Source: Deltaproteobacteria bacterium (GTDB lineage: Bacteria; Myxococcota; JACRCW01). Taken from it: a DNA stretch of 53,540 nt. The notes under the pieces were generated by a model. It worked only from the letters and a program-made list of their open reading frames with translations, was not told where the DNA came from and did not search any database. This document shows, piece after piece, positions 1-53,540 of this stretch. Each line of letters opens with the position of its first letter. Position 1 is the stretch's first letter. The stretch covers positions 1-53,540 of the forward strand of contig JACRCW010000043.1 of NCBI GenBank assembly GCA_016218805.1, in the 5' to 3' direction. The position numbers and the translations under genes were made by a program.

Positions 1-164
1 CTCCCGCCTCGGCGCTGACGCGCCTCGGCGGCCTCCCCCCCAAGGGGGGTGGCTACGCGTGCGCGGGCGCTGGCCGCATTCCGGCGCGTGCCCACTTGCT
101 CCACCCCCCACCCGCCTCGGCGCTGACGCGCCTCGGCGGCCTCCCCCACAAATGGGGAGGCAAC
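1..164. repeat. Two copies of an approximately 60-bp palindromic REP-like element
   Basis: CCCGCCTCGGCGCTGACGCGCCTCGGCGGCCTCCCCC..GGGG at 1-56 and 101-164. Confidence 0.85.
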
Positions 165-217
165 GCGAGCACGGGCGACGAGAGCGCGGGTGGCGGGGAT
201 GGTCGGCATGGGTGCTC

Positions 218-1357
218 CTACGGCTTGCGCGCGGCGCGGATTCCCTGGAGAACGCGTTCCAACTGTTCCGGCTTCATGGCGGACCCGCTGGGGAGGCAGA
301 GGCCCCGGTCAAAGAGCGCTTTTGCGGTATCCCCGCCGCGCACGCGGCAGTCCTTGAAGACGGGCTGCAGGTGCATGGGTTTCCATACGGGCCGCGCCTC
401 AATGTTCAGGCTCTCCAGTTGCACGCGGATCTGCTCGCGGCTGGCGCCGAATTGCGTGGGATTCACAGTGACGCACGTGAGCCACCCGTTGAATCGCCCG
501 TATTCCGCCTCCGGCATGAACGTGATTCCCGGCTCTTTCCCCAGCGTCTCACGGTAGAAGCGGTTGACGGCGCGGCGTTGTTCCACGCGTTGGTCCAGCA
601 CGCGCAGTTGTCCGCGCCCCACGGCGGCCAGCAGGTTGCTCATCCGGTAGTTGTACCCAATGTGGGTGTGTTCGTAGTGCGGGACGGGGTCGCGGGCCTG
701 GGTGGAGAGGAAGCGGGCGCGGTCGGTCCACTGCTTGTTGTGGGAGACCAGCATTCCGCCGCCGCTGGTGGTGATGATTTTATTGCCGTTGAAGGAGAAC
801 GCGGCCATGGCGCCAAACGCGCCGCAGGAGCGGCCGCGGTAGGAGGCGCCGAGCGCCTCAGCGGCATCTTCCAGCAGGGGGACCCCGTGGCGTTCGCAGG
901 CTTTGGCAATGGCGTCATAATCAGCGCTCTGGCCGTACAGGTCCACGGCAATGACGGCTTTGGGGAGTTTCCCGCGGCGGGCGCAGGCGTCAAGTTCCTC
1001 GGCCAGGAGCGCGGGGTCCATGTTCCAGGACTCCGCGGTGGAGTCAATGAACACGGGTTTCGCGCCCACGTAGGTGATGGCGTTGGCGGTGGCGGCAAAC
1101 GTGAGGGTGGAGGTGAGGACCTCGTCGTCACGCCCTACGCCGAGCATCAGCAGCGCCAGGTGCAGCGCGGACGTCCCGCTGGACAGCGCGACGGCGTGGG
1201 GGACACCGACCTTTTCCGCGAATTCCCTTTCAAACGCGTCAACGTGCGGTCCCAGCGGGGCGATCCAATTGGAATCAAACGCCTCCAGGAGGAGTGCGCG
1301 TTCCTGTTCTCCCATGTGGGGTGGTGAGAGGTAGATGCGCTCAGCAGTGGGGCTCAT
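218..1357 (-). CDS. DegT/DnrJ/EryC1/StrS family PLP-dependent sugar aminotransferase (PglE/EpsN-like)
   Basis: IYLSPPHMG N-terminus, SSGTSALHLAL, EDAAEALG, SFNGNKIITTSGGG (PLP lysine), GYNYRMSN. Start placed at the ATG at 1357. Confidence 0.93.
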   Translation of the reverse strand: MSPTAERIYLSPPHMGEQERALLLEAFDSNWIAPLGPHVDAFEREFAEKVGVPHAVALSSGTSALHLALLMLGVGRDDEVLTSTLTFAATANAITYVGAKPVFIDSTAESWNMDPALLAEELDACARRGKLPKAVIAVDLYGQSADYDAIAKACERHGVPLLEDAAEALGASYRGRSCGAFGAMAAFSFNGNKIITTSGGGMLVSHNKQWTDRARFLSTQARDPVPHYEHTHIGYNYRMSNLLAAVGRGQLRVLDQRVEQRRAVNRFYRETLGKEPGITFMPEAEYGRFNGWLTCVTVNPTQFGASREQIRVQLESLNIEARPVWKPMHLQPVFKDCRVRGGDTAKALFDRGLCLPSGSAMKPEQLERVLQGIRAARKP

Positions 1358-1382
1358 GTCAGGTCCAGCGCGTGACAAGCGC

Positions 1383-1448
1383 GTAGCCTCCCCCCTTGTG
1401 GGGGAGGTCGACGAGGCGCGTCAGCGCCGAGTCGGGTGGGGGGTGGGG
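1383..1448. repeat. REP-like element, same family, opposite orientation
   Basis: GTAGCCTCCCCCCTTGTGGGGGAGG...GAGGCGCGTCAGCGCCGAG..GGGTGGGGGG. Confidence 0.85.
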
Positions 1449-1522
1449 CAAGTGGGCCGGGCCGTCCCGTGGGTCATTTGGGCGGCGCGTTGAACGCGGG
1501 CTCGGCAGGAGCGGAAAACCCT

Positions 1523-2182
1523 TCATTTCACCGGACCGGTGAATGCGGGCATGGTGGCGTGGCCGTTGGCGCTGATGCCGTCCTGCATGAACACCGCGCC
1601 CACGGTGCGCAGCACAATGAGGAGGTCCAGCAGGACGTCCCAGTGGTCCACGTACCAGGTGTCCAGCGCGAACTTCTCCTCCCAGCTCAGCGAATTGCGG
1701 CCATTGACCTGCGCCCACCCGGTGATGCCGGGGCGCACGTCGTGGCGGCGGGCCTGTTCGGGGGAGTAGCGTTCCAGGTATTCCATGAGGAGTGGCCGTG
1801 GACCCACCAGGCTCATGTCGCCGTGGAGGACGTTGAGCAATTCAGGGAGTTCATCCAGGCTGGTGCGGCGGAGGAACTTTCCCAGTGCGGTGAGGCGGAC
1901 CTCGTCGGGCAGGAGGTTCCCGTGGGCGTCCCGCGCGTCGGTCATGGTGCGGAACTTGAGCATGCCAAACGGTTTGCCGCTGCGGCCGGGGCGGATTTGC
2001 CGGAACAGGACGGGGGTGCCCAGGTTGAGGCGGACGGCGGCGGCGCAGGCCAGCATGGGGCCGGCCAGGAGGCACAGTCCGGTGGTGGCGCCGGCAACGT
2101 CCAGCGCGCGCTTGAGAGCGCGGGAGCGCAGCGGGCGGCGCCACGCGGGGGTCTTCTGCTGGGTGCGGAAGTTCCCGTGCAT
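1523..2182 (-). CDS. Bacterial sugar transferase (PglC/WcaJ-type phosphoglycosyltransferase)
   Basis: KRALD, FRQIRPG, KFRTM, LRRTSLDELP, MSLVGPRP, RPGITGWAQVNGRN. Confidence 0.93.
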   Translation of the reverse strand: MHGNFRTQQKTPAWRRPLRSRALKRALDVAGATTGLCLLAGPMLACAAAVRLNLGTPVLFRQIRPGRSGKPFGMLKFRTMTDARDAHGNLLPDEVRLTALGKFLRRTSLDELPELLNVLHGDMSLVGPRPLLMEYLERYSPEQARRHDVRPGITGWAQVNGRNSLSWEEKFALDTWYVDHWDVLLDLLIVLRTVGAVFMQDGISANGHATMPAFTGPVK

Positions 2183-2187
2183 GGGTG

Positions 2188-3222
2188 TCAGGGACGCGCG
2201 GCGTTGACGTACCACGTCAGCGCCTCGGCCAGTCCTTCCTTCACGTCATGGGTGGGTTGGTAGCCCAGCAGTGTTCTCGCGCGGGTAATGTCTGCAAGGG
2301 AGTGCTTGACGTCCCCTTTGCGGAAGTCCGCGTACAGCGGTTCCTTGCAGGCCACGGGGAGCCCGCGCTCCAGCAGCCCATCCCGAATGAACGCAAACAG
2401 CTCAGTGAGGGACGTACGGGAGCCGCACGCCACGTTGTAGACGCCCTGGGCGGGCGGGGCCGCGTCGCCATGGTTCACCGCGGCGAGCAGGTTCGCCTGC
2501 ACCACGTTGGCGATGTAACAGAAGTCGCGGCTGGTGGTTCCGTCGCCGTAGATGCGGCAAGGTTCACCGCGCAGCAGGGTGGCAACCCAGCGGGGGATGA
2601 CCGCCGCATACTGTCCCGCGGGATCCTGGCGCGGGCCAAACACGTTGAAATAGCGCAATCCCGCGGTTTGCAGTCCGTACGCATCGCCGTATACCTGGGC
2701 ATATTCCTCATTGATGCGTTTGCTCAGCGCGTACGGGGAGACGCATTTCCCGGTATTGTCCTCGCGCTTCGGGAGTGCGGGGTGGTCACCGTAGACGGAG
2801 CTGGAGCTGGCGTAGACCAGGCGCTTCACGCCGGCGTCGCGCGCGGCGAGCATCACATTGACAAACCCGTCCACGTTGGCGCGGTGGGTGGCGCGGGGGT
2901 CTTCCAGGGAGCGGGGGACGGAGCCCAGCGCGGCCTGGTGGAGGACCAGGTGGACGTCCTTGCTGGCGCGCTCGCAGTCCTGGACGTCACGGATGTCGCC
3001 TTCAACAAACGTGAACCGGCGCGCGTTCTCGGGTCCCACCTGGGCCAGCAGGTCATCCAGATTGCGGCGGTGTCCGGTGGCAAAGTTATCAAGCCCGGTG
3101 ACGTCCTGCCGCAGCTGCAGGAGTTCCTGCACCAGGTGTGAGCCGATGAACCCGGCGGCGCCGGTGACGAGCCAGCGGCGGGGTAGGCGTCGCAGGGATT
3201 CCTGGATTTCCGCGTACATCAT
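2188..3222 (-). CDS. wbpP: UDP-N-acetylglucosamine 4-epimerase, WbpP/TviC-like SDR
   Basis: TGAAGFIGS, HQAALGSVPRS, YASSSSVYGD, SPYALSK (YxxxK), RYFNVFGPRQDP; adjacent to a WbpO/TviB homolog. Confidence 0.88.
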   Translation of the reverse strand: MMYAEIQESLRRLPRRWLVTGAAGFIGSHLVQELLQLRQDVTGLDNFATGHRRNLDDLLAQVGPENARRFTFVEGDIRDVQDCERASKDVHLVLHQAALGSVPRSLEDPRATHRANVDGFVNVMLAARDAGVKRLVYASSSSVYGDHPALPKREDNTGKCVSPYALSKRINEEYAQVYGDAYGLQTAGLRYFNVFGPRQDPAGQYAAVIPRWVATLLRGEPCRIYGDGTTSRDFCYIANVVQANLLAAVNHGDAAPPAQGVYNVACGSRTSLTELFAFIRDGLLERGLPVACKEPLYADFRKGDVKHSLADITRARTLLGYQPTHDVKEGLAEALTWYVNAARP

Positions 3223-3243
3223 CGGGCGAGCGCCGTGAACCGT

Positions 3244-3306
3244 GTAGCCTCCCCCCTTGTGGGGGAGGTCGCCGAGGCGCGCAGCGCCGAGGCGGGTGGG
3301 GGGTGG
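3244..3306. repeat. REP-like element, same family
   Basis: Near-identical to the 1383 copy; a degenerate copy lies at about 4617-4678. Confidence 0.85.
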
Positions 3307-3310
3307 GCGG

Positions 3311-4591
<1,281 letters not shown>

Positions 4592-4728
4592 GGGCGAGCT
4601 CCGCAACACAGCAACACCTCCACCCGCCGTGCGGGGGGGAGGTCGGCGACGCCAGTCGCCGGGTGGGGGGTGGGGGGAGTTGGAGGGGAGGAAGAGGATG
4701 GTTTGGACGTTGGGCCAGGTATTCCCGG

Positions 4729-5268
4729 CTATCCCAGGTGCATGACCACAAGGCCGCCGTGGGCGGTCACGGGGTGGCTCGGTTCCACGAGCACGGCGGC
4801 ATCCGCGTCGGAGCCATCGGGCACCAGGGTGGCGTCGGTGCGTGACCGCAGGCAATGCGCCACCACTTCAGAAAGCGGGCCTTTCCCAAGGATGGCCACC
4901 TGCACCGGGCGGCGCAGCCGTTCGGCCAGCGGCGGCACCTGGCGGGACAGCGCGTTCTCCACGCGGGTGGTCATCTCCAGGTATTGGGCGGCGGTGCGGT
5001 GCATGAACGCGTAAGCCAGCCGTGCCTTGAGTTCGATTCCGCGGGGGGTGAGCAGGTAGAGGTATCCCAGCTTGTGGTCGCTGCTGGCGACGTTCTGGAC
5101 CTTGACCAGGCCCTTCTCCACCAGGCGTCGCAGGACAAAGTGCGCCTTGGTGAGGCTCATTCCCACGCGCAGGGCGAGTTCGCGCTGGCTGAGGGACGGC
5201 TCGGCGGCCAGCGCTTCCAGCACGGGAAGTTCCGGGTCGGCCGCCAGGGTTCGTCCGTTCATCGCCAT
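4729..5268 (-). CDS. MarR-type winged-helix regulator, EPS-associated type
   Basis: SQRELALRVGMSL...LVEKGLVK...YLYLLTPRGIELK, followed by a short Rossmann-like tail; lies directly upstream of the sugar genes. Start is 5268 or 5262. Confidence 0.8.
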   Translation of the reverse strand: MAMNGRTLAADPELPVLEALAAEPSLSQRELALRVGMSLTKAHFVLRRLVEKGLVKVQNVASSDHKLGYLYLLTPRGIELKARLAYAFMHRTAAQYLEMTTRVENALSRQVPPLAERLRRPVQVAILGKGPLSEVVAHCLRSRTDATLVPDGSDADAAVLVEPSHPVTAHGGLVVMHLG

Positions 5269-5626
5269 GACCTGTGTGACCGCGCTGGCGGGTGCTGCGG
5301 CCGCGCGGCAGGCTCCGCCCATTTCGGTCCCATGGGGACCGCCGTGCACCACTGTTTCAAGACGAAACGTGGCATTGACACCAGCACGCCAGACCAATCG
5401 CAGTCGGATGACCACGCCGGATGTGGCGGAATTCCGCGAGGGTTGCCCGAAGCCCCCTCGGGAATCGGCGGGTGTGTATCCCGTCAGGGGCGTGTCGTTC
5501 AACGCGGGATCGTCCCAGGTGCCGATTCCGCAGGTAACGCACCGTTTCTACAAGACAATGCGTGGCGCCAAGGCCGTTTCACCCACGAACGTGTCCCCGC
5601 CGGGTGGGTGCGTGTCCTCCCGCCCG

Positions 5627-6154
5627 TCAGGCATCCTGCAGCACGTCATCACCGCCCAGCTGCGCGCGCACGCCGCGGCCCAGCAGGTGGATCTGCACAA
5701 TCAGCCTCCGGCGCCCGTCCGGTCCCACCTCCACCACGCCCACCGCGCCGGCCAAAGCGCCGGAGATGACGCGCACGCGGGTGCCCGGGACCAGGCGCTG
5801 GATGGGATCCACCTGGGTCTCCGCGTTCAGCACCACGCGGATGGATTCAATCTCCTCGTCGGGGATCGCAATGGCAATGCGATCATCGTCGGGGACGCGG
5901 CCCACCAGGTCATAGGTCTGGTGCACCTTCAGCATGTCCACGCGGCGCTGCGCCGTCAGCAGCGTGTGGACAAACAGGTACCCGGGGAACATGGCAATCT
6001 CGACGGTCTTGACGCGGTCGCTCCACTTGCGGCGCTCCTTGCGGATGGGCAGCAGCACCTCAAACTTTCGGTTGGCAAGGTCCGCCGCCGCGGCTTTCTC
6101 CTGGCGGGTGTGGACCCGCAAGGCGTACCACCGGGGTACTGGAGTGTCGTTCAT
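5627..6154 (-). CDS. NusG-paralog transcription antiterminator (UpxY/RfaH/LoaP-like)
   Basis: WYALRVHTRQEK, MFPGYLFV (NGN domain), GTRVRVISGALAGAVGVV (KOW); heads the polysaccharide cluster. Confidence 0.88.
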   Translation of the reverse strand: MNDTPVPRWYALRVHTRQEKAAAADLANRKFEVLLPIRKERRKWSDRVKTVEIAMFPGYLFVHTLLTAQRRVDMLKVHQTYDLVGRVPDDDRIAIAIPDEEIESIRVVLNAETQVDPIQRLVPGTRVRVISGALAGAVGVVEVGPDGRRRLIVQIHLLGRGVRAQLGGDDVLQDA

Positions 6155-6229
6155 GCCCGCGCCCCTCGACCGGTGTCGTGTCGTGCCACGCGGGGTTACT
6201 CGCCCGGGCGGGCTGGCCGCAACCGCGCT

Positions 6230-8176
6230 TCAGTAGGCCAGCCAGCGCACGTCGTCGACCCACCACCCGCCCGCTGACGGCGCCGCCGCCCACCGGACCC
6301 GCACGGTGTCGCGCGCGGCGGCCCACGCTGTCAGGTCCAGCACCTGCGGGCCCGCGGTGGCGCCGTCCCACCGGGCCACCTCCGTCCACGGCTCCCCGGC
6401 GGCGCTGACCAGGACGCGCGCGGTGCCCGCCTCACGCGCGTGGGAGAACCACAGCGCCACCCCGGGGAGGCTGGTGGCGTCCAGGGGCGGACTCTCCAGG
6501 GCTTCCTCGTCGGGTGCGGCCGGCACGTCCGGCGCCAGCCACGCGCGGCCGCCCTCCCACCGCCAACCCAGCCCGTCCCCGCCGGCATCCACCGCCACCA
6601 GTCCGTCCAGGTCCGCGGCAAACGTGGCTTCCAGCACCGCGCCGGTGGGCGGGACACAGGCGCGCTGCCCGGTGCTGCCCACGCAGGCCAGGCCGTCGTC
6701 GCAGCGGGTGCCCGCCGCGTCACACGGCTCCCCGTCCGCCACACGCAGGTCTGCGTGCAGCTCCAGCGCGTAGGCGCCGCCATCCGTCTGGCCGTACACG
6801 CCCACCAGCAGCTGGCCGGCGGCCGCGTTGACGGTGACGGGAGTGCCAGCCCCGCAGCCCAACACGGTGCCGCTGCAGTCGTCCTGGAGCAGGTAGGCCA
6901 CCGTTCCCACCGCGGGCGCGGCCTCAACGCGCGAACTCCCACCCACCACCACCCTGTGCCAGGCGGACGGGCCGGTGGCGGGGCACGAACCGCCCGCGGG
7001 GACGCCCATGGGCCCGTCCAGCGTGCCCTGGATCCACGCCGCGTCAACGGCGGGTGCGCTGCCGCACGCGGCGCCGGGGGAGAGCTCGGCGCGCGGCAGT
7101 TCAGTCACGCGCAGGGTGAAGGCGTCCGGCGCAGCCGTCCCGTCAAACGCCACCACAATGAACATCACCGCCCGCGCGGGCAGGACGGGCGTGGCCAGCT
7201 GCGCGGTCTGTGCGGGGCCGCGCGGGGCGCTGCACGCGGCGCCGGGGCCGGCCATGGTGCACTCGGAGCGGACCCACAGGACGGGCAGGGTGCCGCGTTG
7301 CAGCGGGTCTGCCGCCTCCAGCAGCAGCGCCGCCGGGCGCGGCCCCACGGTGAAACGGTGCACGTAGCGCCAGGGCAGGGCGGTGGTGGCGCCGTCGCAC
7401 GGCGCGGTGGCGGCGGCGGGGGCCGGCGGCAGGGGGATGGGCTCATAGGTGAAAGCGTGGCCTTCCACGTTGGAGAGGGCCGGGTCGGCGATATCCGGGG
7501 CTGCGCCGCATTCGTCCCCGGCGGTGAGCCGGCAGTCTGCCTCGCAGCGCAGGCTGCCACCGGCGTCGTCACAGGGCTCACCCGGTTCCTTCTGGCCGTT
7601 GCCGCATTGCGCCTCCAGCGTGCAGTCCGGTGCGCAGCCGTCCAGCGCGCGCGCGTTGCCGTCGTCGCAGGCTTCGCCGCCCAGCACGAGGTTGTCGCCG
7701 CAGCGGGGCGTGCAGGCACCGCTGGCCGGACAGTCCCAGCCCGCTTCGGTGCGGCAGTCGGTGCACCCGTCCTCGGGCGCAAAGTTTCCGTCGTCGCACT
7801 GTTCGCCGGTGTCCGGTTGGCCGTTGCCGCAGGTGAGGGCGGATGCCGCGCTGGCGCCGGAGGAGGATGCGCCGGCGTCGGAGGATGGTGGGCCTGAGGA
7901 CGCGGTGGCGGAGGACGCCGCAGCGCTGCTGGAGGCGCTCGCCAGACTGGAGGAAGCGGTTGCGGACGACGAGCCGGTGATCACCGAGGAACTGGAAGCC
8001 GGGTGGGTGGCGGAGCTGGATGCTGACGAGGAGGCGTCCGCTCCCGACGAGGACCCTCCGCTTGTTGACGATCCGCCGCCCGGCGGCGCGGTGGTGCATG
8101 CTCCGGCGAGGAGGAGCGCAACGGCGATGGTCAGCCCCGCGCCGCGCCGTTCCCACGTCGCCGCCACAGGGGTCAC
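6230..8176 (-). CDS. Lipoprotein with Ser-rich linker and myxobacterial Cys-rich repeats (DUF4215-like)
   Basis: LLAGAC lipobox, poly-Ser region, repeated CGNG..GEQCDDGN..DGC motifs. Confidence 0.8.
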   Translation of the reverse strand: MTPVAATWERRGAGLTIAVALLLAGACTTAPPGGGSSTSGGSSSGADASSSASSSATHPASSSSVITGSSSATASSSLASASSSAAASSATASSGPPSSDAGASSSGASAASALTCGNGQPDTGEQCDDGNFAPEDGCTDCRTEAGWDCPASGACTPRCGDNLVLGGEACDDGNARALDGCAPDCTLEAQCGNGQKEPGEPCDDAGGSLRCEADCRLTAGDECGAAPDIADPALSNVEGHAFTYEPIPLPPAPAAATAPCDGATTALPWRYVHRFTVGPRPAALLLEAADPLQRGTLPVLWVRSECTMAGPGAACSAPRGPAQTAQLATPVLPARAVMFIVVAFDGTAAPDAFTLRVTELPRAELSPGAACGSAPAVDAAWIQGTLDGPMGVPAGGSCPATGPSAWHRVVVGGSSRVEAAPAVGTVAYLLQDDCSGTVLGCGAGTPVTVNAAAGQLLVGVYGQTDGGAYALELHADLRVADGEPCDAAGTRCDDGLACVGSTGQRACVPPTGAVLEATFAADLDGLVAVDAGGDGLGWRWEGGRAWLAPDVPAAPDEEALESPPLDATSLPGVALWFSHAREAGTARVLVSAAGEPWTEVARWDGATAGPQVLDLTAWAAARDTVRVRWAAAPSAGGWWVDDVRWLAY

Positions 8177-8607
8177 GGCTCCACGTTGAACCGGGTTTCC
8201 TTCACGGGCGCGGCGCCGCCGTTGTAGTAGAAGCGCGCCGTCCAGGCGCCGTACAGCCGGTATTCCTCAACAAACGTCCCGGCAATGGCCAGCCGCGCAA
8301 CCGCCTCACCGCCGGGGCCAATGGGAACGGTGACGGTTTCATACACGCGCCCGTTGGGCGCCACGAGCTCCACCCGCTGGTGGTCGCCCGGCAGGATGTC
8401 CGTCCAGCGCGCGCGCACCACCGCGGCCGTGTCCACGCTGCGGATCGCGGTGCCCGGTTCGGACTCCGGATGCACACTGACCACCGGCGCGCTGCCCGCA
8501 AACCCGGTGGGCCCCTTCTCCTCGGGGGGCATGACGCCGCCCTGCTGTTCGCAGGCGGTTGCCAGCATCAGCAGGGCCAGCAGGCGCGTTCCGGGAGGGG
8601 TGTCCAT
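8173..8607 (-). CDS. Small lipoprotein of unknown function, paralog of 20209-20643
   Basis: LLMLATAC lipobox; shares VELVAPNGRVY...GT...YR..G.WT.R.YYN with the paralog; aggag RBS. Confidence 0.8.
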   Translation of the reverse strand: MDTPPGTRLLALLMLATACEQQGGVMPPEEKGPTGFAGSAPVVSVHPESEPGTAIRSVDTAAVVRARWTDILPGDHQRVELVAPNGRVYETVTVPIGPGGEAVARLAIAGTFVEEYRLYGAWTARFYYNGGAAPVKETRFNVEP

Positions 8608-8619
8608 CGTCGTCGCTCC

Positions 8620-11600
8620 TCAGAAGTACGGCAGGCCCCAGAAGGTCCCCGAATCACTGCCCACAAACAGCACCCCATCCCAGCTGTCAAACGCCGGCTC
8701 GGACAGGGACGACCCATCAACAACGCTCTCGGACACGGCGGCTCCCGTGAGCAGGTTGCGCCGGTAAAGCCGGCCGTCGGCGGAGACGTACAGCGCGCTG
8801 TTGGCGTTGACCGTCACCACGCCGCCCACCACGCCGGAGGCAGCCTGGAACACGGTGAACGCCGTGTCCCGCGCCAGCGCCAGCGGCGTGGCGGTGAGGG
8901 TGAGCTTGCCCACGCGCCCGTTGGTGGTGACGTAGATGACGCCGTTGGTCCCGGAGGGCACCACGGCCTTCACCGGTCCCTCCACCGTGAAGGACACGCT
9001 CGCCATGGTGTCCGGGTGGATGGCGTACACGGCCGCAGCGTTGTTGGCCCCCACCACGTAACGGTCGGCAATCTTGCGGGGCTGGCAGGCGAACAACGTC
9101 CCGGACAGCAGCCGGCGGTTGCCGGCCCACGCCGCGGGCGGGTTGGGGACCGCGGTGCCCGCCCCCGCCGACACGTCGAACCCGACGATGCCACCGCCGC
9201 CCGACGCAATGGGCACCAACGCCCAGCCGCGCGTGTAATCCAGGTAGCTGTCGGCGCGGACGGACTCGTTGTTGGCGAGCGCAAACGACCACAACTCGCC
9301 CGCCAGCAGGGGGTCCAGCGCGCGGATGCTGTTGGCAAGGTCGTTGGTGCCCACCAGCAGGAAGTCCTCGGTTGCCGCGGGCAGCAGCGAAGCCAGTGCC
9401 ACGTGCACGCTGCTCCCGGCAGCCCGCCCCAGGGCGCGGGTGATGATGGCGTCCACCCCCGCGGGGTCAATCCGGTAGATGTTGCCGTTGGAGGTGTTGT
9501 CCGCCAGGAACACCCGCGTCGCGCCGGTCCCCAGCGTGGCCAGCGTGGCGCGCCGCTGCACGTTGCCACTCAGCGGCACGGCGCGCTGCGTCTCCACACC
9601 CGTGGCGTCTATGGAGAACAGGCTCTGGTTCTGCATGGGCACCAGCGCAATGGCCGGGTTGGTCCCCGTGCCGCGGCGGATGGTGGGCGGCGCCAGCGTG
9701 AAGGACCCGGTGGACCTGGCGGCAAACCACCCCGTCCCCGTCGGCCGCGCCGGCATCGCCACCGTCAGCGGCTGCGAATAGATGCGCGCCGCATCAAAGT
9801 TGTTGAACGCGTAGCTCTGCGCTGTGTCCGCTACCGTGACCGACGCGTCCTCCACGCAGCTCTGCAACGCCGAGGAGCACAGCGCGGTCACGCCTCCCGC
9901 GCCCGGCGGTGTGTACGTCGTCGTATCCACGGGGCCGGTCGCGCCGCGCGTCACCAGCACCCCGGCCGAGTCCCGCGGCGGCACCAGTGGCACCCCGGGG
10001 GTCCCCGCATTGAGGGAGGTGTCCGTCCAGTAGAAGGTGGGGCGCGTGGACGCCGCGCTCCGGACCACCAGCGGGAGCAGCGGGGCGGCCAGCGGCAACA
10101 GCAGATCCAGCGGTGAGACTGACGTGAGCACCGGGGCGCCGTTCCCCACCTTGTACGAAACGCTCAGCGACCCACCCGGTGCTTCGGCGGCAACCGCGGG
10201 AAACACGGAGCCCGTATTGGTGGCGCGCAGGACCACCGTGCTGCCTGTGGCCAGGCCTGGCGTGCAATCAAACCGCACATCCGTGTTGGACACCGCGCCC
10301 ACCACGCAGCCCGGATTGGTCCCCGTGAAGCTGTCCTGCGCCCCGGAGGCCCAGGCCCAGCTGTTGGACGGGCGGGACACCGTCACCTGCGTGACGCTGC
10401 CGCTCCCCGGCCCCTGCATGCGCAGCAACACGCCGCCATCCGCCTTGGTCCCGTACACGGTGCTGTTGACCAGCGTCACGGTGGGCTGCGTGACCACGTT
10501 GAACAGCGCTGAACTGGGTCCCGCCGGGTTGGGCGCCACATTCACCGTCGCCCGCAGACGGTTGTTGTTCCCGGTCCCGGTGTAGCGGAAGTAGACCGCG
10601 TTGGCGGCGGTGGCGCCGTCCGTCATGGCCACGTTGGCCGTGAGCCCCGCCGCCAGGCACGGCGGCACCGTGCAGATGCGCGGCGTCAGGCCGGCCGTCA
10701 CCGTGAAGGTGACGGGGAGCGTGCCCGTGAACCCGGCCGCGCCAATGACCTGGTTGTTGAACGCATCCGTCACCCGCAGGTCAAACGCCGTGTCCACGTT
10801 CTGCAGCACCAGGGACGGGGTTCCCGCCGGCGCGGCGCCTTCGGTGAACGTCTGGCCGGGCAGCAACACGTACGCGTTGGCGGGTGCCGCCGGCGTGATG
10901 ATGTAATCCTTGGGCCCCGCCGTGATGTTCTGGTTCCCGAGCGTGCGGGTGGCCGTCAGCGTCCAGGTGGGCGCGGACCGCCGTGTGTCCCGCAGGTACA
11001 CGCTGCGCGCTGTCACCGTCCGCGCCGTGTAGGTCTGGGTGACGGTGGCGGTGCCCCCGCCGGCGCACGTGGTGCTGGTGAACAGAAAGTCCGCAGGTGA
11101 GGTGGAGGAGAACTGCACGTTGGTGTTGGCCGTGGCCGGCACCGGAAAACCGTAGACGTTGCGCAACTCCGCCGTGAACGGGCCCCGGCACGCCGTGCTG
11201 CTGGCCGCGTAGCTGGGCGTCCCCGCCGGCGCGGTGAAGACCAGCTGCGACGGACCACCGTAATAGGTCACCGTGGTCGCAATGGCGCTGCGCGACGGGG
11301 ACATGGTGAACCCCGACGAATAGCCGGCCCGGGCCGTCACCTGGCTCCAGCCGAAGTAGATCCCCACGTTGCTGGCAAACGTCCCGTTGCCCGTGGCGAT
11401 GCTGCCCCCCGCCGCGGGCGGCGTGGGGTTGGTGGTGGCCGGGTTGAACGCCACGCCGGTGGCCGTTCCCTCCAGCGCGGCCACCTGCAACACCAGTTCG
11501 TAGTTGTAGTTGGTGTTGTTGGTGGTTCCGCTGGAGATGCTGGCCGCGTTGTTGGCCGTATTGGAGATCCGCCGGTCACGCACCCCCGTGGGGTTGCGCA

Positions 11601-12036
11601 GCAGCCCGTTGTACGCCGCCGCCATGGCGGCCTTGGCCGTGGGCGGCGAGGTGCCAAACGTCACCGTCACCGCCTGGCCCGCGGTCAACGGAGTCACCTG
11701 CAGCGCGCTGAAGATGTTCAGCCGGACGCGCCCCCAGTTGGTGACCGCCTGGTCCTGCTGGTAGGTGTTGCCCCGCGCGTCGGCCACCGTGGGCGCCGCC
11801 CCCACCGGGTCCGACGCCACAATAACAATCAGCCGCTGGAACTGCGTGAGGTTGGCGGTGACCGGAATGGTCAGCGTGCGCTGCCCCGCGCTGTAGGACT
11901 GCGCTGAGAAGGGCCCAGCCTCCATGCGCACGTAGTTGTTCTGGGCGTGCGCAACGGCTGGCCAGCAAGCGGCGACAAGCGCAGCCGCTGCTGGCAGCAG
12001 GGCACGTGCACGGGGGGTGCGGTGACGCGTCAGCAT
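8620..12036 (-). CDS. Large secreted Thr/Gly/Ala-rich beta-strand protein with probable C-terminal beta-propeller, paralog of 16584-20198
   Basis: Signal peptide ending AHA-Q, 1138 aa, collinear conserved blocks shared with the paralog. The propeller is an inference. Confidence 0.8.
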   Translation of the reverse strand: MLTRHRTPRARALLPAAAALVAACWPAVAHAQNNYVRMEAGPFSAQSYSAGQRTLTIPVTANLTQFQRLIVIVASDPVGAAPTVADARGNTYQQDQAVTNWGRVRLNIFSALQVTPLTAGQAVTVTFGTSPPTAKAAMAAAYNGLLRNPTGVRDRRISNTANNAASISSGTTNNTNYNYELVLQVAALEGTATGVAFNPATTNPTPPAAGGSIATGNGTFASNVGIYFGWSQVTARAGYSSGFTMSPSRSAIATTVTYYGGPSQLVFTAPAGTPSYAASSTACRGPFTAELRNVYGFPVPATANTNVQFSSTSPADFLFTSTTCAGGGTATVTQTYTARTVTARSVYLRDTRRSAPTWTLTATRTLGNQNITAGPKDYIITPAAPANAYVLLPGQTFTEGAAPAGTPSLVLQNVDTAFDLRVTDAFNNQVIGAAGFTGTLPVTFTVTAGLTPRICTVPPCLAAGLTANVAMTDGATAANAVYFRYTGTGNNNRLRATVNVAPNPAGPSSALFNVVTQPTVTLVNSTVYGTKADGGVLLRMQGPGSGSVTQVTVSRPSNSWAWASGAQDSFTGTNPGCVVGAVSNTDVRFDCTPGLATGSTVVLRATNTGSVFPAVAAEAPGGSLSVSYKVGNGAPVLTSVSPLDLLLPLAAPLLPLVVRSAASTRPTFYWTDTSLNAGTPGVPLVPPRDSAGVLVTRGATGPVDTTTYTPPGAGGVTALCSSALQSCVEDASVTVADTAQSYAFNNFDAARIYSQPLTVAMPARPTGTGWFAARSTGSFTLAPPTIRRGTGTNPAIALVPMQNQSLFSIDATGVETQRAVPLSGNVQRRATLATLGTGATRVFLADNTSNGNIYRIDPAGVDAIITRALGRAAGSSVHVALASLLPAATEDFLLVGTNDLANSIRALDPLLAGELWSFALANNESVRADSYLDYTRGWALVPIASGGGGIVGFDVSAGAGTAVPNPPAAWAGNRRLLSGTLFACQPRKIADRYVVGANNAAAVYAIHPDTMASVSFTVEGPVKAVVPSGTNGVIYVTTNGRVGKLTLTATPLALARDTAFTVFQAASGVVGGVVTVNANSALYVSADGRLYRRNLLTGAAVSESVVDGSSLSEPAFDSWDGVLFVGSDSGTFWGLPYF

Positions 12037-12139
12037 GACGCTTCATTCCTACTGCATGCGTGCTGGCTTCGCCACAAGTGCCTGGGCAGGACCTACAGCG
12101 GCCCACCACGCAGCATGCTGAGCGTCATGCCCGGCGGCG

Positions 12140-15100
12140 TCAGGCGCGTTTCCGGCGGCGCACCCTGACCACCAACACGCCGAACAGCGCGGCCATCAGC
12201 ACGCCCGCGGGAGCGTCCCCGGAGGACGGGGAGGCTTCGCACCCACAGCCGCGCCCGCCCACTTCTTCGTCCTCTGGGGGCTGCGAGCCCGCGTCCGCGC
12301 CCGCCGCATCCCGCGCCCCGGCGTCCGCGTGTGCGGCGTCCGGGCGGATGGCCGCGTCCGTGACCAGCCCGCCGTCATCCAGGACGGCAGCATCACCCGC
12401 CGCCGCGTCGCCCGCCGCCGCGTCGCCCATCGCCGCGTCACCCATTGACGCGTCACTCATTGCCGCGTCACTCATTGCCGCGTCACTCATTGCCGCATCG
12501 GACACCGCCGCATCGGACACCGCCGCGTCGCCAGGTCCCGCGTCGGACGGGAGGCCGCCGTCACTGATGCCGCTGTCCGGCGCCCCGCCGTCCGCAGCAC
12601 CGGCGTCCCCGGTTGGGCCAGCATCCGCCGTGCCCGCGTCCGTGCCCGCATCCGCCAGGGACGCATCCAGTCCGGCGGCGTCCACCGACCCACCGTCCGC
12701 AGGCGCGCCCGCATCACCGCCATCCGCCGCGCCGCCATCCGCGCAGGCCGGGTTGGGCACGCGCAGACACACGTTGGCCACGCAGTCGTCCATCGTGCAC
12801 GCATCGCCGTCGTCGCACTGGGCGGCCGCGGTGCAGCAACCGGTAATCACAGCATCCGCTGGACAGGCGGCGGTCACGCCGTCGCAATAGTCCTCGCGGT
12901 CACAAGTGCCGGCGGCGGGACGGCAGACCAATGCCGAAGTCGCGACGGCGTCCACTGGACACTCCGCGGCGTTGCCGATGCAGTACTCGGACACGTCGCA
13001 ATCTCCGGCCGCCGGACGGCACTCCGTGCTGGCGGCCAGGAACGCGTCCACCGGGCAGTCAACGCCTGACCCGGTGCAGGACTCCGGCGTGTCGCACACG
13101 CCAGCCGCAGGACGGCATTCCGCCGACGCCGGTCGGAACGCATCTGTCGGGCAGTCGGCGCCGGCCCCGGTGCAGGATTCTGCGGTGTCACAAAGGCCTG
13201 CGGACGCACGGCATTCTGTCGACGACGGGAGGAACGCATCCGCCGGGCAGTTTGCTCCGGTGCCAGTGCACCCTTCTGCGGTGTCGCAGACGCCTGCGGA
13301 GGCGCGGCACTCGGTTGACGACGGGAGGAATGCATCCGCCGGGCAGTTCGCTCCGGTGCCCGTGCACGCTTCTGCGGTGTCGCAGACGCCTGCGGACGCA
13401 CGGCACTCAGTTGACGACGGGAGGAACGCATCCGCCGGGCAGTTCGCTCCGGTGCCACTGCACGCTTCCGCGGTGTCGCAGACGCCTGCGGACGCACGGC
13501 ACTCTGTTGACGACGGCAGGAACGCATCCGCCGGGCAGTTCGCTCCGGTGCCACTGCACGCTTCCGCGGTGTCGCAGACGCCTGCGGACGCACGGCACTC
13601 AGTTGACGACGGCAGGAACGCATCCGCCGGGCAGTTCGCTCCGGTGCCCGTGCAGGATTCCGCGGTGTCACAGACGCCCGCGGACGCGCGGCACTCAGCT
13701 GACGACGGCAGGAACGCATCCGCGGGGCAGGCGGTGCCCGTGCCGGTGCAGGATTCCGCCGCATCGCAGGCACCAGCCGACGCGCGACAGGTGGTGGACG
13801 ACGGAAGGAACGCATCCGCCGGACAGTTGGCGCCCGTGCCCGTGCAGGATTCCGCCGCATCGCAGACGTCAACCGACGCGCGGCACGTGGTGGACGCCGG
13901 GAGGAACACATCCGGCGGGCAGTTGGTGCCCGTGCCGGTGCAGGATTCCGCCGTGTCGCAGACGCCTGCGGAGGCACGGCACTCGGTTGACGCCGGGAGG
14001 AACGCATCCGCCGGGCAGGCGGCGCCGGTACCGGCGCAGGATTCTGCGGTGTCGCACGCGCCTGCCGAGGGACGGCACGTGGTGGTGCCCGGTAGGAACC
14101 CGTCCGCGGGACATGCCGCGCCGGTGCCAGTGCACATCTCCGCCTGGTCACACACGTCGCTGGCCGGACGGCAGGTCACCGCGGACGTGGCAAACCCATC
14201 CGCCGGACACGTCACGCCGCTGCCGCTACACACCTCTGCCAGGTCGCAGGGGCCCGCGGCCACACGGCAGACGGTGTTGACCGGAGCCACCCCGTCCGCC
14301 GGGCACGCGGGTGATGCGCCATCACAGCTTTCGCTGGCGTCGCACAGGTCCACCGCGCCACGGCATACCTGCCCCGCGGCGATCAGTTGATCCGCGGGAC
14401 AGGCTGGGCCGGTCCCGGTGCACAGTTCGTCCACGTCGCAGGCGCCTGCCGCCGAGCGGCACACGACACTGGAGCTCTGGAAGGCGTCAGCCGGGCACGC
14501 TGTGGTGGTGCCGTTGCATTGTTCGGCGGTGTCGCACGCACCGGCAGACGGCCGGCACGTGATGGTGGCCACCGCCGGGCTGCAGAACCCCTCAAGACCC
14601 ACGACGTTGCAGGCCTGGCAGTCAGTGGCGCTGCCGCCGCCGCACGTGGTGTTGCAGCACACCGCGTCCACACAGAACGCGCCGGGACCGCATTGGACAT
14701 CCGTGGTGCAGTCCGATCCCAGCGTGCGGGCCGCCAGGTAGTTCCACGTCTCACCGCTGACGCCCAGCGGCGCCACACCGGTGAAGCCCCCGAACAGCAC
14801 CATGCGCGTGGAAGGCGCATCCCAGGCCATGCCGCCCTGGAAGGTGGCCGGAGGCGGCGTGTTGGGTTGCAGCGTCTTGAGTTGCCAGGTGGTGCCATCC
14901 CATTCCCAGGTGTCCTGCAGCAGCCCGGTGAGCGTGGACTGGCCACCAAAAAGCACCGCCCTGGAACGCGCCAGGTCCGTGGCCAGGTGGTGGCCGGACC
15001 GCGCCCCGGGCCCCGTCACCGGCCCGGCGACCCAATCCGTGCCGTTCCACAGCCAGGTGTCGTCGTAGTCTGTGCCAAACCCGTCATTCCCGCCGTGCAT

Positions 15101-16312
15101 GATGATGTTGCCGGACACCGGGTCAAACGCCATGGCGTGCTGCATGCGCGGCGGCGGATTGGTGAGGGGGAACAACTGCACCCAGGCGGCGCCCGTCCAG
15201 CTCCACGTTTCGCCCGTGATGGCGTCACCGTCAAACAGGATCATCTCGCCGGACACGGGGTTGGCCGCCATGGCGCTGTTGCCGCGGGGGCTCGGGCCCG
15301 CCACGGGCAGCGGCGCCCACGTGACACCGTTCCACGCCCACGTGTCCGCCAGGGGCATGCCGGCGGCATCCGTCCCGCCAAAGAGCACCACGCGCTGGAA
15401 AGCGCCCCGCCCGTCATACGCAGCGGCGGCGGCCGAACGCACCGGAGGAGAGACACCCGGCGCCAGCGGGACCCACGTGGTCCCGTTCCAGCGCCACGTG
15501 TCGTTGGTGGGCGTGACCGTGTCCGTGCCACCAAACACCACTGTGCTGGACCGGGCCGCGTCAAAGACCACCGTGGGCGCCATGCGCGCGCCCGGTGCCG
15601 CCGCGGGGAACCGCTGCAGCCACTGCACGCGCTCAACAATGGGATCCAGCAGCACGGGGAACACCGCGTCCCGCGTGTCCACGGACATCACCAACACGTC
15701 CGCCACCAGGCGGCTGTGAACCGCAACACGTTTCCCCGCGGCATCCACGGCCACGGGCGCTGACACGCGCCAGCGCGGCACGCCGTCCGCCGCGGAGATC
15801 ACCACCGCGCCGTCCGGATTCAGCACGGGCTCCGCCAGGCCCTCACCGCCCAGCCGCCAGGAGATTTCCCGGGGCGCGGCGGGAGAGCGCAGCAGGTACA
15901 ACCATTCAGCAAAGGTCCCGTCGGAGAGGACTGCGGCGTCCGTGTCCGCGTAGACGCCCGCGTAGTGCGCGCGGGGGCCAACGGCGCTGGCCTGTGCCGT
16001 TTCGGCGTTCACGTGCTGCACGTGCAAAGCCTGGGAATCCGCAGCGCCTGAGCCCACGGTGAACATGCCGCCCGCGTGTGTGGGCAGGTTGACCACCATT
16101 GGGCCGGCCAACCCGCGGATCTGGAGGGTCTCGCCCACGGATGAGATCTCGCCCGTGGCGCCGGCGCGCCAGCGCGCCAGCAGCGCCGGATCCCCGGCGG
16201 AGAGCGCTTCAAACCGGGCCAGTGGTGTGTCCGCCCCCGGGTTTCCCATGCATCCCAGCGTCGTCGCCAGCCACGCCGCCCCCAACGACATCCAACGCGC
16301 CGTACTCCCCAT
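12140..16312 (-). CDS. Surface protein with kelch-like repeats, 18 disintegrin-like Cys repeats, a DA-rich linker and a MYXO-CTERM-like anchor
   Basis: Start MGSTARW...TLGC. Repeated VLFGG...DTW.W.G..W, then CRxxAGxCDxAExCxGxxxxCPxD units, then C-terminal GCGC + hydrophobic helix + RRRKR. Confidence 0.87.
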   Translation of the reverse strand: MGSTARWMSLGAAWLATTLGCMGNPGADTPLARFEALSAGDPALLARWRAGATGEISSVGETLQIRGLAGPMVVNLPTHAGGMFTVGSGAADSQALHVQHVNAETAQASAVGPRAHYAGVYADTDAAVLSDGTFAEWLYLLRSPAAPREISWRLGGEGLAEPVLNPDGAVVISAADGVPRWRVSAPVAVDAAGKRVAVHSRLVADVLVMSVDTRDAVFPVLLDPIVERVQWLQRFPAAAPGARMAPTVVFDAARSSTVVFGGTDTVTPTNDTWRWNGTTWVPLAPGVSPPVRSAAAAAYDGRGAFQRVVLFGGTDAAGMPLADTWAWNGVTWAPLPVAGPSPRGNSAMAANPVSGEMILFDGDAITGETWSWTGAAWVQLFPLTNPPPRMQHAMAFDPVSGNIIMHGGNDGFGTDYDDTWLWNGTDWVAGPVTGPGARSGHHLATDLARSRAVLFGGQSTLTGLLQDTWEWDGTTWQLKTLQPNTPPPATFQGGMAWDAPSTRMVLFGGFTGVAPLGVSGETWNYLAARTLGSDCTTDVQCGPGAFCVDAVCCNTTCGGGSATDCQACNVVGLEGFCSPAVATITCRPSAGACDTAEQCNGTTTACPADAFQSSSVVCRSAAGACDVDELCTGTGPACPADQLIAAGQVCRGAVDLCDASESCDGASPACPADGVAPVNTVCRVAAGPCDLAEVCSGSGVTCPADGFATSAVTCRPASDVCDQAEMCTGTGAACPADGFLPGTTTCRPSAGACDTAESCAGTGAACPADAFLPASTECRASAGVCDTAESCTGTGTNCPPDVFLPASTTCRASVDVCDAAESCTGTGANCPADAFLPSSTTCRASAGACDAAESCTGTGTACPADAFLPSSAECRASAGVCDTAESCTGTGANCPADAFLPSSTECRASAGVCDTAEACSGTGANCPADAFLPSSTECRASAGVCDTAEACSGTGANCPADAFLPSSTECRASAGVCDTAEACTGTGANCPADAFLPSSTECRASAGVCDTAEGCTGTGANCPADAFLPSSTECRASAGLCDTAESCTGAGADCPTDAFRPASAECRPAAGVCDTPESCTGSGVDCPVDAFLAASTECRPAAGDCDVSEYCIGNAAECPVDAVATSALVCRPAAGTCDREDYCDGVTAACPADAVITGCCTAAAQCDDGDACTMDDCVANVCLRVPNPACADGGAADGGDAGAPADGGSVDAAGLDASLADAGTDAGTADAGPTGDAGAADGGAPDSGISDGGLPSDAGPGDAAVSDAAVSDAAMSDAAMSDAAMSDASMGDAAMGDAAAGDAAAGDAAVLDDGGLVTDAAIRPDAAHADAGARDAAGADAGSQPPEDEEVGGRGCGCEASPSSGDAPAGVLMAALFGVLVVRVRRRKRA
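12850..14560 (-). repeat. 96-bp (32-aa) intragenic tandem repeat, about 18 units
   Basis: Units counted in the translation; central units are near-identical (CRASAGVCDTAEACSGTGANCPADAFLPSSTE). Boundaries approximate. Confidence 0.9.
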
Positions 16313-16583
16313 GGCAAGCCTCCCTTTCCGCGGAATGGTGGGTGAGCCGTGAAGCACGGCAGTGTTCACTGTTTCCACGGTTCCCCCTATCGGCCCGGAA
16401 CATGTGCTTCCGAAAGACCGTGCCCCCCCATACCCCAGCGCGGATTGTGTCGAAAGGGTTACCGCGGTTGAACGGCTGGCGGTCGGGGAGTAACCGTTCT
16501 GGGTCTCGGGTGGTGTTTGCGGTTTAGGGCGGGTGATCACGGGGCGGCGTCCGCCCCCGGTACTCTGGAAGCGAGGGCATGCC

Positions 16584-19500
16584 ATGAAGCGACTCGGAAC
16601 GGCGTTTTCCGGGATGGTGTTGGCGGGTGGGTTGTTGGTGGGGGCCCCGGCGTGGGCGCAGGTGGTTGTGATGGGCGCAGGTGGTGGCTCCGGAATTGAC
16701 AACCTGGGCGGGACCACCGCCACCTTCCCCACCGCGGGCACGTTTGTCGTCGGCAACCGCCTGGTCGCCGTGGTGGCGTTCGCCGACGCCTTCGCGACCG
16801 GGAATCTGGGGGGTGCCCCCACACTGGCGGATGACACGGGTGCCAACGCGTATGCGATTGACCGCGACGAGAGCGACGGCGCAACGATGCGCACGGTGGT
16901 GTTCTCCGGTCTGATCACCAACGCCGCCATCGGCAACCTCATTGTCACCATGACCGGCACACCGCCCACCGGCGTCGGGGCGTCCTTCCAGGACTTCTCC
17001 GGGACCGTGCCCTCCACAACTCTGGCGCACTACGTGGACAACGTCTCTTCGCTGTCCGCCAACAGCGCAGCGTTGGAAGCCGTTGCGGTGGCGCCCTTCA
17101 CCACGTCCATTGCAAACACCCTGGTGGTTGCCGGTTACGGGGATGACGGCGTCTTCAACATCAACACGACCGCGTTCAGCGCCCAGCCCCCCGGCGCGGG
17201 GACCTTTGTGCCCACACAGAACTGGCTGGACTTCAGCGCGCCCGAAACGGCGATGTTCCATGAGATCCGCACGACGACTGCGTCCTACAATTCCGTTGAC
17301 CCCACCGCGAGCGGCGCGGCGAACTACAACGGCGTGCTCGTGGCGTACCGCGGCGGGCCCGACCACCTGTCGCTCGCCAGTGGCCCCTCGACCTTGACGG
17401 CGCAGAAGAACGTTGACTGCGCCGCCGCCCCGCCTGCCCCCTTTGTGGTGCAACTGCGCAACGTCAACGGCCTGGTCCCGGCCATCAGCAACTTCACCCT
17501 GCGGGTCACCTCCTCGAGCACCACCTCCAAAGTCAGGATCGTCGCGTCGGGAAGCACGCCGGCCACGTCCTGCCCCCTGGACACCGCCAGCAACGTTGGG
17601 ACGTACACCGCCCTGCTCACCTCTGCGGAGACCTCGTTTGACGTGTACGTGACTGACGCCAAGCGGAACGCCACCGCCATCACGCTCACGGTGGACGCCC
17701 CCACATCAGGGTTTGCGCCCAATGACCATCCCTACCCGCTGACCAACGCGGTGACGTCTTACACGGTCACCGCAGGCGCGCACGCCGCGTACTGCATTGC
17801 GTTTCCCAACCAGACGTACACAGAGGGCCCTGCCAACTGCTTGGGCAGCCAGAACATGGGCAGCCGGGGCATCATCGCGGCGCGGTGCCTCATCAGCACC
17901 ACGCCCACGTCCCCGCAGACGGCCGGCACTCCGTTCAACCTCAATGGCATCATTGCCATTGACAAGTATTGCAACACGGCGTCCGTCAACGGCTCCATCG
18001 CGTTCACCTGGGCCGGACTGAATCCCAACACGGGTGACAGTTCGCAGCCCACGTATGCCACGCCGGTGAGTTTCACCAACGGAGTTGGAACCGGCACCAT
18101 GGCGCTCACTGCGGTGACGTCGCAAAGCAACGCGTTCCTCACGTTCCAGGATTCCTCCGCGCGGGTGGGCGGGAGCTTCACTGCCGTGGGCGCTGCGCAC
18201 CGCTTCAACGTGTCGTTCCCGCCCAACACCAGCACAGCGGCCTTTTCAAACCCCAACACCGCCACCGCCACACGCACTGGCTACGCGGCCCACGCGCCCG
18301 GCGAAGTGGAGGCGCGCATCACCAACGGCACGGGCGGCTCCATCCGCTCCGTGACCATCACCAACCCCGGTTCGCCGTGGGTGTTCACCAGCGGCACGGT
18401 GTTCAACGGGACAACGGATGTGTCCGCCAGCTGGGTACGCACCGTCACCGCCACCTCGGTCAAGTTTGACGCGGGCCTGGGCGTCTTCGCCAACGGCGCC
18501 ACCCTGAAGTTCCGCGCCAACAACGGCGGCGCCTACCCCAACATTGGCGTGGATACTCCGTACACCATGCAGGTGGGTTACACGGGCTTCCAGAGCAACA
18601 CCAACGCCATCCCGTCGGCGCCGGCGAACCAGTTCACCGTTGTGGTGCCGCCCGCAGTGCTGCAGCTGCCGGTTGCCATCCGGTCCGCGGCGGCGGCGGG
18701 CTCCGTCCTCATCTGGACCAACACGGATCTCACCAAGCACGCGGGCGTGCTGGTGACGCGCGGTGGGACCACCGCTCCCGCGGACCTGACTGCCTACACC
18801 GTCGGCCAGGACCTGGGTGGCGGAACCATTGCCGCGTGCGTGGTGACCGCAGCCGGAACGCAGACCTGCACGGACAGCGCGCTGGGTGACGCCACCACGG
18901 CCACCTACCGCGTCTACAACGTGGACACTTCCAACGGGTATTCCAACGCCGTGACCGTGGACGTCCCCGCGCGGCCGGCCTCCGGGTTTGTCTACAAGCA
19001 CACGGGCCTGGGGCTGGGGAACGGCAGCGCGGACCAGCGCGTCAATGAGACCAGCGGGAGCACCATGCCTGGCACCGGCGCGTACGCCACCTTCACCGCG
19101 GCCAACCGGGGCATCTACTTCGTCAACGCGTCCGGCACCGAAAAGCGGCGGCCGACCCTGTTGAATGACTTCGCGCAGCGCCGCCCGCTGGCCATGAAGC
19201 TCAACGACGGCACGACCCACCGCGTGTACGCGGGTGACATGACGCAGACGGCGTACCTGTTGGACCCCACCACCGACTCCACGCCCGCCACGGCCAACGT
19301 GGGCGCCACCGGCGGCACGCCGCAGGTGCTGGGCGGTCCGGCCGCCGTGACGCGCACCCAGTTCACCGGTCTGAACGCGTCCTTGAACAACGAGGCCATC
19401 TTCATGGCCACCACGGCGGCCACCACCAACAACGCGGTGCGCGCATTCCGGTCTGACCTCACCACCGGGTGGACCAAGTTCATTGGCACCGACGGCATCA

Positions 19501-20198
19501 CCAGCGAGATGTTCACCTTCACCAACGCGGCCGGCCCGCTGGGCGTGCTGCTGGCCCCGGTGGGCACGGCCGGGGGCGGCGTCTACGGAATCGACTTGGC
19601 GACGTACACCGGCGCCGGCGACAGCCAGCCGGCCGGCTGGGGCGCGGGTGGCGGGAACGCCAAGAAGCTGGCGGGCAGCGTGTTCCGCGCGCAATGCCGC
19701 CGCCCGGGTGGCACCGCGAGCTACGTGTTCTGCGGCACCACGGCAGGCAACATCGTAGCGCTGCGCATCAGTGACGGCGTGCAGCTTGCCAGCACCACGG
19801 TTCCCTCCGGGTTGTCCATTCTCCACCTGGTGCCCGTCACCAGCACCACGTATGGGCTGGGCCTGGCGTACGTCACCCGTTCGCCGTCAGCCGGCACGCC
19901 CGCGCACGTGGGACGGCTCACATTCAACGGAACCACCACGTTCACCAGCGTGTTTGATGTCACCGTTCCCGGCGTGGAGGTCCTGTCCGGCGCACTGACG
20001 CTGGAAACGCTGGGCCAGCTGTTTGTGGCCGGCAACGGGTCCATCATCCGCATGAGCCTGCTCAACGGCACCGGCCAGGTCACCACGGCACTGGATGGTT
20101 CGGACGTGAGCGACCCGTTCTACGACAACGCCAGCGATACCGTGTTCATCCAGACCGACAACGGTTCCTTCTGGGCGCGCCCGCGCTCGAGCCTGTGA
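16584..20198 (+). CDS. Large secreted beta-rich protein, paralog of 8620-12036
   Basis: MKRLG...APAWA-Q signal peptide, about 1200 aa, shared blocks such as AGVLVTRG, PARP and DGS..S.P. Confidence 0.82.
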   Translation: MKRLGTAFSGMVLAGGLLVGAPAWAQVVVMGAGGGSGIDNLGGTTATFPTAGTFVVGNRLVAVVAFADAFATGNLGGAPTLADDTGANAYAIDRDESDGATMRTVVFSGLITNAAIGNLIVTMTGTPPTGVGASFQDFSGTVPSTTLAHYVDNVSSLSANSAALEAVAVAPFTTSIANTLVVAGYGDDGVFNINTTAFSAQPPGAGTFVPTQNWLDFSAPETAMFHEIRTTTASYNSVDPTASGAANYNGVLVAYRGGPDHLSLASGPSTLTAQKNVDCAAAPPAPFVVQLRNVNGLVPAISNFTLRVTSSSTTSKVRIVASGSTPATSCPLDTASNVGTYTALLTSAETSFDVYVTDAKRNATAITLTVDAPTSGFAPNDHPYPLTNAVTSYTVTAGAHAAYCIAFPNQTYTEGPANCLGSQNMGSRGIIAARCLISTTPTSPQTAGTPFNLNGIIAIDKYCNTASVNGSIAFTWAGLNPNTGDSSQPTYATPVSFTNGVGTGTMALTAVTSQSNAFLTFQDSSARVGGSFTAVGAAHRFNVSFPPNTSTAAFSNPNTATATRTGYAAHAPGEVEARITNGTGGSIRSVTITNPGSPWVFTSGTVFNGTTDVSASWVRTVTATSVKFDAGLGVFANGATLKFRANNGGAYPNIGVDTPYTMQVGYTGFQSNTNAIPSAPANQFTVVVPPAVLQLPVAIRSAAAAGSVLIWTNTDLTKHAGVLVTRGGTTAPADLTAYTVGQDLGGGTIAACVVTAAGTQTCTDSALGDATTATYRVYNVDTSNGYSNAVTVDVPARPASGFVYKHTGLGLGNGSADQRVNETSGSTMPGTGAYATFTAANRGIYFVNASGTEKRRPTLLNDFAQRRPLAMKLNDGTTHRVYAGDMTQTAYLLDPTTDSTPATANVGATGGTPQVLGGPAAVTRTQFTGLNASLNNEAIFMATTAATTNNAVRAFRSDLTTGWTKFIGTDGITSEMFTFTNAAGPLGVLLAPVGTAGGGVYGIDLATYTGAGDSQPAGWGAGGGNAKKLAGSVFRAQCRRPGGTASYVFCGTTAGNIVALRISDGVQLASTTVPSGLSILHLVPVTSTTYGLGLAYVTRSPSAGTPAHVGRLTFNGTTTFTSVFDVTVPGVEVLSGALTLETLGQLFVAGNGSIIRMSLLNGTGQVTTALDGSDVSDPFYDNASDTVFIQTDNGSFWARPRSSL

Positions 20199-20208
20199 GG
20201 TGCATTCC

Positions 20209-20643
20209 ATGACGACGCGCGTGCTTGCCTTCAACCTGTGCCTGTGGACGGTGCTCTCCGCCTGCGACCGGCCCGGCGACTTCTCCGGCCTGCCGCAGGG
20301 GAGCCCGCAGGGCCCGGCCGTGGTCCACGTCAGTGACGCTGACCAGGACGGCCCCATCACCACCGAATCCGCGGCGGCCTCCGTGGACATCAACTACCCG
20401 GCGCAGGGGCCGGGGGATTCGCTGGTGGTGGAGGTGCTGACGCCGCGGGGCAAGGTGTACCTGACCGACCGCTACCCGTTGCCCCCCTCAGGCACCGTGT
20501 CCATCCGCATCCCGGTGCTGGGGACCGTCATCCAGAACTACCGCATGACCGGGACGTGGACCGTGCGCGCCTACTACAACCATGAGCAGGCGCCTTCGGT
20601 GTTTCAGCAGTTTGACGTGCTCCCCGCCCCTGAGCCGCGCTGA
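20209..20643 (+). CDS. Small lipoprotein of unknown function, paralog of 8173-8607
   Basis: VLSAC lipobox; VEVLTPRGKVY...GTVIQNYRMTGTWTVRAYYN. Confidence 0.8.
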   Translation: MTTRVLAFNLCLWTVLSACDRPGDFSGLPQGSPQGPAVVHVSDADQDGPITTESAAASVDINYPAQGPGDSLVVEVLTPRGKVYLTDRYPLPPSGTVSIRIPVLGTVIQNYRMTGTWTVRAYYNHEQAPSVFQQFDVLPAPEPR

Positions 20644-20771
20644 TTTCCCGGGGCGCCCACCCACCGCCCACCCGTGCCGTTCCGGGTTTGCCACCTGAGG
20701 TTCCGGGTTTCGGCTTGGCCGCCTGGCGCCCCGGCCGGCCGGCTCCGTGAGCACTTCCAACGGCCCCCGTT

Positions 20772-21845
20772 TCAGCGGGCGGCCGCGTCCCTGGCCCGCA
20801 AGGCCGCCCAGCGCAGTGCTGCCCGCAGCGCGCCGTCCGGGCGCTCCGTCCAGGGCCAGCCGGCCAGCAAGGCCCCCAGGCCCTTGTCCGGCGTGCGCCA
20901 GGGCGCTCCGTGCACGCCCGCCAGGCCGGCCAGCACGGGCCTGGCCCACGGGGGCGGGAGCGCGGCGTGCAAGGACAGCTGCCAGCGCGCGGCCAGCAGC
21001 TCCGCCAGCGCCCACCAGGCCCATCCCAGGCCCAGCGCCCGGCAGCGTTGTTCCACCACCGCGGCATCCGCCGCGTGGGCCAGCGCGCCCCAGGCGTCCA
21101 CCGCCATCTTGTAACGCGGCAGGAAGCGGTCCCCCGCCAGGTTGCCCACGGCGATCACCACCAGGTCCTCCGCGCCCGGACCCGGGATGCGCGTGCCGTC
21201 CGGAGTCTCCCAGTCCGCGGCGCGCGCCAGGATGCCCGGCGTGTCATCCCCAAACGGTGGGCTGTTGAGCGCCCGCACATGCAGGTCCACAGCAAGCTGC
21301 CCAGCCGCCAGATAGCACCGCTCCTTGGACGCCAGGGTCGTCGCCACGTGGCGGGGCGGAAGGTCCCTGCGGTAGCCGAGCGCCAGCAGCGCCCCGTGGG
21401 CCTCCGGTTCGGCCGCCGCCGGCACCAGCACGTCCAGGTCGCTCACGCCGCGCCGTCCCCGCCCGCCCAGGAACGCCGCGTCCGTCACCGCGCCCTTGAG
21501 GAACACGTGCGGGACCCCGGCGGCGTGGAACGCGTCATGGACCGCCGCGCGCGCGGTGCTCAGCATCACCGCCTGGGCAAGGCTTCGGCGCCGCGCGCGT
21601 TCCGCGGCCCCCGCCGGGAGCGCCACGCCGCGCGCCAACAGCCCGTCCGCCACCAGGCCGTCCAGTTGCACGGCCTCGGCCTTGCGGAGGAGGGCGGCAA
21701 CCAGCGCACCGTCCGGGTCTGGCAGACGGGCGGCGGGGAGCGCGCGTTGGTGCTGGGCGTGCACCGCCGCGCCCAGCGCGTCCCACATCAGTTCATCCAC
21801 GGGATCCGGTGTGGGGCGCAGCCACGTCCTGACTGGGGCGAACAC
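20772..21845 (-). CDS. Nucleotidyltransferase family protein (NTP_transf_5-like)
   Basis: GVPHVFLKG...R...SDLDVLV...VDLH motif set. Start is uncertain (21845, 21800 or 21788). Confidence 0.8.
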   Translation of the reverse strand: MFAPVRTWLRPTPDPVDELMWDALGAAVHAQHQRALPAARLPDPDGALVAALLRKAEAVQLDGLVADGLLARGVALPAGAAERARRRSLAQAVMLSTARAAVHDAFHAAGVPHVFLKGAVTDAAFLGGRGRRGVSDLDVLVPAAAEPEAHGALLALGYRRDLPPRHVATTLASKERCYLAAGQLAVDLHVRALNSPPFGDDTPGILARAADWETPDGTRIPGPGAEDLVVIAVGNLAGDRFLPRYKMAVDAWGALAHAADAAVVEQRCRALGLGWAWWALAELLAARWQLSLHAALPPPWARPVLAGLAGVHGAPWRTPDKGLGALLAGWPWTERPDGALRAALRWAALRARDAAAR

Positions 21846-21930
21846 GCGGGCAGACTTGAACAAACCAAAGTGGCGTGCAACAGATGACCCATCCGGGGGC
21901 GGACACGCTCCCACCTCACGAGCGTCCGTC

Positions 21931-22095
21931 ATGATGACCCGTCCCAACCCGACGCAGCCCGCTTCATCCTCCCAGACCGTGCCCGCGTACGAGGCACCCG
22001 CCGTGGCGTGGGAAGAGGACTTTGAACCGGCCGGTCAGGTCACCGGTTGTTCTGACAACATCGGTAACTGTGACGAGCGCCCGGAGGTCGTCTGA
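21931..22095 (+). CDS. Putative RiPP precursor peptide (54 aa)
   Basis: MMTRPNPTQPASSSQTVPAYEAPAVAWEEDFEPAGQVTGCSDNIGNCDERPEVV. YxxP leader motif and a two-Cys tail; first gene of the kinase-rSAM-PqqD operon. Confidence 0.78.
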   Translation: MMTRPNPTQPASSSQTVPAYEAPAVAWEEDFEPAGQVTGCSDNIGNCDERPEVV

Positions 22096-22892
22096 GCGGC
22101 AGCGGCCTGGGCATCACGCTCGCCGGCACGCATTACAGGCTGGACTGCCAGGACCCTGAGATCACCGGGCGCGTGGCTGCGCGCTACGCCGGCTTCCTGA
22201 CGGACGCCGCTTCTGCCACCACCGTGACCCTGGATGCGGCAGGCCCTGCACGAGCCCCGCTGGGCAACGCCCCGGTCACGGCGCGGCTGAGCGGGGGGCG
22301 CCTCATTGTGGAACAGGCGGGGGACGAGCCCTGGGGCTGGCTGGACCGGGCTGATGGCCGCGGGCGGGTGGTCCCGCACCGCTCCATGGCCGCGCTGGAC
22401 GTGCTGCTGCGCGCGGACGCCACGGTGCGGGCGTTGGAGGCGGGCGGGTGCGCGTTCCACGCCGCGGCGGTGGTGCTGGCAGACGGGGCGCACCTGTTCC
22501 CCGGCGTGTCCGGGGCGGGCAAGTCCACGGTTGCCCAGCACCTGGCCCGCGAGGGCGGCCGGGTGTTGTCCGACGAGTTTGTCGTGGTGGTGCCGTCGCC
22601 GGGAGGGGTGTGGACGGTGCACGGCAGCCCGTTCTGGTTGGGCAGCGCGGAGCCGGCGCGGTTGGCGCGCGCCTGGCAGCTGGGGCGTGGCGAACGGGCG
22701 GCGGTGACCGGGCTGGATGCGGGGTCCGTGGCGCGGCTCTTGACGCAGAACCTGAGCCTGGTGGTGGAGCCGGAGGGCGGCGTGGCGCGGGCGTTGGCCG
22801 TGGTTGCGCGGTTGGCGGGCGATGTTAAAGGGGGTGAACTCCGGTACGGGCTGGGGCAACCCATCCGGGGGCACCTGGAGCGCGCGGCATGA
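22092..22892 (+). CDS. HPr-kinase-related P-loop protein
   Basis: FHAAAVV...GVSGAGKST (Walker A), VLSDE, GSPFW. The frame is open back to a CTG at 22092; the first GTG is at 22173. Confidence 0.8.
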   Translation: MSGSGLGITLAGTHYRLDCQDPEITGRVAARYAGFLTDAASATTVTLDAAGPARAPLGNAPVTARLSGGRLIVEQAGDEPWGWLDRADGRGRVVPHRSMAALDVLLRADATVRALEAGGCAFHAAAVVLADGAHLFPGVSGAGKSTVAQHLAREGGRVLSDEFVVVVPSPGGVWTVHGSPFWLGSAEPARLARAWQLGRGERAAVTGLDAGSVARLLTQNLSLVVEPEGGVARALAVVARLAGDVKGGELRYGLGQPIRGHLERAA

Positions 22893-23968
22893 GAAACTAC
22901 GGGGAGTGGGTGGCTCGTGCTGCCGGGCTGGGGCGGCCCACCTCAGCGCACTTTGAGCTGACCTACCGCTGCAACCTGCGCTGCAAGCACTGCTTCCAGG
23001 AGCGGGACGCCGCCCCGGATGAACTGACGCGCGCGGACTGGCTGCGCGTGGTGGACCAGGCGCGCGAGGCGGGGATTCTGGTCATCACGCTGTCCGGCGG
23101 CGAGGCCATGCTGTCCCCGCACTTCTGGGACATTGCCGGGCACATCCGCGGCGCGGGGATGGCGTTCAAGCTGTTCACCAACGGGCTGGCGCTCACGCGG
23201 GTGAACTGCGCGCGCCTGGCGGCGCTGCGGCCGGCGGCGGTGGACATCTCCATCTTTTCGCTGGACCCCGCGGTGCATGACGCCATCACGGGCGCGCGCG
23301 GGTCGCTGCGGCGCGCGGTGAGCGGGCTCATCCGCCTGCGGCGTGCGGGCATTGCGGTGAAGGTGAAATGCCCGCTGCTGGATACTTCGTCCGCGGACTT
23401 CCGGCGCGTGCGCGGCCTGGCGCAGCGGTACGGCTGCGGCGTGGTGTTTGACCCGTTCATCAGCCCCAAGTTCAACGGCAACCAGGTGACCACGCAGTGC
23501 CGCGGTGATGATGAGATTCTCTACGAGTACTTTGAGGATGAGTCCACGCGGAAGCCTGGCTTGCGGGCGCTCAACCCCAAGGCGCCGGGTGATGCCATCT
23601 GCGGCGTGGCGCGGCGCTTTGTGACCGTGGCGCCGGACGGGCGGATGATTCCCTGCCCGCGCATGCAGCTGGACGTGGGCAACGTGCGGCACGGGCACCT
23701 GCACCGGATCTTCCTGGAGGCCCCGCTGCTGCAGAAGCTGCGTGCCACCACGTTTGGGGATTTGGCGGGATGCGGGGACTGCTCACGCTCCGGGTACTGC
23801 GGGCGGTGCAGCGCCACCGCGCTGCTGGAGGACGGTGACCTGTACGGGCCGTCCTCCCGGTCCTGCCACCTGGCGGAGGTCAAGGAGCGCGCGTGGGGCG
23901 TGACCCCGCCGGTGGGCGCGTACGTGCCGCACAAGAGCGCGGGCTCACTGCTCAAGGTGCTGCGGTGA
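22889..23968 (+). CDS. Radical SAM protein with SPASM domain (peptide maturase type)
   Basis: CNLRCKHC, SGGEA, FTNG; SPASM Cys pattern C..DGRMIPC...CGDC.....CGRC...C; ATGA overlap with the upstream gene. Confidence 0.93.
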   Translation: MRNYGEWVARAAGLGRPTSAHFELTYRCNLRCKHCFQERDAAPDELTRADWLRVVDQAREAGILVITLSGGEAMLSPHFWDIAGHIRGAGMAFKLFTNGLALTRVNCARLAALRPAAVDISIFSLDPAVHDAITGARGSLRRAVSGLIRLRRAGIAVKVKCPLLDTSSADFRRVRGLAQRYGCGVVFDPFISPKFNGNQVTTQCRGDDEILYEYFEDESTRKPGLRALNPKAPGDAICGVARRFVTVAPDGRMIPCPRMQLDVGNVRHGHLHRIFLEAPLLQKLRATTFGDLAGCGDCSRSGYCGRCSATALLEDGDLYGPSSRSCHLAEVKERAWGVTPPVGAYVPHKSAGSLLKVLR

Positions 23969-24246
23969 GCCAGGTTCACGCGGGAGCGCGCCCGCGCGCC
24001 GCCGCGCGCTGCGCGTGGCAGGCGGTGGAAGGCGAGGCCGTGGTGATTGACCTGGAGACGCGCCGTGTGTTGGGGCTCAACCGCACGGGGTCCCTGGTGT
24101 GGTCCCGCATGGATGGCCGCCGCACGGTGGCGGAGCTGTCCCAGGATGTGGCCGCGGCGTTCCAGGTGGCGCCGGAGACGGCGTCCCGGGATGTGGAAGC
24201 GTTTCTGGCGCCGCTGGTGGCCCGCGGGCTGGTGGAGCTGGCCTGA
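23965..24246 (+). CDS. PqqD family RiPP recognition element (RRE)
   Basis: VEGEAVVIDL...LNRTGSLVW...DG.RTV...F.V......DV..FL..L...GLV; GTGA overlap with the rSAM stop. Confidence 0.92.
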   Translation: MSQVHAGARPRAAARCAWQAVEGEAVVIDLETRRVLGLNRTGSLVWSRMDGRRTVAELSQDVAAAFQVAPETASRDVEAFLAPLVARGLVELA

Positions 24247-24302
24247 GCGGTTTGCTGTCAGGGAGCCAACCAGAGGCATCCCCGCATGCGGACGCCGGCA
24301 TC

Positions 24303-24450
24303 CCGGGAGGACTCGGCTCCGAGCCAGCGTCACGGGGCCAACCACGGAGGCCACAAAACAGCCCCGGACGCCTTACCTGACCGTGCGCGGGATGACGGCG
24401 CCTCTGTGGGGTGACCCGTTGTGGGCTCGGCAGGAGCCGAGTCCTCCCGG
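24303..24450. repeat. 18-bp perfect inverted repeat pair (REP-like)
   Basis: CCGGGAGGACTCGGCTCC (24303-24320) and GGAGCCGAGTCCTCCCGG (24433-24450); GGGCTCGGCAGGAGC also occurs at 1498. Confidence 0.7.
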
Positions 24451-24499
24451 ACCCGGCTCGCCCTCATCCTGGCTTGGACCGGCAAATGAGGGGATCCCG

Positions 24500-25072
24500 T
24501 CAGGGAGCCAACGGGTCGCGGTAGACCTCGTCCACCGCCAGGGCGGCGTCCACGGAGGCCAGGTGTGCGGTTTCGCCGGGACCCCATTCGTGCAGCGTCC
24601 AGCCGCCCTCCTCCCGCCGGAAGACCTCAATGCGGGGACCGCGCTGGGACACCAGGACGTACTCGCGCAGGCTCTCCAGGCGCCGGTAGTGCGCAAACTT
24701 CTCCCCGCGGTCGTACGCTTCGGTGCCGTCTGACAGGACCTCTACGATCACCACCGGGTTGAGCACGCCGTGCGGGTCCGGTTCGGCCGTCTCCACCTTC
24801 CCGCACACCACGGAGACGTCCGGGTAGGTGGACAGGCCGGTGGCACCCACCCGCACGCGCGCGTCAGAGGACAACACCACGCACGGCCGCCCGCGCAGCT
24901 GCGCGAGCAGCGTCGCTCCCACCGCCATTTGCAGGCGCGCGTGCTCCACCGTGCCGCCCGCCATGGCAAACACTTCCCCGTTGACCCATTCGTGCTTTTC
25001 CGCGGCGTGTTCCTCCGCGGCCAGATAGGCCTGATAGCTCATGCGGTTGGCGGCGGCGGCGGCGGTGACCAT
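24500..25072 (-). CDS. Uma2 family putative endonuclease (DUF820)
   Basis: YLAAEE...KHEWVNGEVFAMAGG, YPDVSVVC, VEVLS..TE.YDRGEKF..YR. Confidence 0.9.
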   Translation of the reverse strand: MVTAAAAANRMSYQAYLAAEEHAAEKHEWVNGEVFAMAGGTVEHARLQMAVGATLLAQLRGRPCVVLSSDARVRVGATGLSTYPDVSVVCGKVETAEPDPHGVLNPVVIVEVLSDGTEAYDRGEKFAHYRRLESLREYVLVSQRGPRIEVFRREEGGWTLHEWGPGETAHLASVDAALAVDEVYRDPLAP

Positions 25073-25168
25073 GACGCCGCCCAACATACCACGCGCTCCC
25101 CACCCGGCCTGGGCGCGGTGGACCTTAACGCCGCCGCCGGGGGTGCCGAACGCTCCGCAGGAGGCAAC

Positions 25169-26773
25169 ATGTCCGTCCTGGCACCCCTTCGCGAAGCTCC
25201 TCCCGCGGTGTCCGCACCGCCAGCGCCTGTCCCCCTGCGCGTCCTGCTGGTGGAGGACGAGGACTCCATCCGGGAGATGATCCGGCGCTACCTGGAAGGC
25301 AAGGGCATGGCCGTGACCCCGGCGGCCCAGGGCGAGGAAGCCTGGCGCCTGTTCCAATCCGGCGTGTACGACGCGGTGGTCACCGACCTGCTGGTGCCCC
25401 AGCTCAACGGGCGCCAGCTGGTGGGCCGCATCCGCGCGGCGGGCGGCCAGGGGGATGTGCCGGTGGTGATGATCAGCGCCAGCTTCCTCAACGCGCGTGA
25501 CGAGGCGGCGTGCCTGGGGGACCTGGCGGTGCAGGCGGTGTTCCGAAAGCCGCTGAGCCTGCGGGACCTGGCGGGCAGCGTGGCGGAGCTGGGGCGGCAC
25601 CACCGCCGGCTGCGGGAGGCCCAGTTGCTGGGCCGGCCGCTCATCCAGGTCCAGGCGCCGCCGCGCCGCACCGTCACGCAGACGCGGCTGCGCGCGGTGA
25701 CCTCCAACCACCTGGGGCCGCTGACGGGGGAGAACTCGCTGGTGGGCCTGGCGGCGGTGGCCAACCGCTGCTTCCAGGAGCGGGTGGACGGCGTGCTGGA
25801 GGTGGCGGACGGCGAGGGCACCCGCCGGATCACCTTCCACGAGGGCCTGGTGGTGGCAACCTCATCCACCGTGGTGGAGGAGCGGCTGTCCACGCTGCTG
25901 CGGGATGCGGGCCTGGTGTCCGCCGAGCACGACGTGATGGCCCAGCACGTGATGGCGCGCGAGGGCGGCCGGTACGGCTACGCGGTGGCGCGCGCGGCGG
26001 GCATCCCGCCGTCCACCGTGGCGCAGGCGCTGGAGGAGCAGACCTTGTGGGTCACCATGCTGGCCCTCAGCCGCACCTCGGGAACGTGGCGGTTGCAGTC
26101 CACCACGGACAACCCGGTGCTCACCATGCAGCTGCGCATGGACCCCATGGAGGCGGTGCAGCGCGCGGCGCTGGAATGCGTTCCCGCGGAGACCGCGCGG
26201 GACGTGCTGTGCGGGCTGGCGGCTTCGCCGGTGCGCCGCTCCCCCGTGTATGACGAGCGGGTGGCCGTGTTCTCCATGCTGCGGCCGGACCCGGCGGTGG
26301 TGCGCTGCGTGTCCGACGCCCGTGACGTGGAGGACGCGCTGCGGCGCGCGGCGCCGCTGCCCGGCGGCGTCAACCAGTTGCTGGCGCTGCTGCTGTCCGG
26401 CGCCCTGACCGTGGAAGGCCTTCCCGGCCACGGCACCGCCGGCCCGCGCGCGCCCGTGCTGGGTGCGTTTGGCGGCCTGTGGCGTCCGCCCCACGTGCCA
26501 GCGGCCACGCTGCGCGTGCGCGAGGCCATTGCCCTGGAGTGGCTGCGCACCGGGGGCTGCCCGCCCGCAGAGATCCTCCGCGTGGGCGCACCGGAGGGCG
26601 CGCCTACCGTGCAGGAGGCGCTGCGCCTGCAGGAGGAGCGTTTTGGCGCCGCGTTCCTGGATGAGATGGACCTGGGGCCCGCCAAGCGCGTGCTGGCCGT
26701 GGTGCGCCTGCGGCTGCGGGAGGCGGCGCGCCAGTTGGAACAGTCCGCCGCTGACCAGCGCGCGGCCGTGTGA
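25169..26773 (+). CDS. Response regulator with receiver and DUF4388-like domains
   Basis: VLLVEDE, VVTDLLVPQLNG, KP; GVLEV...RRITFHEGLVV...S....ERL..LL; ggagg RBS. Confidence 0.8.
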   Translation: MSVLAPLREAPPAVSAPPAPVPLRVLLVEDEDSIREMIRRYLEGKGMAVTPAAQGEEAWRLFQSGVYDAVVTDLLVPQLNGRQLVGRIRAAGGQGDVPVVMISASFLNARDEAACLGDLAVQAVFRKPLSLRDLAGSVAELGRHHRRLREAQLLGRPLIQVQAPPRRTVTQTRLRAVTSNHLGPLTGENSLVGLAAVANRCFQERVDGVLEVADGEGTRRITFHEGLVVATSSTVVEERLSTLLRDAGLVSAEHDVMAQHVMAREGGRYGYAVARAAGIPPSTVAQALEEQTLWVTMLALSRTSGTWRLQSTTDNPVLTMQLRMDPMEAVQRAALECVPAETARDVLCGLAASPVRRSPVYDERVAVFSMLRPDPAVVRCVSDARDVEDALRRAAPLPGGVNQLLALLLSGALTVEGLPGHGTAGPRAPVLGAFGGLWRPPHVPAATLRVREAIALEWLRTGGCPPAEILRVGAPEGAPTVQEALRLQEERFGAAFLDEMDLGPAKRVLAVVRLRLREAARQLEQSAADQRAAV

Positions 26774-26786
26774 GCCGGGAGGAACC

Positions 26787-27809
26787 GTGGACACGTCGGC
26801 CGAATGCGCGGGGGCACGCGTGCTGATTGTGGATGACAGCGCCACCATGCGCGCGTGGCTGGCGGCGCGGCTGCGCGCGGCGCCGCTGCTGGCGGAAGTG
26901 CAGGAGGCCACCAACGGGGCGGTGGGCGCGCGGATGGCGCTGGAGCAGGAAGTGGACGTGGTGCTGTGCAACCTGCGGATGCCGTTCCTGGACGGGATTG
27001 GCTTCCTGCGGGTGGTGCGGCAGTCCCGGTCCCGCCTGGAGCTGCCGGTGCTGCTGGTGACCGCCAGCACCAGCGTCCCGGACAAGGTGACCGGTTTCCA
27101 TGCCGGGGCGTCTGACTACCTCACCACGCCGTGCGAGCCGGAGGAGCTGGTGGCCCGCGTGAGCGTGCACGCCACGGTGGCGCGCCTGCACCGCGCCATG
27201 GTCACCCAGGCCCACACCGACCCGCTGACCGGCCTGGCCAACCGACGCGCGCTGCAGTTGGCGTTTGAACGCGAGGCGGTTCGCGCGGTGCGCCACGGGA
27301 CGCCGCTGGGAATGGTCCTGGTGGACCTGGACCACTTCAAGCACATCAATGACACCCTGGGGCACCCCGCCGGGGACGCGGTGTTGCGGGACCTGGCGCG
27401 CATGCTGCGCGGCGCCTGTCGTGCGTATGACATTGTGGCGCGCATGGGAGGCGAGGAATTCGCGCTGCTGCTGCCGGAGTCAGACCTGCAGGGCGCCCTT
27501 GAGGTGGGCGAGCGGGTCCGTTCCACCGTCATGTCCCGGCGGCTGGGCGAGCTGGACGCCGGCAAGGTCACACTCAGCGCCGGCGTGGCGGCGTGGACGC
27601 CCGGGGGCGCACCGCCGGCCTGGGACACGCTGTACGGCCTGGCGGACGCGGGCGTGTACACGGCCAAGTCCACCGGCCGGAACCGCGTGGCCCGCGCCGT
27701 GGTGCCCTCCCCGCCGCCTCCGCCGGAAGGGGCCGCCACCGGCATCCACGCCGTCCCGCCCGCTCCGCTGCCCGCCACCGCGCAGGTGGCTGCGGATCCC
27801 GCGGCCTGA
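26787..27809 (+). CDS. Receiver-GGDEF diguanylate cyclase
   Basis: VLIVDDS, DPLTGLANRR, DLDHFKHINDTLGH, RAYD I-site, RMGGEEF; GTG start after ggagga. Confidence 0.9.
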   Translation: MDTSAECAGARVLIVDDSATMRAWLAARLRAAPLLAEVQEATNGAVGARMALEQEVDVVLCNLRMPFLDGIGFLRVVRQSRSRLELPVLLVTASTSVPDKVTGFHAGASDYLTTPCEPEELVARVSVHATVARLHRAMVTQAHTDPLTGLANRRALQLAFEREAVRAVRHGTPLGMVLVDLDHFKHINDTLGHPAGDAVLRDLARMLRGACRAYDIVARMGGEEFALLLPESDLQGALEVGERVRSTVMSRRLGELDAGKVTLSAGVAAWTPGGAPPAWDTLYGLADAGVYTAKSTGRNRVARAVVPSPPPPPEGAATGIHAVPPAPLPATAQVAADPAA

Positions 27810-27891
27810 GCGGTTGGCCATGGGGTGCGGCCCGGATGCGCCCCCCCGCTGTGAACAGTCACGTGTTTTCATGGGGTTGGCCGCCCGTACC

Positions 27892-28010
27892 TGATACGGG
27901 AAAGCCGCCGGGGTGATACGGGAAGGCAGCCAGCGCGGTACGGGGAGGACACCGCCGCGGTACGGGAGCACGCCGCCGCGGTACGGGGAGCCTCCCCGGG
28001 GCTACGGAAA
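27892..28010. repeat. Degenerate 21-22 bp tandem array with a TACGG core (6 units)
   Basis: TACGG at 27895, 27917, 27939, 27961, 27982 and 28003. Confidence 0.75.
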
Positions 28011-28024
28011 GGGCGTCTCCACGC

Positions 28025-28801
28025 TCACCCGGGCAATCCGCCGGACGCCTTCTTGGCGCGCGCCCGGAGGTTGCGACGGCGAATGTAGGTGGACAGATAC
28101 GCCGCCCGCCGCGTGTTGTTCCGGTCCTTCCGGTAGGCGTGCCGCCCATGCGCACGCAGTTCACCCAGCGGTTCCAGCAACGCGGTGTAGATCCGGTCAC
28201 GCGTGTCCTTGGCGTCCGACGCACCCCGGGTTGCGCCTTCCCTGGCCAGGGCGGTCCGCAGCTTTCCCGCCGCCTCGCCCATCGCTGCGCTGGTCCCGTC
28301 CACGTCGTACTTCTTGGCCGCAAACAGCGCGCGCTTGTCGGTCACCAGCACCACCAGGTCCACCAGGTCCGCCACCAAATCGTCCAACCCTTCCCCTTCA
28401 CGAATGGCCGACAAGCGGTCCCGCCCTTCCGGGTCCTTGGCCAGCGCCAGGTCCCCGGTCTCCAATGCGTCTTGCCGCAGGTCCTCGGCCTGGGTGATGA
28501 GACGGAGCGTCTCCTCGGTCCGGCCCGTGGCGCGCTCGGCGTTCCAGATGGCCTGCGCTGACAAAAGGCCATGGATGAGCTTCTCCACGCGGGGAACGAC
28601 CTCGGGCTCCAATCCGACCGCGTCCAAGGCCTCCGCCTGGTCCTGCGCGGCGACCAATGAGGTCATCGCCTCGTCAAGGAAGATGGGGACCGGCATGTCC
28701 GGCTCGCGGACGTCCTCGGCGGGGATGGCGCCGACCTCCACGCGCAGCGGGGCGACGACGGCACGGTGTTGATCAAGCGTCAAAGCAGGCGTTTCAGCCA
28801 T
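28025..28801 (-). CDS. Hypothetical alpha-helical protein (258 aa)
   Basis: aggagg RBS, MAETPALTL start, protein-like composition. Confidence 0.75.
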   Translation of the reverse strand: MAETPALTLDQHRAVVAPLRVEVGAIPAEDVREPDMPVPIFLDEAMTSLVAAQDQAEALDAVGLEPEVVPRVEKLIHGLLSAQAIWNAERATGRTEETLRLITQAEDLRQDALETGDLALAKDPEGRDRLSAIREGEGLDDLVADLVDLVVLVTDKRALFAAKKYDVDGTSAAMGEAAGKLRTALAREGATRGASDAKDTRDRIYTALLEPLGELRAHGRHAYRKDRNNTRRAAYLSTYIRRRNLRARAKKASGGLPG

Positions 28802-29141
28802 GGAGAAGCCTCCTGAGGTTGTGGGTTGAAGGCCAGAAAGCTGCCCCAATGGCGCGGCGGTGAGCAAGCCCGTGGGACCAGCGCAACGCCCATCTTGACG
28901 GGCTGCATCACGGGCGGGTTGGCCGGGGTCAACGTGGTTGCCTCCGACAGGAATCAACGGGAAACATGACCGGGACAGGCTTGAGAAGCGGTGCCGGTAC
29001 ATCCTGCGGCGGGTTTCCACGCGCGGATGACGGCCATGCCGGCGCCTCAGTACACCTCCCCAGAGAGAAAGCTGATCCTTTGAGGCGCGCTTGCGGGCGG
29101 GGTCCGCCATCAACGGCAGAGGGCGGGCAATGAACCACGTC

Positions 29142-29359
29142 GTAGGGCGGGGGCTTGTCCGGGCTTGTCCCCCGCCCGGTTCACTCAAACGCGGGCGCTC
29201 CCGCTTCGCTGACGGCATGGTGTGCGAGCCCGCCCCATCACCGCATGGAGAGCAGAGTCGAGCCGAATCGAATCCGTTCGCTGCGACACGGCGGAGGAAG
29301 TCATTCGCGTCTGAACGGCCCTGCATCTCAATCGGGCGGGGGACAAGCCCCCGCCCTAC
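29142..29359. repeat. Inverted pair of GTAG-type REP elements (REPIN-like)
   Basis: GTAGGGCGGGGGCTTGTCC(GGGCTTGTCC)CCCGCCC at 29142 with an inverted copy at 29334-29359; the same pair recurs at 52587-52779. Confidence 0.85.
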
Positions 29360-29369
29360 AAGGAAACGC

Positions 29370-29457
29370 GCGGGAACCCGCGAAAAGAACCTGCGGGAAC
29401 CCGCGAAAAGAACCTGCGGGAACCCGCGAAAAGAACCTGCGGGAACCCGCGGAAAAA
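29370..29457. repeat. 23-bp perfect tandem repeat, 3 units plus a partial fourth
   Basis: GCGGGAACCCGCGAAAAGAACCT at 29370, 29393 and 29416; partial at 29439. Confidence 0.92.
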
Positions 29458-29490
29458 CGGGTGTGTCCCGCATGGTCTACTCCGTGCGCC

Positions 29491-29638
29491 CCCACCCCAG
29501 CCCTCCCCCCGTCGCCACTGACGCCATCCATCCCATGGCGTGCAACGACGGGGGGAGGGGGTCCCGCCGTGCTCCCTCCCCCCGCCTGGGTGACGTCGAC
29601 CAGCGAGCGAGGGCGGGGGGAGGGCGGGGGTGGGGGGC
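29491..29638. repeat. CCCTCCCCCC..GGGGGGAGGG palindromic REP-like cluster
   Basis: Two stem-loops in inverted arrangement, bounded by CCCACCCC and GGGGTGGG. Confidence 0.65.
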
Positions 29639-29707
29639 AGCCGTTGATCGTGTGGGACACACCCGGAAAAACGTGTGGAAACTGCGGAAACCAGAGGAGA
29701 CACGCGG

Positions 29708-32700
29708 TCATCCCTTGGCGGGCGTGTGCGGCTTGGAGATGAGCGGCTCCAGCGCGCGCGTCAGTTCCTCCAGCTCAAAGGGCTTGCCCACGCGCGTGTT
29801 GGGGACGGCTTCCAAAAAGCCGCGGGCCTCCGGGGTGAACGCGCCGGCGGTCATGAAGACAAACCGTGCCGCCAGCTCCGCGTCCAGGCGCCGGACCCGC
29901 TGGTACACCTCCATGCCGGTCACCTGCGGCATCATCAGGTCACACAGGACGGCATCAAACACCTGGCCGCCTTCAACGATGGAGACCGCCTCCTGGCCCC
30001 CGTGGGCCAGCTTGAGGTCAAACCGCTCTGACAGCATGCGCCGCAGCGCGGACACCACCATGGGGTCGTCGTCCACGATGAGCAGGCGTCCGCGCTGGGG
30101 CGCCACCTGCGGTTGCGGCGCGGGTGCCACGCGGGCACCGCCTTCCACGTGGCGGGCCAGGCGGACGGTGAAGGTGGTCCCCACGCCGCGCGCGGTGGTG
30201 ACGCTGATTTCGCCGCCGAACGACTCCACGATCCCGCGACAGATGGACAGCCCCAGGCCGGTTCCCTGGCCCATGGGCTTGGTGGTGAAGAACGGGTCAA
30301 AGATACGCGGGAGGTCCGCGTCCGCGATCCCGGTCCCCGTGTCGCGCACCTCCACGTAGACGTGGTCCGCGTCGGCGCGGCCGGTGACGCGCACCTCATG
30401 GTGCTCCGGGGCGCCTTCCGGAATGGCCTGCGCGGCGTTCAACAGCAGGTTGAGGAACACCTGGCCCAGCTTGCTGGGGCCGCCCCGCACGGCGGGCAGG
30501 TCCCCGTAAGCCCGCACCAGCGTGGCGCGGTGCTGGATTTCGCGCCGCGCCACGGACAGGGCGGCGTCCAGCGCAGCGGGCACGTCCGCCGTGCCCACCG
30601 CGTCATCGTCAGGGCGGGCCAGCATCCGCAGGTCCGCCACAATGTCGCGCACGCGTTCGGCGCCTTTGCGCGCGTCCGTCAGCGCCCCGCCCAGGTCTTC
30701 CAGGCGGGTGCGCACCTCCGCCAGCGACCCGAGCCGCTGGGCCGCCCCCAGCTGCTGGGACACGTAGTCCACGTTGGCCAGCACGTAGGACAGCGGGTTG
30801 TTGATCTCATGCGCCACGCCGGTGGCCAGCGTGCCCACCGCCACCATGCGGTCCGCCTGCATGGCGCGCGCGGCCAGTTGGCGTTGCTCAGTGACGTCAC
30901 GCGCCAGGGACACCACCGCCGGCGCTCCGCCAAACCCGGCCAACAGTTCCACCACCTCCACCGTGACTTGGGCGCCGTCCGCGCAGGTGAGGCGCAGGTC
31001 CTTGGCGGTGGAGGGGACCCCCGTATCCCAGACGGCCCGCACGCGCCCCGCGGCCGCCTCCCAGTCCCGCGGATGGACCAGCTCCTTCATCCGGCGCCCC
31101 AGCAGCGCGTCCGCGTTGGGATAGCGCAGGATGCGCACCGCCGCCGCGTTGACAAACACCACGCGCCCCTCCCGGTAGATGCAGATACCGTCGGTGGAGG
31201 CGTCAATGACGGCGCGGAAGTCCGCTTCAAAGCGGCGGCGCGCGGCCTCGCTCTCCAGGCGCGCCGTGACGTCCAACAGGTAGCCCGAATAGCCCGTGAG
31301 CTGCCCGTACTCGTCCCGGTGGGCCGTGGTGTGGTCATCCACCCAGCGCGTGTGCCCGTCCGGGCAGACCAGCCGGTAGGTGTGCTGGCGGAAGGCCCCC
31401 TCGGTGGGGGGTTCACTGCCCGGCAGCAGGCCGTCCGCCGGGTCCACCAGGTCCGTGAACTTCACGCGTCCCTTCACCAGCGCCGCGGCGGTGAACCCCC
31501 ACTGCTCAATGTTGGGCGACACGTATTCAATCGTACGCCCCTCATCATTGGACCAGCGGAACGCCACCACCGGGCCGCCCAGGAGCATTCCGCGCTCCCG
31601 CGCGATGGTCTCCTCAGCGTGGAGGCGCTCCAGCGCCGTGGCCAGCGCGCGGCACAGCACCTCCACAAACGCCCGGTCCGGCGACGTGTCTGCCCGGTGG
31701 TCCAGGTAGAGGTTGACCACTCCCAGCACGCGGCTGCCCACCACAATGGGCGCAATGAGGTGACCGTGCGGTGGGTCATCCGGGTGCAGCTCATGGAGCG
31801 GGTCCCGGCTGCTGGAGGTGAGGGTCTGTCCGGACTGGGCCACGCGGCCGCACAGGCAGCGCCCCAGCGGCAGGCGCTGGCAGTCCCGCTGCACGTTCTC
31901 CGCCAGGCCGCGCTGCGCGCGCAGCACCAGCGTGTTCTGGTCCGGGTCCACCAGGAAGATGGCGCCGCGCGGCTGCACGCCCAGGCCCGGCACCGCCAGC
32001 ACGGCGTCCAGCCCGCGCTCCAGGAAGTCCTGCACGGAGGACGCCTCCAGCGCCAGGCCCAGCAGCGTGCGGAGGGCGGCCTCGCGGCGGGACTGGTCCA
32101 GCAGGCGCGCCAGGGCGCGGGAGCGCTCCACCGCCAGGCTGACGTGGTGGGCCACCGTGGAGCACACCGCCACGTCCCGCTGCGCCAGCGGCGGGTCACC
32201 GGCCGGCCGGAACAGCACCAGCGTGCCCACGGCCTTGTCGCCTTGGAGCAGGGGCAGCATGGCCAGCAGCCGCAGCACGTCCCGCGCGAGCACGCCGCCC
32301 AGCGCCGCCAGTGCGGCTTCCGGGGAGGGCTCGCCACCCGGGACCCACGGGTGGAACCCGTCCAGCGCGGTCCGGACGGCCGGGGGCACCCCGCGCACCG
32401 CGTGGACGCGCGCGTGCCCGTCCGGGCCCACCAGCAGCACCGCTGAGCGGTTCACGCCCAGCAGCCGGTCCAGCGCATCCAGGGCGGTGGGGAGGATTTC
32501 CGCCACGTTCTCCGTCCCCGCAATGCGTGCCGCCAGGTCATGCAGGACGCCCACTTCTTCCGTGCGCCGCCGCGCCTCCTCCTCGGCGGCGGCGCGGCGC
32601 GTGATGTCGCGCAGCGTGCCGCTGAAGCCCGCCGGATGCCCCTCCTCGTCGCGGATCAGGCGCGCTTCAAACTCCACCAGGCGCGGCTCATCCCCGCGCC

Positions 32701-32974
32701 GCAGCAGGTGCACCGTCTGGAACACGCCGTCCAGGTCACCGCCCAGCAGGCGTTGGATTTGTGCCGCGTGCGTGGGCCGGTCCGCAGGGTGGACCGCGCC
32801 CATGCAGTCCGAGCCCACCGTGGCGTCCACGGTGTCCCCGGAGAGCGCCTCCCACGACGGGCTCAGGTAGACCCACCGCCGCAGCCGGTCCACGCGGAAC
32901 ACCACGTCCCGGACCTGGGACAGCAGTTCCAGCGCGTCCAGCGCGTACCAACTGGGGTGGGTCTTGGAAGGCAC
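29708..32974 (-). CDS. Hybrid sensor histidine kinase (PAS-GAF-GAF-PAS-PAS-HK-REC)
   Basis: GVAHEINNPL H-box, QVFLNLLLNAAQA, DTGTG, FFTTK, GTGLGL, C-terminal receiver LCDLMMP. Confidence 0.93.
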   Translation of the reverse strand: MPSKTHPSWYALDALELLSQVRDVVFRVDRLRRWVYLSPSWEALSGDTVDATVGSDCMGAVHPADRPTHAAQIQRLLGGDLDGVFQTVHLLRRGDEPRLVEFEARLIRDEEGHPAGFSGTLRDITRRAAAEEEARRRTEEVGVLHDLAARIAGTENVAEILPTALDALDRLLGVNRSAVLLVGPDGHARVHAVRGVPPAVRTALDGFHPWVPGGEPSPEAALAALGGVLARDVLRLLAMLPLLQGDKAVGTLVLFRPAGDPPLAQRDVAVCSTVAHHVSLAVERSRALARLLDQSRREAALRTLLGLALEASSVQDFLERGLDAVLAVPGLGVQPRGAIFLVDPDQNTLVLRAQRGLAENVQRDCQRLPLGRCLCGRVAQSGQTLTSSSRDPLHELHPDDPPHGHLIAPIVVGSRVLGVVNLYLDHRADTSPDRAFVEVLCRALATALERLHAEETIARERGMLLGGPVVAFRWSNDEGRTIEYVSPNIEQWGFTAAALVKGRVKFTDLVDPADGLLPGSEPPTEGAFRQHTYRLVCPDGHTRWVDDHTTAHRDEYGQLTGYSGYLLDVTARLESEAARRRFEADFRAVIDASTDGICIYREGRVVFVNAAAVRILRYPNADALLGRRMKELVHPRDWEAAAGRVRAVWDTGVPSTAKDLRLTCADGAQVTVEVVELLAGFGGAPAVVSLARDVTEQRQLAARAMQADRMVAVGTLATGVAHEINNPLSYVLANVDYVSQQLGAAQRLGSLAEVRTRLEDLGGALTDARKGAERVRDIVADLRMLARPDDDAVGTADVPAALDAALSVARREIQHRATLVRAYGDLPAVRGGPSKLGQVFLNLLLNAAQAIPEGAPEHHEVRVTGRADADHVYVEVRDTGTGIADADLPRIFDPFFTTKPMGQGTGLGLSICRGIVESFGGEISVTTARGVGTTFTVRLARHVEGGARVAPAPQPQVAPQRGRLLIVDDDPMVVSALRRMLSERFDLKLAHGGQEAVSIVEGGQVFDAVLCDLMMPQVTGMEVYQRVRRLDAELAARFVFMTAGAFTPEARGFLEAVPNTRVGKPFELEELTRALEPLISKPHTPAKG

Positions 32975-33020
32975 GGGCTCCTCTCCATGGCGCGCCCCTC
33001 ACGCCGTCCGGGGCCGCCCC

Positions 33021-34271
33021 TCAGCTGGCGGCGGCACACGCCGTACCGGCAGCGGCCGGGTCGGACAGCACCAGCGTACCGTGACCGGGTGGCAGCGCCA
33101 CGCAGTTACGGCCCGCGCGCTTGGCCGCGTACACCGCGGCGTCTGCGTCCCGCAGCAGGTCCGCCACGCTGCCCATCTGGGGCGTGCGCTGCGCCACGCC
33201 AATGCTCACGCTCCCCATCCACGCCCCAGTGCGGACCGGGACGCGCAGCGCCGCCACCGCGGCGCGGGTCTGTTCCGCCGCCAGACGGCCGCCCTCCAGG
33301 TCCGTCCCGGGACAGATGATGAGGAACTCGTCACCGCCCAGCCGGCACACCACATCGTCGGTGCGGACCGCGTGCCGCAGCTCGCGGGCCAGCACGCGCA
33401 ACACGCGGTCACCGGCCTCGTGTCCAAAGGTGTCATTGACGGGTTTGAAGCCGTCCGCGTCCACCATTATGCACGCCAGCGGCGTCCCGGCACTGAGGGA
33501 TTCCGCCCACAGCTGCTCCAGGCGGTGCAGCGCGTGACGGCGGTTGGGCAGCCCGGTCAGCACGTCCGTCGTCGCCAGTTCCTCCAGGTGCGCGTTGGCC
33601 TCCGCAAGCTGCGCGCCCAGCCGGCGGGACTCCTCGCGCTCCGCCTCCACGCGGCGCACCAGCGCCAGCAGCTCGCGGTTGGCCTCCGTCAGTGCCCGCG
33701 TCCGCTCCTCCACGCGCGCCGCCAGGGTCCGGTTGAGGTCCACCAACGCGTGATTGCGGGACCACACCAGGTGGAACAGCCCCTCCACCGCACGCAGCAG
33801 CGGCGTCGTCGCGTCGGCGCAACGCTCTTTCTCGCGGGCGGCTGCCTCGTGCGGGGACAGGCCCTCGGCAACGGCCGCCACCTGCCGCGCCAACGACTGG
33901 TCCGACCCCAGGATGTGGTAGGCGAGCCAATGAACCAGGAAGTCCATCAGCGCCTTCCCCGCGCTGGAGTCGTCCGTTGCGCTGCGCATCTGGACGACTT
34001 CCGCCAGGAATGACTCGTGCTCGTGACGGTGGACCGCCTGGTAGGCCCGGTCCAGGCCGGCCGTCGCCATCAGGTCTTCCTCGCTCTTGAAGTGGTAGCG
34101 GGCGTAGTCCGCCAGGGCCAGGAACAGGTGGTCCACTTCCGCCTGCGCCGCGTGGCCCTGGCCGTCCACCAGGTCGCCAAAGCGGTTGAGGAGCACCACC
34201 AGCGAACGGTGCTGCGCGTCAATCTCCGCGTGTCCGGTCTCAAAGTGCCGATCCCAGTGGAAGGACTCCAT
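33021..34271 (-). CDS. Bacteriohemerythrin-GGDEF diguanylate cyclase
   Basis: IDAQH, YHFKSEE, HRHEH, WLAYHILGSD; coiled coil; RTDD and RLGGDEF. Confidence 0.92.
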   Translation of the reverse strand: MESFHWDRHFETGHAEIDAQHRSLVVLLNRFGDLVDGQGHAAQAEVDHLFLALADYARYHFKSEEDLMATAGLDRAYQAVHRHEHESFLAEVVQMRSATDDSSAGKALMDFLVHWLAYHILGSDQSLARQVAAVAEGLSPHEAAAREKERCADATTPLLRAVEGLFHLVWSRNHALVDLNRTLAARVEERTRALTEANRELLALVRRVEAEREESRRLGAQLAEANAHLEELATTDVLTGLPNRRHALHRLEQLWAESLSAGTPLACIMVDADGFKPVNDTFGHEAGDRVLRVLARELRHAVRTDDVVCRLGGDEFLIICPGTDLEGGRLAAEQTRAAVAALRVPVRTGAWMGSVSIGVAQRTPQMGSVADLLRDADAAVYAAKRAGRNCVALPPGHGTLVLSDPAAAGTACAAAS

Positions 34272-34625
34272 GTGTGCGCCGTCCTCTCCGGGCGAGTTGC
34301 CCTGTCCCCGCCGTCGTCGCGTTGTTCGCCGCGATTAAGGGCGGCATGGGGGCGGTGGCCCTGAACCCAGGCGGGACGGAGATGACGGGATTTCCAAGCG
34401 GAAATTCCAATGCACGGCCACGCTTCCGCTCGCTCGCTGTGGCCGCCGCCGCGTCGTTGCGGCTATGGCGGCAGGATTTCTCGGCGGCGTGCCAGGGGGT
34501 GGAGGGACCGACTTCGTCGGTCAGTGGGGAAGGAGGGGAGTCAGGCCGGCGCCCGGCGGGGACGCCGGGCCTACAGCTACCTACTGCTGCGACGTAAGTG
34601 GAGACCGACGAGTACTCCCTTGCAC

Positions 34626-35072
34626 TCAGTCCACGTCGTAAAGGCGCTTGGCGCAGGCTGGACAGAATCCATGCGTGAAGTGCGCCTTGGAGCGGTGGCT
34701 GACGTAGGCCTCCACCGCATGCCAGTTGCCCTCCTCATCACGGATCTGCTTGCAGGAGGAACAAATGGGCAACAGGCCGTGAAGCTCTTTGACCTCGGAG
34801 AGCGCTTTGGCCAACGCCGCGTTGGACTCCGCCAGCAACTCCCGCGTCCGCTCCAACCGCAGGATGACCTTGAAATGCGCGGCAATGTTCGGCGCCGCCA
34901 CCAGCGCCGGAATGGCCAGGGCCATCAGGGTCGCCCGCGGCTCCAGGTCCCGCCCGGTGAGAAACCGCAGCGCCGCTTCCAAAGAAACCGACGCGCCGCA
35001 CACCAGCGCTGTCATCAGCGCCGTTGCACGCCACCGCCCCGCCCACCTGAGAAGCTGCACGATCATGCGCAA
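34626..35072 (-). CDS. Small membrane protein with a C-terminal LLPICxxCK...HGxCPxC putative Zn-binding domain
   Basis: Two hydrophobic segments, coiled coil, GLLPICSSCKQIRDEEGNW...FTHGFCPAC. Confidence 0.8.
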   Translation of the reverse strand: MRMIVQLLRWAGRWRATALMTALVCGASVSLEAALRFLTGRDLEPRATLMALAIPALVAAPNIAAHFKVILRLERTRELLAESNAALAKALSEVKELHGLLPICSSCKQIRDEEGNWHAVEAYVSHRSKAHFTHGFCPACAKRLYDVD

Positions 35073-35153
35073 AGACCATCCCAGCCGGAAGAAAGGGAAT
35101 CAAACCAACTCCGCGCGGCCGTGAGCGCCCGGCGCGTGCCTGGCGCAGCAACA

Positions 35154-35888
35154 CTACCCGGCGAAGATGGCCCCGGACTTCACGCACGTGGCGGTGGCCA
35201 TCTTGAACACGTTTCCCAGCGGCATGAACTGCTCCGCGGTGGCCTTGGGCAGCGCGTCACGGGTGAACGCAATGACGGAGAGCAGCGTGCCCTCCATGTA
35301 CGCAGCGCCAATGCCGAACACCGTCTTCACCTGGTGCTGCTTCACAAAGTCCTGCGCCGGGATGATCTGCCGCCCTTGCTGGTCTGTGGAAGTGGCGGCG
35401 TCCTCCACGTAGAACACGCCGGCCAGCAGGCCCTTGCGAACGTCAATGCCCTGCGAGGGCCGGTCCAACCACCCAAGCCCCGCACCGATGTCATCCAGCA
35501 GCCGCGCGATCATGGGAATGGCCGAGACGAACACCGACCCGGCGAGCGGAATGCCGACGTGGCCCTTGGATTTCCGCCGGTCATTCCAGTCCGCCTCCAC
35601 CCCGCATGTCCCCAGCAGCGACAGCACGGGTGTCTCCGGTTTCAACAGGTGCGGCACGCCCTTGCTGCTCAGCAGCGCCTCCACAAACGCCTTGTTGGGC
35701 GCTGGCAAAGACCGGAACGGCACGCTGGCATAGACGCGGGCCAGCACGAGTGACTCCTTGAACTGCGTGTACAGGCCGTCCGTGCACGCCTGGGCCGCCT
35801 GCTCCAGGCTGGCGCAGCCGTGCATCTTGGCCTGGAGCGCATCAAACGTCCGGCCCAACGCCGGCCTGTCAACACCCGCTATCTTCAT
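35154..35888 (-). CDS. Hypothetical protein, possibly GAF-like
   Basis: ggag RBS, MKIAGVDRP start, globular composition. Confidence 0.72.
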   Translation of the reverse strand: MKIAGVDRPALGRTFDALQAKMHGCASLEQAAQACTDGLYTQFKESLVLARVYASVPFRSLPAPNKAFVEALLSSKGVPHLLKPETPVLSLLGTCGVEADWNDRRKSKGHVGIPLAGSVFVSAIPMIARLLDDIGAGLGWLDRPSQGIDVRKGLLAGVFYVEDAATSTDQQGRQIIPAQDFVKQHQVKTVFGIGAAYMEGTLLSVIAFTRDALPKATAEQFMPLGNVFKMATATCVKSGAIFAG

Positions 35889-36185
35889 GGGTTCTCCTTG
35901 CCCCCCAAGCGGAGCCTCGGCCTCCCGGGGCGATTTGTCAAACAGGTTGTCCTCTGTCCGCCTCACGCGTCCCGGCCGCACGGATTGCATGCAGCGGGGC
36001 CGTCGCGGCGAAGAAACTCCTGGCTGGCGCTGATGCTTCGCGCTCCCGGCGGAAACGCAAGCTTCAGTGAGCCCGGCCCATGCACCGGCCGGTATGGGCG
36101 GCTGAACGTGGGGTGGGGAGCGGGAGTTGCCATGGCCGTCTCAAGGCCAACAAGCGGGGCACCCAGACCCGGCGGCGGGCGGCCA

Positions 36186-36512
36186 ATGAAACCGAACCGC
36201 GGGTTTGCGCAGTTTGAACACTTTGTCCTGCGTGTGGCTGGGAACGTGTCGCTCGCCCGGGAGCCGGACGTGAAGGGCACTCCGCGGGCACCGGCGTTTC
36301 CGGCGGGTGCAGAACTGCGGGCGCTGGTGGCAGCGTTCCTGAAAGCCCGTCCGGAGGATGAACGGCGCGTCTATGACGCACGCTATGAGCAGGGGGACAC
36401 GCAGACCCAAGCGGCTGCACGCCTGCACCTCAACCGGATCACCGTCCGGCGGGTGGAGGCGCGGCTGAAGACGGCATTTGTCCGCTTCCTGCTCCAGCGC
36501 GATGGCCGGTGA
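36186..36512 (+). CDS. Sigma-70 region-4-like HTH protein, possibly a truncated ECF sigma factor
   Basis: ERRVYDARYEQGDTQTQAAARLHLNRITVRRVEARL. Start is uncertain. Confidence 0.6.
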   Translation: MKPNRGFAQFEHFVLRVAGNVSLAREPDVKGTPRAPAFPAGAELRALVAAFLKARPEDERRVYDARYEQGDTQTQAAARLHLNRITVRRVEARLKTAFVRFLLQRDGR

Positions 36513-36551
36513 GGTGTGGGAGTGCGCTCCGTTCGCCAGCCCCAACCAGGT

Positions 36552-37010
36552 TCACGCTTGCAGCGGGTCCCGCAACAGCAGTTTTCCCAGCCGGGAGGGT
36601 GGAGGCCCATGGGGGTCATCCACGCTCGCCAGGGCACTCAGCGCCGCGTCCACGCGGTCCAGCAGTACGCGCGCGCGGAACGGCTTGGTCACGTAGTCGT
36701 TGGCGCCGGCGTGCTCCGCCGCCAGGACTTCCTCGCGCGACACGTGGCCGGTCACCATGATGATGTATGGGAGCGCGCCGCGCCGCAGTGCGCGCACGCG
36801 ACGGACCACCTCCAGCCCATCCAGCCCGGGCATCCCCCAGTCCAGCAACGCCAGCGTGGGCGCATCCGGCCCCAGCAGCAGCCGCAACGCTGCGTCGCCG
36901 TCACGCGCCTCAACCACATCCTGGAAGCGCGGCCGCAGCAGCGTTGTCATGAGCCTCCGGTTGCTGTCGCAATCATCCGCTACAAGCAGCATGGCACCCT
37001 TGGACCTCAT
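36552..37010 (-). CDS. Single-domain response regulator
   Basis: LLVADD, LLDWGMPGLDG, IIMVT, GANDYVTKPF. Confidence 0.88.
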   Translation of the reverse strand: MRSKGAMLLVADDCDSNRRLMTTLLRPRFQDVVEARDGDAALRLLLGPDAPTLALLDWGMPGLDGLEVVRRVRALRRGALPYIIMVTGHVSREEVLAAEHAGANDYVTKPFRARVLLDRVDAALSALASVDDPHGPPPSRLGKLLLRDPLQA

Positions 37011-37207
37011 GCCCCACCTCCCGCCGCATCCCGTCCCCGGCGTCCTCCGCCTCTTCTACGTGACGTCGGCACGTTTGTGCACGGCCGGAAGGGCGCCCGT
37101 CCATGGTTCCTGCTTACGCTACGGCACCATGCTAAGTCGCCGGGACGCTTCGGTTGTTCCCCTCCCGCGCAGGGGCCGCTGGCTTCCGGGCCCTTGGGGA
37201 TCTTGAA

Positions 37208-39475
37208 ATGACCTCGCCTGATGAACGTCCGTTGGCGCTCACGGTTGGGGACGTCCACCTGCTGCTGGCCGCCAGCCCAGACGCGCTGGTGGTGGTGGGG
37301 TCCACCGGCACCATCACCGCCGCCAATGCCGTGGCCGAGCGCTTGTTTGGCGTGGAACACGGTGAACTGCATGGTCGTTCCGTGCATGAGCTGGTGCCCC
37401 TGGAGCGCCGTGACGCGCACCGGTCCCACCTGGCGGCCTACTTTGCGGAGCCGGGTACGCGCCGGATGGGGCAGTCCATTCGCTGCCAGGGGGTCCGCGC
37501 GGACGGGTTGGTGGTTCCGCTGGACATCCTGTTGTGCCCGGTGGTCACACCGGCGGGACCGGCGGCGCTGGCGGCCATTCGGGATCTGACGGACCGCACC
37601 CAGATGGAGCACGCGCTGCGCGCCAGCGAGGAGCGGCTGCGCCAGGCGGCGCAGTTGGCCCGGTTGGGGACGTGGGAGCTGGACCTGCAGACCGACACGC
37701 GGACCTATTCGCCGGAACTGCTGGAGTTGCTGGGGCTGGCTGCGCCCCACGCTTCTACGGCCGCGTTCATGGAGGCAGTCCACCCGGATGACCGGGCGGC
37801 GCTGTCCGCGGCCATGCGTGCCGCGTTGGGGGGCGGGAACCCATACCGCGCGCGGGTGCGCCTGCGGCACGTGGCGGGGGTGTGGCGGACGTTTGAGACC
37901 AGCGCGGCGGAGGTCACCACGCCGGACGGGCGGCGGCTGTTGCGCGGCATTGTGCAGGACGTCACCCAACGCGTCACCGCGGAGGCGGAAGCGGAGCGCG
38001 CGCGGGCGCATTGGGATGCGGTGGTGCGGCATTCGCCGGATTGGATTGCCACATTGGACCGCCAGGGCGTGGTGTTGTCCGCCAACCGGGGGCCCACGCC
38101 GGACAGCGTGGAGTCCAGCGTGGTGGGCCGCCCCTTCACGGACGTCCTGGCCGGGGACTGCCACGCGGCCTTCCGCACCGCGCTGGCGGCGGTATTTGAC
38201 CGGGGCGAACCCGCCGCCGTGGACCTGGTGCACCTCCATCCGGAGGGCGAGCGGCGCTTCTACCAGACGCTCCTGGGCCCGGTGCGCGAAGGAGACGCCG
38301 TGGCGTTGGTCATGGCCACCTCCCGCGATGTGACCGCCCAGCGCCGGCTGGAGAGCCAGCTGGTGGCGGCGGACCGCCTGGTGGCCATGGGCATGCTGGC
38401 GGCCGGCGTAGCCCACGAGGTGAACAACCCGCTGTCCGCCCTGTTCTGCAGCCTGGAACTGGCCCAGTCCGAGCTGGCGGCACATGCCGGCGGGGCGGTC
38501 CCCACCGCGCTGGTGGGAGAGCCGCTGCGTGATGCCCAGGCCGCGGCCGAGGCCATCCGCGGCGTGGTGACGGACCTGCGCACGTTTGCGCGGAGCGGCG
38601 AGGACCGCCCGGAAGTGGTGGACATCCAGCGGGCGCTGGAGCCCGCGCTGCGCCTGGGCATGCACCAGCTCCGCGTGCGCGCCCGGCTGGTGGTGGACCG
38701 CGGCCCCACCCCGCCGGTGCTGGGGAGCGCATCCCGGCTGGGCCAGGTGTTCCTCAACCTGCTCATCAATGCCGCGCAGGCCATCCCGCCCGGCCGGCCA
38801 GAGCACGAGCAGGTCCGCGTGAGGACGTCCACATCCGCGGAGGGGGCCGCCGTGGTGGAGGTGAGCGACACCGGCGCAGGCATGACGGCCGCAACCATGG
38901 GCCGCCTGTTCACGCCCTTCTTCACCACCAAGCCGCCCGGCCAGGGCAGCGGACTGGGGCTGGCGGTGAGCCACCGCATCGTCCGGGACCTGGGCGGCGA
39001 GTTGACGGTGGACTCCACGCCCGGCGGTGGCACCGTCTTCCGCGTGGTGCTGCCGGCGGCGTCGCACCGCGCACCGCCGGACCCCGGCGCGCCAGAGCCG
39101 CCGGCACGCCGGGGCCGGGTGCTGGTGGTGGACGACGATCCGCTGCTCACGCGCGCCGTGGCCCGGACGCTGGGCCATGCGCTTGAGCTGACAACCCTCC
39201 AGTCCGGGCGGCGGGCGCTGGAACGGCTGGCCGGCGGCGAGCGCTTTGACGTCATCCTGTGCGACCTGATGATGCCGGAGTTCAGCGGCATGGAGCTCTA
39301 CCGGCAGTTGCGCGCGGCAGCGCCGGAGATGGCGGACCGCGTGGTCTTCCTCACGGGCGGCGCCGTCACCCCGGCGGCAACGGACTTCCTGGCGCAGGTG
39401 CCCAATGCGCGCGTGCAAAAGCCATTTGATGCTGAGGCGCTGCGGCAGCTGGTGGCCGCGCGGGTGCGCGCCTGA
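37208..39475 (+). CDS. Hybrid sensor histidine kinase (3 PAS-HK-REC)
   Basis: GVAHEVNNPL, NAAQA, DTGAG, FFTTK, GSGLGL, receiver LCDLMMP. Confidence 0.93.
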   Translation: MTSPDERPLALTVGDVHLLLAASPDALVVVGSTGTITAANAVAERLFGVEHGELHGRSVHELVPLERRDAHRSHLAAYFAEPGTRRMGQSIRCQGVRADGLVVPLDILLCPVVTPAGPAALAAIRDLTDRTQMEHALRASEERLRQAAQLARLGTWELDLQTDTRTYSPELLELLGLAAPHASTAAFMEAVHPDDRAALSAAMRAALGGGNPYRARVRLRHVAGVWRTFETSAAEVTTPDGRRLLRGIVQDVTQRVTAEAEAERARAHWDAVVRHSPDWIATLDRQGVVLSANRGPTPDSVESSVVGRPFTDVLAGDCHAAFRTALAAVFDRGEPAAVDLVHLHPEGERRFYQTLLGPVREGDAVALVMATSRDVTAQRRLESQLVAADRLVAMGMLAAGVAHEVNNPLSALFCSLELAQSELAAHAGGAVPTALVGEPLRDAQAAAEAIRGVVTDLRTFARSGEDRPEVVDIQRALEPALRLGMHQLRVRARLVVDRGPTPPVLGSASRLGQVFLNLLINAAQAIPPGRPEHEQVRVRTSTSAEGAAVVEVSDTGAGMTAATMGRLFTPFFTTKPPGQGSGLGLAVSHRIVRDLGGELTVDSTPGGGTVFRVVLPAASHRAPPDPGAPEPPARRGRVLVVDDDPLLTRAVARTLGHALELTTLQSGRRALERLAGGERFDVILCDLMMPEFSGMELYRQLRAAAPEMADRVVFLTGGAVTPAATDFLAQVPNARVQKPFDAEALRQLVAARVRA

Positions 39476-39672
39476 GCCCGCGCGGTGGATGCTGGCCTTC
39501 CCAGGTTTGCCGGTGCGGCGAATCAGGCCGCCCGCCGTTCCAGGGCTTCACCAGGCGCCAAGCCATGGACGCGGCGGTGGCTCACACGAAATGTCAGGGA
39601 CGATCGACCGGTTGACTGCCCGGGCGCTACAACCCGCGTGACCACGCAGTCTCGCAACGAGGCCCCTTCCAA

Positions 39673-40059
39673 GTGCCGTCACCAAGCCGGTCGCTCGAGC
39701 TTGTTCAGCAGGGTGTTGACGCCGAGTTTGCGCGCAACATCCCCCAGGCGCGCGAGTTCTACTCGGCGGCATGGCAGGCCGCAGAGGACGACTTCCAGGC
39801 GTGCGTCGCGGCGCATTACGTCGCCCATCTCTCCAGCAGTCCCGTGGACAAGCACCGCTGGAACCTGGAGGCGCTCGCGCGGGCGGAAAGGGTGCGGGAC
39901 GGCCGGGTCCAGGGTTTCTACCCATCGCTGTTCGTGAATCTGGGGCGGAGCTACGAGTTACTTGGCGACCACCAGAACGCGGCGGTCTACTACGCCCGCG
40001 CGGCTGCGCTGGGGCTTGTGCACGACCCGGGCGCCGGTGGTGGCCACGAGGAAGAATGA
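39673..40059 (+). CDS. Hypothetical TPR-like helical protein
   Basis: ACVAAHYVA...SLFVNLGRSYELLGD...A..YY.RA. Confidence 0.72.
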   Translation: MPSPSRSLELVQQGVDAEFARNIPQAREFYSAAWQAAEDDFQACVAAHYVAHLSSSPVDKHRWNLEALARAERVRDGRVQGFYPSLFVNLGRSYELLGDHQNAAVYYARAAALGLVHDPGAGGGHEEE

Positions 40060-40171
40060 CCGCGGCGCGCGCGCAAGCCGGACTTGTGGAGGCCACCGGT
40101 TTCCTACCCGCCGGGTTGCCCCACGGTCGGTCCATGCCTGGGCTGAGGACCCCGGCCGCCGCGTGGACGGG

Positions 40172-42367
40172 TCACTCCGGCAGCGGACCGGGCGGCGCGG
40201 CCGCGCCCAGCAGTCCTTCCAGGCGCGCCAGCAGCTCGTCCGGGCGGAACGGTTTGCCCATGAACACGTAGCCGTGGCGCTGGATTTCACCCAGGTGGTT
40301 CTTGTCGTCCAGGTAGCCGCTCAGCAGGATGACGGGGAGCGCCGGCTGGCGCGTGCGCAACTCATAGGCCAGCGCCACGCCGTTGCCGTCCGGCAGCACC
40401 ACGTCTGATACCAGCGCCTGGAATGCGCTTGCCGCCGCGGCCTGCACCCGGGCGTCCGCAACGTTGCGCACCAGCACCACGTCGTGTCCGGCATGCGCCA
40501 GGTAGCGCCGCAGGACCGAGCCCAGCGAGGGTTCGTCCTCCACCAGCAGCACACGCCCCCGCACGCCGCTGCGCGCTGGCGCGGCTGCGCCCGCGGCGCT
40601 GGCGGACTGGTCAGCCAGGCGCGGGAAGAACACCCGGAAGGTGGTCCCCGCGCCGGGCGCCGAATCCAGCTCCACCCGCCCGTGGGCCGCGCGCACCACC
40701 GCGTCCACCACCGCCAGCCCCAGCCCGGTGCCCTTGGTGCCCTTGGTGGTGAAGAACGGCTCAAACGCCCGCGCCCGGGTCACCGCGTCCATGCCAACGC
40801 CCGTGTCACGCACGGTCAGGCAGATCCCATCCCGCGCACCGCCAACGCGGTCCGGGCGTTCCGCGGTCTCCACGCGCAGCGTCAGGCTGCCGCCCTCCGG
40901 CATGGCGTCACGCGCGTTGAGCGCCAGGTTCAGCACCAGCTGCTCCACGCTCCCGCGGTCCGCCAGCAACGGGCAGCGCCCGTCCGGCGTCTCAATGTGC
41001 AGGTTCACGTCCTCGCCAAGCAGGCGGCCCAGCATGACCTGCATGCCCTGCAGCAGCGCGGAGAGGTCCACGGGCTCAGGCACGCCCGCCTGGCGGCGGC
41101 TGAACATGAGCAGCTGGCGCGTGAGGCGTGCGCCACGCTCGCAGGCCGAGTGGATCTCCTGCAGGTCGTCCCGCAGCGGGCTGGCCGGCGGGAGGTCATC
41201 CCGCACCACGGTGGCGGTGAGCGAAATGCTGGTGATGAGGTTGTTGAAGTCATGCGCCACCCCCCCGGCGAGCTGACCGACCACCTCCATCCGTTGGGCG
41301 TGCCGGTAGCGGTCCTCCGCCGCGGCGCGCGCCGCCTCGCCCTCCGCCCGGGACAGCACCGTGCCCAGCGCGTCCGCCAGCGGCCGCAGGTCCGCCGCCA
41401 CCGCCGCGCCGGAGACGCCCGGTGCCAGGCGCGCGCCCAGCACGCCCAGCAGGCGCGCGCGGTCCGCCACCGCCATGAGGAACAGTCCCGCCAGCGGGCA
41501 GCCCGCCGCATGGTCACTCTGGCATTGGAGGCACGCCTGGCCGTCCGGCGCATCCAGCAGTGGACGGAAGGACCCCACCGGGCAGCCCGCGCGCAGCGCG
41601 TCGGCCAGGCCATCCGCAGCTCCGCGGGAGTGCAGGTCCCTGACGCGCAGCTCATCCGGCTCCAGCACCGCCAGCGCCGCGGCCTGAAGCCGCCCGTCCT
41701 CCTCCACCAGGTGCTCCAGCGCGCCGGCCAATGTGGTGGCCACCGGCTCACCCCGCAACGCGGAGCGCAGCGTGGCGGCCACCGCGTCCCCCCGGGCCCG
41801 GCCGCGGCCGCGCGCATGCCGGTGCCGCAGGTTCTCCAGCGCCATGGAGATGCCCGCGGCAAAGCCGCGCACCGCCGGTGCGTCCTCCGGCACCACCGTG
41901 GCGGAGGCCGCGTTGATGAGGCCAATGTTGTGCCCCCCCGCCATCAGCGGCGCGTACACCGCGGGTGTCCCCGTGATGGCCGCCTTGAGCAGCCCTGCAA
42001 ACGGCCGCGCCGCCGCGGGGAGCAGCTGGTCCAGGACCACGCGCGTGTCCGGCACGAACACCGTCTCACCCTGCTCCAGCACGCGCCGGTAGACGTCCAC
42101 GCGTTCGCCGTCCACGACAAAGCCCTGCGTCCGCAGGCCGGTCAGCCGCTCCACGTGCTCAAACACCGGGTTGCGCACGGCAAAGGTGCGCACCGTCAGC
42201 TCCAGCCCCCGGCCGGTCCGCAACAGGACCGCGCCGCGCAGGCCCAGTGCGTCCAGCGAGCGGGCCACCAGATCAAACAGCGCCGCCTCGGATTCCACTT
42301 CGCCGGACAGCAGCCCGACGACAGAATGCAGCGTGGAGAGGAGATCCAGGCCCAGGCGTGATGTCAT
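40172..42367 (-). CDS. Hybrid sensor histidine kinase (GAF-like input-HK-REC)
   Basis: GGVAHDFNNL, NARDAM, DTGVGM, FFTTK, GTGLGL, VSDVVLP. Confidence 0.92.
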   Translation of the reverse strand: MTSRLGLDLLSTLHSVVGLLSGEVESEAALFDLVARSLDALGLRGAVLLRTGRGLELTVRTFAVRNPVFEHVERLTGLRTQGFVVDGERVDVYRRVLEQGETVFVPDTRVVLDQLLPAAARPFAGLLKAAITGTPAVYAPLMAGGHNIGLINAASATVVPEDAPAVRGFAAGISMALENLRHRHARGRGRARGDAVAATLRSALRGEPVATTLAGALEHLVEEDGRLQAAALAVLEPDELRVRDLHSRGAADGLADALRAGCPVGSFRPLLDAPDGQACLQCQSDHAAGCPLAGLFLMAVADRARLLGVLGARLAPGVSGAAVAADLRPLADALGTVLSRAEGEAARAAAEDRYRHAQRMEVVGQLAGGVAHDFNNLITSISLTATVVRDDLPPASPLRDDLQEIHSACERGARLTRQLLMFSRRQAGVPEPVDLSALLQGMQVMLGRLLGEDVNLHIETPDGRCPLLADRGSVEQLVLNLALNARDAMPEGGSLTLRVETAERPDRVGGARDGICLTVRDTGVGMDAVTRARAFEPFFTTKGTKGTGLGLAVVDAVVRAAHGRVELDSAPGAGTTFRVFFPRLADQSASAAGAAAPARSGVRGRVLLVEDEPSLGSVLRRYLAHAGHDVVLVRNVADARVQAAAASAFQALVSDVVLPDGNGVALAYELRTRQPALPVILLSGYLDDKNHLGEIQRHGYVFMGKPFRPDELLARLEGLLGAAAPPGPLPE

Positions 42368-42529
42368 TGGTGCTCCCAGATGAGCGCTGTACCGGTAGCA
42401 CGCCGCCCTGGCACGGTGGCATCGGGAGACGGTGTGCGGGATGTCACTGCGCACCATGGTGGCACCATGGTGCCGCCCGGTCAGCCACGCCTGGGCGGTG
42501 GGGCCGCCGCGGGCTAGTAGGAAGGCGCC

Positions 42530-43195
42530 ATGAACGTGCTGCTGAGTTGGTCATCCGGGAAGGACGCGGCGTGGTCGCTCCACGTGCTGCGGCAGCAGGG
42601 GACGCCGGTGGGCGGCCTGCTGACCACGGTCAATGACGCCTTCCAGCGCGTGGCCATGCACGCGGTGCGGGAGACGCTGCTGGAGGCGCAGGCGGCGGCC
42701 GCCGGGCTCCCGCTGCGCAAGGTCCGCATACCGTTCCCGTGCCCCAATGAAGTCTACGAGGCCGCCATGGCCGCCGCGTGCCGGGATGCGGTGGCCGAGG
42801 GCTTCACGCACGTTGCCTTTGGGGATCTGTTCCTTCCGGATGTGCGGGCGTACCGGGAGCAGAAGCTGGCGGGCACCGGGTTGCAGCCGCTGTTCCCGCT
42901 GTGGGGCCGCCCCACCGCGGCCCTGGCGCGCGAGATGATTGCCGGTGGGCTGCGCGCCACGCTCACGTGCGTGGATCCCCGCGTCCTGCCGCCGCGGTTC
43001 TGCGGCCGCGCGTTTGATGCCGCGCTGCTGGATGAACTTCCGCCCGGCGTGGACCCATGCGGCGAGCGCGGCGAGTTCCACACGTTGGCGCATGCCGGTC
43101 CCATGTTTGCGCACGCGCTGGACATCCGCGTTGGGGAGCGGGTGGAGCGGGACGGGTTTGCGTTCTCAGACGTGGTGGCGGCAACACCCGCGTAG
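42530..43195 (+). CDS. PP-loop ATP-binding protein, diphthine-ammonia ligase-like (DUF71)
   Basis: SWSSGKD, FGDLFL.DVR.YRE, DPCGERGEFHT. Confidence 0.9.
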   Translation: MNVLLSWSSGKDAAWSLHVLRQQGTPVGGLLTTVNDAFQRVAMHAVRETLLEAQAAAAGLPLRKVRIPFPCPNEVYEAAMAAACRDAVAEGFTHVAFGDLFLPDVRAYREQKLAGTGLQPLFPLWGRPTAALAREMIAGGLRATLTCVDPRVLPPRFCGRAFDAALLDELPPGVDPCGERGEFHTLAHAGPMFAHALDIRVGERVERDGFAFSDVVAATPA

Positions 43196-43411
43196 CAGCT
43201 GTGCCACCGCGGTTCAAATGGCACCGTGAATATCGGGATGGGATGCCCTGCAGCGCCCCCGGTTGGCGCCCTTGAGGGAATACTGCCTCCCGCCGACCTG
43301 AACGGCGTTTCCGCCCCTTTCCCATTCTGCCAAAGACAGCCGAAGCGTCCGCCCGGACGGGCCTCGTCACGGGAGATTCGAATCAGACGTATAATAAAGG
43401 GACGTAAAGGC

Positions 43412-44824
43412 CTACTTCCCGTCACCGGCGGGCCCCTCAATGGTCACCTGCAAACCGCCGTATTCAGACGCTCCCAGGTGGAGTTCCCATCCATGCAATG
43501 CCACCACCCGCTGGACAATGTTCATGCCCAATCCAAGCCCGTGCGGCCCGCCGTGCGCGCTCGGGCCCGCACCACGAAACCCCCGCAGGACAATCCTGGG
43601 CAGGTCCTGCGCCGGAACTCCCGGACCGTCATCCAGCACCGTGAGCTGGAAGCGTCCGGCGGAGCACGGATGCGCCATCATGGCCACGTGTCCCCCGCGG
43701 CGGTTGCAGCGAATCGCGTTCTGCACCACGTTGCCCACGGCCTGCTGCAGGAGGGTGCTGTCAGCCTGGACGATCAGGGGCGGGTCCTCCACCGCATGTT
43801 CCAGCACCACCCCCCGCTGCTGTGCCACCAGACGGTAACGCGCGGCCACCTGGACCACCACGTCAGTGAGGTCCACGGGCGATTGGTCCGCCACCATGTT
43901 CGGTGAGTCCAGGCGCGCGGCGGCCGCCAGGTTCTCGAACATCGCAGCCAAATACTGGGTTTCGTCAATCGCCGATGCCACCCGTGCCGGCGCCGGCGTT
44001 TCGCCCCGCGCCGCGCTCTCGGCAATGGCGGCCAGCTCGCCCTGGAGCGCGGCAAGGGGCGTCCTGACGTCATGCGTCGTGTTCTCCATGAATTCGCGCA
44101 GCACGCGCTCCTGCTGCTCCCGGTGGGCCATGTGCTCGCGCACCGTCCCGGAGGCGGCAGCGAACGCCCGCGCCACCTCGGTGATCTCGTCGGACCCATC
44201 CACGTGGATGGGCAGGGTGAATCCCTGCTTTCCGGAAGCACCAACCTCGCCGGCCAGGCGCCGGATGCGCCGCACCGGCGCTCCCATGCCCAGCAGCACT
44301 GCGAGCCCCAGCACCACGAGCACCGGCACGCCCACGTGCAAAGGCGGCATTCCCCCCCACAGCGTCCACCGAGCCGGCGGTGCCGACCGGCGCACACGCA
44401 CGTAGGCGCAAGGGCCGCTGCCCCACGGCATGCGAATCAGGGATTCCATGACGGTGGGGTTCTCCGACCACTTCCACTGGTGGGCGGTGTCGCCCCCGTT
44501 GCGCTCCAGGCGCTCCCGCAACGCGGCATCCAGCGGCGGCCCGCCTTGCGGCGGGACGAGAGCGTCGTCGTAAACGGACCAATCCAAGGCCGGATCGGCA
44601 AAAGGCGCGGTTCCAGCGGGCGCCCGGGCCACCCCTGCGGCAAAGGCCAAAGGCGCTGTTTCGCAGGCCGCCCGGGCATTGCCTCCCATGAAGGACCGCG
44701 TGCGCTCCACCGTGGCGCGCTGAAATGCCTGCCGCACGTGTCCGGCCGCCAGGGAAGCGGTGGCCACCAGCCCTGCCAGGGCCACAGCGGCCACCGTGGC
44801 AACCAACCGGACGCGCAACGTCAC
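43412..44824 (-). CDS. Membrane sensor histidine kinase (HAMP-HisKA-HATPase)
   Basis: Two TM segments, DEI HAMP, THDVRTPL, DDGPG, GLGLG; GTGA overlap with the response regulator. Confidence 0.9.
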   Translation of the reverse strand: MTLRVRLVATVAAVALAGLVATASLAAGHVRQAFQRATVERTRSFMGGNARAACETAPLAFAAGVARAPAGTAPFADPALDWSVYDDALVPPQGGPPLDAALRERLERNGGDTAHQWKWSENPTVMESLIRMPWGSGPCAYVRVRRSAPPARWTLWGGMPPLHVGVPVLVVLGLAVLLGMGAPVRRIRRLAGEVGASGKQGFTLPIHVDGSDEITEVARAFAAASGTVREHMAHREQQERVLREFMENTTHDVRTPLAALQGELAAIAESAARGETPAPARVASAIDETQYLAAMFENLAAAARLDSPNMVADQSPVDLTDVVVQVAARYRLVAQQRGVVLEHAVEDPPLIVQADSTLLQQAVGNVVQNAIRCNRRGGHVAMMAHPCSAGRFQLTVLDDGPGVPAQDLPRIVLRGFRGAGPSAHGGPHGLGLGMNIVQRVVALHGWELHLGASEYGGLQVTIEGPAGDGK

Positions 44825-45492
44825 GACGTCACGCTCCCGCGAAAGCGATACCCAATGCCAAACACCGTCTCGATGATGCCCTGGTCGCCCAGCTTCTTGC
44901 GCAGGCGCGAAACGTGGACGTCCAGCGTTCGCGCGCCACCTGCGCGGTGGGGGTCCAGGTGGTTGTCCACCAGCCACCCACGCGTGACGGCTTGTCCGGG
45001 CCGCACGGCCAGCGCCGCCAGGATGCCAAACTCAACGGCCGTGAGGTGCACCGGCTCGCCGTTGAAGTGAACCGCGGCGGCCTCCAGATCAATGCGCAAC
45101 GGACCCGCCTCAATGGGTCCAGGCCGGCGCAGCAGGGGCCGGCGGAGGCGCGCGTCCACCCGCGCGAGGAGTTCATCCGGCCAGAATGGCTTGCTGACAA
45201 AGTCATCAGCCCCCAGGCGCAATGCGCGGGTTTTGTAGGAGCTGTCCGTGCGGGCGCTGAGGACAAGCACCGGAACCTCCGAGAAACAGCGTACATCCTT
45301 CAAGATGTCCAATCCGTCGGTGCCCGGCAGCGTCAGATCAAGCACAACAAGCTGGACGGAGGACGCCGTGTGCGGGTCGATCAGGCATCCTTCGGTCCAC
45401 CAGGTCACCGCATACCCGGCCCGCTGCAGGTGGTCCGCGACCTGCCGGCCCACGGTCGCATCATCCTCGATGAGAAGCACGTGCTGGCGCAT
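44821..45492 (-). CDS. OmpR/PhoB family response regulator
   Basis: LLIEDD, LDLTLP, KPF, RTLDVHVSRLRKKLG, ETVFGIGYRF. Confidence 0.94.
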   Translation of the reverse strand: MRQHVLLIEDDATVGRQVADHLQRAGYAVTWWTEGCLIDPHTASSVQLVVLDLTLPGTDGLDILKDVRCFSEVPVLVLSARTDSSYKTRALRLGADDFVSKPFWPDELLARVDARLRRPLLRRPGPIEAGPLRIDLEAAAVHFNGEPVHLTAVEFGILAALAVRPGQAVTRGWLVDNHLDPHRAGGARTLDVHVSRLRKKLGDQGIIETVFGIGYRFRGSVTS

Positions 45493-45562
45493 GAGTTGAC
45501 TCTGTCCGCTCCCACCAGGCCACCAGGTCCCCTGGCATCCCTGGGCAGCATACCGTCAAAGT

Positions 45563-45579
45563 CTTAAGGAGGACTTAAG
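45563..45579. promoter_or_regulatory. Putative OmpR-family binding site, CTTAAG-N5-CTTAAG
   Basis: cttaag gagga cttaag (11-bp period) in the divergent intergenic region. Confidence 0.6.
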
Positions 45580-45688
45580 GTGTCCCGCGTAGCGTGGAGC
45601 GTCAACCCGAACACGCCGGGCGGACCGGTTGGCTGGGCTGCTGGCATGTTCTCAATGCGTGGACGCTCCCACGCGCAAAGAGGCGCGC

Positions 45689-48203
45689 ATGCACCAACGA
45701 CAAGTGAACGACTTGCTGTGTTCCCTGCTGGTTGTGCTGGGGGGCGTTTCCTGCACCGCGCGGTCCACGGGTGATTCGCCCAGTTCCTCCACGTCCGCCG
45801 GCGGCGTGGCGTCTTCCAGCGGGAGTCTGGTCGCCTCGGGAGACAGCCACGGCGGCCCGGCGTCCTCCGGCGCTGCCACCTCGGCGGGCAGCAGCAACCT
45901 GTCAGGCGGTGGGCTCAGCCCCATTGAACAGCGGATCGCTGAGCTTGCCGCGCCCTACGTGGACCCAACCGGTTCCACCGGAAAAGCCATTGGGCTTGTT
46001 GTCGGCGTATCCACGGGAACCACCCGGACCATCCTCGGCTTCGGTGCGCGGACCATCCACGGGGCAGTGGCACGGCCCGAACGACATCTTTGAGATTGGG
46101 TCCGTCACCAAGGTGTTCACGGGCTACCTCCTGGCGCGCGCGCTTGAGCAGGGCGCCGTCAGCCTGGATGACACGCTGGATGCCCACTTTCCCGGCGGCG
46201 CTCCCAGCTTCAACGGCCGGTCCATTGCCCTGATTGACCTCGCCACGCACACGTCCGGGCTCCCGGACTACCCCGGAAACATGCACTCCAGTGACCCGGC
46301 CAATCCGGGCGCGGGATACACCCAGCAGGACCTGGACGCGTTCATGGCGGCGTACCCGCTCACTGTCGAACCCGGCTCAACCTACCGCTACTCCAATCTC
46401 GGGGCGGGCACATTGGGCCACGTCCTGGTCCGCACCACCATGACCGCAGACTACGAGGCGCTTGTCCGGCAGGTCATCGCGGACCCGCTGCAGATGAACG
46501 ACACCCGGACCGTGCTGCTTCCCGCGCAGGAGCCCCGGCGCCTGCAAGGCTACCGGAATGGCCAACCGTCGCCGCGCCTGGACATTGGCGAGCCGCTGGC
46601 TGGTGGCGGGCTGCTGCGGTCCACGGCGCTGGACATGCTGACGTTCCTGGATGCGGCCCTGGGCGTTGGCCCGGCGCAGGCCGTCACCACGTGGGGGACC
46701 ACCCTCCTCCCGCGGCGGCAAAGTCCCCACGGCACCAACGGAGAGACGGGTCTGCTCATCAACATTGAGGATCACGCCGGCGGACGCCTGTACTCCAAGA
46801 ACGGGGGAACCCCCGGCTTCAGTTCGCAGATCACGCTGATGACCAACCCCCGCATTGCGGTGGTGCTCCTGGCCAACACCAACGGAACACAAGGGTTGAT
46901 GGAACTGGGCACCGCCTTGGTGGACCTGCTGAGGAGCGGCGGCGGCGGTTCGTCGTCTTCGGCGGGCGGCGCCACGTCTTTGGCGGGCACCGCGTGTGTC
47001 CCGGGCCGCCAGGTGCCATGCGCCTGCATGGGCGGAGCCCAGGGGGTCCAGGTGTGCCGGAATGATGGGAGCGGGTTTGATGCGTGCGTGTGCGGCACCG
47101 CGTCCTCCAGTGCGTCACCGGGGGGTGGGTCGGGATCCTCCGCAGCGGGTGCCACGTCGTCGTCCGCGTCTTCAGGGGCTTCCGGCCAATCCGGCATCAT
47201 TGACACGGTGGTGTCGCTGGATGCGTGCAAGCAACTGAGTCACCGCTGTCAGGCGGGCGACCCAGCGTCCTGCGGCACGTGCCAGTACCGGGTGCGGTAC
47301 AATGCGCAAGCGTGTTCGGCCAGCCAGCCGTGCGACAACCTGCTGCTGTACTGGTCTTTCATGGTCTGTGACGGCGCCAGCGTCCAGGGCATGCTTGATG
47401 GCGTGCTGGCCGCACACCCCAACTACATCACAGCGTGCGTCCAACCGTTGTATCCGGGCGAGATGATGCCGGTATCCCTGGGCGCTCCCGGGCGGGAGGC
47501 GCAGGTGGTTGGCGCGTTGTTCAGCGCGCTCAAGGATGCGCCCAACGCCGTTTGGACCGGCAAGAACCTCCTGCACGCGGGTTGCAGCTACGCCGCCTCG
47601 CGGTACCCCGTGGTGGCCGCGAGGTACCCCGACGACGCGCAGTGGCTGGGGAGCATGAAGAGCGCCGCCTGCTTCTCGGATGGAGTCGTCTCGGTCACCT
47701 ACCAGGACAGCTACGTGGGCCAGGGTATCGCCGCGGGGGGGGCGCAGTGCCAGGAGCGGCATGATCGCATTGCCGAGGCCTACACCGTCCTGGCTCCAAC
47801 CACCGGCCATGCATGCTCGGCGAGCCCGCAGGCGCAGTGCGCGTGCGATCCCAATCATGCCGTAAGGTCCTATCCCAATGACTGCGGGGGCGGTGATTGC
47901 GCGCTGTTTGATTCCATCGTGAGGCCCGCGGGCACCGGGTTCTCGCTGGCGCCGGGAGTGACAGCCGGCAGCTTTGCCGTCCCCAACTGGCGGATCATTT
48001 CCGAGGGCGACAGCTTCCGCACCACCAGCGACCGTTGCGCCCGCGACGTGGTGCCGGAGGCGCCCTTCAAGACGTTGTGTGATTCCCTGGAGGCCGACGC
48101 CGCTCGGACCTGCTCCTTTGTGGCGCGTCCCACCGCGGCACATTGCACGGATTTCCTCCAGAACATTGGAGCGCTGTGTGTGGACTGGTTTGACGCGCTG
48201 TGA
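45689..48203 (+). pseudogene. Serine hydrolase (class C beta-lactamase-like) lipoprotein fused to a Cys-rich domain, split by a frameshift near 46075
   Basis: Frame A has the signal peptide/GVSC and IGLVVGV, stopping at 46093. Frame B continues with FEIGSVTK (SxxK), LATHTSGL, YSN and KNGGTPGF. Confidence 0.78.
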
Positions 48204-48250
48204 AGCGACAGGTGGGGGCGCACGGGGGGGATGAAGCATGAACCATGTCG

Positions 48251-48964
48251 TCAGAGGGAAGTAGTCAGGCGCACCAGCCACTCGGGTGCGGCGCGGGTTG
48301 CCCACCGCTCCACGGTCTTGTCTGCGCCGACGAGGATGGCGACGCCCAACGCGGCCATGGCCCACCCCATGGCGCGCTGCCCCGCGTCCCCCAGCGCCAG
48401 CAGGCGGCCGCGCCAGCGGGACAGCAACGTGCGGGACAACGCGCCGACGACCAGCAGCGGCAGTGCCGCACCGATGCCGAACGCCACCATGGATGCCGCA
48501 ACGTACGCCGTGCTTCCGCCCTGGCTGGCAAGCGACACGGCGCTTCCGAGCGTCGGGCCGATGCACGGGCTCCAGACCAAGCCAAGGAGCAGCCCGACAA
48601 CAAACTGGCCGTGCCAGCCTTGGGGCTGGAGGCGCCCGAGGAGTGAGCCGCCGACGCCAGCCGCTCCGGCAAGCCTGGCACTGAACCGGTGGTGCAGTGA
48701 CGGCGACGCCATCAGCACTCCAAAGACCAACATGGCCCCCGCTGCCACGGCTTGGACCGCCGACTGCTCCAGGCCGACGATCGTACCGAGCGTGGCCACG
48801 AAGGTCCCCACCACGGAGAACGACGCGGCGAGGCCAACCGCCAGTGCCGCCGGTCCAAACTGATGCGTCGCCGCCGCTGCCCCGACCAGAACCGGAGCGA
48901 GCGGCAGGACGCACGGCGAGAGGGACGTGAGCGCGCCGGCAAGGAAGACGAGGACGAGGGACAT
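48251..48964 (-). CDS. ccdA: Cytochrome c biogenesis CcdA/DsbD-beta family protein
   Basis: LSPCVLP and WSPCIGP transmembrane cysteines. Confidence 0.9.
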   Translation of the reverse strand: MSLVLVFLAGALTSLSPCVLPLAPVLVGAAAATHQFGPAALAVGLAASFSVVGTFVATLGTIVGLEQSAVQAVAAGAMLVFGVLMASPSLHHRFSARLAGAAGVGGSLLGRLQPQGWHGQFVVGLLLGLVWSPCIGPTLGSAVSLASQGGSTAYVAASMVAFGIGAALPLLVVGALSRTLLSRWRGRLLALGDAGQRAMGWAMAALGVAILVGADKTVERWATRAAPEWLVRLTTSL

Positions 48965-48997
48965 GGGCGGCCTTTGTGAACACAGGAGGGGAAGCGG

Positions 48998-49360
48998 TCA
49001 CAGGGCGCGTCGGAGCAGCGCGGCCAGGCGCTGTGGATCGGCATCACCGACGGTCCGGCCCATTTCCTTGCCAGCCTTGAAGACGATGAGCGTGCTCTGT
49101 GAGTTGGCCTTGAGGGACCTGGCCATGTCCCTCTGTCCATCGAAGTCCAGGCGAAGCAGCGTCAACGAGGCGAACTCGGGTTCTGCAAGGATGTCCTTGA
49201 GCGCGGTGTCCTGCGCGCGGCACGTCGGGCACCAATCCGCCGCGACCAGGACGACGACGGGCTGGCCATTCTTCTGCAAGGCGTCGAAACCCGCCGTATC
49301 AAACGCCCTGGTGGCAGGGGTTGCCGAAAGAGCAGCTGCGAGAATGAGCGTGTTCAGCAT
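48998..49360 (-). CDS. Exported thioredoxin family protein
   Basis: Signal-like N-terminus, ADWCPTC, QSTLIVFK. Confidence 0.9.
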   Translation of the reverse strand: MLNTLILAAALSATPATRAFDTAGFDALQKNGQPVVVLVAADWCPTCRAQDTALKDILAEPEFASLTLLRLDFDGQRDMARSLKANSQSTLIVFKAGKEMGRTVGDADPQRLAALLRRAL

Positions 49361-49388
49361 GTGGTGGCTCCGTTGTTTCGGGTTGGTG

Positions 49389-49417
49389 CATCGTCCCTGC
49401 GGCGTGGCCGGCGTTAC
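49389..49417 (-). promoter_or_regulatory. Putative ECF promoter GTAACG-N16-GACGATG upstream of thioredoxin-ccdA
   Basis: Minus-strand copy with the same spacing. Confidence 0.7.
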
Positions 49418-49890
49418 TCGCGGATCCCGGGTCGTTTTGAACCGCGTGACGGCCGAACGTGCGCGACGACGGCGGCGAGCGTTTCCGGACGTTCCAACTC
49501 GGATTCGTCGACCAGGAGTGTTGCCGCCCGCACGTAGGCGCTCGACGATCGCGTCCCCGCCGACGCGATGCGAAGACGCGCCCCCGCAAGCACGGCGAGC
49601 GACGCGGGCATGATGATCGGAACGCCCGCAAGGCGGGGCACGGCCTCAATCAGCCGCTCCGCCAGATCGAGCCCGTTGACGGCGTTGCCTGCCTCGTCCG
49701 TATGAGCGTGGAAGGGAACGACCAGGACGTCCGTGGTGCGCCCCCGCACTGCCCGGATGACCTGTTCGTCCGTCGCGCCTCCCGGGATGATGTCCTGCTC
49801 ATCCACGGGCAGGCCGGCTTTCTCCAGCAGGGCCAGCACGCGTGTCCGGATGAGGGGCCCGTATGGGCGGAGGATGGTGACGTGTGCCAT
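49414..49890 (-). CDS. Hypothetical alpha/beta protein
   Basis: MAHVTILRPY start; DVLVVPFH...NGLDL...VPIIMP weakly resembles a receiver fold. Confidence 0.65.
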   Translation of the reverse strand: MAHVTILRPYGPLIRTRVLALLEKAGLPVDEQDIIPGGATDEQVIRAVRGRTTDVLVVPFHAHTDEAGNAVNGLDLAERLIEAVPRLAGVPIIMPASLAVLAGARLRIASAGTRSSSAYVRAATLLVDESELERPETLAAVVAHVRPSRGSKRPGIRE

Positions 49891-49898
49891 GTCCTTCA

Positions 49899-49923
49899 GT
49901 CCGGCAGAAGCTGATCCCGTTAC
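49899..49923 (-). promoter_or_regulatory. Putative ECF promoter GTAACG-N16-GAC upstream of the hypothetical gene
   Basis: Minus-strand copy with the same spacing, ending 8 nt before the ATG. Confidence 0.6.
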
Positions 49924-50096
49924 ACCCTGGCGAAGCACCCACCGCCATTTCCGGTTGGTCACGGGACCGTGAGGGGATTCCCGGTGGCGCGTCACGGTGC
50001 TGCGCGGCCATCAGTCATGGTGTCCCATGTCGGGAAGCCGCCTTGACTGGTGCGCTGATGCGTGGGCGACACAGGTGGGTTGTTCGCGGATCAGGC

Positions 50097-50125
50097 GTAA
50101 CGCTTTGCGCCGCGCGGTGACGGTA
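50097..50125 (+). promoter_or_regulatory. Putative ECF promoter GTAACG-N16-GACGGTA upstream of the sigma gene
   Basis: The motif recurs with identical spacing at three other local sites. Confidence 0.75.
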
Positions 50126-50271
50126 CTTGGTACCAGTGCGAGGTGCGGGTGCGCACTCGCGACGGGTCGACGGAACTCGGAGTGTGGACGCCGGCGCGCG
50201 GGAAACATTGAGCAACGCCGCGTTCCATGGGAGGAGCGGCCGTGACTGGCCGCCGGGAGGGTCACGGGTTG

Positions 50272-50874
50272 ATGGATGAAGCCGTCCTTCTGGAGAGACT
50301 GCGCCGCGGCGATGAGGCGGCGTTCAGCCATCTCGTGGAAAGGCACCACCGCCCGCTGCTCCGCCTCGCGCGGTCGTTCGTGTCGAGCCAGGCCGTGGCG
50401 GAGGAAGTGGTGCAGGACACGTGGGTGGCCGTCATCACGGGCCTGCCAACATTCGAGGCGCGCTCCAGCCTCAAGACCTGGATATTCCGCATCCTGGCCA
50501 ACCGCGCCAGGACCCGCGGCGTCCGCGAGGGACGCTCGGTCCCGTTTTCCTCGCTCAGCGGTGACGACGAGCCCGCTGTGGACGCGTCTCGGTTCAGCGC
50601 GAACGGAATGTGGTCCAGGCCACCGGAAGCGTGGGACGGAAACGCGCCCGATACGATCCTGATGAACGGCGAGGCGATGCGCAGCCTTTCCCGCGCGATG
50701 GAGGAGCTTCCACCGGCGCAGGCCGCCGTCGTCACGCTGCGTGACGTGGCGGGTATGGATTCGGCGGAGGTCTGTAGCGTCCTCGAGATCTCCGAGACCA
50801 ATCAGCGGGTCTTGCTCCATCGCGCGCGGTCGAAACTGCGGCGCGTGCTGGAGGAACACGTGGGCGCCAAGTAG
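50272..50874 (+). CDS. ECF RNA polymerase sigma factor
   Basis: GDEAAF, AEEVVQDTW, SSLKTWIFRILAN, LRDV.G....EV...L......RVLLHRAR. Confidence 0.93.
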   Translation: MDEAVLLERLRRGDEAAFSHLVERHHRPLLRLARSFVSSQAVAEEVVQDTWVAVITGLPTFEARSSLKTWIFRILANRARTRGVREGRSVPFSSLSGDDEPAVDASRFSANGMWSRPPEAWDGNAPDTILMNGEAMRSLSRAMEELPPAQAAVVTLRDVAGMDSAEVCSVLEISETNQRVLLHRARSKLRRVLEEHVGAK

Positions 50875-50877
50875 GAG

Positions 50878-51117
50878 ATGAGCATGCTGACCTGCCAAGG
50901 CCTGACGGAACTTGTGACGGACTACCTGGAGGGGCGCCTGCCCTTCACAAGGTGGCTGAGTTTCCAGATGCACCTGGGAATGTGCCGGCACTGCCGCGGC
51001 TACCTGCGCCAGATGAAGGTGACGGTGGCCACGCTGGGCCACCTGCCGCCGGAACCCATGCCCCCGGCGATCCGGGATGAACTCCTCAGGCGGTTCAAGG
51101 ACATGCGCTCGGCGTGA
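50878..51117 (+). CDS. zf-HC2 (ZAS) soluble anti-sigma factor
   Basis: LTC......VTDYLEG...HLGMCRHC (HxxxCxxC). Confidence 0.9.
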   Translation: MSMLTCQGLTELVTDYLEGRLPFTRWLSFQMHLGMCRHCRGYLRQMKVTVATLGHLPPEPMPPAIRDELLRRFKDMRSA

Positions 51118-51137
51118 AATCCGCAGGGCCTGGCCGT

Positions 51138-51166
51138 GTAACGATCCGGCAACTCTCCAGACGGTA
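51138..51166 (+). promoter_or_regulatory. Putative ECF promoter GTAACG-N16-GACGGTA upstream of the EKSCGG peptide gene
   Basis: Both boxes are identical to the copy at 50097. Confidence 0.75.
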
Positions 51167-51291
51167 TCCACAGGAGCAGCACCCCGGCACATTTGGGTCG
51201 GCCGCTGGTGGGCAGTGGCCGCCACACGCGCCGCCGAGAGGTCCTCGGCGCGCCCCGGGGCAACGAGCCGGGTCTCCGGCAGGAGCGAGTC

Positions 51292-51504
51292 ATGTCCAAT
51301 ATGAAACTGGTCGCAGCGGTGGTGTGTGGGTTGGCGTTTTCGTCGGTGGGCGCGCTCGCGTCACCGGGGGCCTCCGTGGCCGAGAAGAAGGATGACAAGA
51401 AGAAGAAGGACGACAAGAAGGGCGGCGAGAAGAGCTGCGGCGGCGACAAGGGCGGCGGCGAAAAGTCCTGTGGCGGAGAGAAGAGTTGCGGCGGACAGAA
51501 GTAG
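51292..51504 (+). CDS. Secreted low-complexity peptide with three EKSCGG repeats (HvfA/oxazolin-like precursor candidate)
   Basis: aggag RBS; signal peptide ending ALA; K/D-rich spacer; GGEKSCGGDKGGGEKSCGGEKSCGGQK. Confidence 0.82.
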   Translation: MSNMKLVAAVVCGLAFSSVGALASPGASVAEKKDDKKKKDDKKGGEKSCGGDKGGGEKSCGGEKSCGGQK

Positions 51505-52586
51505 CCAGGCGCTGAGAGCCCGCGACGCGTCGTCGGAACTGCCCGACGCCTCGCGGGGACCGCGCCCAAGCGCGCGCGAAACCGGAGGCGCTGCCGCGCT
51601 CGCGCGGCCTCAGCCCGTTAGCCGTTCGGGTACTGGATCTTGGGGTGTGGGCCGGTGTTGTCGGGCGCGCATCACGACGAGCGCCGGCTCAGGCGGCGGG
51701 CGCGAACAGCCATGGCGGAGCGTGGTGCTCGACGGCAGCGCCGCAGCAGACGGTCAGGAACGCCAGGACGTTCCTGTTCTGCCTATGCGCGGTGGCGCCG
51801 TGTTTGTGCCGGCGGCCTCAGACGCGGTGGCCGCGACCCCCGGGTTGGGACCTCGCCCGTATCACCCCGTGGGCGGCGTGTTCATGGGCGCCGTGCCGGG
51901 TGGCTCCTGGGTCTCACCGTCCGGCCGGGTGCGTGTCGGGCGCAGGCGGCGCAGCGCACTCCGGAAGGACATGCGCTCGAACTTCTGAGCGGTTGCCGGT
52001 TCATTCCAATAGGCGCTCATTTCCGCACGTACGGGCGTGCCGCGCAAGGAGCACAGCCAGGGTGAGCAGCCGATCCCGCAACTGCTTCATTTCCGCCTGT
52101 GACCGCACTCCAATGAGCGCCAGCACATCCCGGCCTTCGGCTGCCGTCAGCAGGCGTTCGCCTTCACGGATGTCCGCATCCGACCACCTCCAACCGCGTG
52201 TCCTCAACGCTCTGATCGGGTTCCATCACCTCGGTGACCAGTGTGGCCAGCGGTTCTCTCAACCTGGCCAGTATTTCCTGCAGTGCGTCCGCTGATTCCA
52301 CGGGTTTCAGCTCGCGCAGGACAAGCGCCTGCGCGTCAGTTATTTGGACTGGCGTCAACCACCTCCAAGCAGCGTTGTTGTCTTGGGGCACGGCCCCCCG
52401 CCGCGTGTGCCTGCCCGCTCAGCCCTCGCCCTATTGAAGGCGCAACCACGCGCCGCGCGAGTACGACATTTGGCGGAGGGCGCGGGAAAGCCAGCCGAGA
52501 GCACCTGTCTCATCAGCGAGAATTCGCCGTCCACCCGCAATCGACGCTGCGGGCGGGGACGAGGCGGATCGATCCTGAGCCACGTC

Positions 52587-52779
52587 GTAGGGCGGGGGCT
52601 TGTCCGGGCTTGTCCCCCGCCCCGGGTCAGTGCGCGCCGCACGTGGCGCCACGGCCCGCCGCCCCTATCCCGACGGGCGCTTCCGCAAGGGTAGGTCAGA
52701 CGCCGTACGCAAGGTCGCGCCAACCCGCCTCTCTCGACGAGGCTCGGGCGGGGGACAAGCCGACAAGCCCCCGCCCTAC
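52587..52779. repeat. Inverted pair of GTAG-type REP elements (second copy)
   Basis: GTAGGGCGGGGGCTTGTCCGGGCTTGTCCCCCGCC at 52587 with an inverted copy at 52746-52779. Confidence 0.85.
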
Positions 52780-52944
52780 GACGCACGCGTGGCACGCATC
52801 CTGTCGCCGGGGCAGCGGTCCAGACCCGGCGCGACCAGGATCGCCTGCGCCGAGAATCAATCGTCGGGGCTCAGGATTGAATCCACCTCGGGCCGGGAAG
52901 CCGCGGCGGCTCTCGGCGAGATTCGGAATGAGGAAGGGAGCGGG

Positions 52945-53361
52945 TCACGCCTTACGCGCGGCCACCGCAGCGCGGACGAATGGAGCAAATGCCAGGTCCT
53001 CGTTCTTGATGTGACGCAGCTCCTTGAGCAGGAACCCATTGGTGCGGATGAGCAGGTGCTCACGCGGGCCCACGCTTTCCAGATGCCTGAGGAGGCGCTG
53101 AAAGTCCGTCGCGAGAGAGGCGTGCCGCCGCGCATGCGCGGCAACCGCGGAGAACCCCGTTGCCGTCAGCAGCGCCTCTTCCGTCCTGAAATGGAGGTGG
53201 GTGCCCAGGAAGTCCAACACGCTCCTGATTTCCTCGGCGCCCCGCCCCGTGACACAAGCCGCGAACAGGACGTTGGCACGGCGAAAGAGCTCCCTGTGTT
53301 GGATGTCAAGCTCCGGGATGCCCGTCTCAAGAGCGGGGTCCCAGTCAAACCGGATTGTCAT
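52945..53361 (-). CDS. Single-domain bacteriohemerythrin
   Basis: FDWDPALETG..ELDIQH, HFRTEE, HARRH, HIKNED. Confidence 0.87.
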   Translation of the reverse strand: MTIRFDWDPALETGIPELDIQHRELFRRANVLFAACVTGRGAEEIRSVLDFLGTHLHFRTEEALLTATGFSAVAAHARRHASLATDFQRLLRHLESVGPREHLLIRTNGFLLKELRHIKNEDLAFAPFVRAAVAARKA

Positions 53362-53400
53362 GACTTGCCCTCTGCAGTGGAACGCGAACAGAAGATTTCG

Positions 53401-53540
53401 GGCCCTCCTGCACTCCGAATGGGTTGAAATTGACGCATGGGATCACGAGAGCATGGTTGGCAGCGGCGGGCAGAGTCCGCCGAACTTGGCATAGGCCAGC
53501 GCAATGAGGGCTTCGGCGGAGTGGAATCCGAAGGCAGTCC
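53401..53540 (-). mobile_element. End of an ISL3-family insertion sequence (transposase C-terminus 53443-53540, partial)
   Basis: Minus frame reads TAFGFHSAEALIALAYAKFGGLCPPLPTMLS*, resembling ISL3 transposase ends. GGCCCTCCTGCACTCCGAATGGGT at 53401 is the likely terminal inverted repeat. Confidence 0.78.

Follow-up and report, generated by a model that had tools for sequence, protein, structure and literature searches.

What class of peptide is made by a locus in which a small gene is followed by an HprK-like kinase, a radical SAM/SPASM enzyme and a PqqD-type RiPP recognition element (RRE), with a nucleotidyltransferase gene facing away from them? The question was raised by a 53,540-nucleotide stretch of DNA from a Deltaproteobacteria bacterium (GCA_016218805.1; this whole stretch is called the window). 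We find that the locus is a genuine gene cluster for a small modified peptide. Quite probably, it is a RiPP cluster of the lineage making linear polyphosphorylated peptides (LPPs) that has gained a radical SAM/SPASM maturase.

Gene order and reading frames

All five genes were found where the initial annotation had placed them (Table 1). The peptide, kinase, radical SAM and PqqD genes form the stop/start chain that it had described, and the overlaps were read directly from the sequence as CTGA (22092-22095), ATGA (22889-22892) and GTGA (23965-23968). The peptide is indeed buried at the end of a longer frame, being the tail of a 199-aa ORF (21496-22095), and the nucleotidyltransferase is divergent as claimed. 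The transferase ORF (20772-21947) extends to a TTG at 21947; its probable ATG (21932) lies directly against that of the precursor, and a Met at ORF residue 54 may be an alternative start. Scanning of the region 20100-24700 gave no promoter-like site and a single terminator-like site, which lies inside the radical SAM gene, a count below that of the shuffles.

Table 1. Genes of the cluster and of its upstream neighbours, in window coordinates
Feature	Position	Strand	Basis
Nucleotidyltransferase, PF14907 NTP_transf_5 (LppN or PsmN-like)	20772..21932	-	divergent; ORF 20772-21947; PF14907 E 7.7e-23
Precursor peptide, 54 aa	21931..22095	+	62% identity to L004 small ORF; Myxococcota precursor profile E 1.8e-5
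HprK/PEPCK-fold P-loop kinase, LppK-like, 266 aa	22092..22892	+	N-terminal alignment, conserved residues, AF2 fold
Radical SAM/SPASM enzyme, 359 aa	22889..23968	+	Radical_SAM 5.6e-19, SPASM 7.6e-6
PqqD-type RiPP recognition element, discrete, LppB or lasso-B1-like, 93 aa	23965..24246	+	PF05402 4e-19
Secreted 1221-aa protein, C-terminal propeller (predicted)	16533..20198	+	signal-peptide-like N-terminus; AF2 + Foldseek
Putative lipoprotein, 147 aa	20200..20643	+	lipobox-like N-terminus; homologues in other loci

The kinase was read from a CTG at 22092. This start is supported because no ATG, GTG or TTG occurs in the frame from the stop at 22071-22073 up to a GTG at 22173, and because the 27 residues ahead of that GTG align with the N-termini of homologues and are modelled with confidence as strands. 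Another CTG, at 22107, may serve as the start instead. A frameshift fusion of peptide and kinase was considered and rejected, since the two genes are separate, with an ATG start, in the closest relative of the locus (L004, whose genome belongs to the same family).

The statement that cyclase, protease and transporter are missing from the locus also held: a domain scan of the neighbouring window ORFs found none of them. Specifically, no macrolactam synthetase (C) or B2 cysteine protease was present among the ORFs scanned (covering 12-28 kb and further parts of the window), and no ABC domain of an MsbA-like exporter was seen in the window ORFs scanned.

Precursor, recognition element and kinase in the light of the LPP pathway

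The precursor carries the leader residues Y20-x-x-P23, V25, W27 and F31, then T38 (codon 22042-22044, 18 residues after Y20) and the core cysteines C40 and C47, and it ends in Val-Val. A profile was built from 12 Myxococcota precursors of other genomes, the window, L004 and a further radical-SAM-bearing relative (L107) being excluded. It placed the precursor frame first of 1335 frames, the next window frame reaching E 3.8. Because this independent profile ranks the frame at the top of the window, the gene is more than a chance ORF, and the RiPP-type reading of the initial annotation is borne out by the conserved small ORF beside homologous cassettes. A profile of 10 acidobacterial precursors did not recover the window peptide. 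Y20, P23, W27 and F31 are invariant in the Myxococcota alignment, and the Myxococcota precursors, that of the window included, all place F at Y+11 and a hydroxyl residue, S or T, at Y+18 (12/12); the residue at Y+18 is Thr in the window and in L004.

These features were compared with LPPs as described in the accessible part of Popov et al. (Nat Commun 2026, PMC13381572), to which all statements on LPPs below are limited. LPPs are made in Paenibacillus alginolyticus by LppA, K, B, S, D and N; the leader consensus is YxxPxVLxHQxIxFETxxS, and core residue S3 is polyphosphorylated by LppK. The window shares with this system the Y-x-x-P leader, a hydroxyl residue at Y+18, a discrete PqqD-type RRE, an HprK-fold kinase, a PF14907 NTP transferase and the lack of a macrolactam cyclase. 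Thus, the class is not beyond recognition, as had been stated: peptide, kinase, discrete RRE and transferase represent four of the six LPP core genes. Furthermore, the window kinase used as bait retrieved an LPP-fitting locus from Paenibacillus (L072), which encodes a precursor with the LPP leader motif, PF14907, kinase, PqqD, a 150-aa peptidase homologue and an ABC exporter. In addition to the discrete RRE, the kinase and the NTP transferase that the window has, LPP loci contain an SpI-like peptidase, related to archaeal-type signal peptidase I (LppS), and an MsbA-like exporter (LppD), which were not found in it; conversely, the radical SAM/SPASM enzyme is extra in the window.

The leaders can be aligned in two ways. 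Y, P, V and the Y+18 hydroxyl match the consensus, and the Y+18 hydroxyl of the Myxococcota precursors has the spacing of the LPP phosphoserine. However, F-E stands at Y+11/Y+12 in the window as against Y+13/Y+14 in the Bacillota consensus, two residues nearer to the Tyr, and MAFFT pairs the window F-E-P with the LPP F-E-T, so that the S3 position falls to Q36 instead of T38. The candidate site also differs in being Thr instead of Ser, and the S3T variant was not phosphorylated by LppK (PMC13381572).

The kinase model (AF2, pLDDT 93) has a PEPCK/HprK fold, with PEPCK (E 3.9e-6) and HprK/P (1kkl_B, E 9.2e-5) as Foldseek matches. In 28 sequences, H123, G138, S140, G141, G143, K144, T146 and D161 are invariant, and E162 is almost invariant. 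H123, K144, D161 and E162 match the His-Lys-Asp-Asp catalytic set reported for lasso kinases in the accessible part of a review (PMC9266682). BLASTP against the kinase of L072 gave E 1e-9 with 34% identity. At the level of families, the kinase profile gave weak P-loop and HprK/P matches only among the sequences of solved structures (E 0.006-0.018), NCBIfam matches to HprK_rel_A, ScmC and HprK_rel_B were weak and all far under cut-offs, and Pfam yielded no family match (the precomputed label is PF27840). The kinase profile matched 3,464 representatives at E 1e-30.

The PqqD protein matched the RRE of L072 (BLASTP 6e-7), and its NCBIfam matches (ScmD, PqqD, lasso PqqD) all lie under cut-offs. 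A predicted complex of this protein with the precursor scored 0.53, against 0.01 for the best control, and points weakly to binding; the runs agreed in at least 91% of contacts, with a partner pLDDT of at least 54. The mark of this test was reached by 116/157 solved complexes and by 2/215 mismatched pairs, and scores up to 0.60 within the mark were given by only 18/157 solved complexes and by both passing mismatches. Our own alignments went into the prediction, and since solved structures of RRE-leader complexes exist, the pass may be due to mere likeness.

The nucleotidyltransferase carries a D-x-D motif in its translation. Among the fetched loci, L069 has the transferase closest to it (37% identity, E 1e-41), and it also matched the transferase of L072 (BLASTP 5e-5); PF14907 occurs likewise in the LPP-type loci L066, L072 and L079.

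Kinases and NTP_transf_5 proteins of these kinds had also been linked by the initial annotation to lasso-type clusters, in agreement with the accessible part of the review (PMC9266682). The phosphorylated and phosphoglycosylated lasso peptides (paeninodin, PadeK; ThcoK; SyanK; pseudomycoidin, PsmK and PsmN) have in common with the window an HprK-homologous kinase acting on a linear precursor, a partner of the PF14907 type that modifies the phosphate, and a leader with Y/W-x-x-P to which a discrete RRE binds (PMC9266682). In contrast, no lasso cyclase or B2 protease was found among the window ORFs scanned, and lasso kinases target a C-terminal Ser (PMC9266682) whereas the window peptide ends in Val-Val.

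A pathway of five steps can be proposed. The discrete PqqD protein may bind Y20-x-x-P23 and present the precursor to the enzymes, as the modelling weakly suggests. The HprK-fold kinase would then phosphorylate T38, perhaps several times, as LppK acts on a Ser at equal spacing. The PF14907 transferase might attach a further group, sugar or nucleotide, to the T38 phosphate, as judged from PsmN of pseudomycoidin, and the radical SAM/SPASM enzyme would alter C40 and C47, most likely by a thioether or another cross-link, a guess made from the enzyme class. Finally, a peptidase whose gene lies elsewhere would remove the leader. What we observed is the gene set with its homology and conservation; every chemical step, the phosphorylation of T38 and the cysteine cross-link included, is what we infer.

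The radical SAM/SPASM enzyme and the related loci

The radical SAM enzyme has no fused RRE. Invariant in eight cassette homologues are C28, C32 and C35 and seven SPASM cysteines (C238, C256, C295, C298, C304, C307, C326), and the closest solved sequences are PqqE (6c8v, 4.1e-15) and SkfB (6efn, 2.6e-14). No NCBIfam model reached its cut-off: the known maturase families (AlbA, SkfB, StsB, PapB and others) gave at best 73 bits against cut-offs of 300-850, the PqqE equivalog 93.8 against 381 and the MftC equivalog 100.5 against 265. SynChlorMet (ScmC, ScmD, ScmE, ScmF) and HPr-rel-A provide the best-scoring NCBIfam names for the kinase, the PqqD protein and, among others, the radical SAM enzyme, all far under cut-offs: 27-34 against 125-200 bits for the kinase (ScmC 26.9 against 125), 45.7 against 100 for the PqqD protein (ScmD), and 101.4 (ScmE) and 74.4 (ScmF) against 400 for the radical SAM enzyme. 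SynChlorMet was not found in our literature search.

Eighty loci from other species were selected through the kinase, with a four-sequence kinase alignment as bait. A precursor was present in 58 of them, a peptidase in 67, PqqD in 71, the radical SAM enzyme in 65 and the transferase in 28. They include uncharacterised cassettes of kinase, PqqD, SpI peptidase and radical SAM/SPASM enzyme in Acidobacteriota, Thermoanaerobaculia, Elusimicrobiota and others (L005-L082), which have in common with the window the four enzyme families, the Y-x-x-P leader and F-E at Y+11/Y+12. Their precursors differ in having two or three cysteines, a C-terminal Ser in 56/60, which the window precursor lacks, and, in most, Cys or Gly at Y+18 in place of Ser or Thr.

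A full SPASM domain, two core cysteines, a radical SAM gene in so many of these loci and the matches below cut-off to the AlbA, SkfB, StsB and ScmE models could all mean that the locus is chiefly of the sactipeptide/ranthipeptide type, the class being defined by a radical-SAM thioether with kinase and transferase as optional tailoring. We consider this quite improbable. The presence of the kinase is uninformative in loci chosen through it. PqqD, precursor and kinase are kept in clusters without the radical SAM enzyme, both in Myxococcaceae (three complete genomes, no radical SAM match at E 1e-15) and in five Bacillota loci (L066, L072, L079, L080, L083), and no known maturase model reached its cut-off. 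Nor does co-variation imply a cysteine cross-link, because the Myxococcaceae precursors of clusters without radical SAM also contain cysteines and the precursor of L107 has a single one.

The assignment to the LPP lineage has also to account for the missing leader peptidase, a gene present in cis in most of the kinase-anchored loci. An SpI/S24 peptidase was not found in the window by tblastn with the Myxococcaceae cluster peptidase, and the only S24 homologue of the genome lies on contig C36, with no cassette gene in the 13.8 kb fetched around it. The window copy could thus be an incomplete or decaying cluster without mature product, from which leader peptidase and exporter were lost; no transporter lies in the window, the small-residue pair ahead of the putative cleavage site is P-x-G instead of the A-x-A of Myxococcaceae, and the transferase sits as an insertion on the other strand, its start codon next to that of the precursor. 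However, all five frames are open, three of them coupled by overlaps, and the catalytic and cluster-binding residues are intact. Because L004 shares the precursor and the radical SAM enzyme (60% identity) and is likewise without peptidase, we read the locus as a maintained variant and not as one in recent decay, and an incomplete or decaying cluster appears very improbable.

Against the LPP reading as a whole we counted the absent peptidase and exporter, the F-E offset, the S3T result, the miss with the acidobacterial profile, the absence of a C-terminal Ser and the report that deletion of lppN caused no change in a heterologous system (PMC13381572).

Neighbouring propeller proteins and significance of the locus

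The last 400 or so residues of the large secreted protein are predicted to form a BamB-like 8-bladed beta-propeller: the AF2 model of its last 500 residues (pLDDT 78) matched BamB and designed 8-bladed propellers in Foldseek (E 1e-12 to 1e-10). Homologues of the lipoprotein were found in L004, L110 and Myxococcaceae loci, and a second copy lies on the minus strand of the window (8173-8619), so that the window has two pairs of propeller and lipoprotein genes.

This arrangement suggests another purpose for the product: the modified peptide could serve the adjacent propeller protein and lipoprotein specifically, as a ligand, as the precursor of a cofactor or as a small subunit, and would then not be a free natural product. 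Such a role would resemble those of peptide-derived PQQ and of the cross-linked gamma subunit of quinohemoprotein amine dehydrogenase, which serve beta-propeller enzymes. Of 19 Myxococcota loci, 14 have a propeller homologue immediately upstream of the kinase. Such homologues also lie within the operons of L004, where propeller and lipoprotein genes stand between PqqD and precursor, and of L107, where a propeller gene and a lipoprotein-like frame (seen by eye; tblastn with the window lipoprotein found no homologue in this locus) separate the precursor from the kinase and radical SAM genes. The absence of an exporter among the window ORFs scanned would fit as well. The precursor of loci in other phyla follows closely on genes for large proteins read in the same direction, among them Kelch (L006, L013) and FG-GAP (L038) proteins, and C25 peptidases lie 3' of the cassette in L030 and L069. 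We nevertheless regard a propeller-bound product as unlikely: the secretion signal is on the propeller protein and not on the peptide, 12 of 19 upstream proteins scanned in other phyla had no Pfam match, gene order can stay conserved between related genomes even if the genes are functionally unconnected, and no such partner is among the conserved core genes of the Bacillota LPP clusters (PMC13381572). The host also differs, Myxococcota here and Bacillota for LPPs, as does the setting, since the window cluster adjoins a secreted beta-propeller gene and Bacillota LPP clusters are embedded in capsular-polysaccharide loci (PMC13381572). A propeller partner differs from the LPP-lineage reading in purpose; the biosynthetic steps could be identical.

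On a broader and speculative view, to which we give a low probability, the module of RRE, HprK-fold kinase and SpI peptidase would be an old multi-phylum platform and no peculiarity of Bacillota, hard-wired in Myxococcota to a secreted beta-propeller protein and lipoprotein. The phosphorylated peptide, cross-linked by radical SAM, would then be a dedicated partner, cofactor or small subunit of a cell-envelope propeller machine, and not an antibiotic.

In the accessible part of the LPP paper, LPPs are called restricted to Bacillota, and radical SAM, SPASM, Myxococcota and Acidobacteriota are not mentioned (PMC13381572), although its supplements could list members from outside Bacillota or linked to a radical SAM enzyme. 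Our literature search found no paper joining HPr kinase and SPASM, and the RRE-Finder and rSAM compendium papers mention neither kinase nor HPr. In this locus and its relatives the same peptide-recruiting and phosphorylating module is seen in Myxococcota, and most of the 80 kinase-anchored loci combine it with a radical SAM/SPASM enzyme, a combination for which we found no paper. If the assignment to the LPP lineage is right, a large set of uncharacterised clusters, to judge from the kinase representatives, would gain a testable first step, and clusters that carry the radical SAM enzyme could be compared with natural counterparts lacking it to work out what it does. The recurrent pairing with secreted beta-propeller proteins would, in turn, offer a lead to the biological role.

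Anatomy of the cassette and its flanks

The ORF listing and direct reading of the DNA confirmed the arrangement described in the initial annotation, that is, a hidden 54-codon peptide gene, a chain of stop/start overlaps and a divergent nucleotidyltransferase. The precursor, kinase, radical SAM and PqqD genes are coupled via CTGA (22092-22095), ATGA (22889-22892) and GTGA (23965-23968). The best reading for the kinase start codon is a CTG because the frame has no canonical start from the stop at 22071-22073 to the GTG at 22173, and because the 27 residues ahead of this GTG both align to the N-termini of homologues and form confident strands in the structural model. The PF14907 transferase probably starts at ATG 21932, which adjoins the precursor ATG. 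The window has a high GC content (around 70%); of the named records, a Myxococcota MAG is the closest to it. NCBIfam gave only below-cut-off relatives for the window genes (HprK_rel_A, ScmC, ScmD, ScmE, NirJ2, MftC, PqqE).

Features of the cassette and its flanks
Feature	Position	Strand	Remarks
Bac_transf sugar transferase	1523-2245	-	Left flank, farther upstream
NusG paralogue	5627-6229	-	Left flank, farther upstream
Small lipoprotein	8173-8619		Follows the 8620-12042 gene
Large secreted protein, paralogue of 16533-20198	8620-12042	-	~1140-1220 aa; no Pfam match
1625-aa protein, Kelch repeats and 12 disintegrin-like cysteine-rich repeats	12140-17017	-	PF00200, E 1.3e-82
Large secreted protein, paralogue of 8620-12042	16533-20198	+	~1140-1220 aa; no Pfam match
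Small lipoprotein	20200-20643		Follows the 16533-20198 gene
PF14907 nucleotidyltransferase (ORF)	20772-21947	-	Pfam NTP_transf_5, 7.7e-23
Precursor, 54 codons	21931-22095	+	Concealed in tail of a 199-aa ORF
Kinase-like protein	22092-22892	+	CTG start
Radical SAM/SPASM enzyme	22889-23968	+	Pfam Radical_SAM 5.6e-19, SPASM 7.6e-6
PqqD	23965-24246	+	Pfam PqqD 4e-19
Uma2-family putative restriction endonuclease	24500-25090	-	Directly beyond PqqD gene

A peptidase and a transporter were looked for in the window, the transporter among the ORFs scanned there, and neither was found, in agreement with the absence of both claimed for the locus from the sequence. The genome encodes a single homologue of the cluster peptidase (S24); it is located on contig C36, and the 13.8 kb retrieved around it contain no cassette gene. 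The downstream genes (Uma2 nuclease, response regulators, GGDEF proteins) are unrelated to the cassette. Upstream of the cassette, the 1221-aa protein (16533-20198) gave no match in a Pfam search. A model covering its C-terminal 500 residues (pLDDT 78) matched BamB and designed 8-bladed propellers with E values of 1e-12 to 1e-10, and its C-terminus is predicted to form a BamB-like 8-bladed propeller. The gene of the 1625-aa protein sits between both propeller/lipoprotein pairs, with an ORF that extends over the start of the gene at 16533.

The kinase-like protein and the radical SAM enzyme

Alignment of 28 sequences showed that H123, the P-loop residues G138, S140, G141, G143, K144 and T146, and D161 of the kinase are invariant, and that E162 is nearly so. 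Its AlphaFold2 model (pLDDT 93) was matched by Foldseek to ATP-dependent PEPCK (E 3.9e-6, TM 0.54 on the query) and to the HprK/P catalytic domain 1kkl_B (E 9.2e-5, TM 0.51 on the target). The HprK-homologous kinases PadeK, ThcoK and SyanK phosphorylate linear lasso precursors, and kinases of this type employ a His-Lys-Asp-Asp set; PsmN, a nucleotidyltransferase homologue, puts a hexose onto phosphoserine (PMC9266682). The kinase family is large, the profile matching 49,938 of 1.84 billion representatives at E 1e-3, 19,043 at 1e-10 and 3,464 at 1e-30.

The radical SAM enzyme opens directly with the CX3CX2C motif (C28, C32, C35) and therefore carries no fused RRE. Another seven of its cysteines show no variation in eight cassette homologues, which indicates a full SPASM domain; the closest solved sequences are PqqE (4.1e-15) and SkfB (2.6e-14). 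That the enzyme makes a Cys cross-link is a guess, because the precursors of clusters devoid of the enzyme also contain Cys, and because the precursor of L107, a Myxococcota locus bearing the enzyme, has one Cys.

Relatives of the cassette in Myxococcota and other phyla

Matches to the kinase were found in 82 of 401 sampled Myxococcota genomes, the window's own included, and one family supplies 64 of the positive genomes (172 sampled). We analyzed the 19 best Myxococcota loci besides the window, each with 1.5-kb flanks. A precursor-like ORF was located immediately upstream of the kinase in ten of them by tblastn, and five further ones were spotted by eye; homologues of the 1221-aa protein were present upstream of the kinase in 14 loci, and a radical SAM enzyme within these flanks in three. 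Wider stretches revealed three gene orders. The first, in three complete Myxococcaceae genomes (L104-L106), begins with an S24 peptidase and PqqD, continues with a 185-aa protein homologous to the window lipoprotein and a secreted BamB/PQQ-type propeller protein of ~1030 aa, and ends with the precursor and the kinase; no radical SAM enzyme, transferase or exporter was found in this cluster. The operon terminates just ahead of miaA. In L107, the order is peptidase, PqqD, precursor, propeller protein, kinase and a radical SAM enzyme 51% identical to that of the window. A frame ending just ahead of the L107 kinase looks lipoprotein-like by eye and gave no tblastn match with the window lipoprotein. 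The third order, in L004, the nearest relative of the window and from its family, consists of PqqD, propeller protein, lipoprotein, precursor (62% identity), kinase and radical SAM enzyme (60% identity), with neither peptidase nor transferase. The window radical SAM enzyme gave zero matches at E 1e-15 in the three complete Myxococcaceae genomes. This absence, together with the gene orders, indicates that precursor, RRE and kinase form the constant core, to which the radical SAM enzyme is an addition.

The kinase-alignment pattern was matched to GTDB species genomes, giving 370 stretches, 102 of them with relatives; the best 80 of the 102 were retained and their gene content was determined with our own profiles against six-frame translations. 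Of these 80 loci, 71 have PqqD, 67 an S24/SpI-type peptidase, 65 the radical SAM enzyme of the cassette, 58 a precursor and 28 PF14907; several loci are short contigs, so that an absent gene may lie off the contig. Since the loci were picked via the kinase, its presence in them carries no meaning. The most frequent gene sets were precursor, peptidase, PqqD and radical SAM enzyme (36/80) and all five genes (16/80). Only one of the 80, L004, has a homologue of the 1221-aa protein upstream of the kinase. Pfam and NCBIfam scans of representative loci bore out the cassette domains, and no NCBIfam model exceeded its cut-off in any representative locus scanned. Two or three precursor genes with differing cores occur in tandem in some cassettes (L035, 6138-6498; L082, 4011-4523; L074, 5912-6639). 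Very large proteins with a terminal C25 (gingipain-type) peptidase domain are encoded directly 3′ of the cassette in L030 (9591-12854) and L069 (7605-12176), one locus being from Anaerolineae and the other from Acidobacteriota; a NusG paralogue adjoins the cassette in L030.

Relation to the linear polyphosphorylated peptides

Linear polyphosphorylated peptides (LPPs) were defined by Popov et al. (Nat Commun 2026; PMC13381572). According to this work, the leader consensus is YxxPxVLxHQxIxFETxxS, the kinase LppK adds up to four phosphates to core residue S3, the peptidase LppS cleaves after T-1 with the RRE protein LppB required, and deletion of the transferase gene lppN had no effect in a heterologous host. 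The authors place the Bacillota clusters in capsular-polysaccharide loci, describe the end product and its role as unknown, and consider LPPs "restricted to the Bacillota". The main text of the paper makes no mention of radical SAM, SPASM, rSAM, Myxococc or Acidobacter. In the literature searched, we found no report of LPP-type genes combined with a radical SAM enzyme, nor of LPP-type clusters outside Bacillota.

One of the 80 loci, L072 of Paenibacillus sp. 598K, agrees with LPP clusters as described in that paper: a precursor that has the consensus motif is followed by PF14907, kinase, PqqD, a 150-aa protein, an ABC exporter and then polysaccharide genes. Homologues of the 150-aa protein are the peptidases encoded in the Myxococcaceae and Acidobacteriota cassettes (E 8e-9 to 4e-9), and its equivalent in another locus, L079, matches cassette peptidases at 3e-12. 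Between the window and L072, the kinase matches at 1e-9, the RRE at 6e-7 and the transferase at 5e-5. The operon of the three Myxococcaceae genomes shows that an LPP-like gene set exists outside the Bacillota.

The precursors were compared by counting from the leader Tyr of Y-x-x-P. In 12 Myxococcota precursors, Y20, P23, W27 and F31 (window numbering) are invariant, F occupies Y+11 in all 12, and Y+18 is Ser in ten and Thr in two (window and L004). This hydroxyl residue, T38 in the window, falls exactly where the LPP consensus has the phosphorylated S3. From other phyla, 62 precursor frames were collected, of which two were dropped as spurious (L047, 3842-4180; L055, 9521-9634). Of the 60 retained, 36 have Cys and 16 have Gly at Y+18, and the Paenibacillus LPP locus is the only one with Ser there; 33 have two Cys and 27 three. 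The C-terminal residue is Ser in 56, Thr in three and Pro in one, which suggests that the C-terminal Ser may be the phosphate acceptor, as in paeninodin. For the window precursor, MAFFT favored a competing alignment in which F-E-P is matched to the LPP F-E-T via a two-residue gap; the cut would then follow P33, and Q36 would be position 3 of the core. The candidate cleavage site (after P33 or G35) and the candidate acceptor position (Q36 or T38) therefore have two placements each.

Binding of the precursor by PqqD was evaluated by complex prediction with our own alignments as input, using a mark that 116 of the 157 solved complexes and 2 of the 215 mismatches passed. The pair scored 0.53 (best control 0.01), with at least 91% contact agreement between runs and a partner pLDDT of at least 54; this lends weak support, as only 18 of the 157 solved complexes reach the mark with scores at 0.60 or under, where both passing mismatches also scored. 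Since RRE-leader complexes have already been solved, the pass may show likeness only.

Taken together, these data support the reading of the locus as a RiPP system, while its initial description as belonging to no recognized class is out of date since the LPP paper of 2026. Two defining genes are missing, so that the locus does not qualify as a full LPP family member; it is best filed as one that works in the manner of an LPP cluster and has a radical SAM/SPASM maturase in addition.

Follow-up and report, generated by a model that had tools for sequence, protein, structure and literature searches.

An EKSCGG-repeat peptide related by gene context to the captophorin precursors, encoded behind an ECF sigma/ZAS anti-sigma pair in a genome with no detected canonical MNIO/PME1 pair

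The peptide gene at positions 51292–51504 (+) of the window—the whole stretch of 53,540 nucleotides analyzed here—encodes 70 residues and, as judged by the gene context of its relatives, belongs to the HvfA/oxazolin class (Buf_EGKCG, captophorin) of MNIO-modified precursors. It misses the literal definition of this class in two points: the repeats do not stand in the EGKCG register, and the enzyme genes are absent from its own genome. The most likely reading, held at about even confidence, is that of an ECF-induced captophorin-class precursor whose maturase was lost and that would be exported unmodified as a free-thiol buffer of Cu(I), soft metals, or oxidants. The genome of the window (G000; 6.43 Mb, 170 contigs, 92.4% complete) is compared throughout with the sister genome G001 (11 Mb), the one further genome that the collection has of this family and order. 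The searches found two, two, and four genomes at the level of family, order, and class, respectively. The phylum is probably Myxococcota: another gene of G000 has its named relatives in Nannocystis, Enhygromyxa, Bradymonadia, and records labeled "Myxococcota bacterium."

The peptide and its gene

The open reading frame is preceded by a Shine-Dalgarno-like AGGAG at 51281–51285 (+), 6 nt 5′ of the ATG, and starts 174 bp past the end of the ECF sigma/anti-sigma pair. Residues 1 to 23 are, by eye, a candidate signal peptide featuring Lys5 in the n-region, a hydrophobic core, and A-L-A ahead of Ser24. A signal-peptide-like N terminus is likewise conserved, by eye, in 15 aligned family members. The putative signal peptide is followed by a Lys/Asp-rich spacer and by three EKSCGG motifs, which start at 51427, 51460, and 51478. 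The predicted mature peptide of 47 residues contains 13 Lys, 12 Gly, 9 Asp/Glu, and 3 Cys. The initial annotation had described the same features—signal peptide, Lys/Asp spacer, and three EKSCGG repeats behind an ECF sigma/anti-sigma pair—and sequence, translation, and domain matches confirm this description, together with the absence of any DUF692 or DUF2063 gene from the window. On the 3′ side of the stop codon, a hairpin of −41.1 kcal/mol is no more stable than in shuffled sequences (z 0.04), and a terminator scan found none close to the peptide gene.

Four copies of the peptide occur in the two related genomes: the window copy and the C144 paralogue in G000, and the C505 and C98 copies in G001. 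The window copy and the C505 copy are probably orthologues, sharing a common C-terminal ending. All six pairs of the four copies have a dN/dS of 0.10 to 0.13 at a dS of 0.9 to 1.5—the G000 paralogues a dN/dS of 0.13 at a dS of 0.92—values that cover the whole divergence of the copies and not the period since enzyme loss. In both G000 copies, every Cys motif, the start codon, and the ribosome-binding site are preserved, and GC3 is 0.81, a value typical of the genome. Translated in all six frames, the 6.43-Mb genome contains EKSCGG six times, three times in the studied ORF and three times in the C144 paralogue.

The peptide is without a match in Pfam and NCBIfam even at an E-value of 10, and the window, with a GC content of 70%, contains many spurious overlapping ORFs, as would suit a chance low-complexity ORF in GC-rich DNA. 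Such an origin is hardly credible against a motif confined to two genes, four copies under the selection given above, a ribosome-binding site and candidate promoter, and family members that lie directly upstream of MNIO genes. Because EKSCGG is confined to two genes and dN/dS is low across all four copies, the ORF is a genuine, conserved gene and not a product of chance.

Relatives of the peptide and their link to MNIO and DUF2063 genes

An initial protein search, covering 401 genomes of the phylum, returned weak matches of uniform anatomy, with a signal peptide ahead of a Lys/Ala/Asp spacer that leads into repeats of the form EKSC[GS]G or EKGC[GS]G, which is the usual repeat form of the peptide family in the phylum. 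With a profile derived from 15 peptides, 58 of the 401 genomes are matched (E ≤ 0.001). The profile search fetched 30 loci; in 25 of them, the peptide gene is directly followed on its 3′ side by homologues of MNIO and DUF2063, as judged against the G001 proteins. The five exceptions are the window, the C505 copy of G001, and three loci of family f18 (L061, L077, and L078); the latter have no sigma/anti-sigma pair nearby, and their genomes carry MNIO genes elsewhere. At the C98 locus of G001, the paralogue is followed by an MNIO gene scoring 344.7 bits with PF05114, 309.5 with the NCBIfam model MNIO_BufB, and 295.5 with the HvfB model. The second gene scores 44.5 bits with PF09836 and 70.4 with the HvfC model. 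A metagenome scan with the peptide yielded 75 loci, of which 69 matched the signal-peptide part only—mostly from gut assemblies—and were set aside; among the six relevant loci (L159–L163 and L224), an MNIO gene follows the peptide in four.

The resemblance to MNIO/DUF692-modified precursors, first proposed from the letters of the DNA, is borne out by these counts from genomes and metagenome contigs. The neighborhood analysis of EKSCG peptides that had been suggested along with it finds the homologues mostly linked to MNIO genes, contrary to the first part of the outcome named there as refuting, namely that such peptides are never linked to these enzymes. Adjacency of MNIO (PF05114) and PME1 (PF09836) is present for most of the homologues fetched and absent in G000.

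The class itself has been described recently. According to the available part of PMC12452194, Buf_EGKCG/oxazolin precursors comprise about 2,000 proteins, mostly of Pseudomonadota, that combine a Sec signal peptide with repeats of EGKCG, and their clusters contain MNIO, DUF2063, and DoxX genes. The available part of PMC13097082 reports that MNIO/PME1 enzymes install 5-thiooxazoles, revises the oxazolin structure—HvfA is now given 5-thiooxazole instead of oxazolone/thioamide—and introduces the name captophorins for the class, whose members are Cu-binding and stress-induced. Measured against EGKCG, the window repeat E-K-S-C-G-G departs from the register: Glu1, the Cys, and the next Gly are kept, and the Lys stands two residues before the Cys. 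The variant is present in the published tables. Dataset S2 of PMC13097082 has EKSCG 13 times in Cys-rich ORFs adjoining PME1 genes and lists EKSCG and KSCGG as repeat units, and Dataset S1 has the string "Myxococc" 39 times among the MNIO–PME1 pairs. However, no discussion of the EKSCG variant was found in the literature searched, and "Myxococc" has zero occurrences in the main text of PMC12452194 and of PMC13097082.

The sigma/anti-sigma pair

The ECF sigma factor is encoded at 50227–50874 (+) and matches Sigma70_r2 (PF04542) and Sigma70_r4_2 (PF08281); it consists of Sigma70 regions 2 and 4 only. Directly downstream, at 50878–51117 (+), a presumably cytoplasmic, zinc-binding ZAS anti-sigma factor of 79 residues is co-encoded, which matches zf-HC2 (PF13490) and NF052368 (55.1 bits versus a cut-off of 50). 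Its residues Cys6 and His32-x3-Cys36-x2-Cys39 give the pattern Cys-x25-His-x3-Cys-x2-Cys, and no membrane segment is seen by eye. A sequence search of the PDB returned only generic ECF structures for the sigma protein and no match at an E-value of 1 for the anti-sigma protein.

Homologues of the anti-sigma factor (E ≤ 1e-8) occur in 74 of the 401 genomes, and a sigma gene is adjacent in 26 of 30 fetched loci. Of the 72 other genomes, at least 19 carry an MNIO gene on the same contig within 3 kb of an anti-sigma homologue (G028, G133, G143, G169, G176, G210, G216, G229, G231, G238, G244, G275, G282, G287, G301, G364, G369, G376, and G386)—a lower bound, as the count draws on the coordinates of 150 of the 587 MNIO places among the 401 genomes. 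In several other genomes, the two genes are 9 to 59 kb apart or on separate contigs. Five of the sigma/ZAS–MNIO loci were fetched: in four, the neighbors of the pair are MNIO operons whose precursors are DUF2282-like; in that of G244, the pair is divergent from an operon of an EKxCG precursor, MNIO, and PME1 and is followed by a gene for a thioredoxin-like lipoprotein. Across the phylum, a physical link joins the sigma/ZAS pair to MNIO clusters. A third lineage is represented by two short metagenome contigs (L224 and L160), which carry a sigma gene, a convergent ZAS gene (51% identical), a three-motif peptide, and YceI; no MNIO gene is present in the 1 kb downstream.

ECF-type promoter motif

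On motif evidence, a common ECF-type promoter precedes both the operon of the sigma factor and its putative target. The candidate GTAACG-N18-CGGTA is found at 51138–51166 (+), about 125 nt 5′ of the ATG of the peptide gene, and again at 50097–50125 (+), before the sigma gene, where it would serve putative autoregulation. The pattern GTAAC[GC]-N17-19-C[GC]GTA has five matches in the 6.43 Mb of G000, two of which precede the sigma and peptide genes in the correct orientation. Judged by this motif, the peptide gene has its own ECF-type promoter, of a design common to the adjacent sigma operon. No sigma-70-like promoter was found in 49300–51800. Matches with two mismatches are near chance, with 19 found versus 12.4 expected.

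In G001, the loose promoter pattern has eight matches in 11 Mb, one of them (GTAACG-N18-CCGTA) some 70 nt 5′ of the orthologous peptide gene. In addition, GTAACG-N18-CCGTT stands before an anti-sigma paralogue 1 kb from this peptide. The exact motif is absent before the G001 sigma gene and before both MNIO-linked or C144-type copies of the peptide. The comparison was made by exact pattern searches; a MAFFT alignment of the four upstream regions misaligned the motif and was unused. GTAAC sites by the sigma/ZAS–MNIO loci of other genomes were not counted, their −10 elements being variable. As a separate observation, the 8-mer CCACACGC is common to the upstream regions of three peptide copies.

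The ECF linkage of the peptide, part of the first description of the locus, holds on three grounds: the sigma/anti-sigma pair upstream, the matching promoter motifs, and the linkage of regulator and MNIO genes in relatives. In Caulobacter, SigF drives bufferin operons from GTAACC-N16-CGAA promoters (PMC3511200, in the part available).

Redox neighbors

Four of the eight GTAACG hexamers of the window fall within 49417–51138 (1.8 kb), each facing a gene: the trx–ccdA genes, a gene for a protein of 158 residues, the sigma gene, and the peptide gene. Given a genome-wide average of 0.077 sites per kb, the post hoc Poisson P for this cluster of four is 1.4e-5. The secreted thioredoxin (48998–49360, −; domain match) is tentatively a possible member of the regulon, with GTAACG at 49417 (−) and a deviant −10 element. 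Its gene is followed downstream by that of a CcdA/DsbD_TM membrane thiol-electron transporter (48251–48964, −; domain match). The conserved protein of about 158 residues (49414–49890, −), without a family match, has GTAACG at 49923 (−) just upstream, again with a deviant −10 element, so that its link to the regulon is tentative; a homologue adjoins the anti-sigma paralogue in G001. Redox neighbors are also present in relatives, namely a peroxiredoxin in G001 and the thioredoxin-like protein in G244. An unmodified thiol buffer that may be kept reduced by the thioredoxin–CcdA pair fits these data through its composition, the proximity of the genes, and the weak promoter match.

Absence of the MNIO/PME1 pair from G000

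Profile searches of G000 gave one weak match to PF05114 (65.5 bits, contig C42) and none to PF09836. In tblastn searches of all 170 contigs with the MNIO and PME1 proteins of G001, the best match was again C42 (E 1e-4), and PME1 had none below an E-value of 0.9. No fragment of either enzyme gene is found on any contig or contig end. The genome-wide search for DUF692 and DUF2063 genes that had been proposed for this locus thus returned no canonical pair in the assembly at its stated completeness, and the peptide is an orphan there.

The C144 paralogue sits in a locus orthologous to that of C98 in G001, with flanking SurA-like and Met-zincin genes 65% and 62% identical. Where G001 has both enzyme genes, about 230 bp separate the peptide stop codon from the convergent SurA-like gene in G000. 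This empty junction is bridged with zero differences by contigs of the sample that is probably the source (X1) and of another sample from the same study (X2), with no alternative joint reported. Canonical MNIO genes (best E ≤ 1e-53) are present in 54 of the 58 peptide-positive genomes. The remaining four are G000 and the genomes G017, G106, and G399, whose peptide matches are weak, dubious, or interrupted. The overall tally of the MNIO search is 258 of 401 genomes, including one unpublished genome, G195, which enters no other result. Since adjacency of peptide, MNIO, and PME1 is the rule in the phylum, a deletion of the pair in the G000 lineage would be the simplest reading. The available part of PMC12452194 mentions bufferin/oxazolin precursor genes that stand alone, as well as rare genomes that lack MNIO genes.

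The divergent MNIO-like gene on contig C42 (8088–8969 of locus L002) is the sole PF05114 match of G000. It is not of the BufB/HvfB type: it scores 60.3 bits with the BufB model against a cut-off of 310 and 44.5 with the HvfB model against 360, and its partner neither matches PF09836 nor resembles PME1 (E 0.29). The family is conserved at 57 to 69% identity in 80 fetched loci of Myxococcota, Eisenbacteria, Entotheonella, and others, with a gene for a 310-residue partner downstream in 63 of the 80; G001 is without this enzyme. An EKSCG-like peptide is found within 5 kb in none of the 80 loci. In G000, the gene is divergent from a CopZ-like copper-chaperone gene, an arrangement conserved in one of the 80 loci, and the CopZ link was rejected.

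Proposed function and alternative explanations

In the most likely reading introduced above, thiol-oxidative or copper/soft-metal stress would inactivate the ZAS anti-sigma factor and free the sigma factor, which would transcribe its own operon and the peptide gene from the GTAACG-N18-CGGTA promoters. The peptide would be exported by Sec. In relatives, the adjacent MNIO and its DUF2063 partner would convert each repeat Cys into a 5-thiooxazole before export, giving a periplasmic Cu-binding peptide as the product. In the lineage of G000, the enzyme pair would have been deleted from the ancestral locus, and both precursors would be exported with free Cys; because the pair is missing there and was found nowhere else in the assembly, free Cys is the most likely state of both. 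The products would be Lys/Gly-rich tri-thiol peptides of 47 residues, acting as an envelope buffer of Cu(I), soft metals, or oxidants and possibly kept reduced by the neighboring thioredoxin–CcdA pair. A more specific proposal is put forward tentatively, at less than even confidence: that the precursors outlived their maturase, both being kept under purifying selection, one of them under ECF/ZAS control, and that they act as secreted tri-thiols serviced by thioredoxin–CcdA.

These proposals compete with explanations in which the peptides are either useless or still modified. If the maturase was lost recently, the precursor genes may be relics, their peptides useless or unexpressed and bound to decay. 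This is the explanation that the survey PMC12452194, in the part available, gives for rare orphan genomes, and it draws on the fact that two genomes in the family give no date for the loss, selection having been measured over the whole divergence. It is nonetheless unlikely in view of the Cys motifs, start codons, ribosome-binding sites, and GC3 kept in both copies, the dN/dS of the G000 paralogues at their dS of nearly one, and an intact ECF promoter motif of the window copy with the same design as that of the sigma gene. Rather unlikely, too, is a relocation of the canonical MNIO/PME1 pair into the approximately 8% of G000 that is unassembled, in which case the peptide would still become a 5-thiooxazole captophorin. 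It requires a relocation plus an assembly gap, and it is opposed by an ancestral site that is cleanly empty, as confirmed by the contigs of two samples, and by the lack of enzyme gene fragments on any contig or contig end. The incomplete and fragmented assembly would accommodate it, as would the near-universal presence of canonical MNIO in peptide-positive genomes, the rarity of enzyme-less genomes in the available part of the same survey, the two precursors intact under purifying selection, and the precedent of G001, where one pair already serves a second, unlinked, ECF-controlled copy.

Modification in trans had been offered in the initial annotation, and for G000 this part found no support: no canonical MNIO/PME1 pair was found in the assembly, and the MNIO family of C42 is unlinked to the peptide throughout its 80 loci. 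That the C42 enzyme and its 310-residue partner act on the peptide in trans is improbable. The proposal gains from the position of this gene as the only PF05114 match in the genome, from its conserved partner gene, from the divergent copper-chaperone gene in G000, and from the complementary state of G001, which keeps the canonical pair and is without the C42 enzyme. It is countered by scores far below the BufB and HvfB cut-offs, by a partner unlike PME1, by a spread of the family over many lineages apart from any EKSCG-like peptide, and by the CopZ neighbor that is not kept outside a single locus. The other half of the earlier suggestion, an unmodified thiol buffer, is the one taken up in the preferred reading of a precursor that lost its maturase.

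Comparison with known systems

HvfA (oxazolin, Haemophilus influenzae), FonA (fontiphorin), and NgoA (gonophorin) are EGKCG-repeat captophorin precursors modified by MNIO and PME1 (PMC13097082, in the part available). The window peptide resembles them in being short and charged, in carrying tandem Cys-Gly repeats starting with Glu, and in having relatives directly upstream of MNIO and a DUF2063 partner. Its candidate Sec signal, if real, would be a further likeness to the Buf_EGKCG/oxazolin family, for which the available part of PMC12452194 gives a Sec signal peptide. In contrast to HvfA, FonA, and NgoA, the repeat is the 6-mer E-K-S-C-G-G, with Ser or Gly instead of Lys before the Cys, and fits neither the published "Lys-Cys" nor the "Cys-Lys" group. 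Furthermore, the peptide has three Cys only, no DoxX gene is seen, and in G000 the enzyme pair is missing and the peptide gene stands alone behind its own candidate ECF promoter.

The bufferins BufA1 and BufA2 of Caulobacter (DUF2282, BUF_6/12Cys) are controlled by SigF–NrsF (PMC11626156 and PMC3511200, in the parts available). They are Sec-exported Cys peptides that are modified by MNIO/DUF2063, protect against Cu, and belong to an ECF regulon, with a GTAAC −35 element resembling that of the window. In the phylum, the sigma/ZAS pair also adjoins operons of DUF2282-like precursors. However, the bufferins form folded domains, with a disulfide and either four or six conserved Cys, whereas the window peptide is made of tandem repeats, and their anti-sigma factor is the membrane protein NrsF (DUF1109), whereas that of the window is a soluble-type ZAS.

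The regulatory pair has its closest parallels in RpoE2–HrsE of H. influenzae, SigE–MseR of Neisseria, and SigR–RsrA of Streptomyces, in which a small, soluble, zinc-binding anti-sigma factor is likewise encoded after the sigma factor. As in these systems, the window pair has a putative autoregulatory promoter; its targets would be the captophorin precursor and perhaps thiol-redox genes. The homologous gene cluster of H. influenzae and Neisseria is governed by an ECF sigma factor paired with a small ZAS anti-sigma factor (PMC7907618).

The situation of G000 matches cases in the survey PMC12452194, in which a precursor is unlinked to MNIO or the enzymes are missing from the genome; none of the cases in the available part of the survey comes with an ECF promoter of its own, with evidence of deletion by synteny, or with a test of selection. 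Stand-alone precursors, rare enzyme-less genomes, and ECF/ZAS control in Neisseria and Haemophilus are hence already in print. What is new is that the EKSCGG register is found in a Myxococcota-like lineage, that a precursor copy stands behind a candidate ECF promoter of its own and recurs in three lineages, that the loss of the maturase is documented by synteny while both precursors remain intact, and that the sigma/ZAS family is associated with MNIO clusters in the phylum.

Significance

Captophorins—oxazolins and bufferins—are a very large, recently recognized class of copper-handling peptides, and apart from the points that follow, the peptide of the window is an expected member of a known family. 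The locus extends the ECF/ZAS control known from Neisseria and Haemophilus to a Myxococcota-like phylum, and its repeat register, with the Lys two residues before the Cys, lies outside the FonB-derived substrate rules. The survey PMC12452194, in the part available, raises the question of whether precursors act without thiooxazole modification. With a clean syntenic loss of the enzymes, two intact precursors, and a dedicated candidate stress promoter, the locus is a natural test case for this question. If the precursors did outlive their maturase, the repeat scaffold would be protective independent of the modification, and the ECF-linked, MNIO-unlinked copy of the three lineages would be a distinct functional module rather than a spare substrate.

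Divergent MNIO-like pair

Outside the window, on contig C42, the same genome carries an MNIO-like gene and a gene for a 310-aa partner (locus L002, 8088–9817). The MNIO-like protein is divergent, matching PF05114 with 65 bits, and its partner is conserved and is not DUF2063. Pairs of this type share 57–69% identity across 80 loci (Myxococcota, Eisenbacteria, Entotheonella, and others), and the 310-aa partner is found in 63 of these. The vicinity of the C42-type pair features no obvious precursor.

Spacer-like sequences

The Lys/Asp-spacer codons of the second peptide copy of this genome (contig C144, locus L008, 8055–8131) show an approximately ten-fold rise in depth and many loose ends in metagenome contigs; therefore, similar spacer sequences occur in other organisms of the same groundwater samples. 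The minus strand of contig C147 (locus L007, 1234–1746) encodes a secreted protein with a signal peptide similar to that of the precursor and an identical start, VAEKKDDKKKK. The rest consists solely of repeats rich in Lys, Glu, and Asp (…EEAPKAI…); this Cys-less protein is possibly related to the spacer of the peptide.

Surroundings of the peptide copies

The 8-mer CCACACGC recurs upstream of the peptide gene in three of its four copies (window 51225–51240; L008 at ~8440, minus strand; locus L010 at ~7215)—a recurrence that may be due to chance in GC-rich DNA. The sigma/anti-sigma genes of the window are adjoined by a minus-strand gene for an approximately 158-aa protein (49414–49890), which has no match in Pfam and NCBIfam scans and has a GTAACG site immediately upstream, at 49923. 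Its homologue in the sister genome (L011, 6093–6530, minus strand) adjoins the anti-sigma paralogue; there, a secreted AhpC/TSA peroxiredoxin gene sits between this paralogue and the peptide. A YceI-family gene lies close to the ECF-linked peptide copy both in the sister genome (L011 on contig C505, region 5317–8200) and in the metagenome lineage of short contigs L160 (386–967) and L224 (882–1043).

The window further encodes, on the plus strand, an 823-aa protein (45732–48203) in which a beta-lactamase-fold domain (PF00144) is followed by Ser/Gly linkers and then by an extended C-terminal region that is rich in Cys and matches no family. A hemerythrin-domain protein (PF01814; 52945–53361, minus strand), encoded 1.4 kb downstream of the peptide gene, may be another oxygen/redox-related neighbour.
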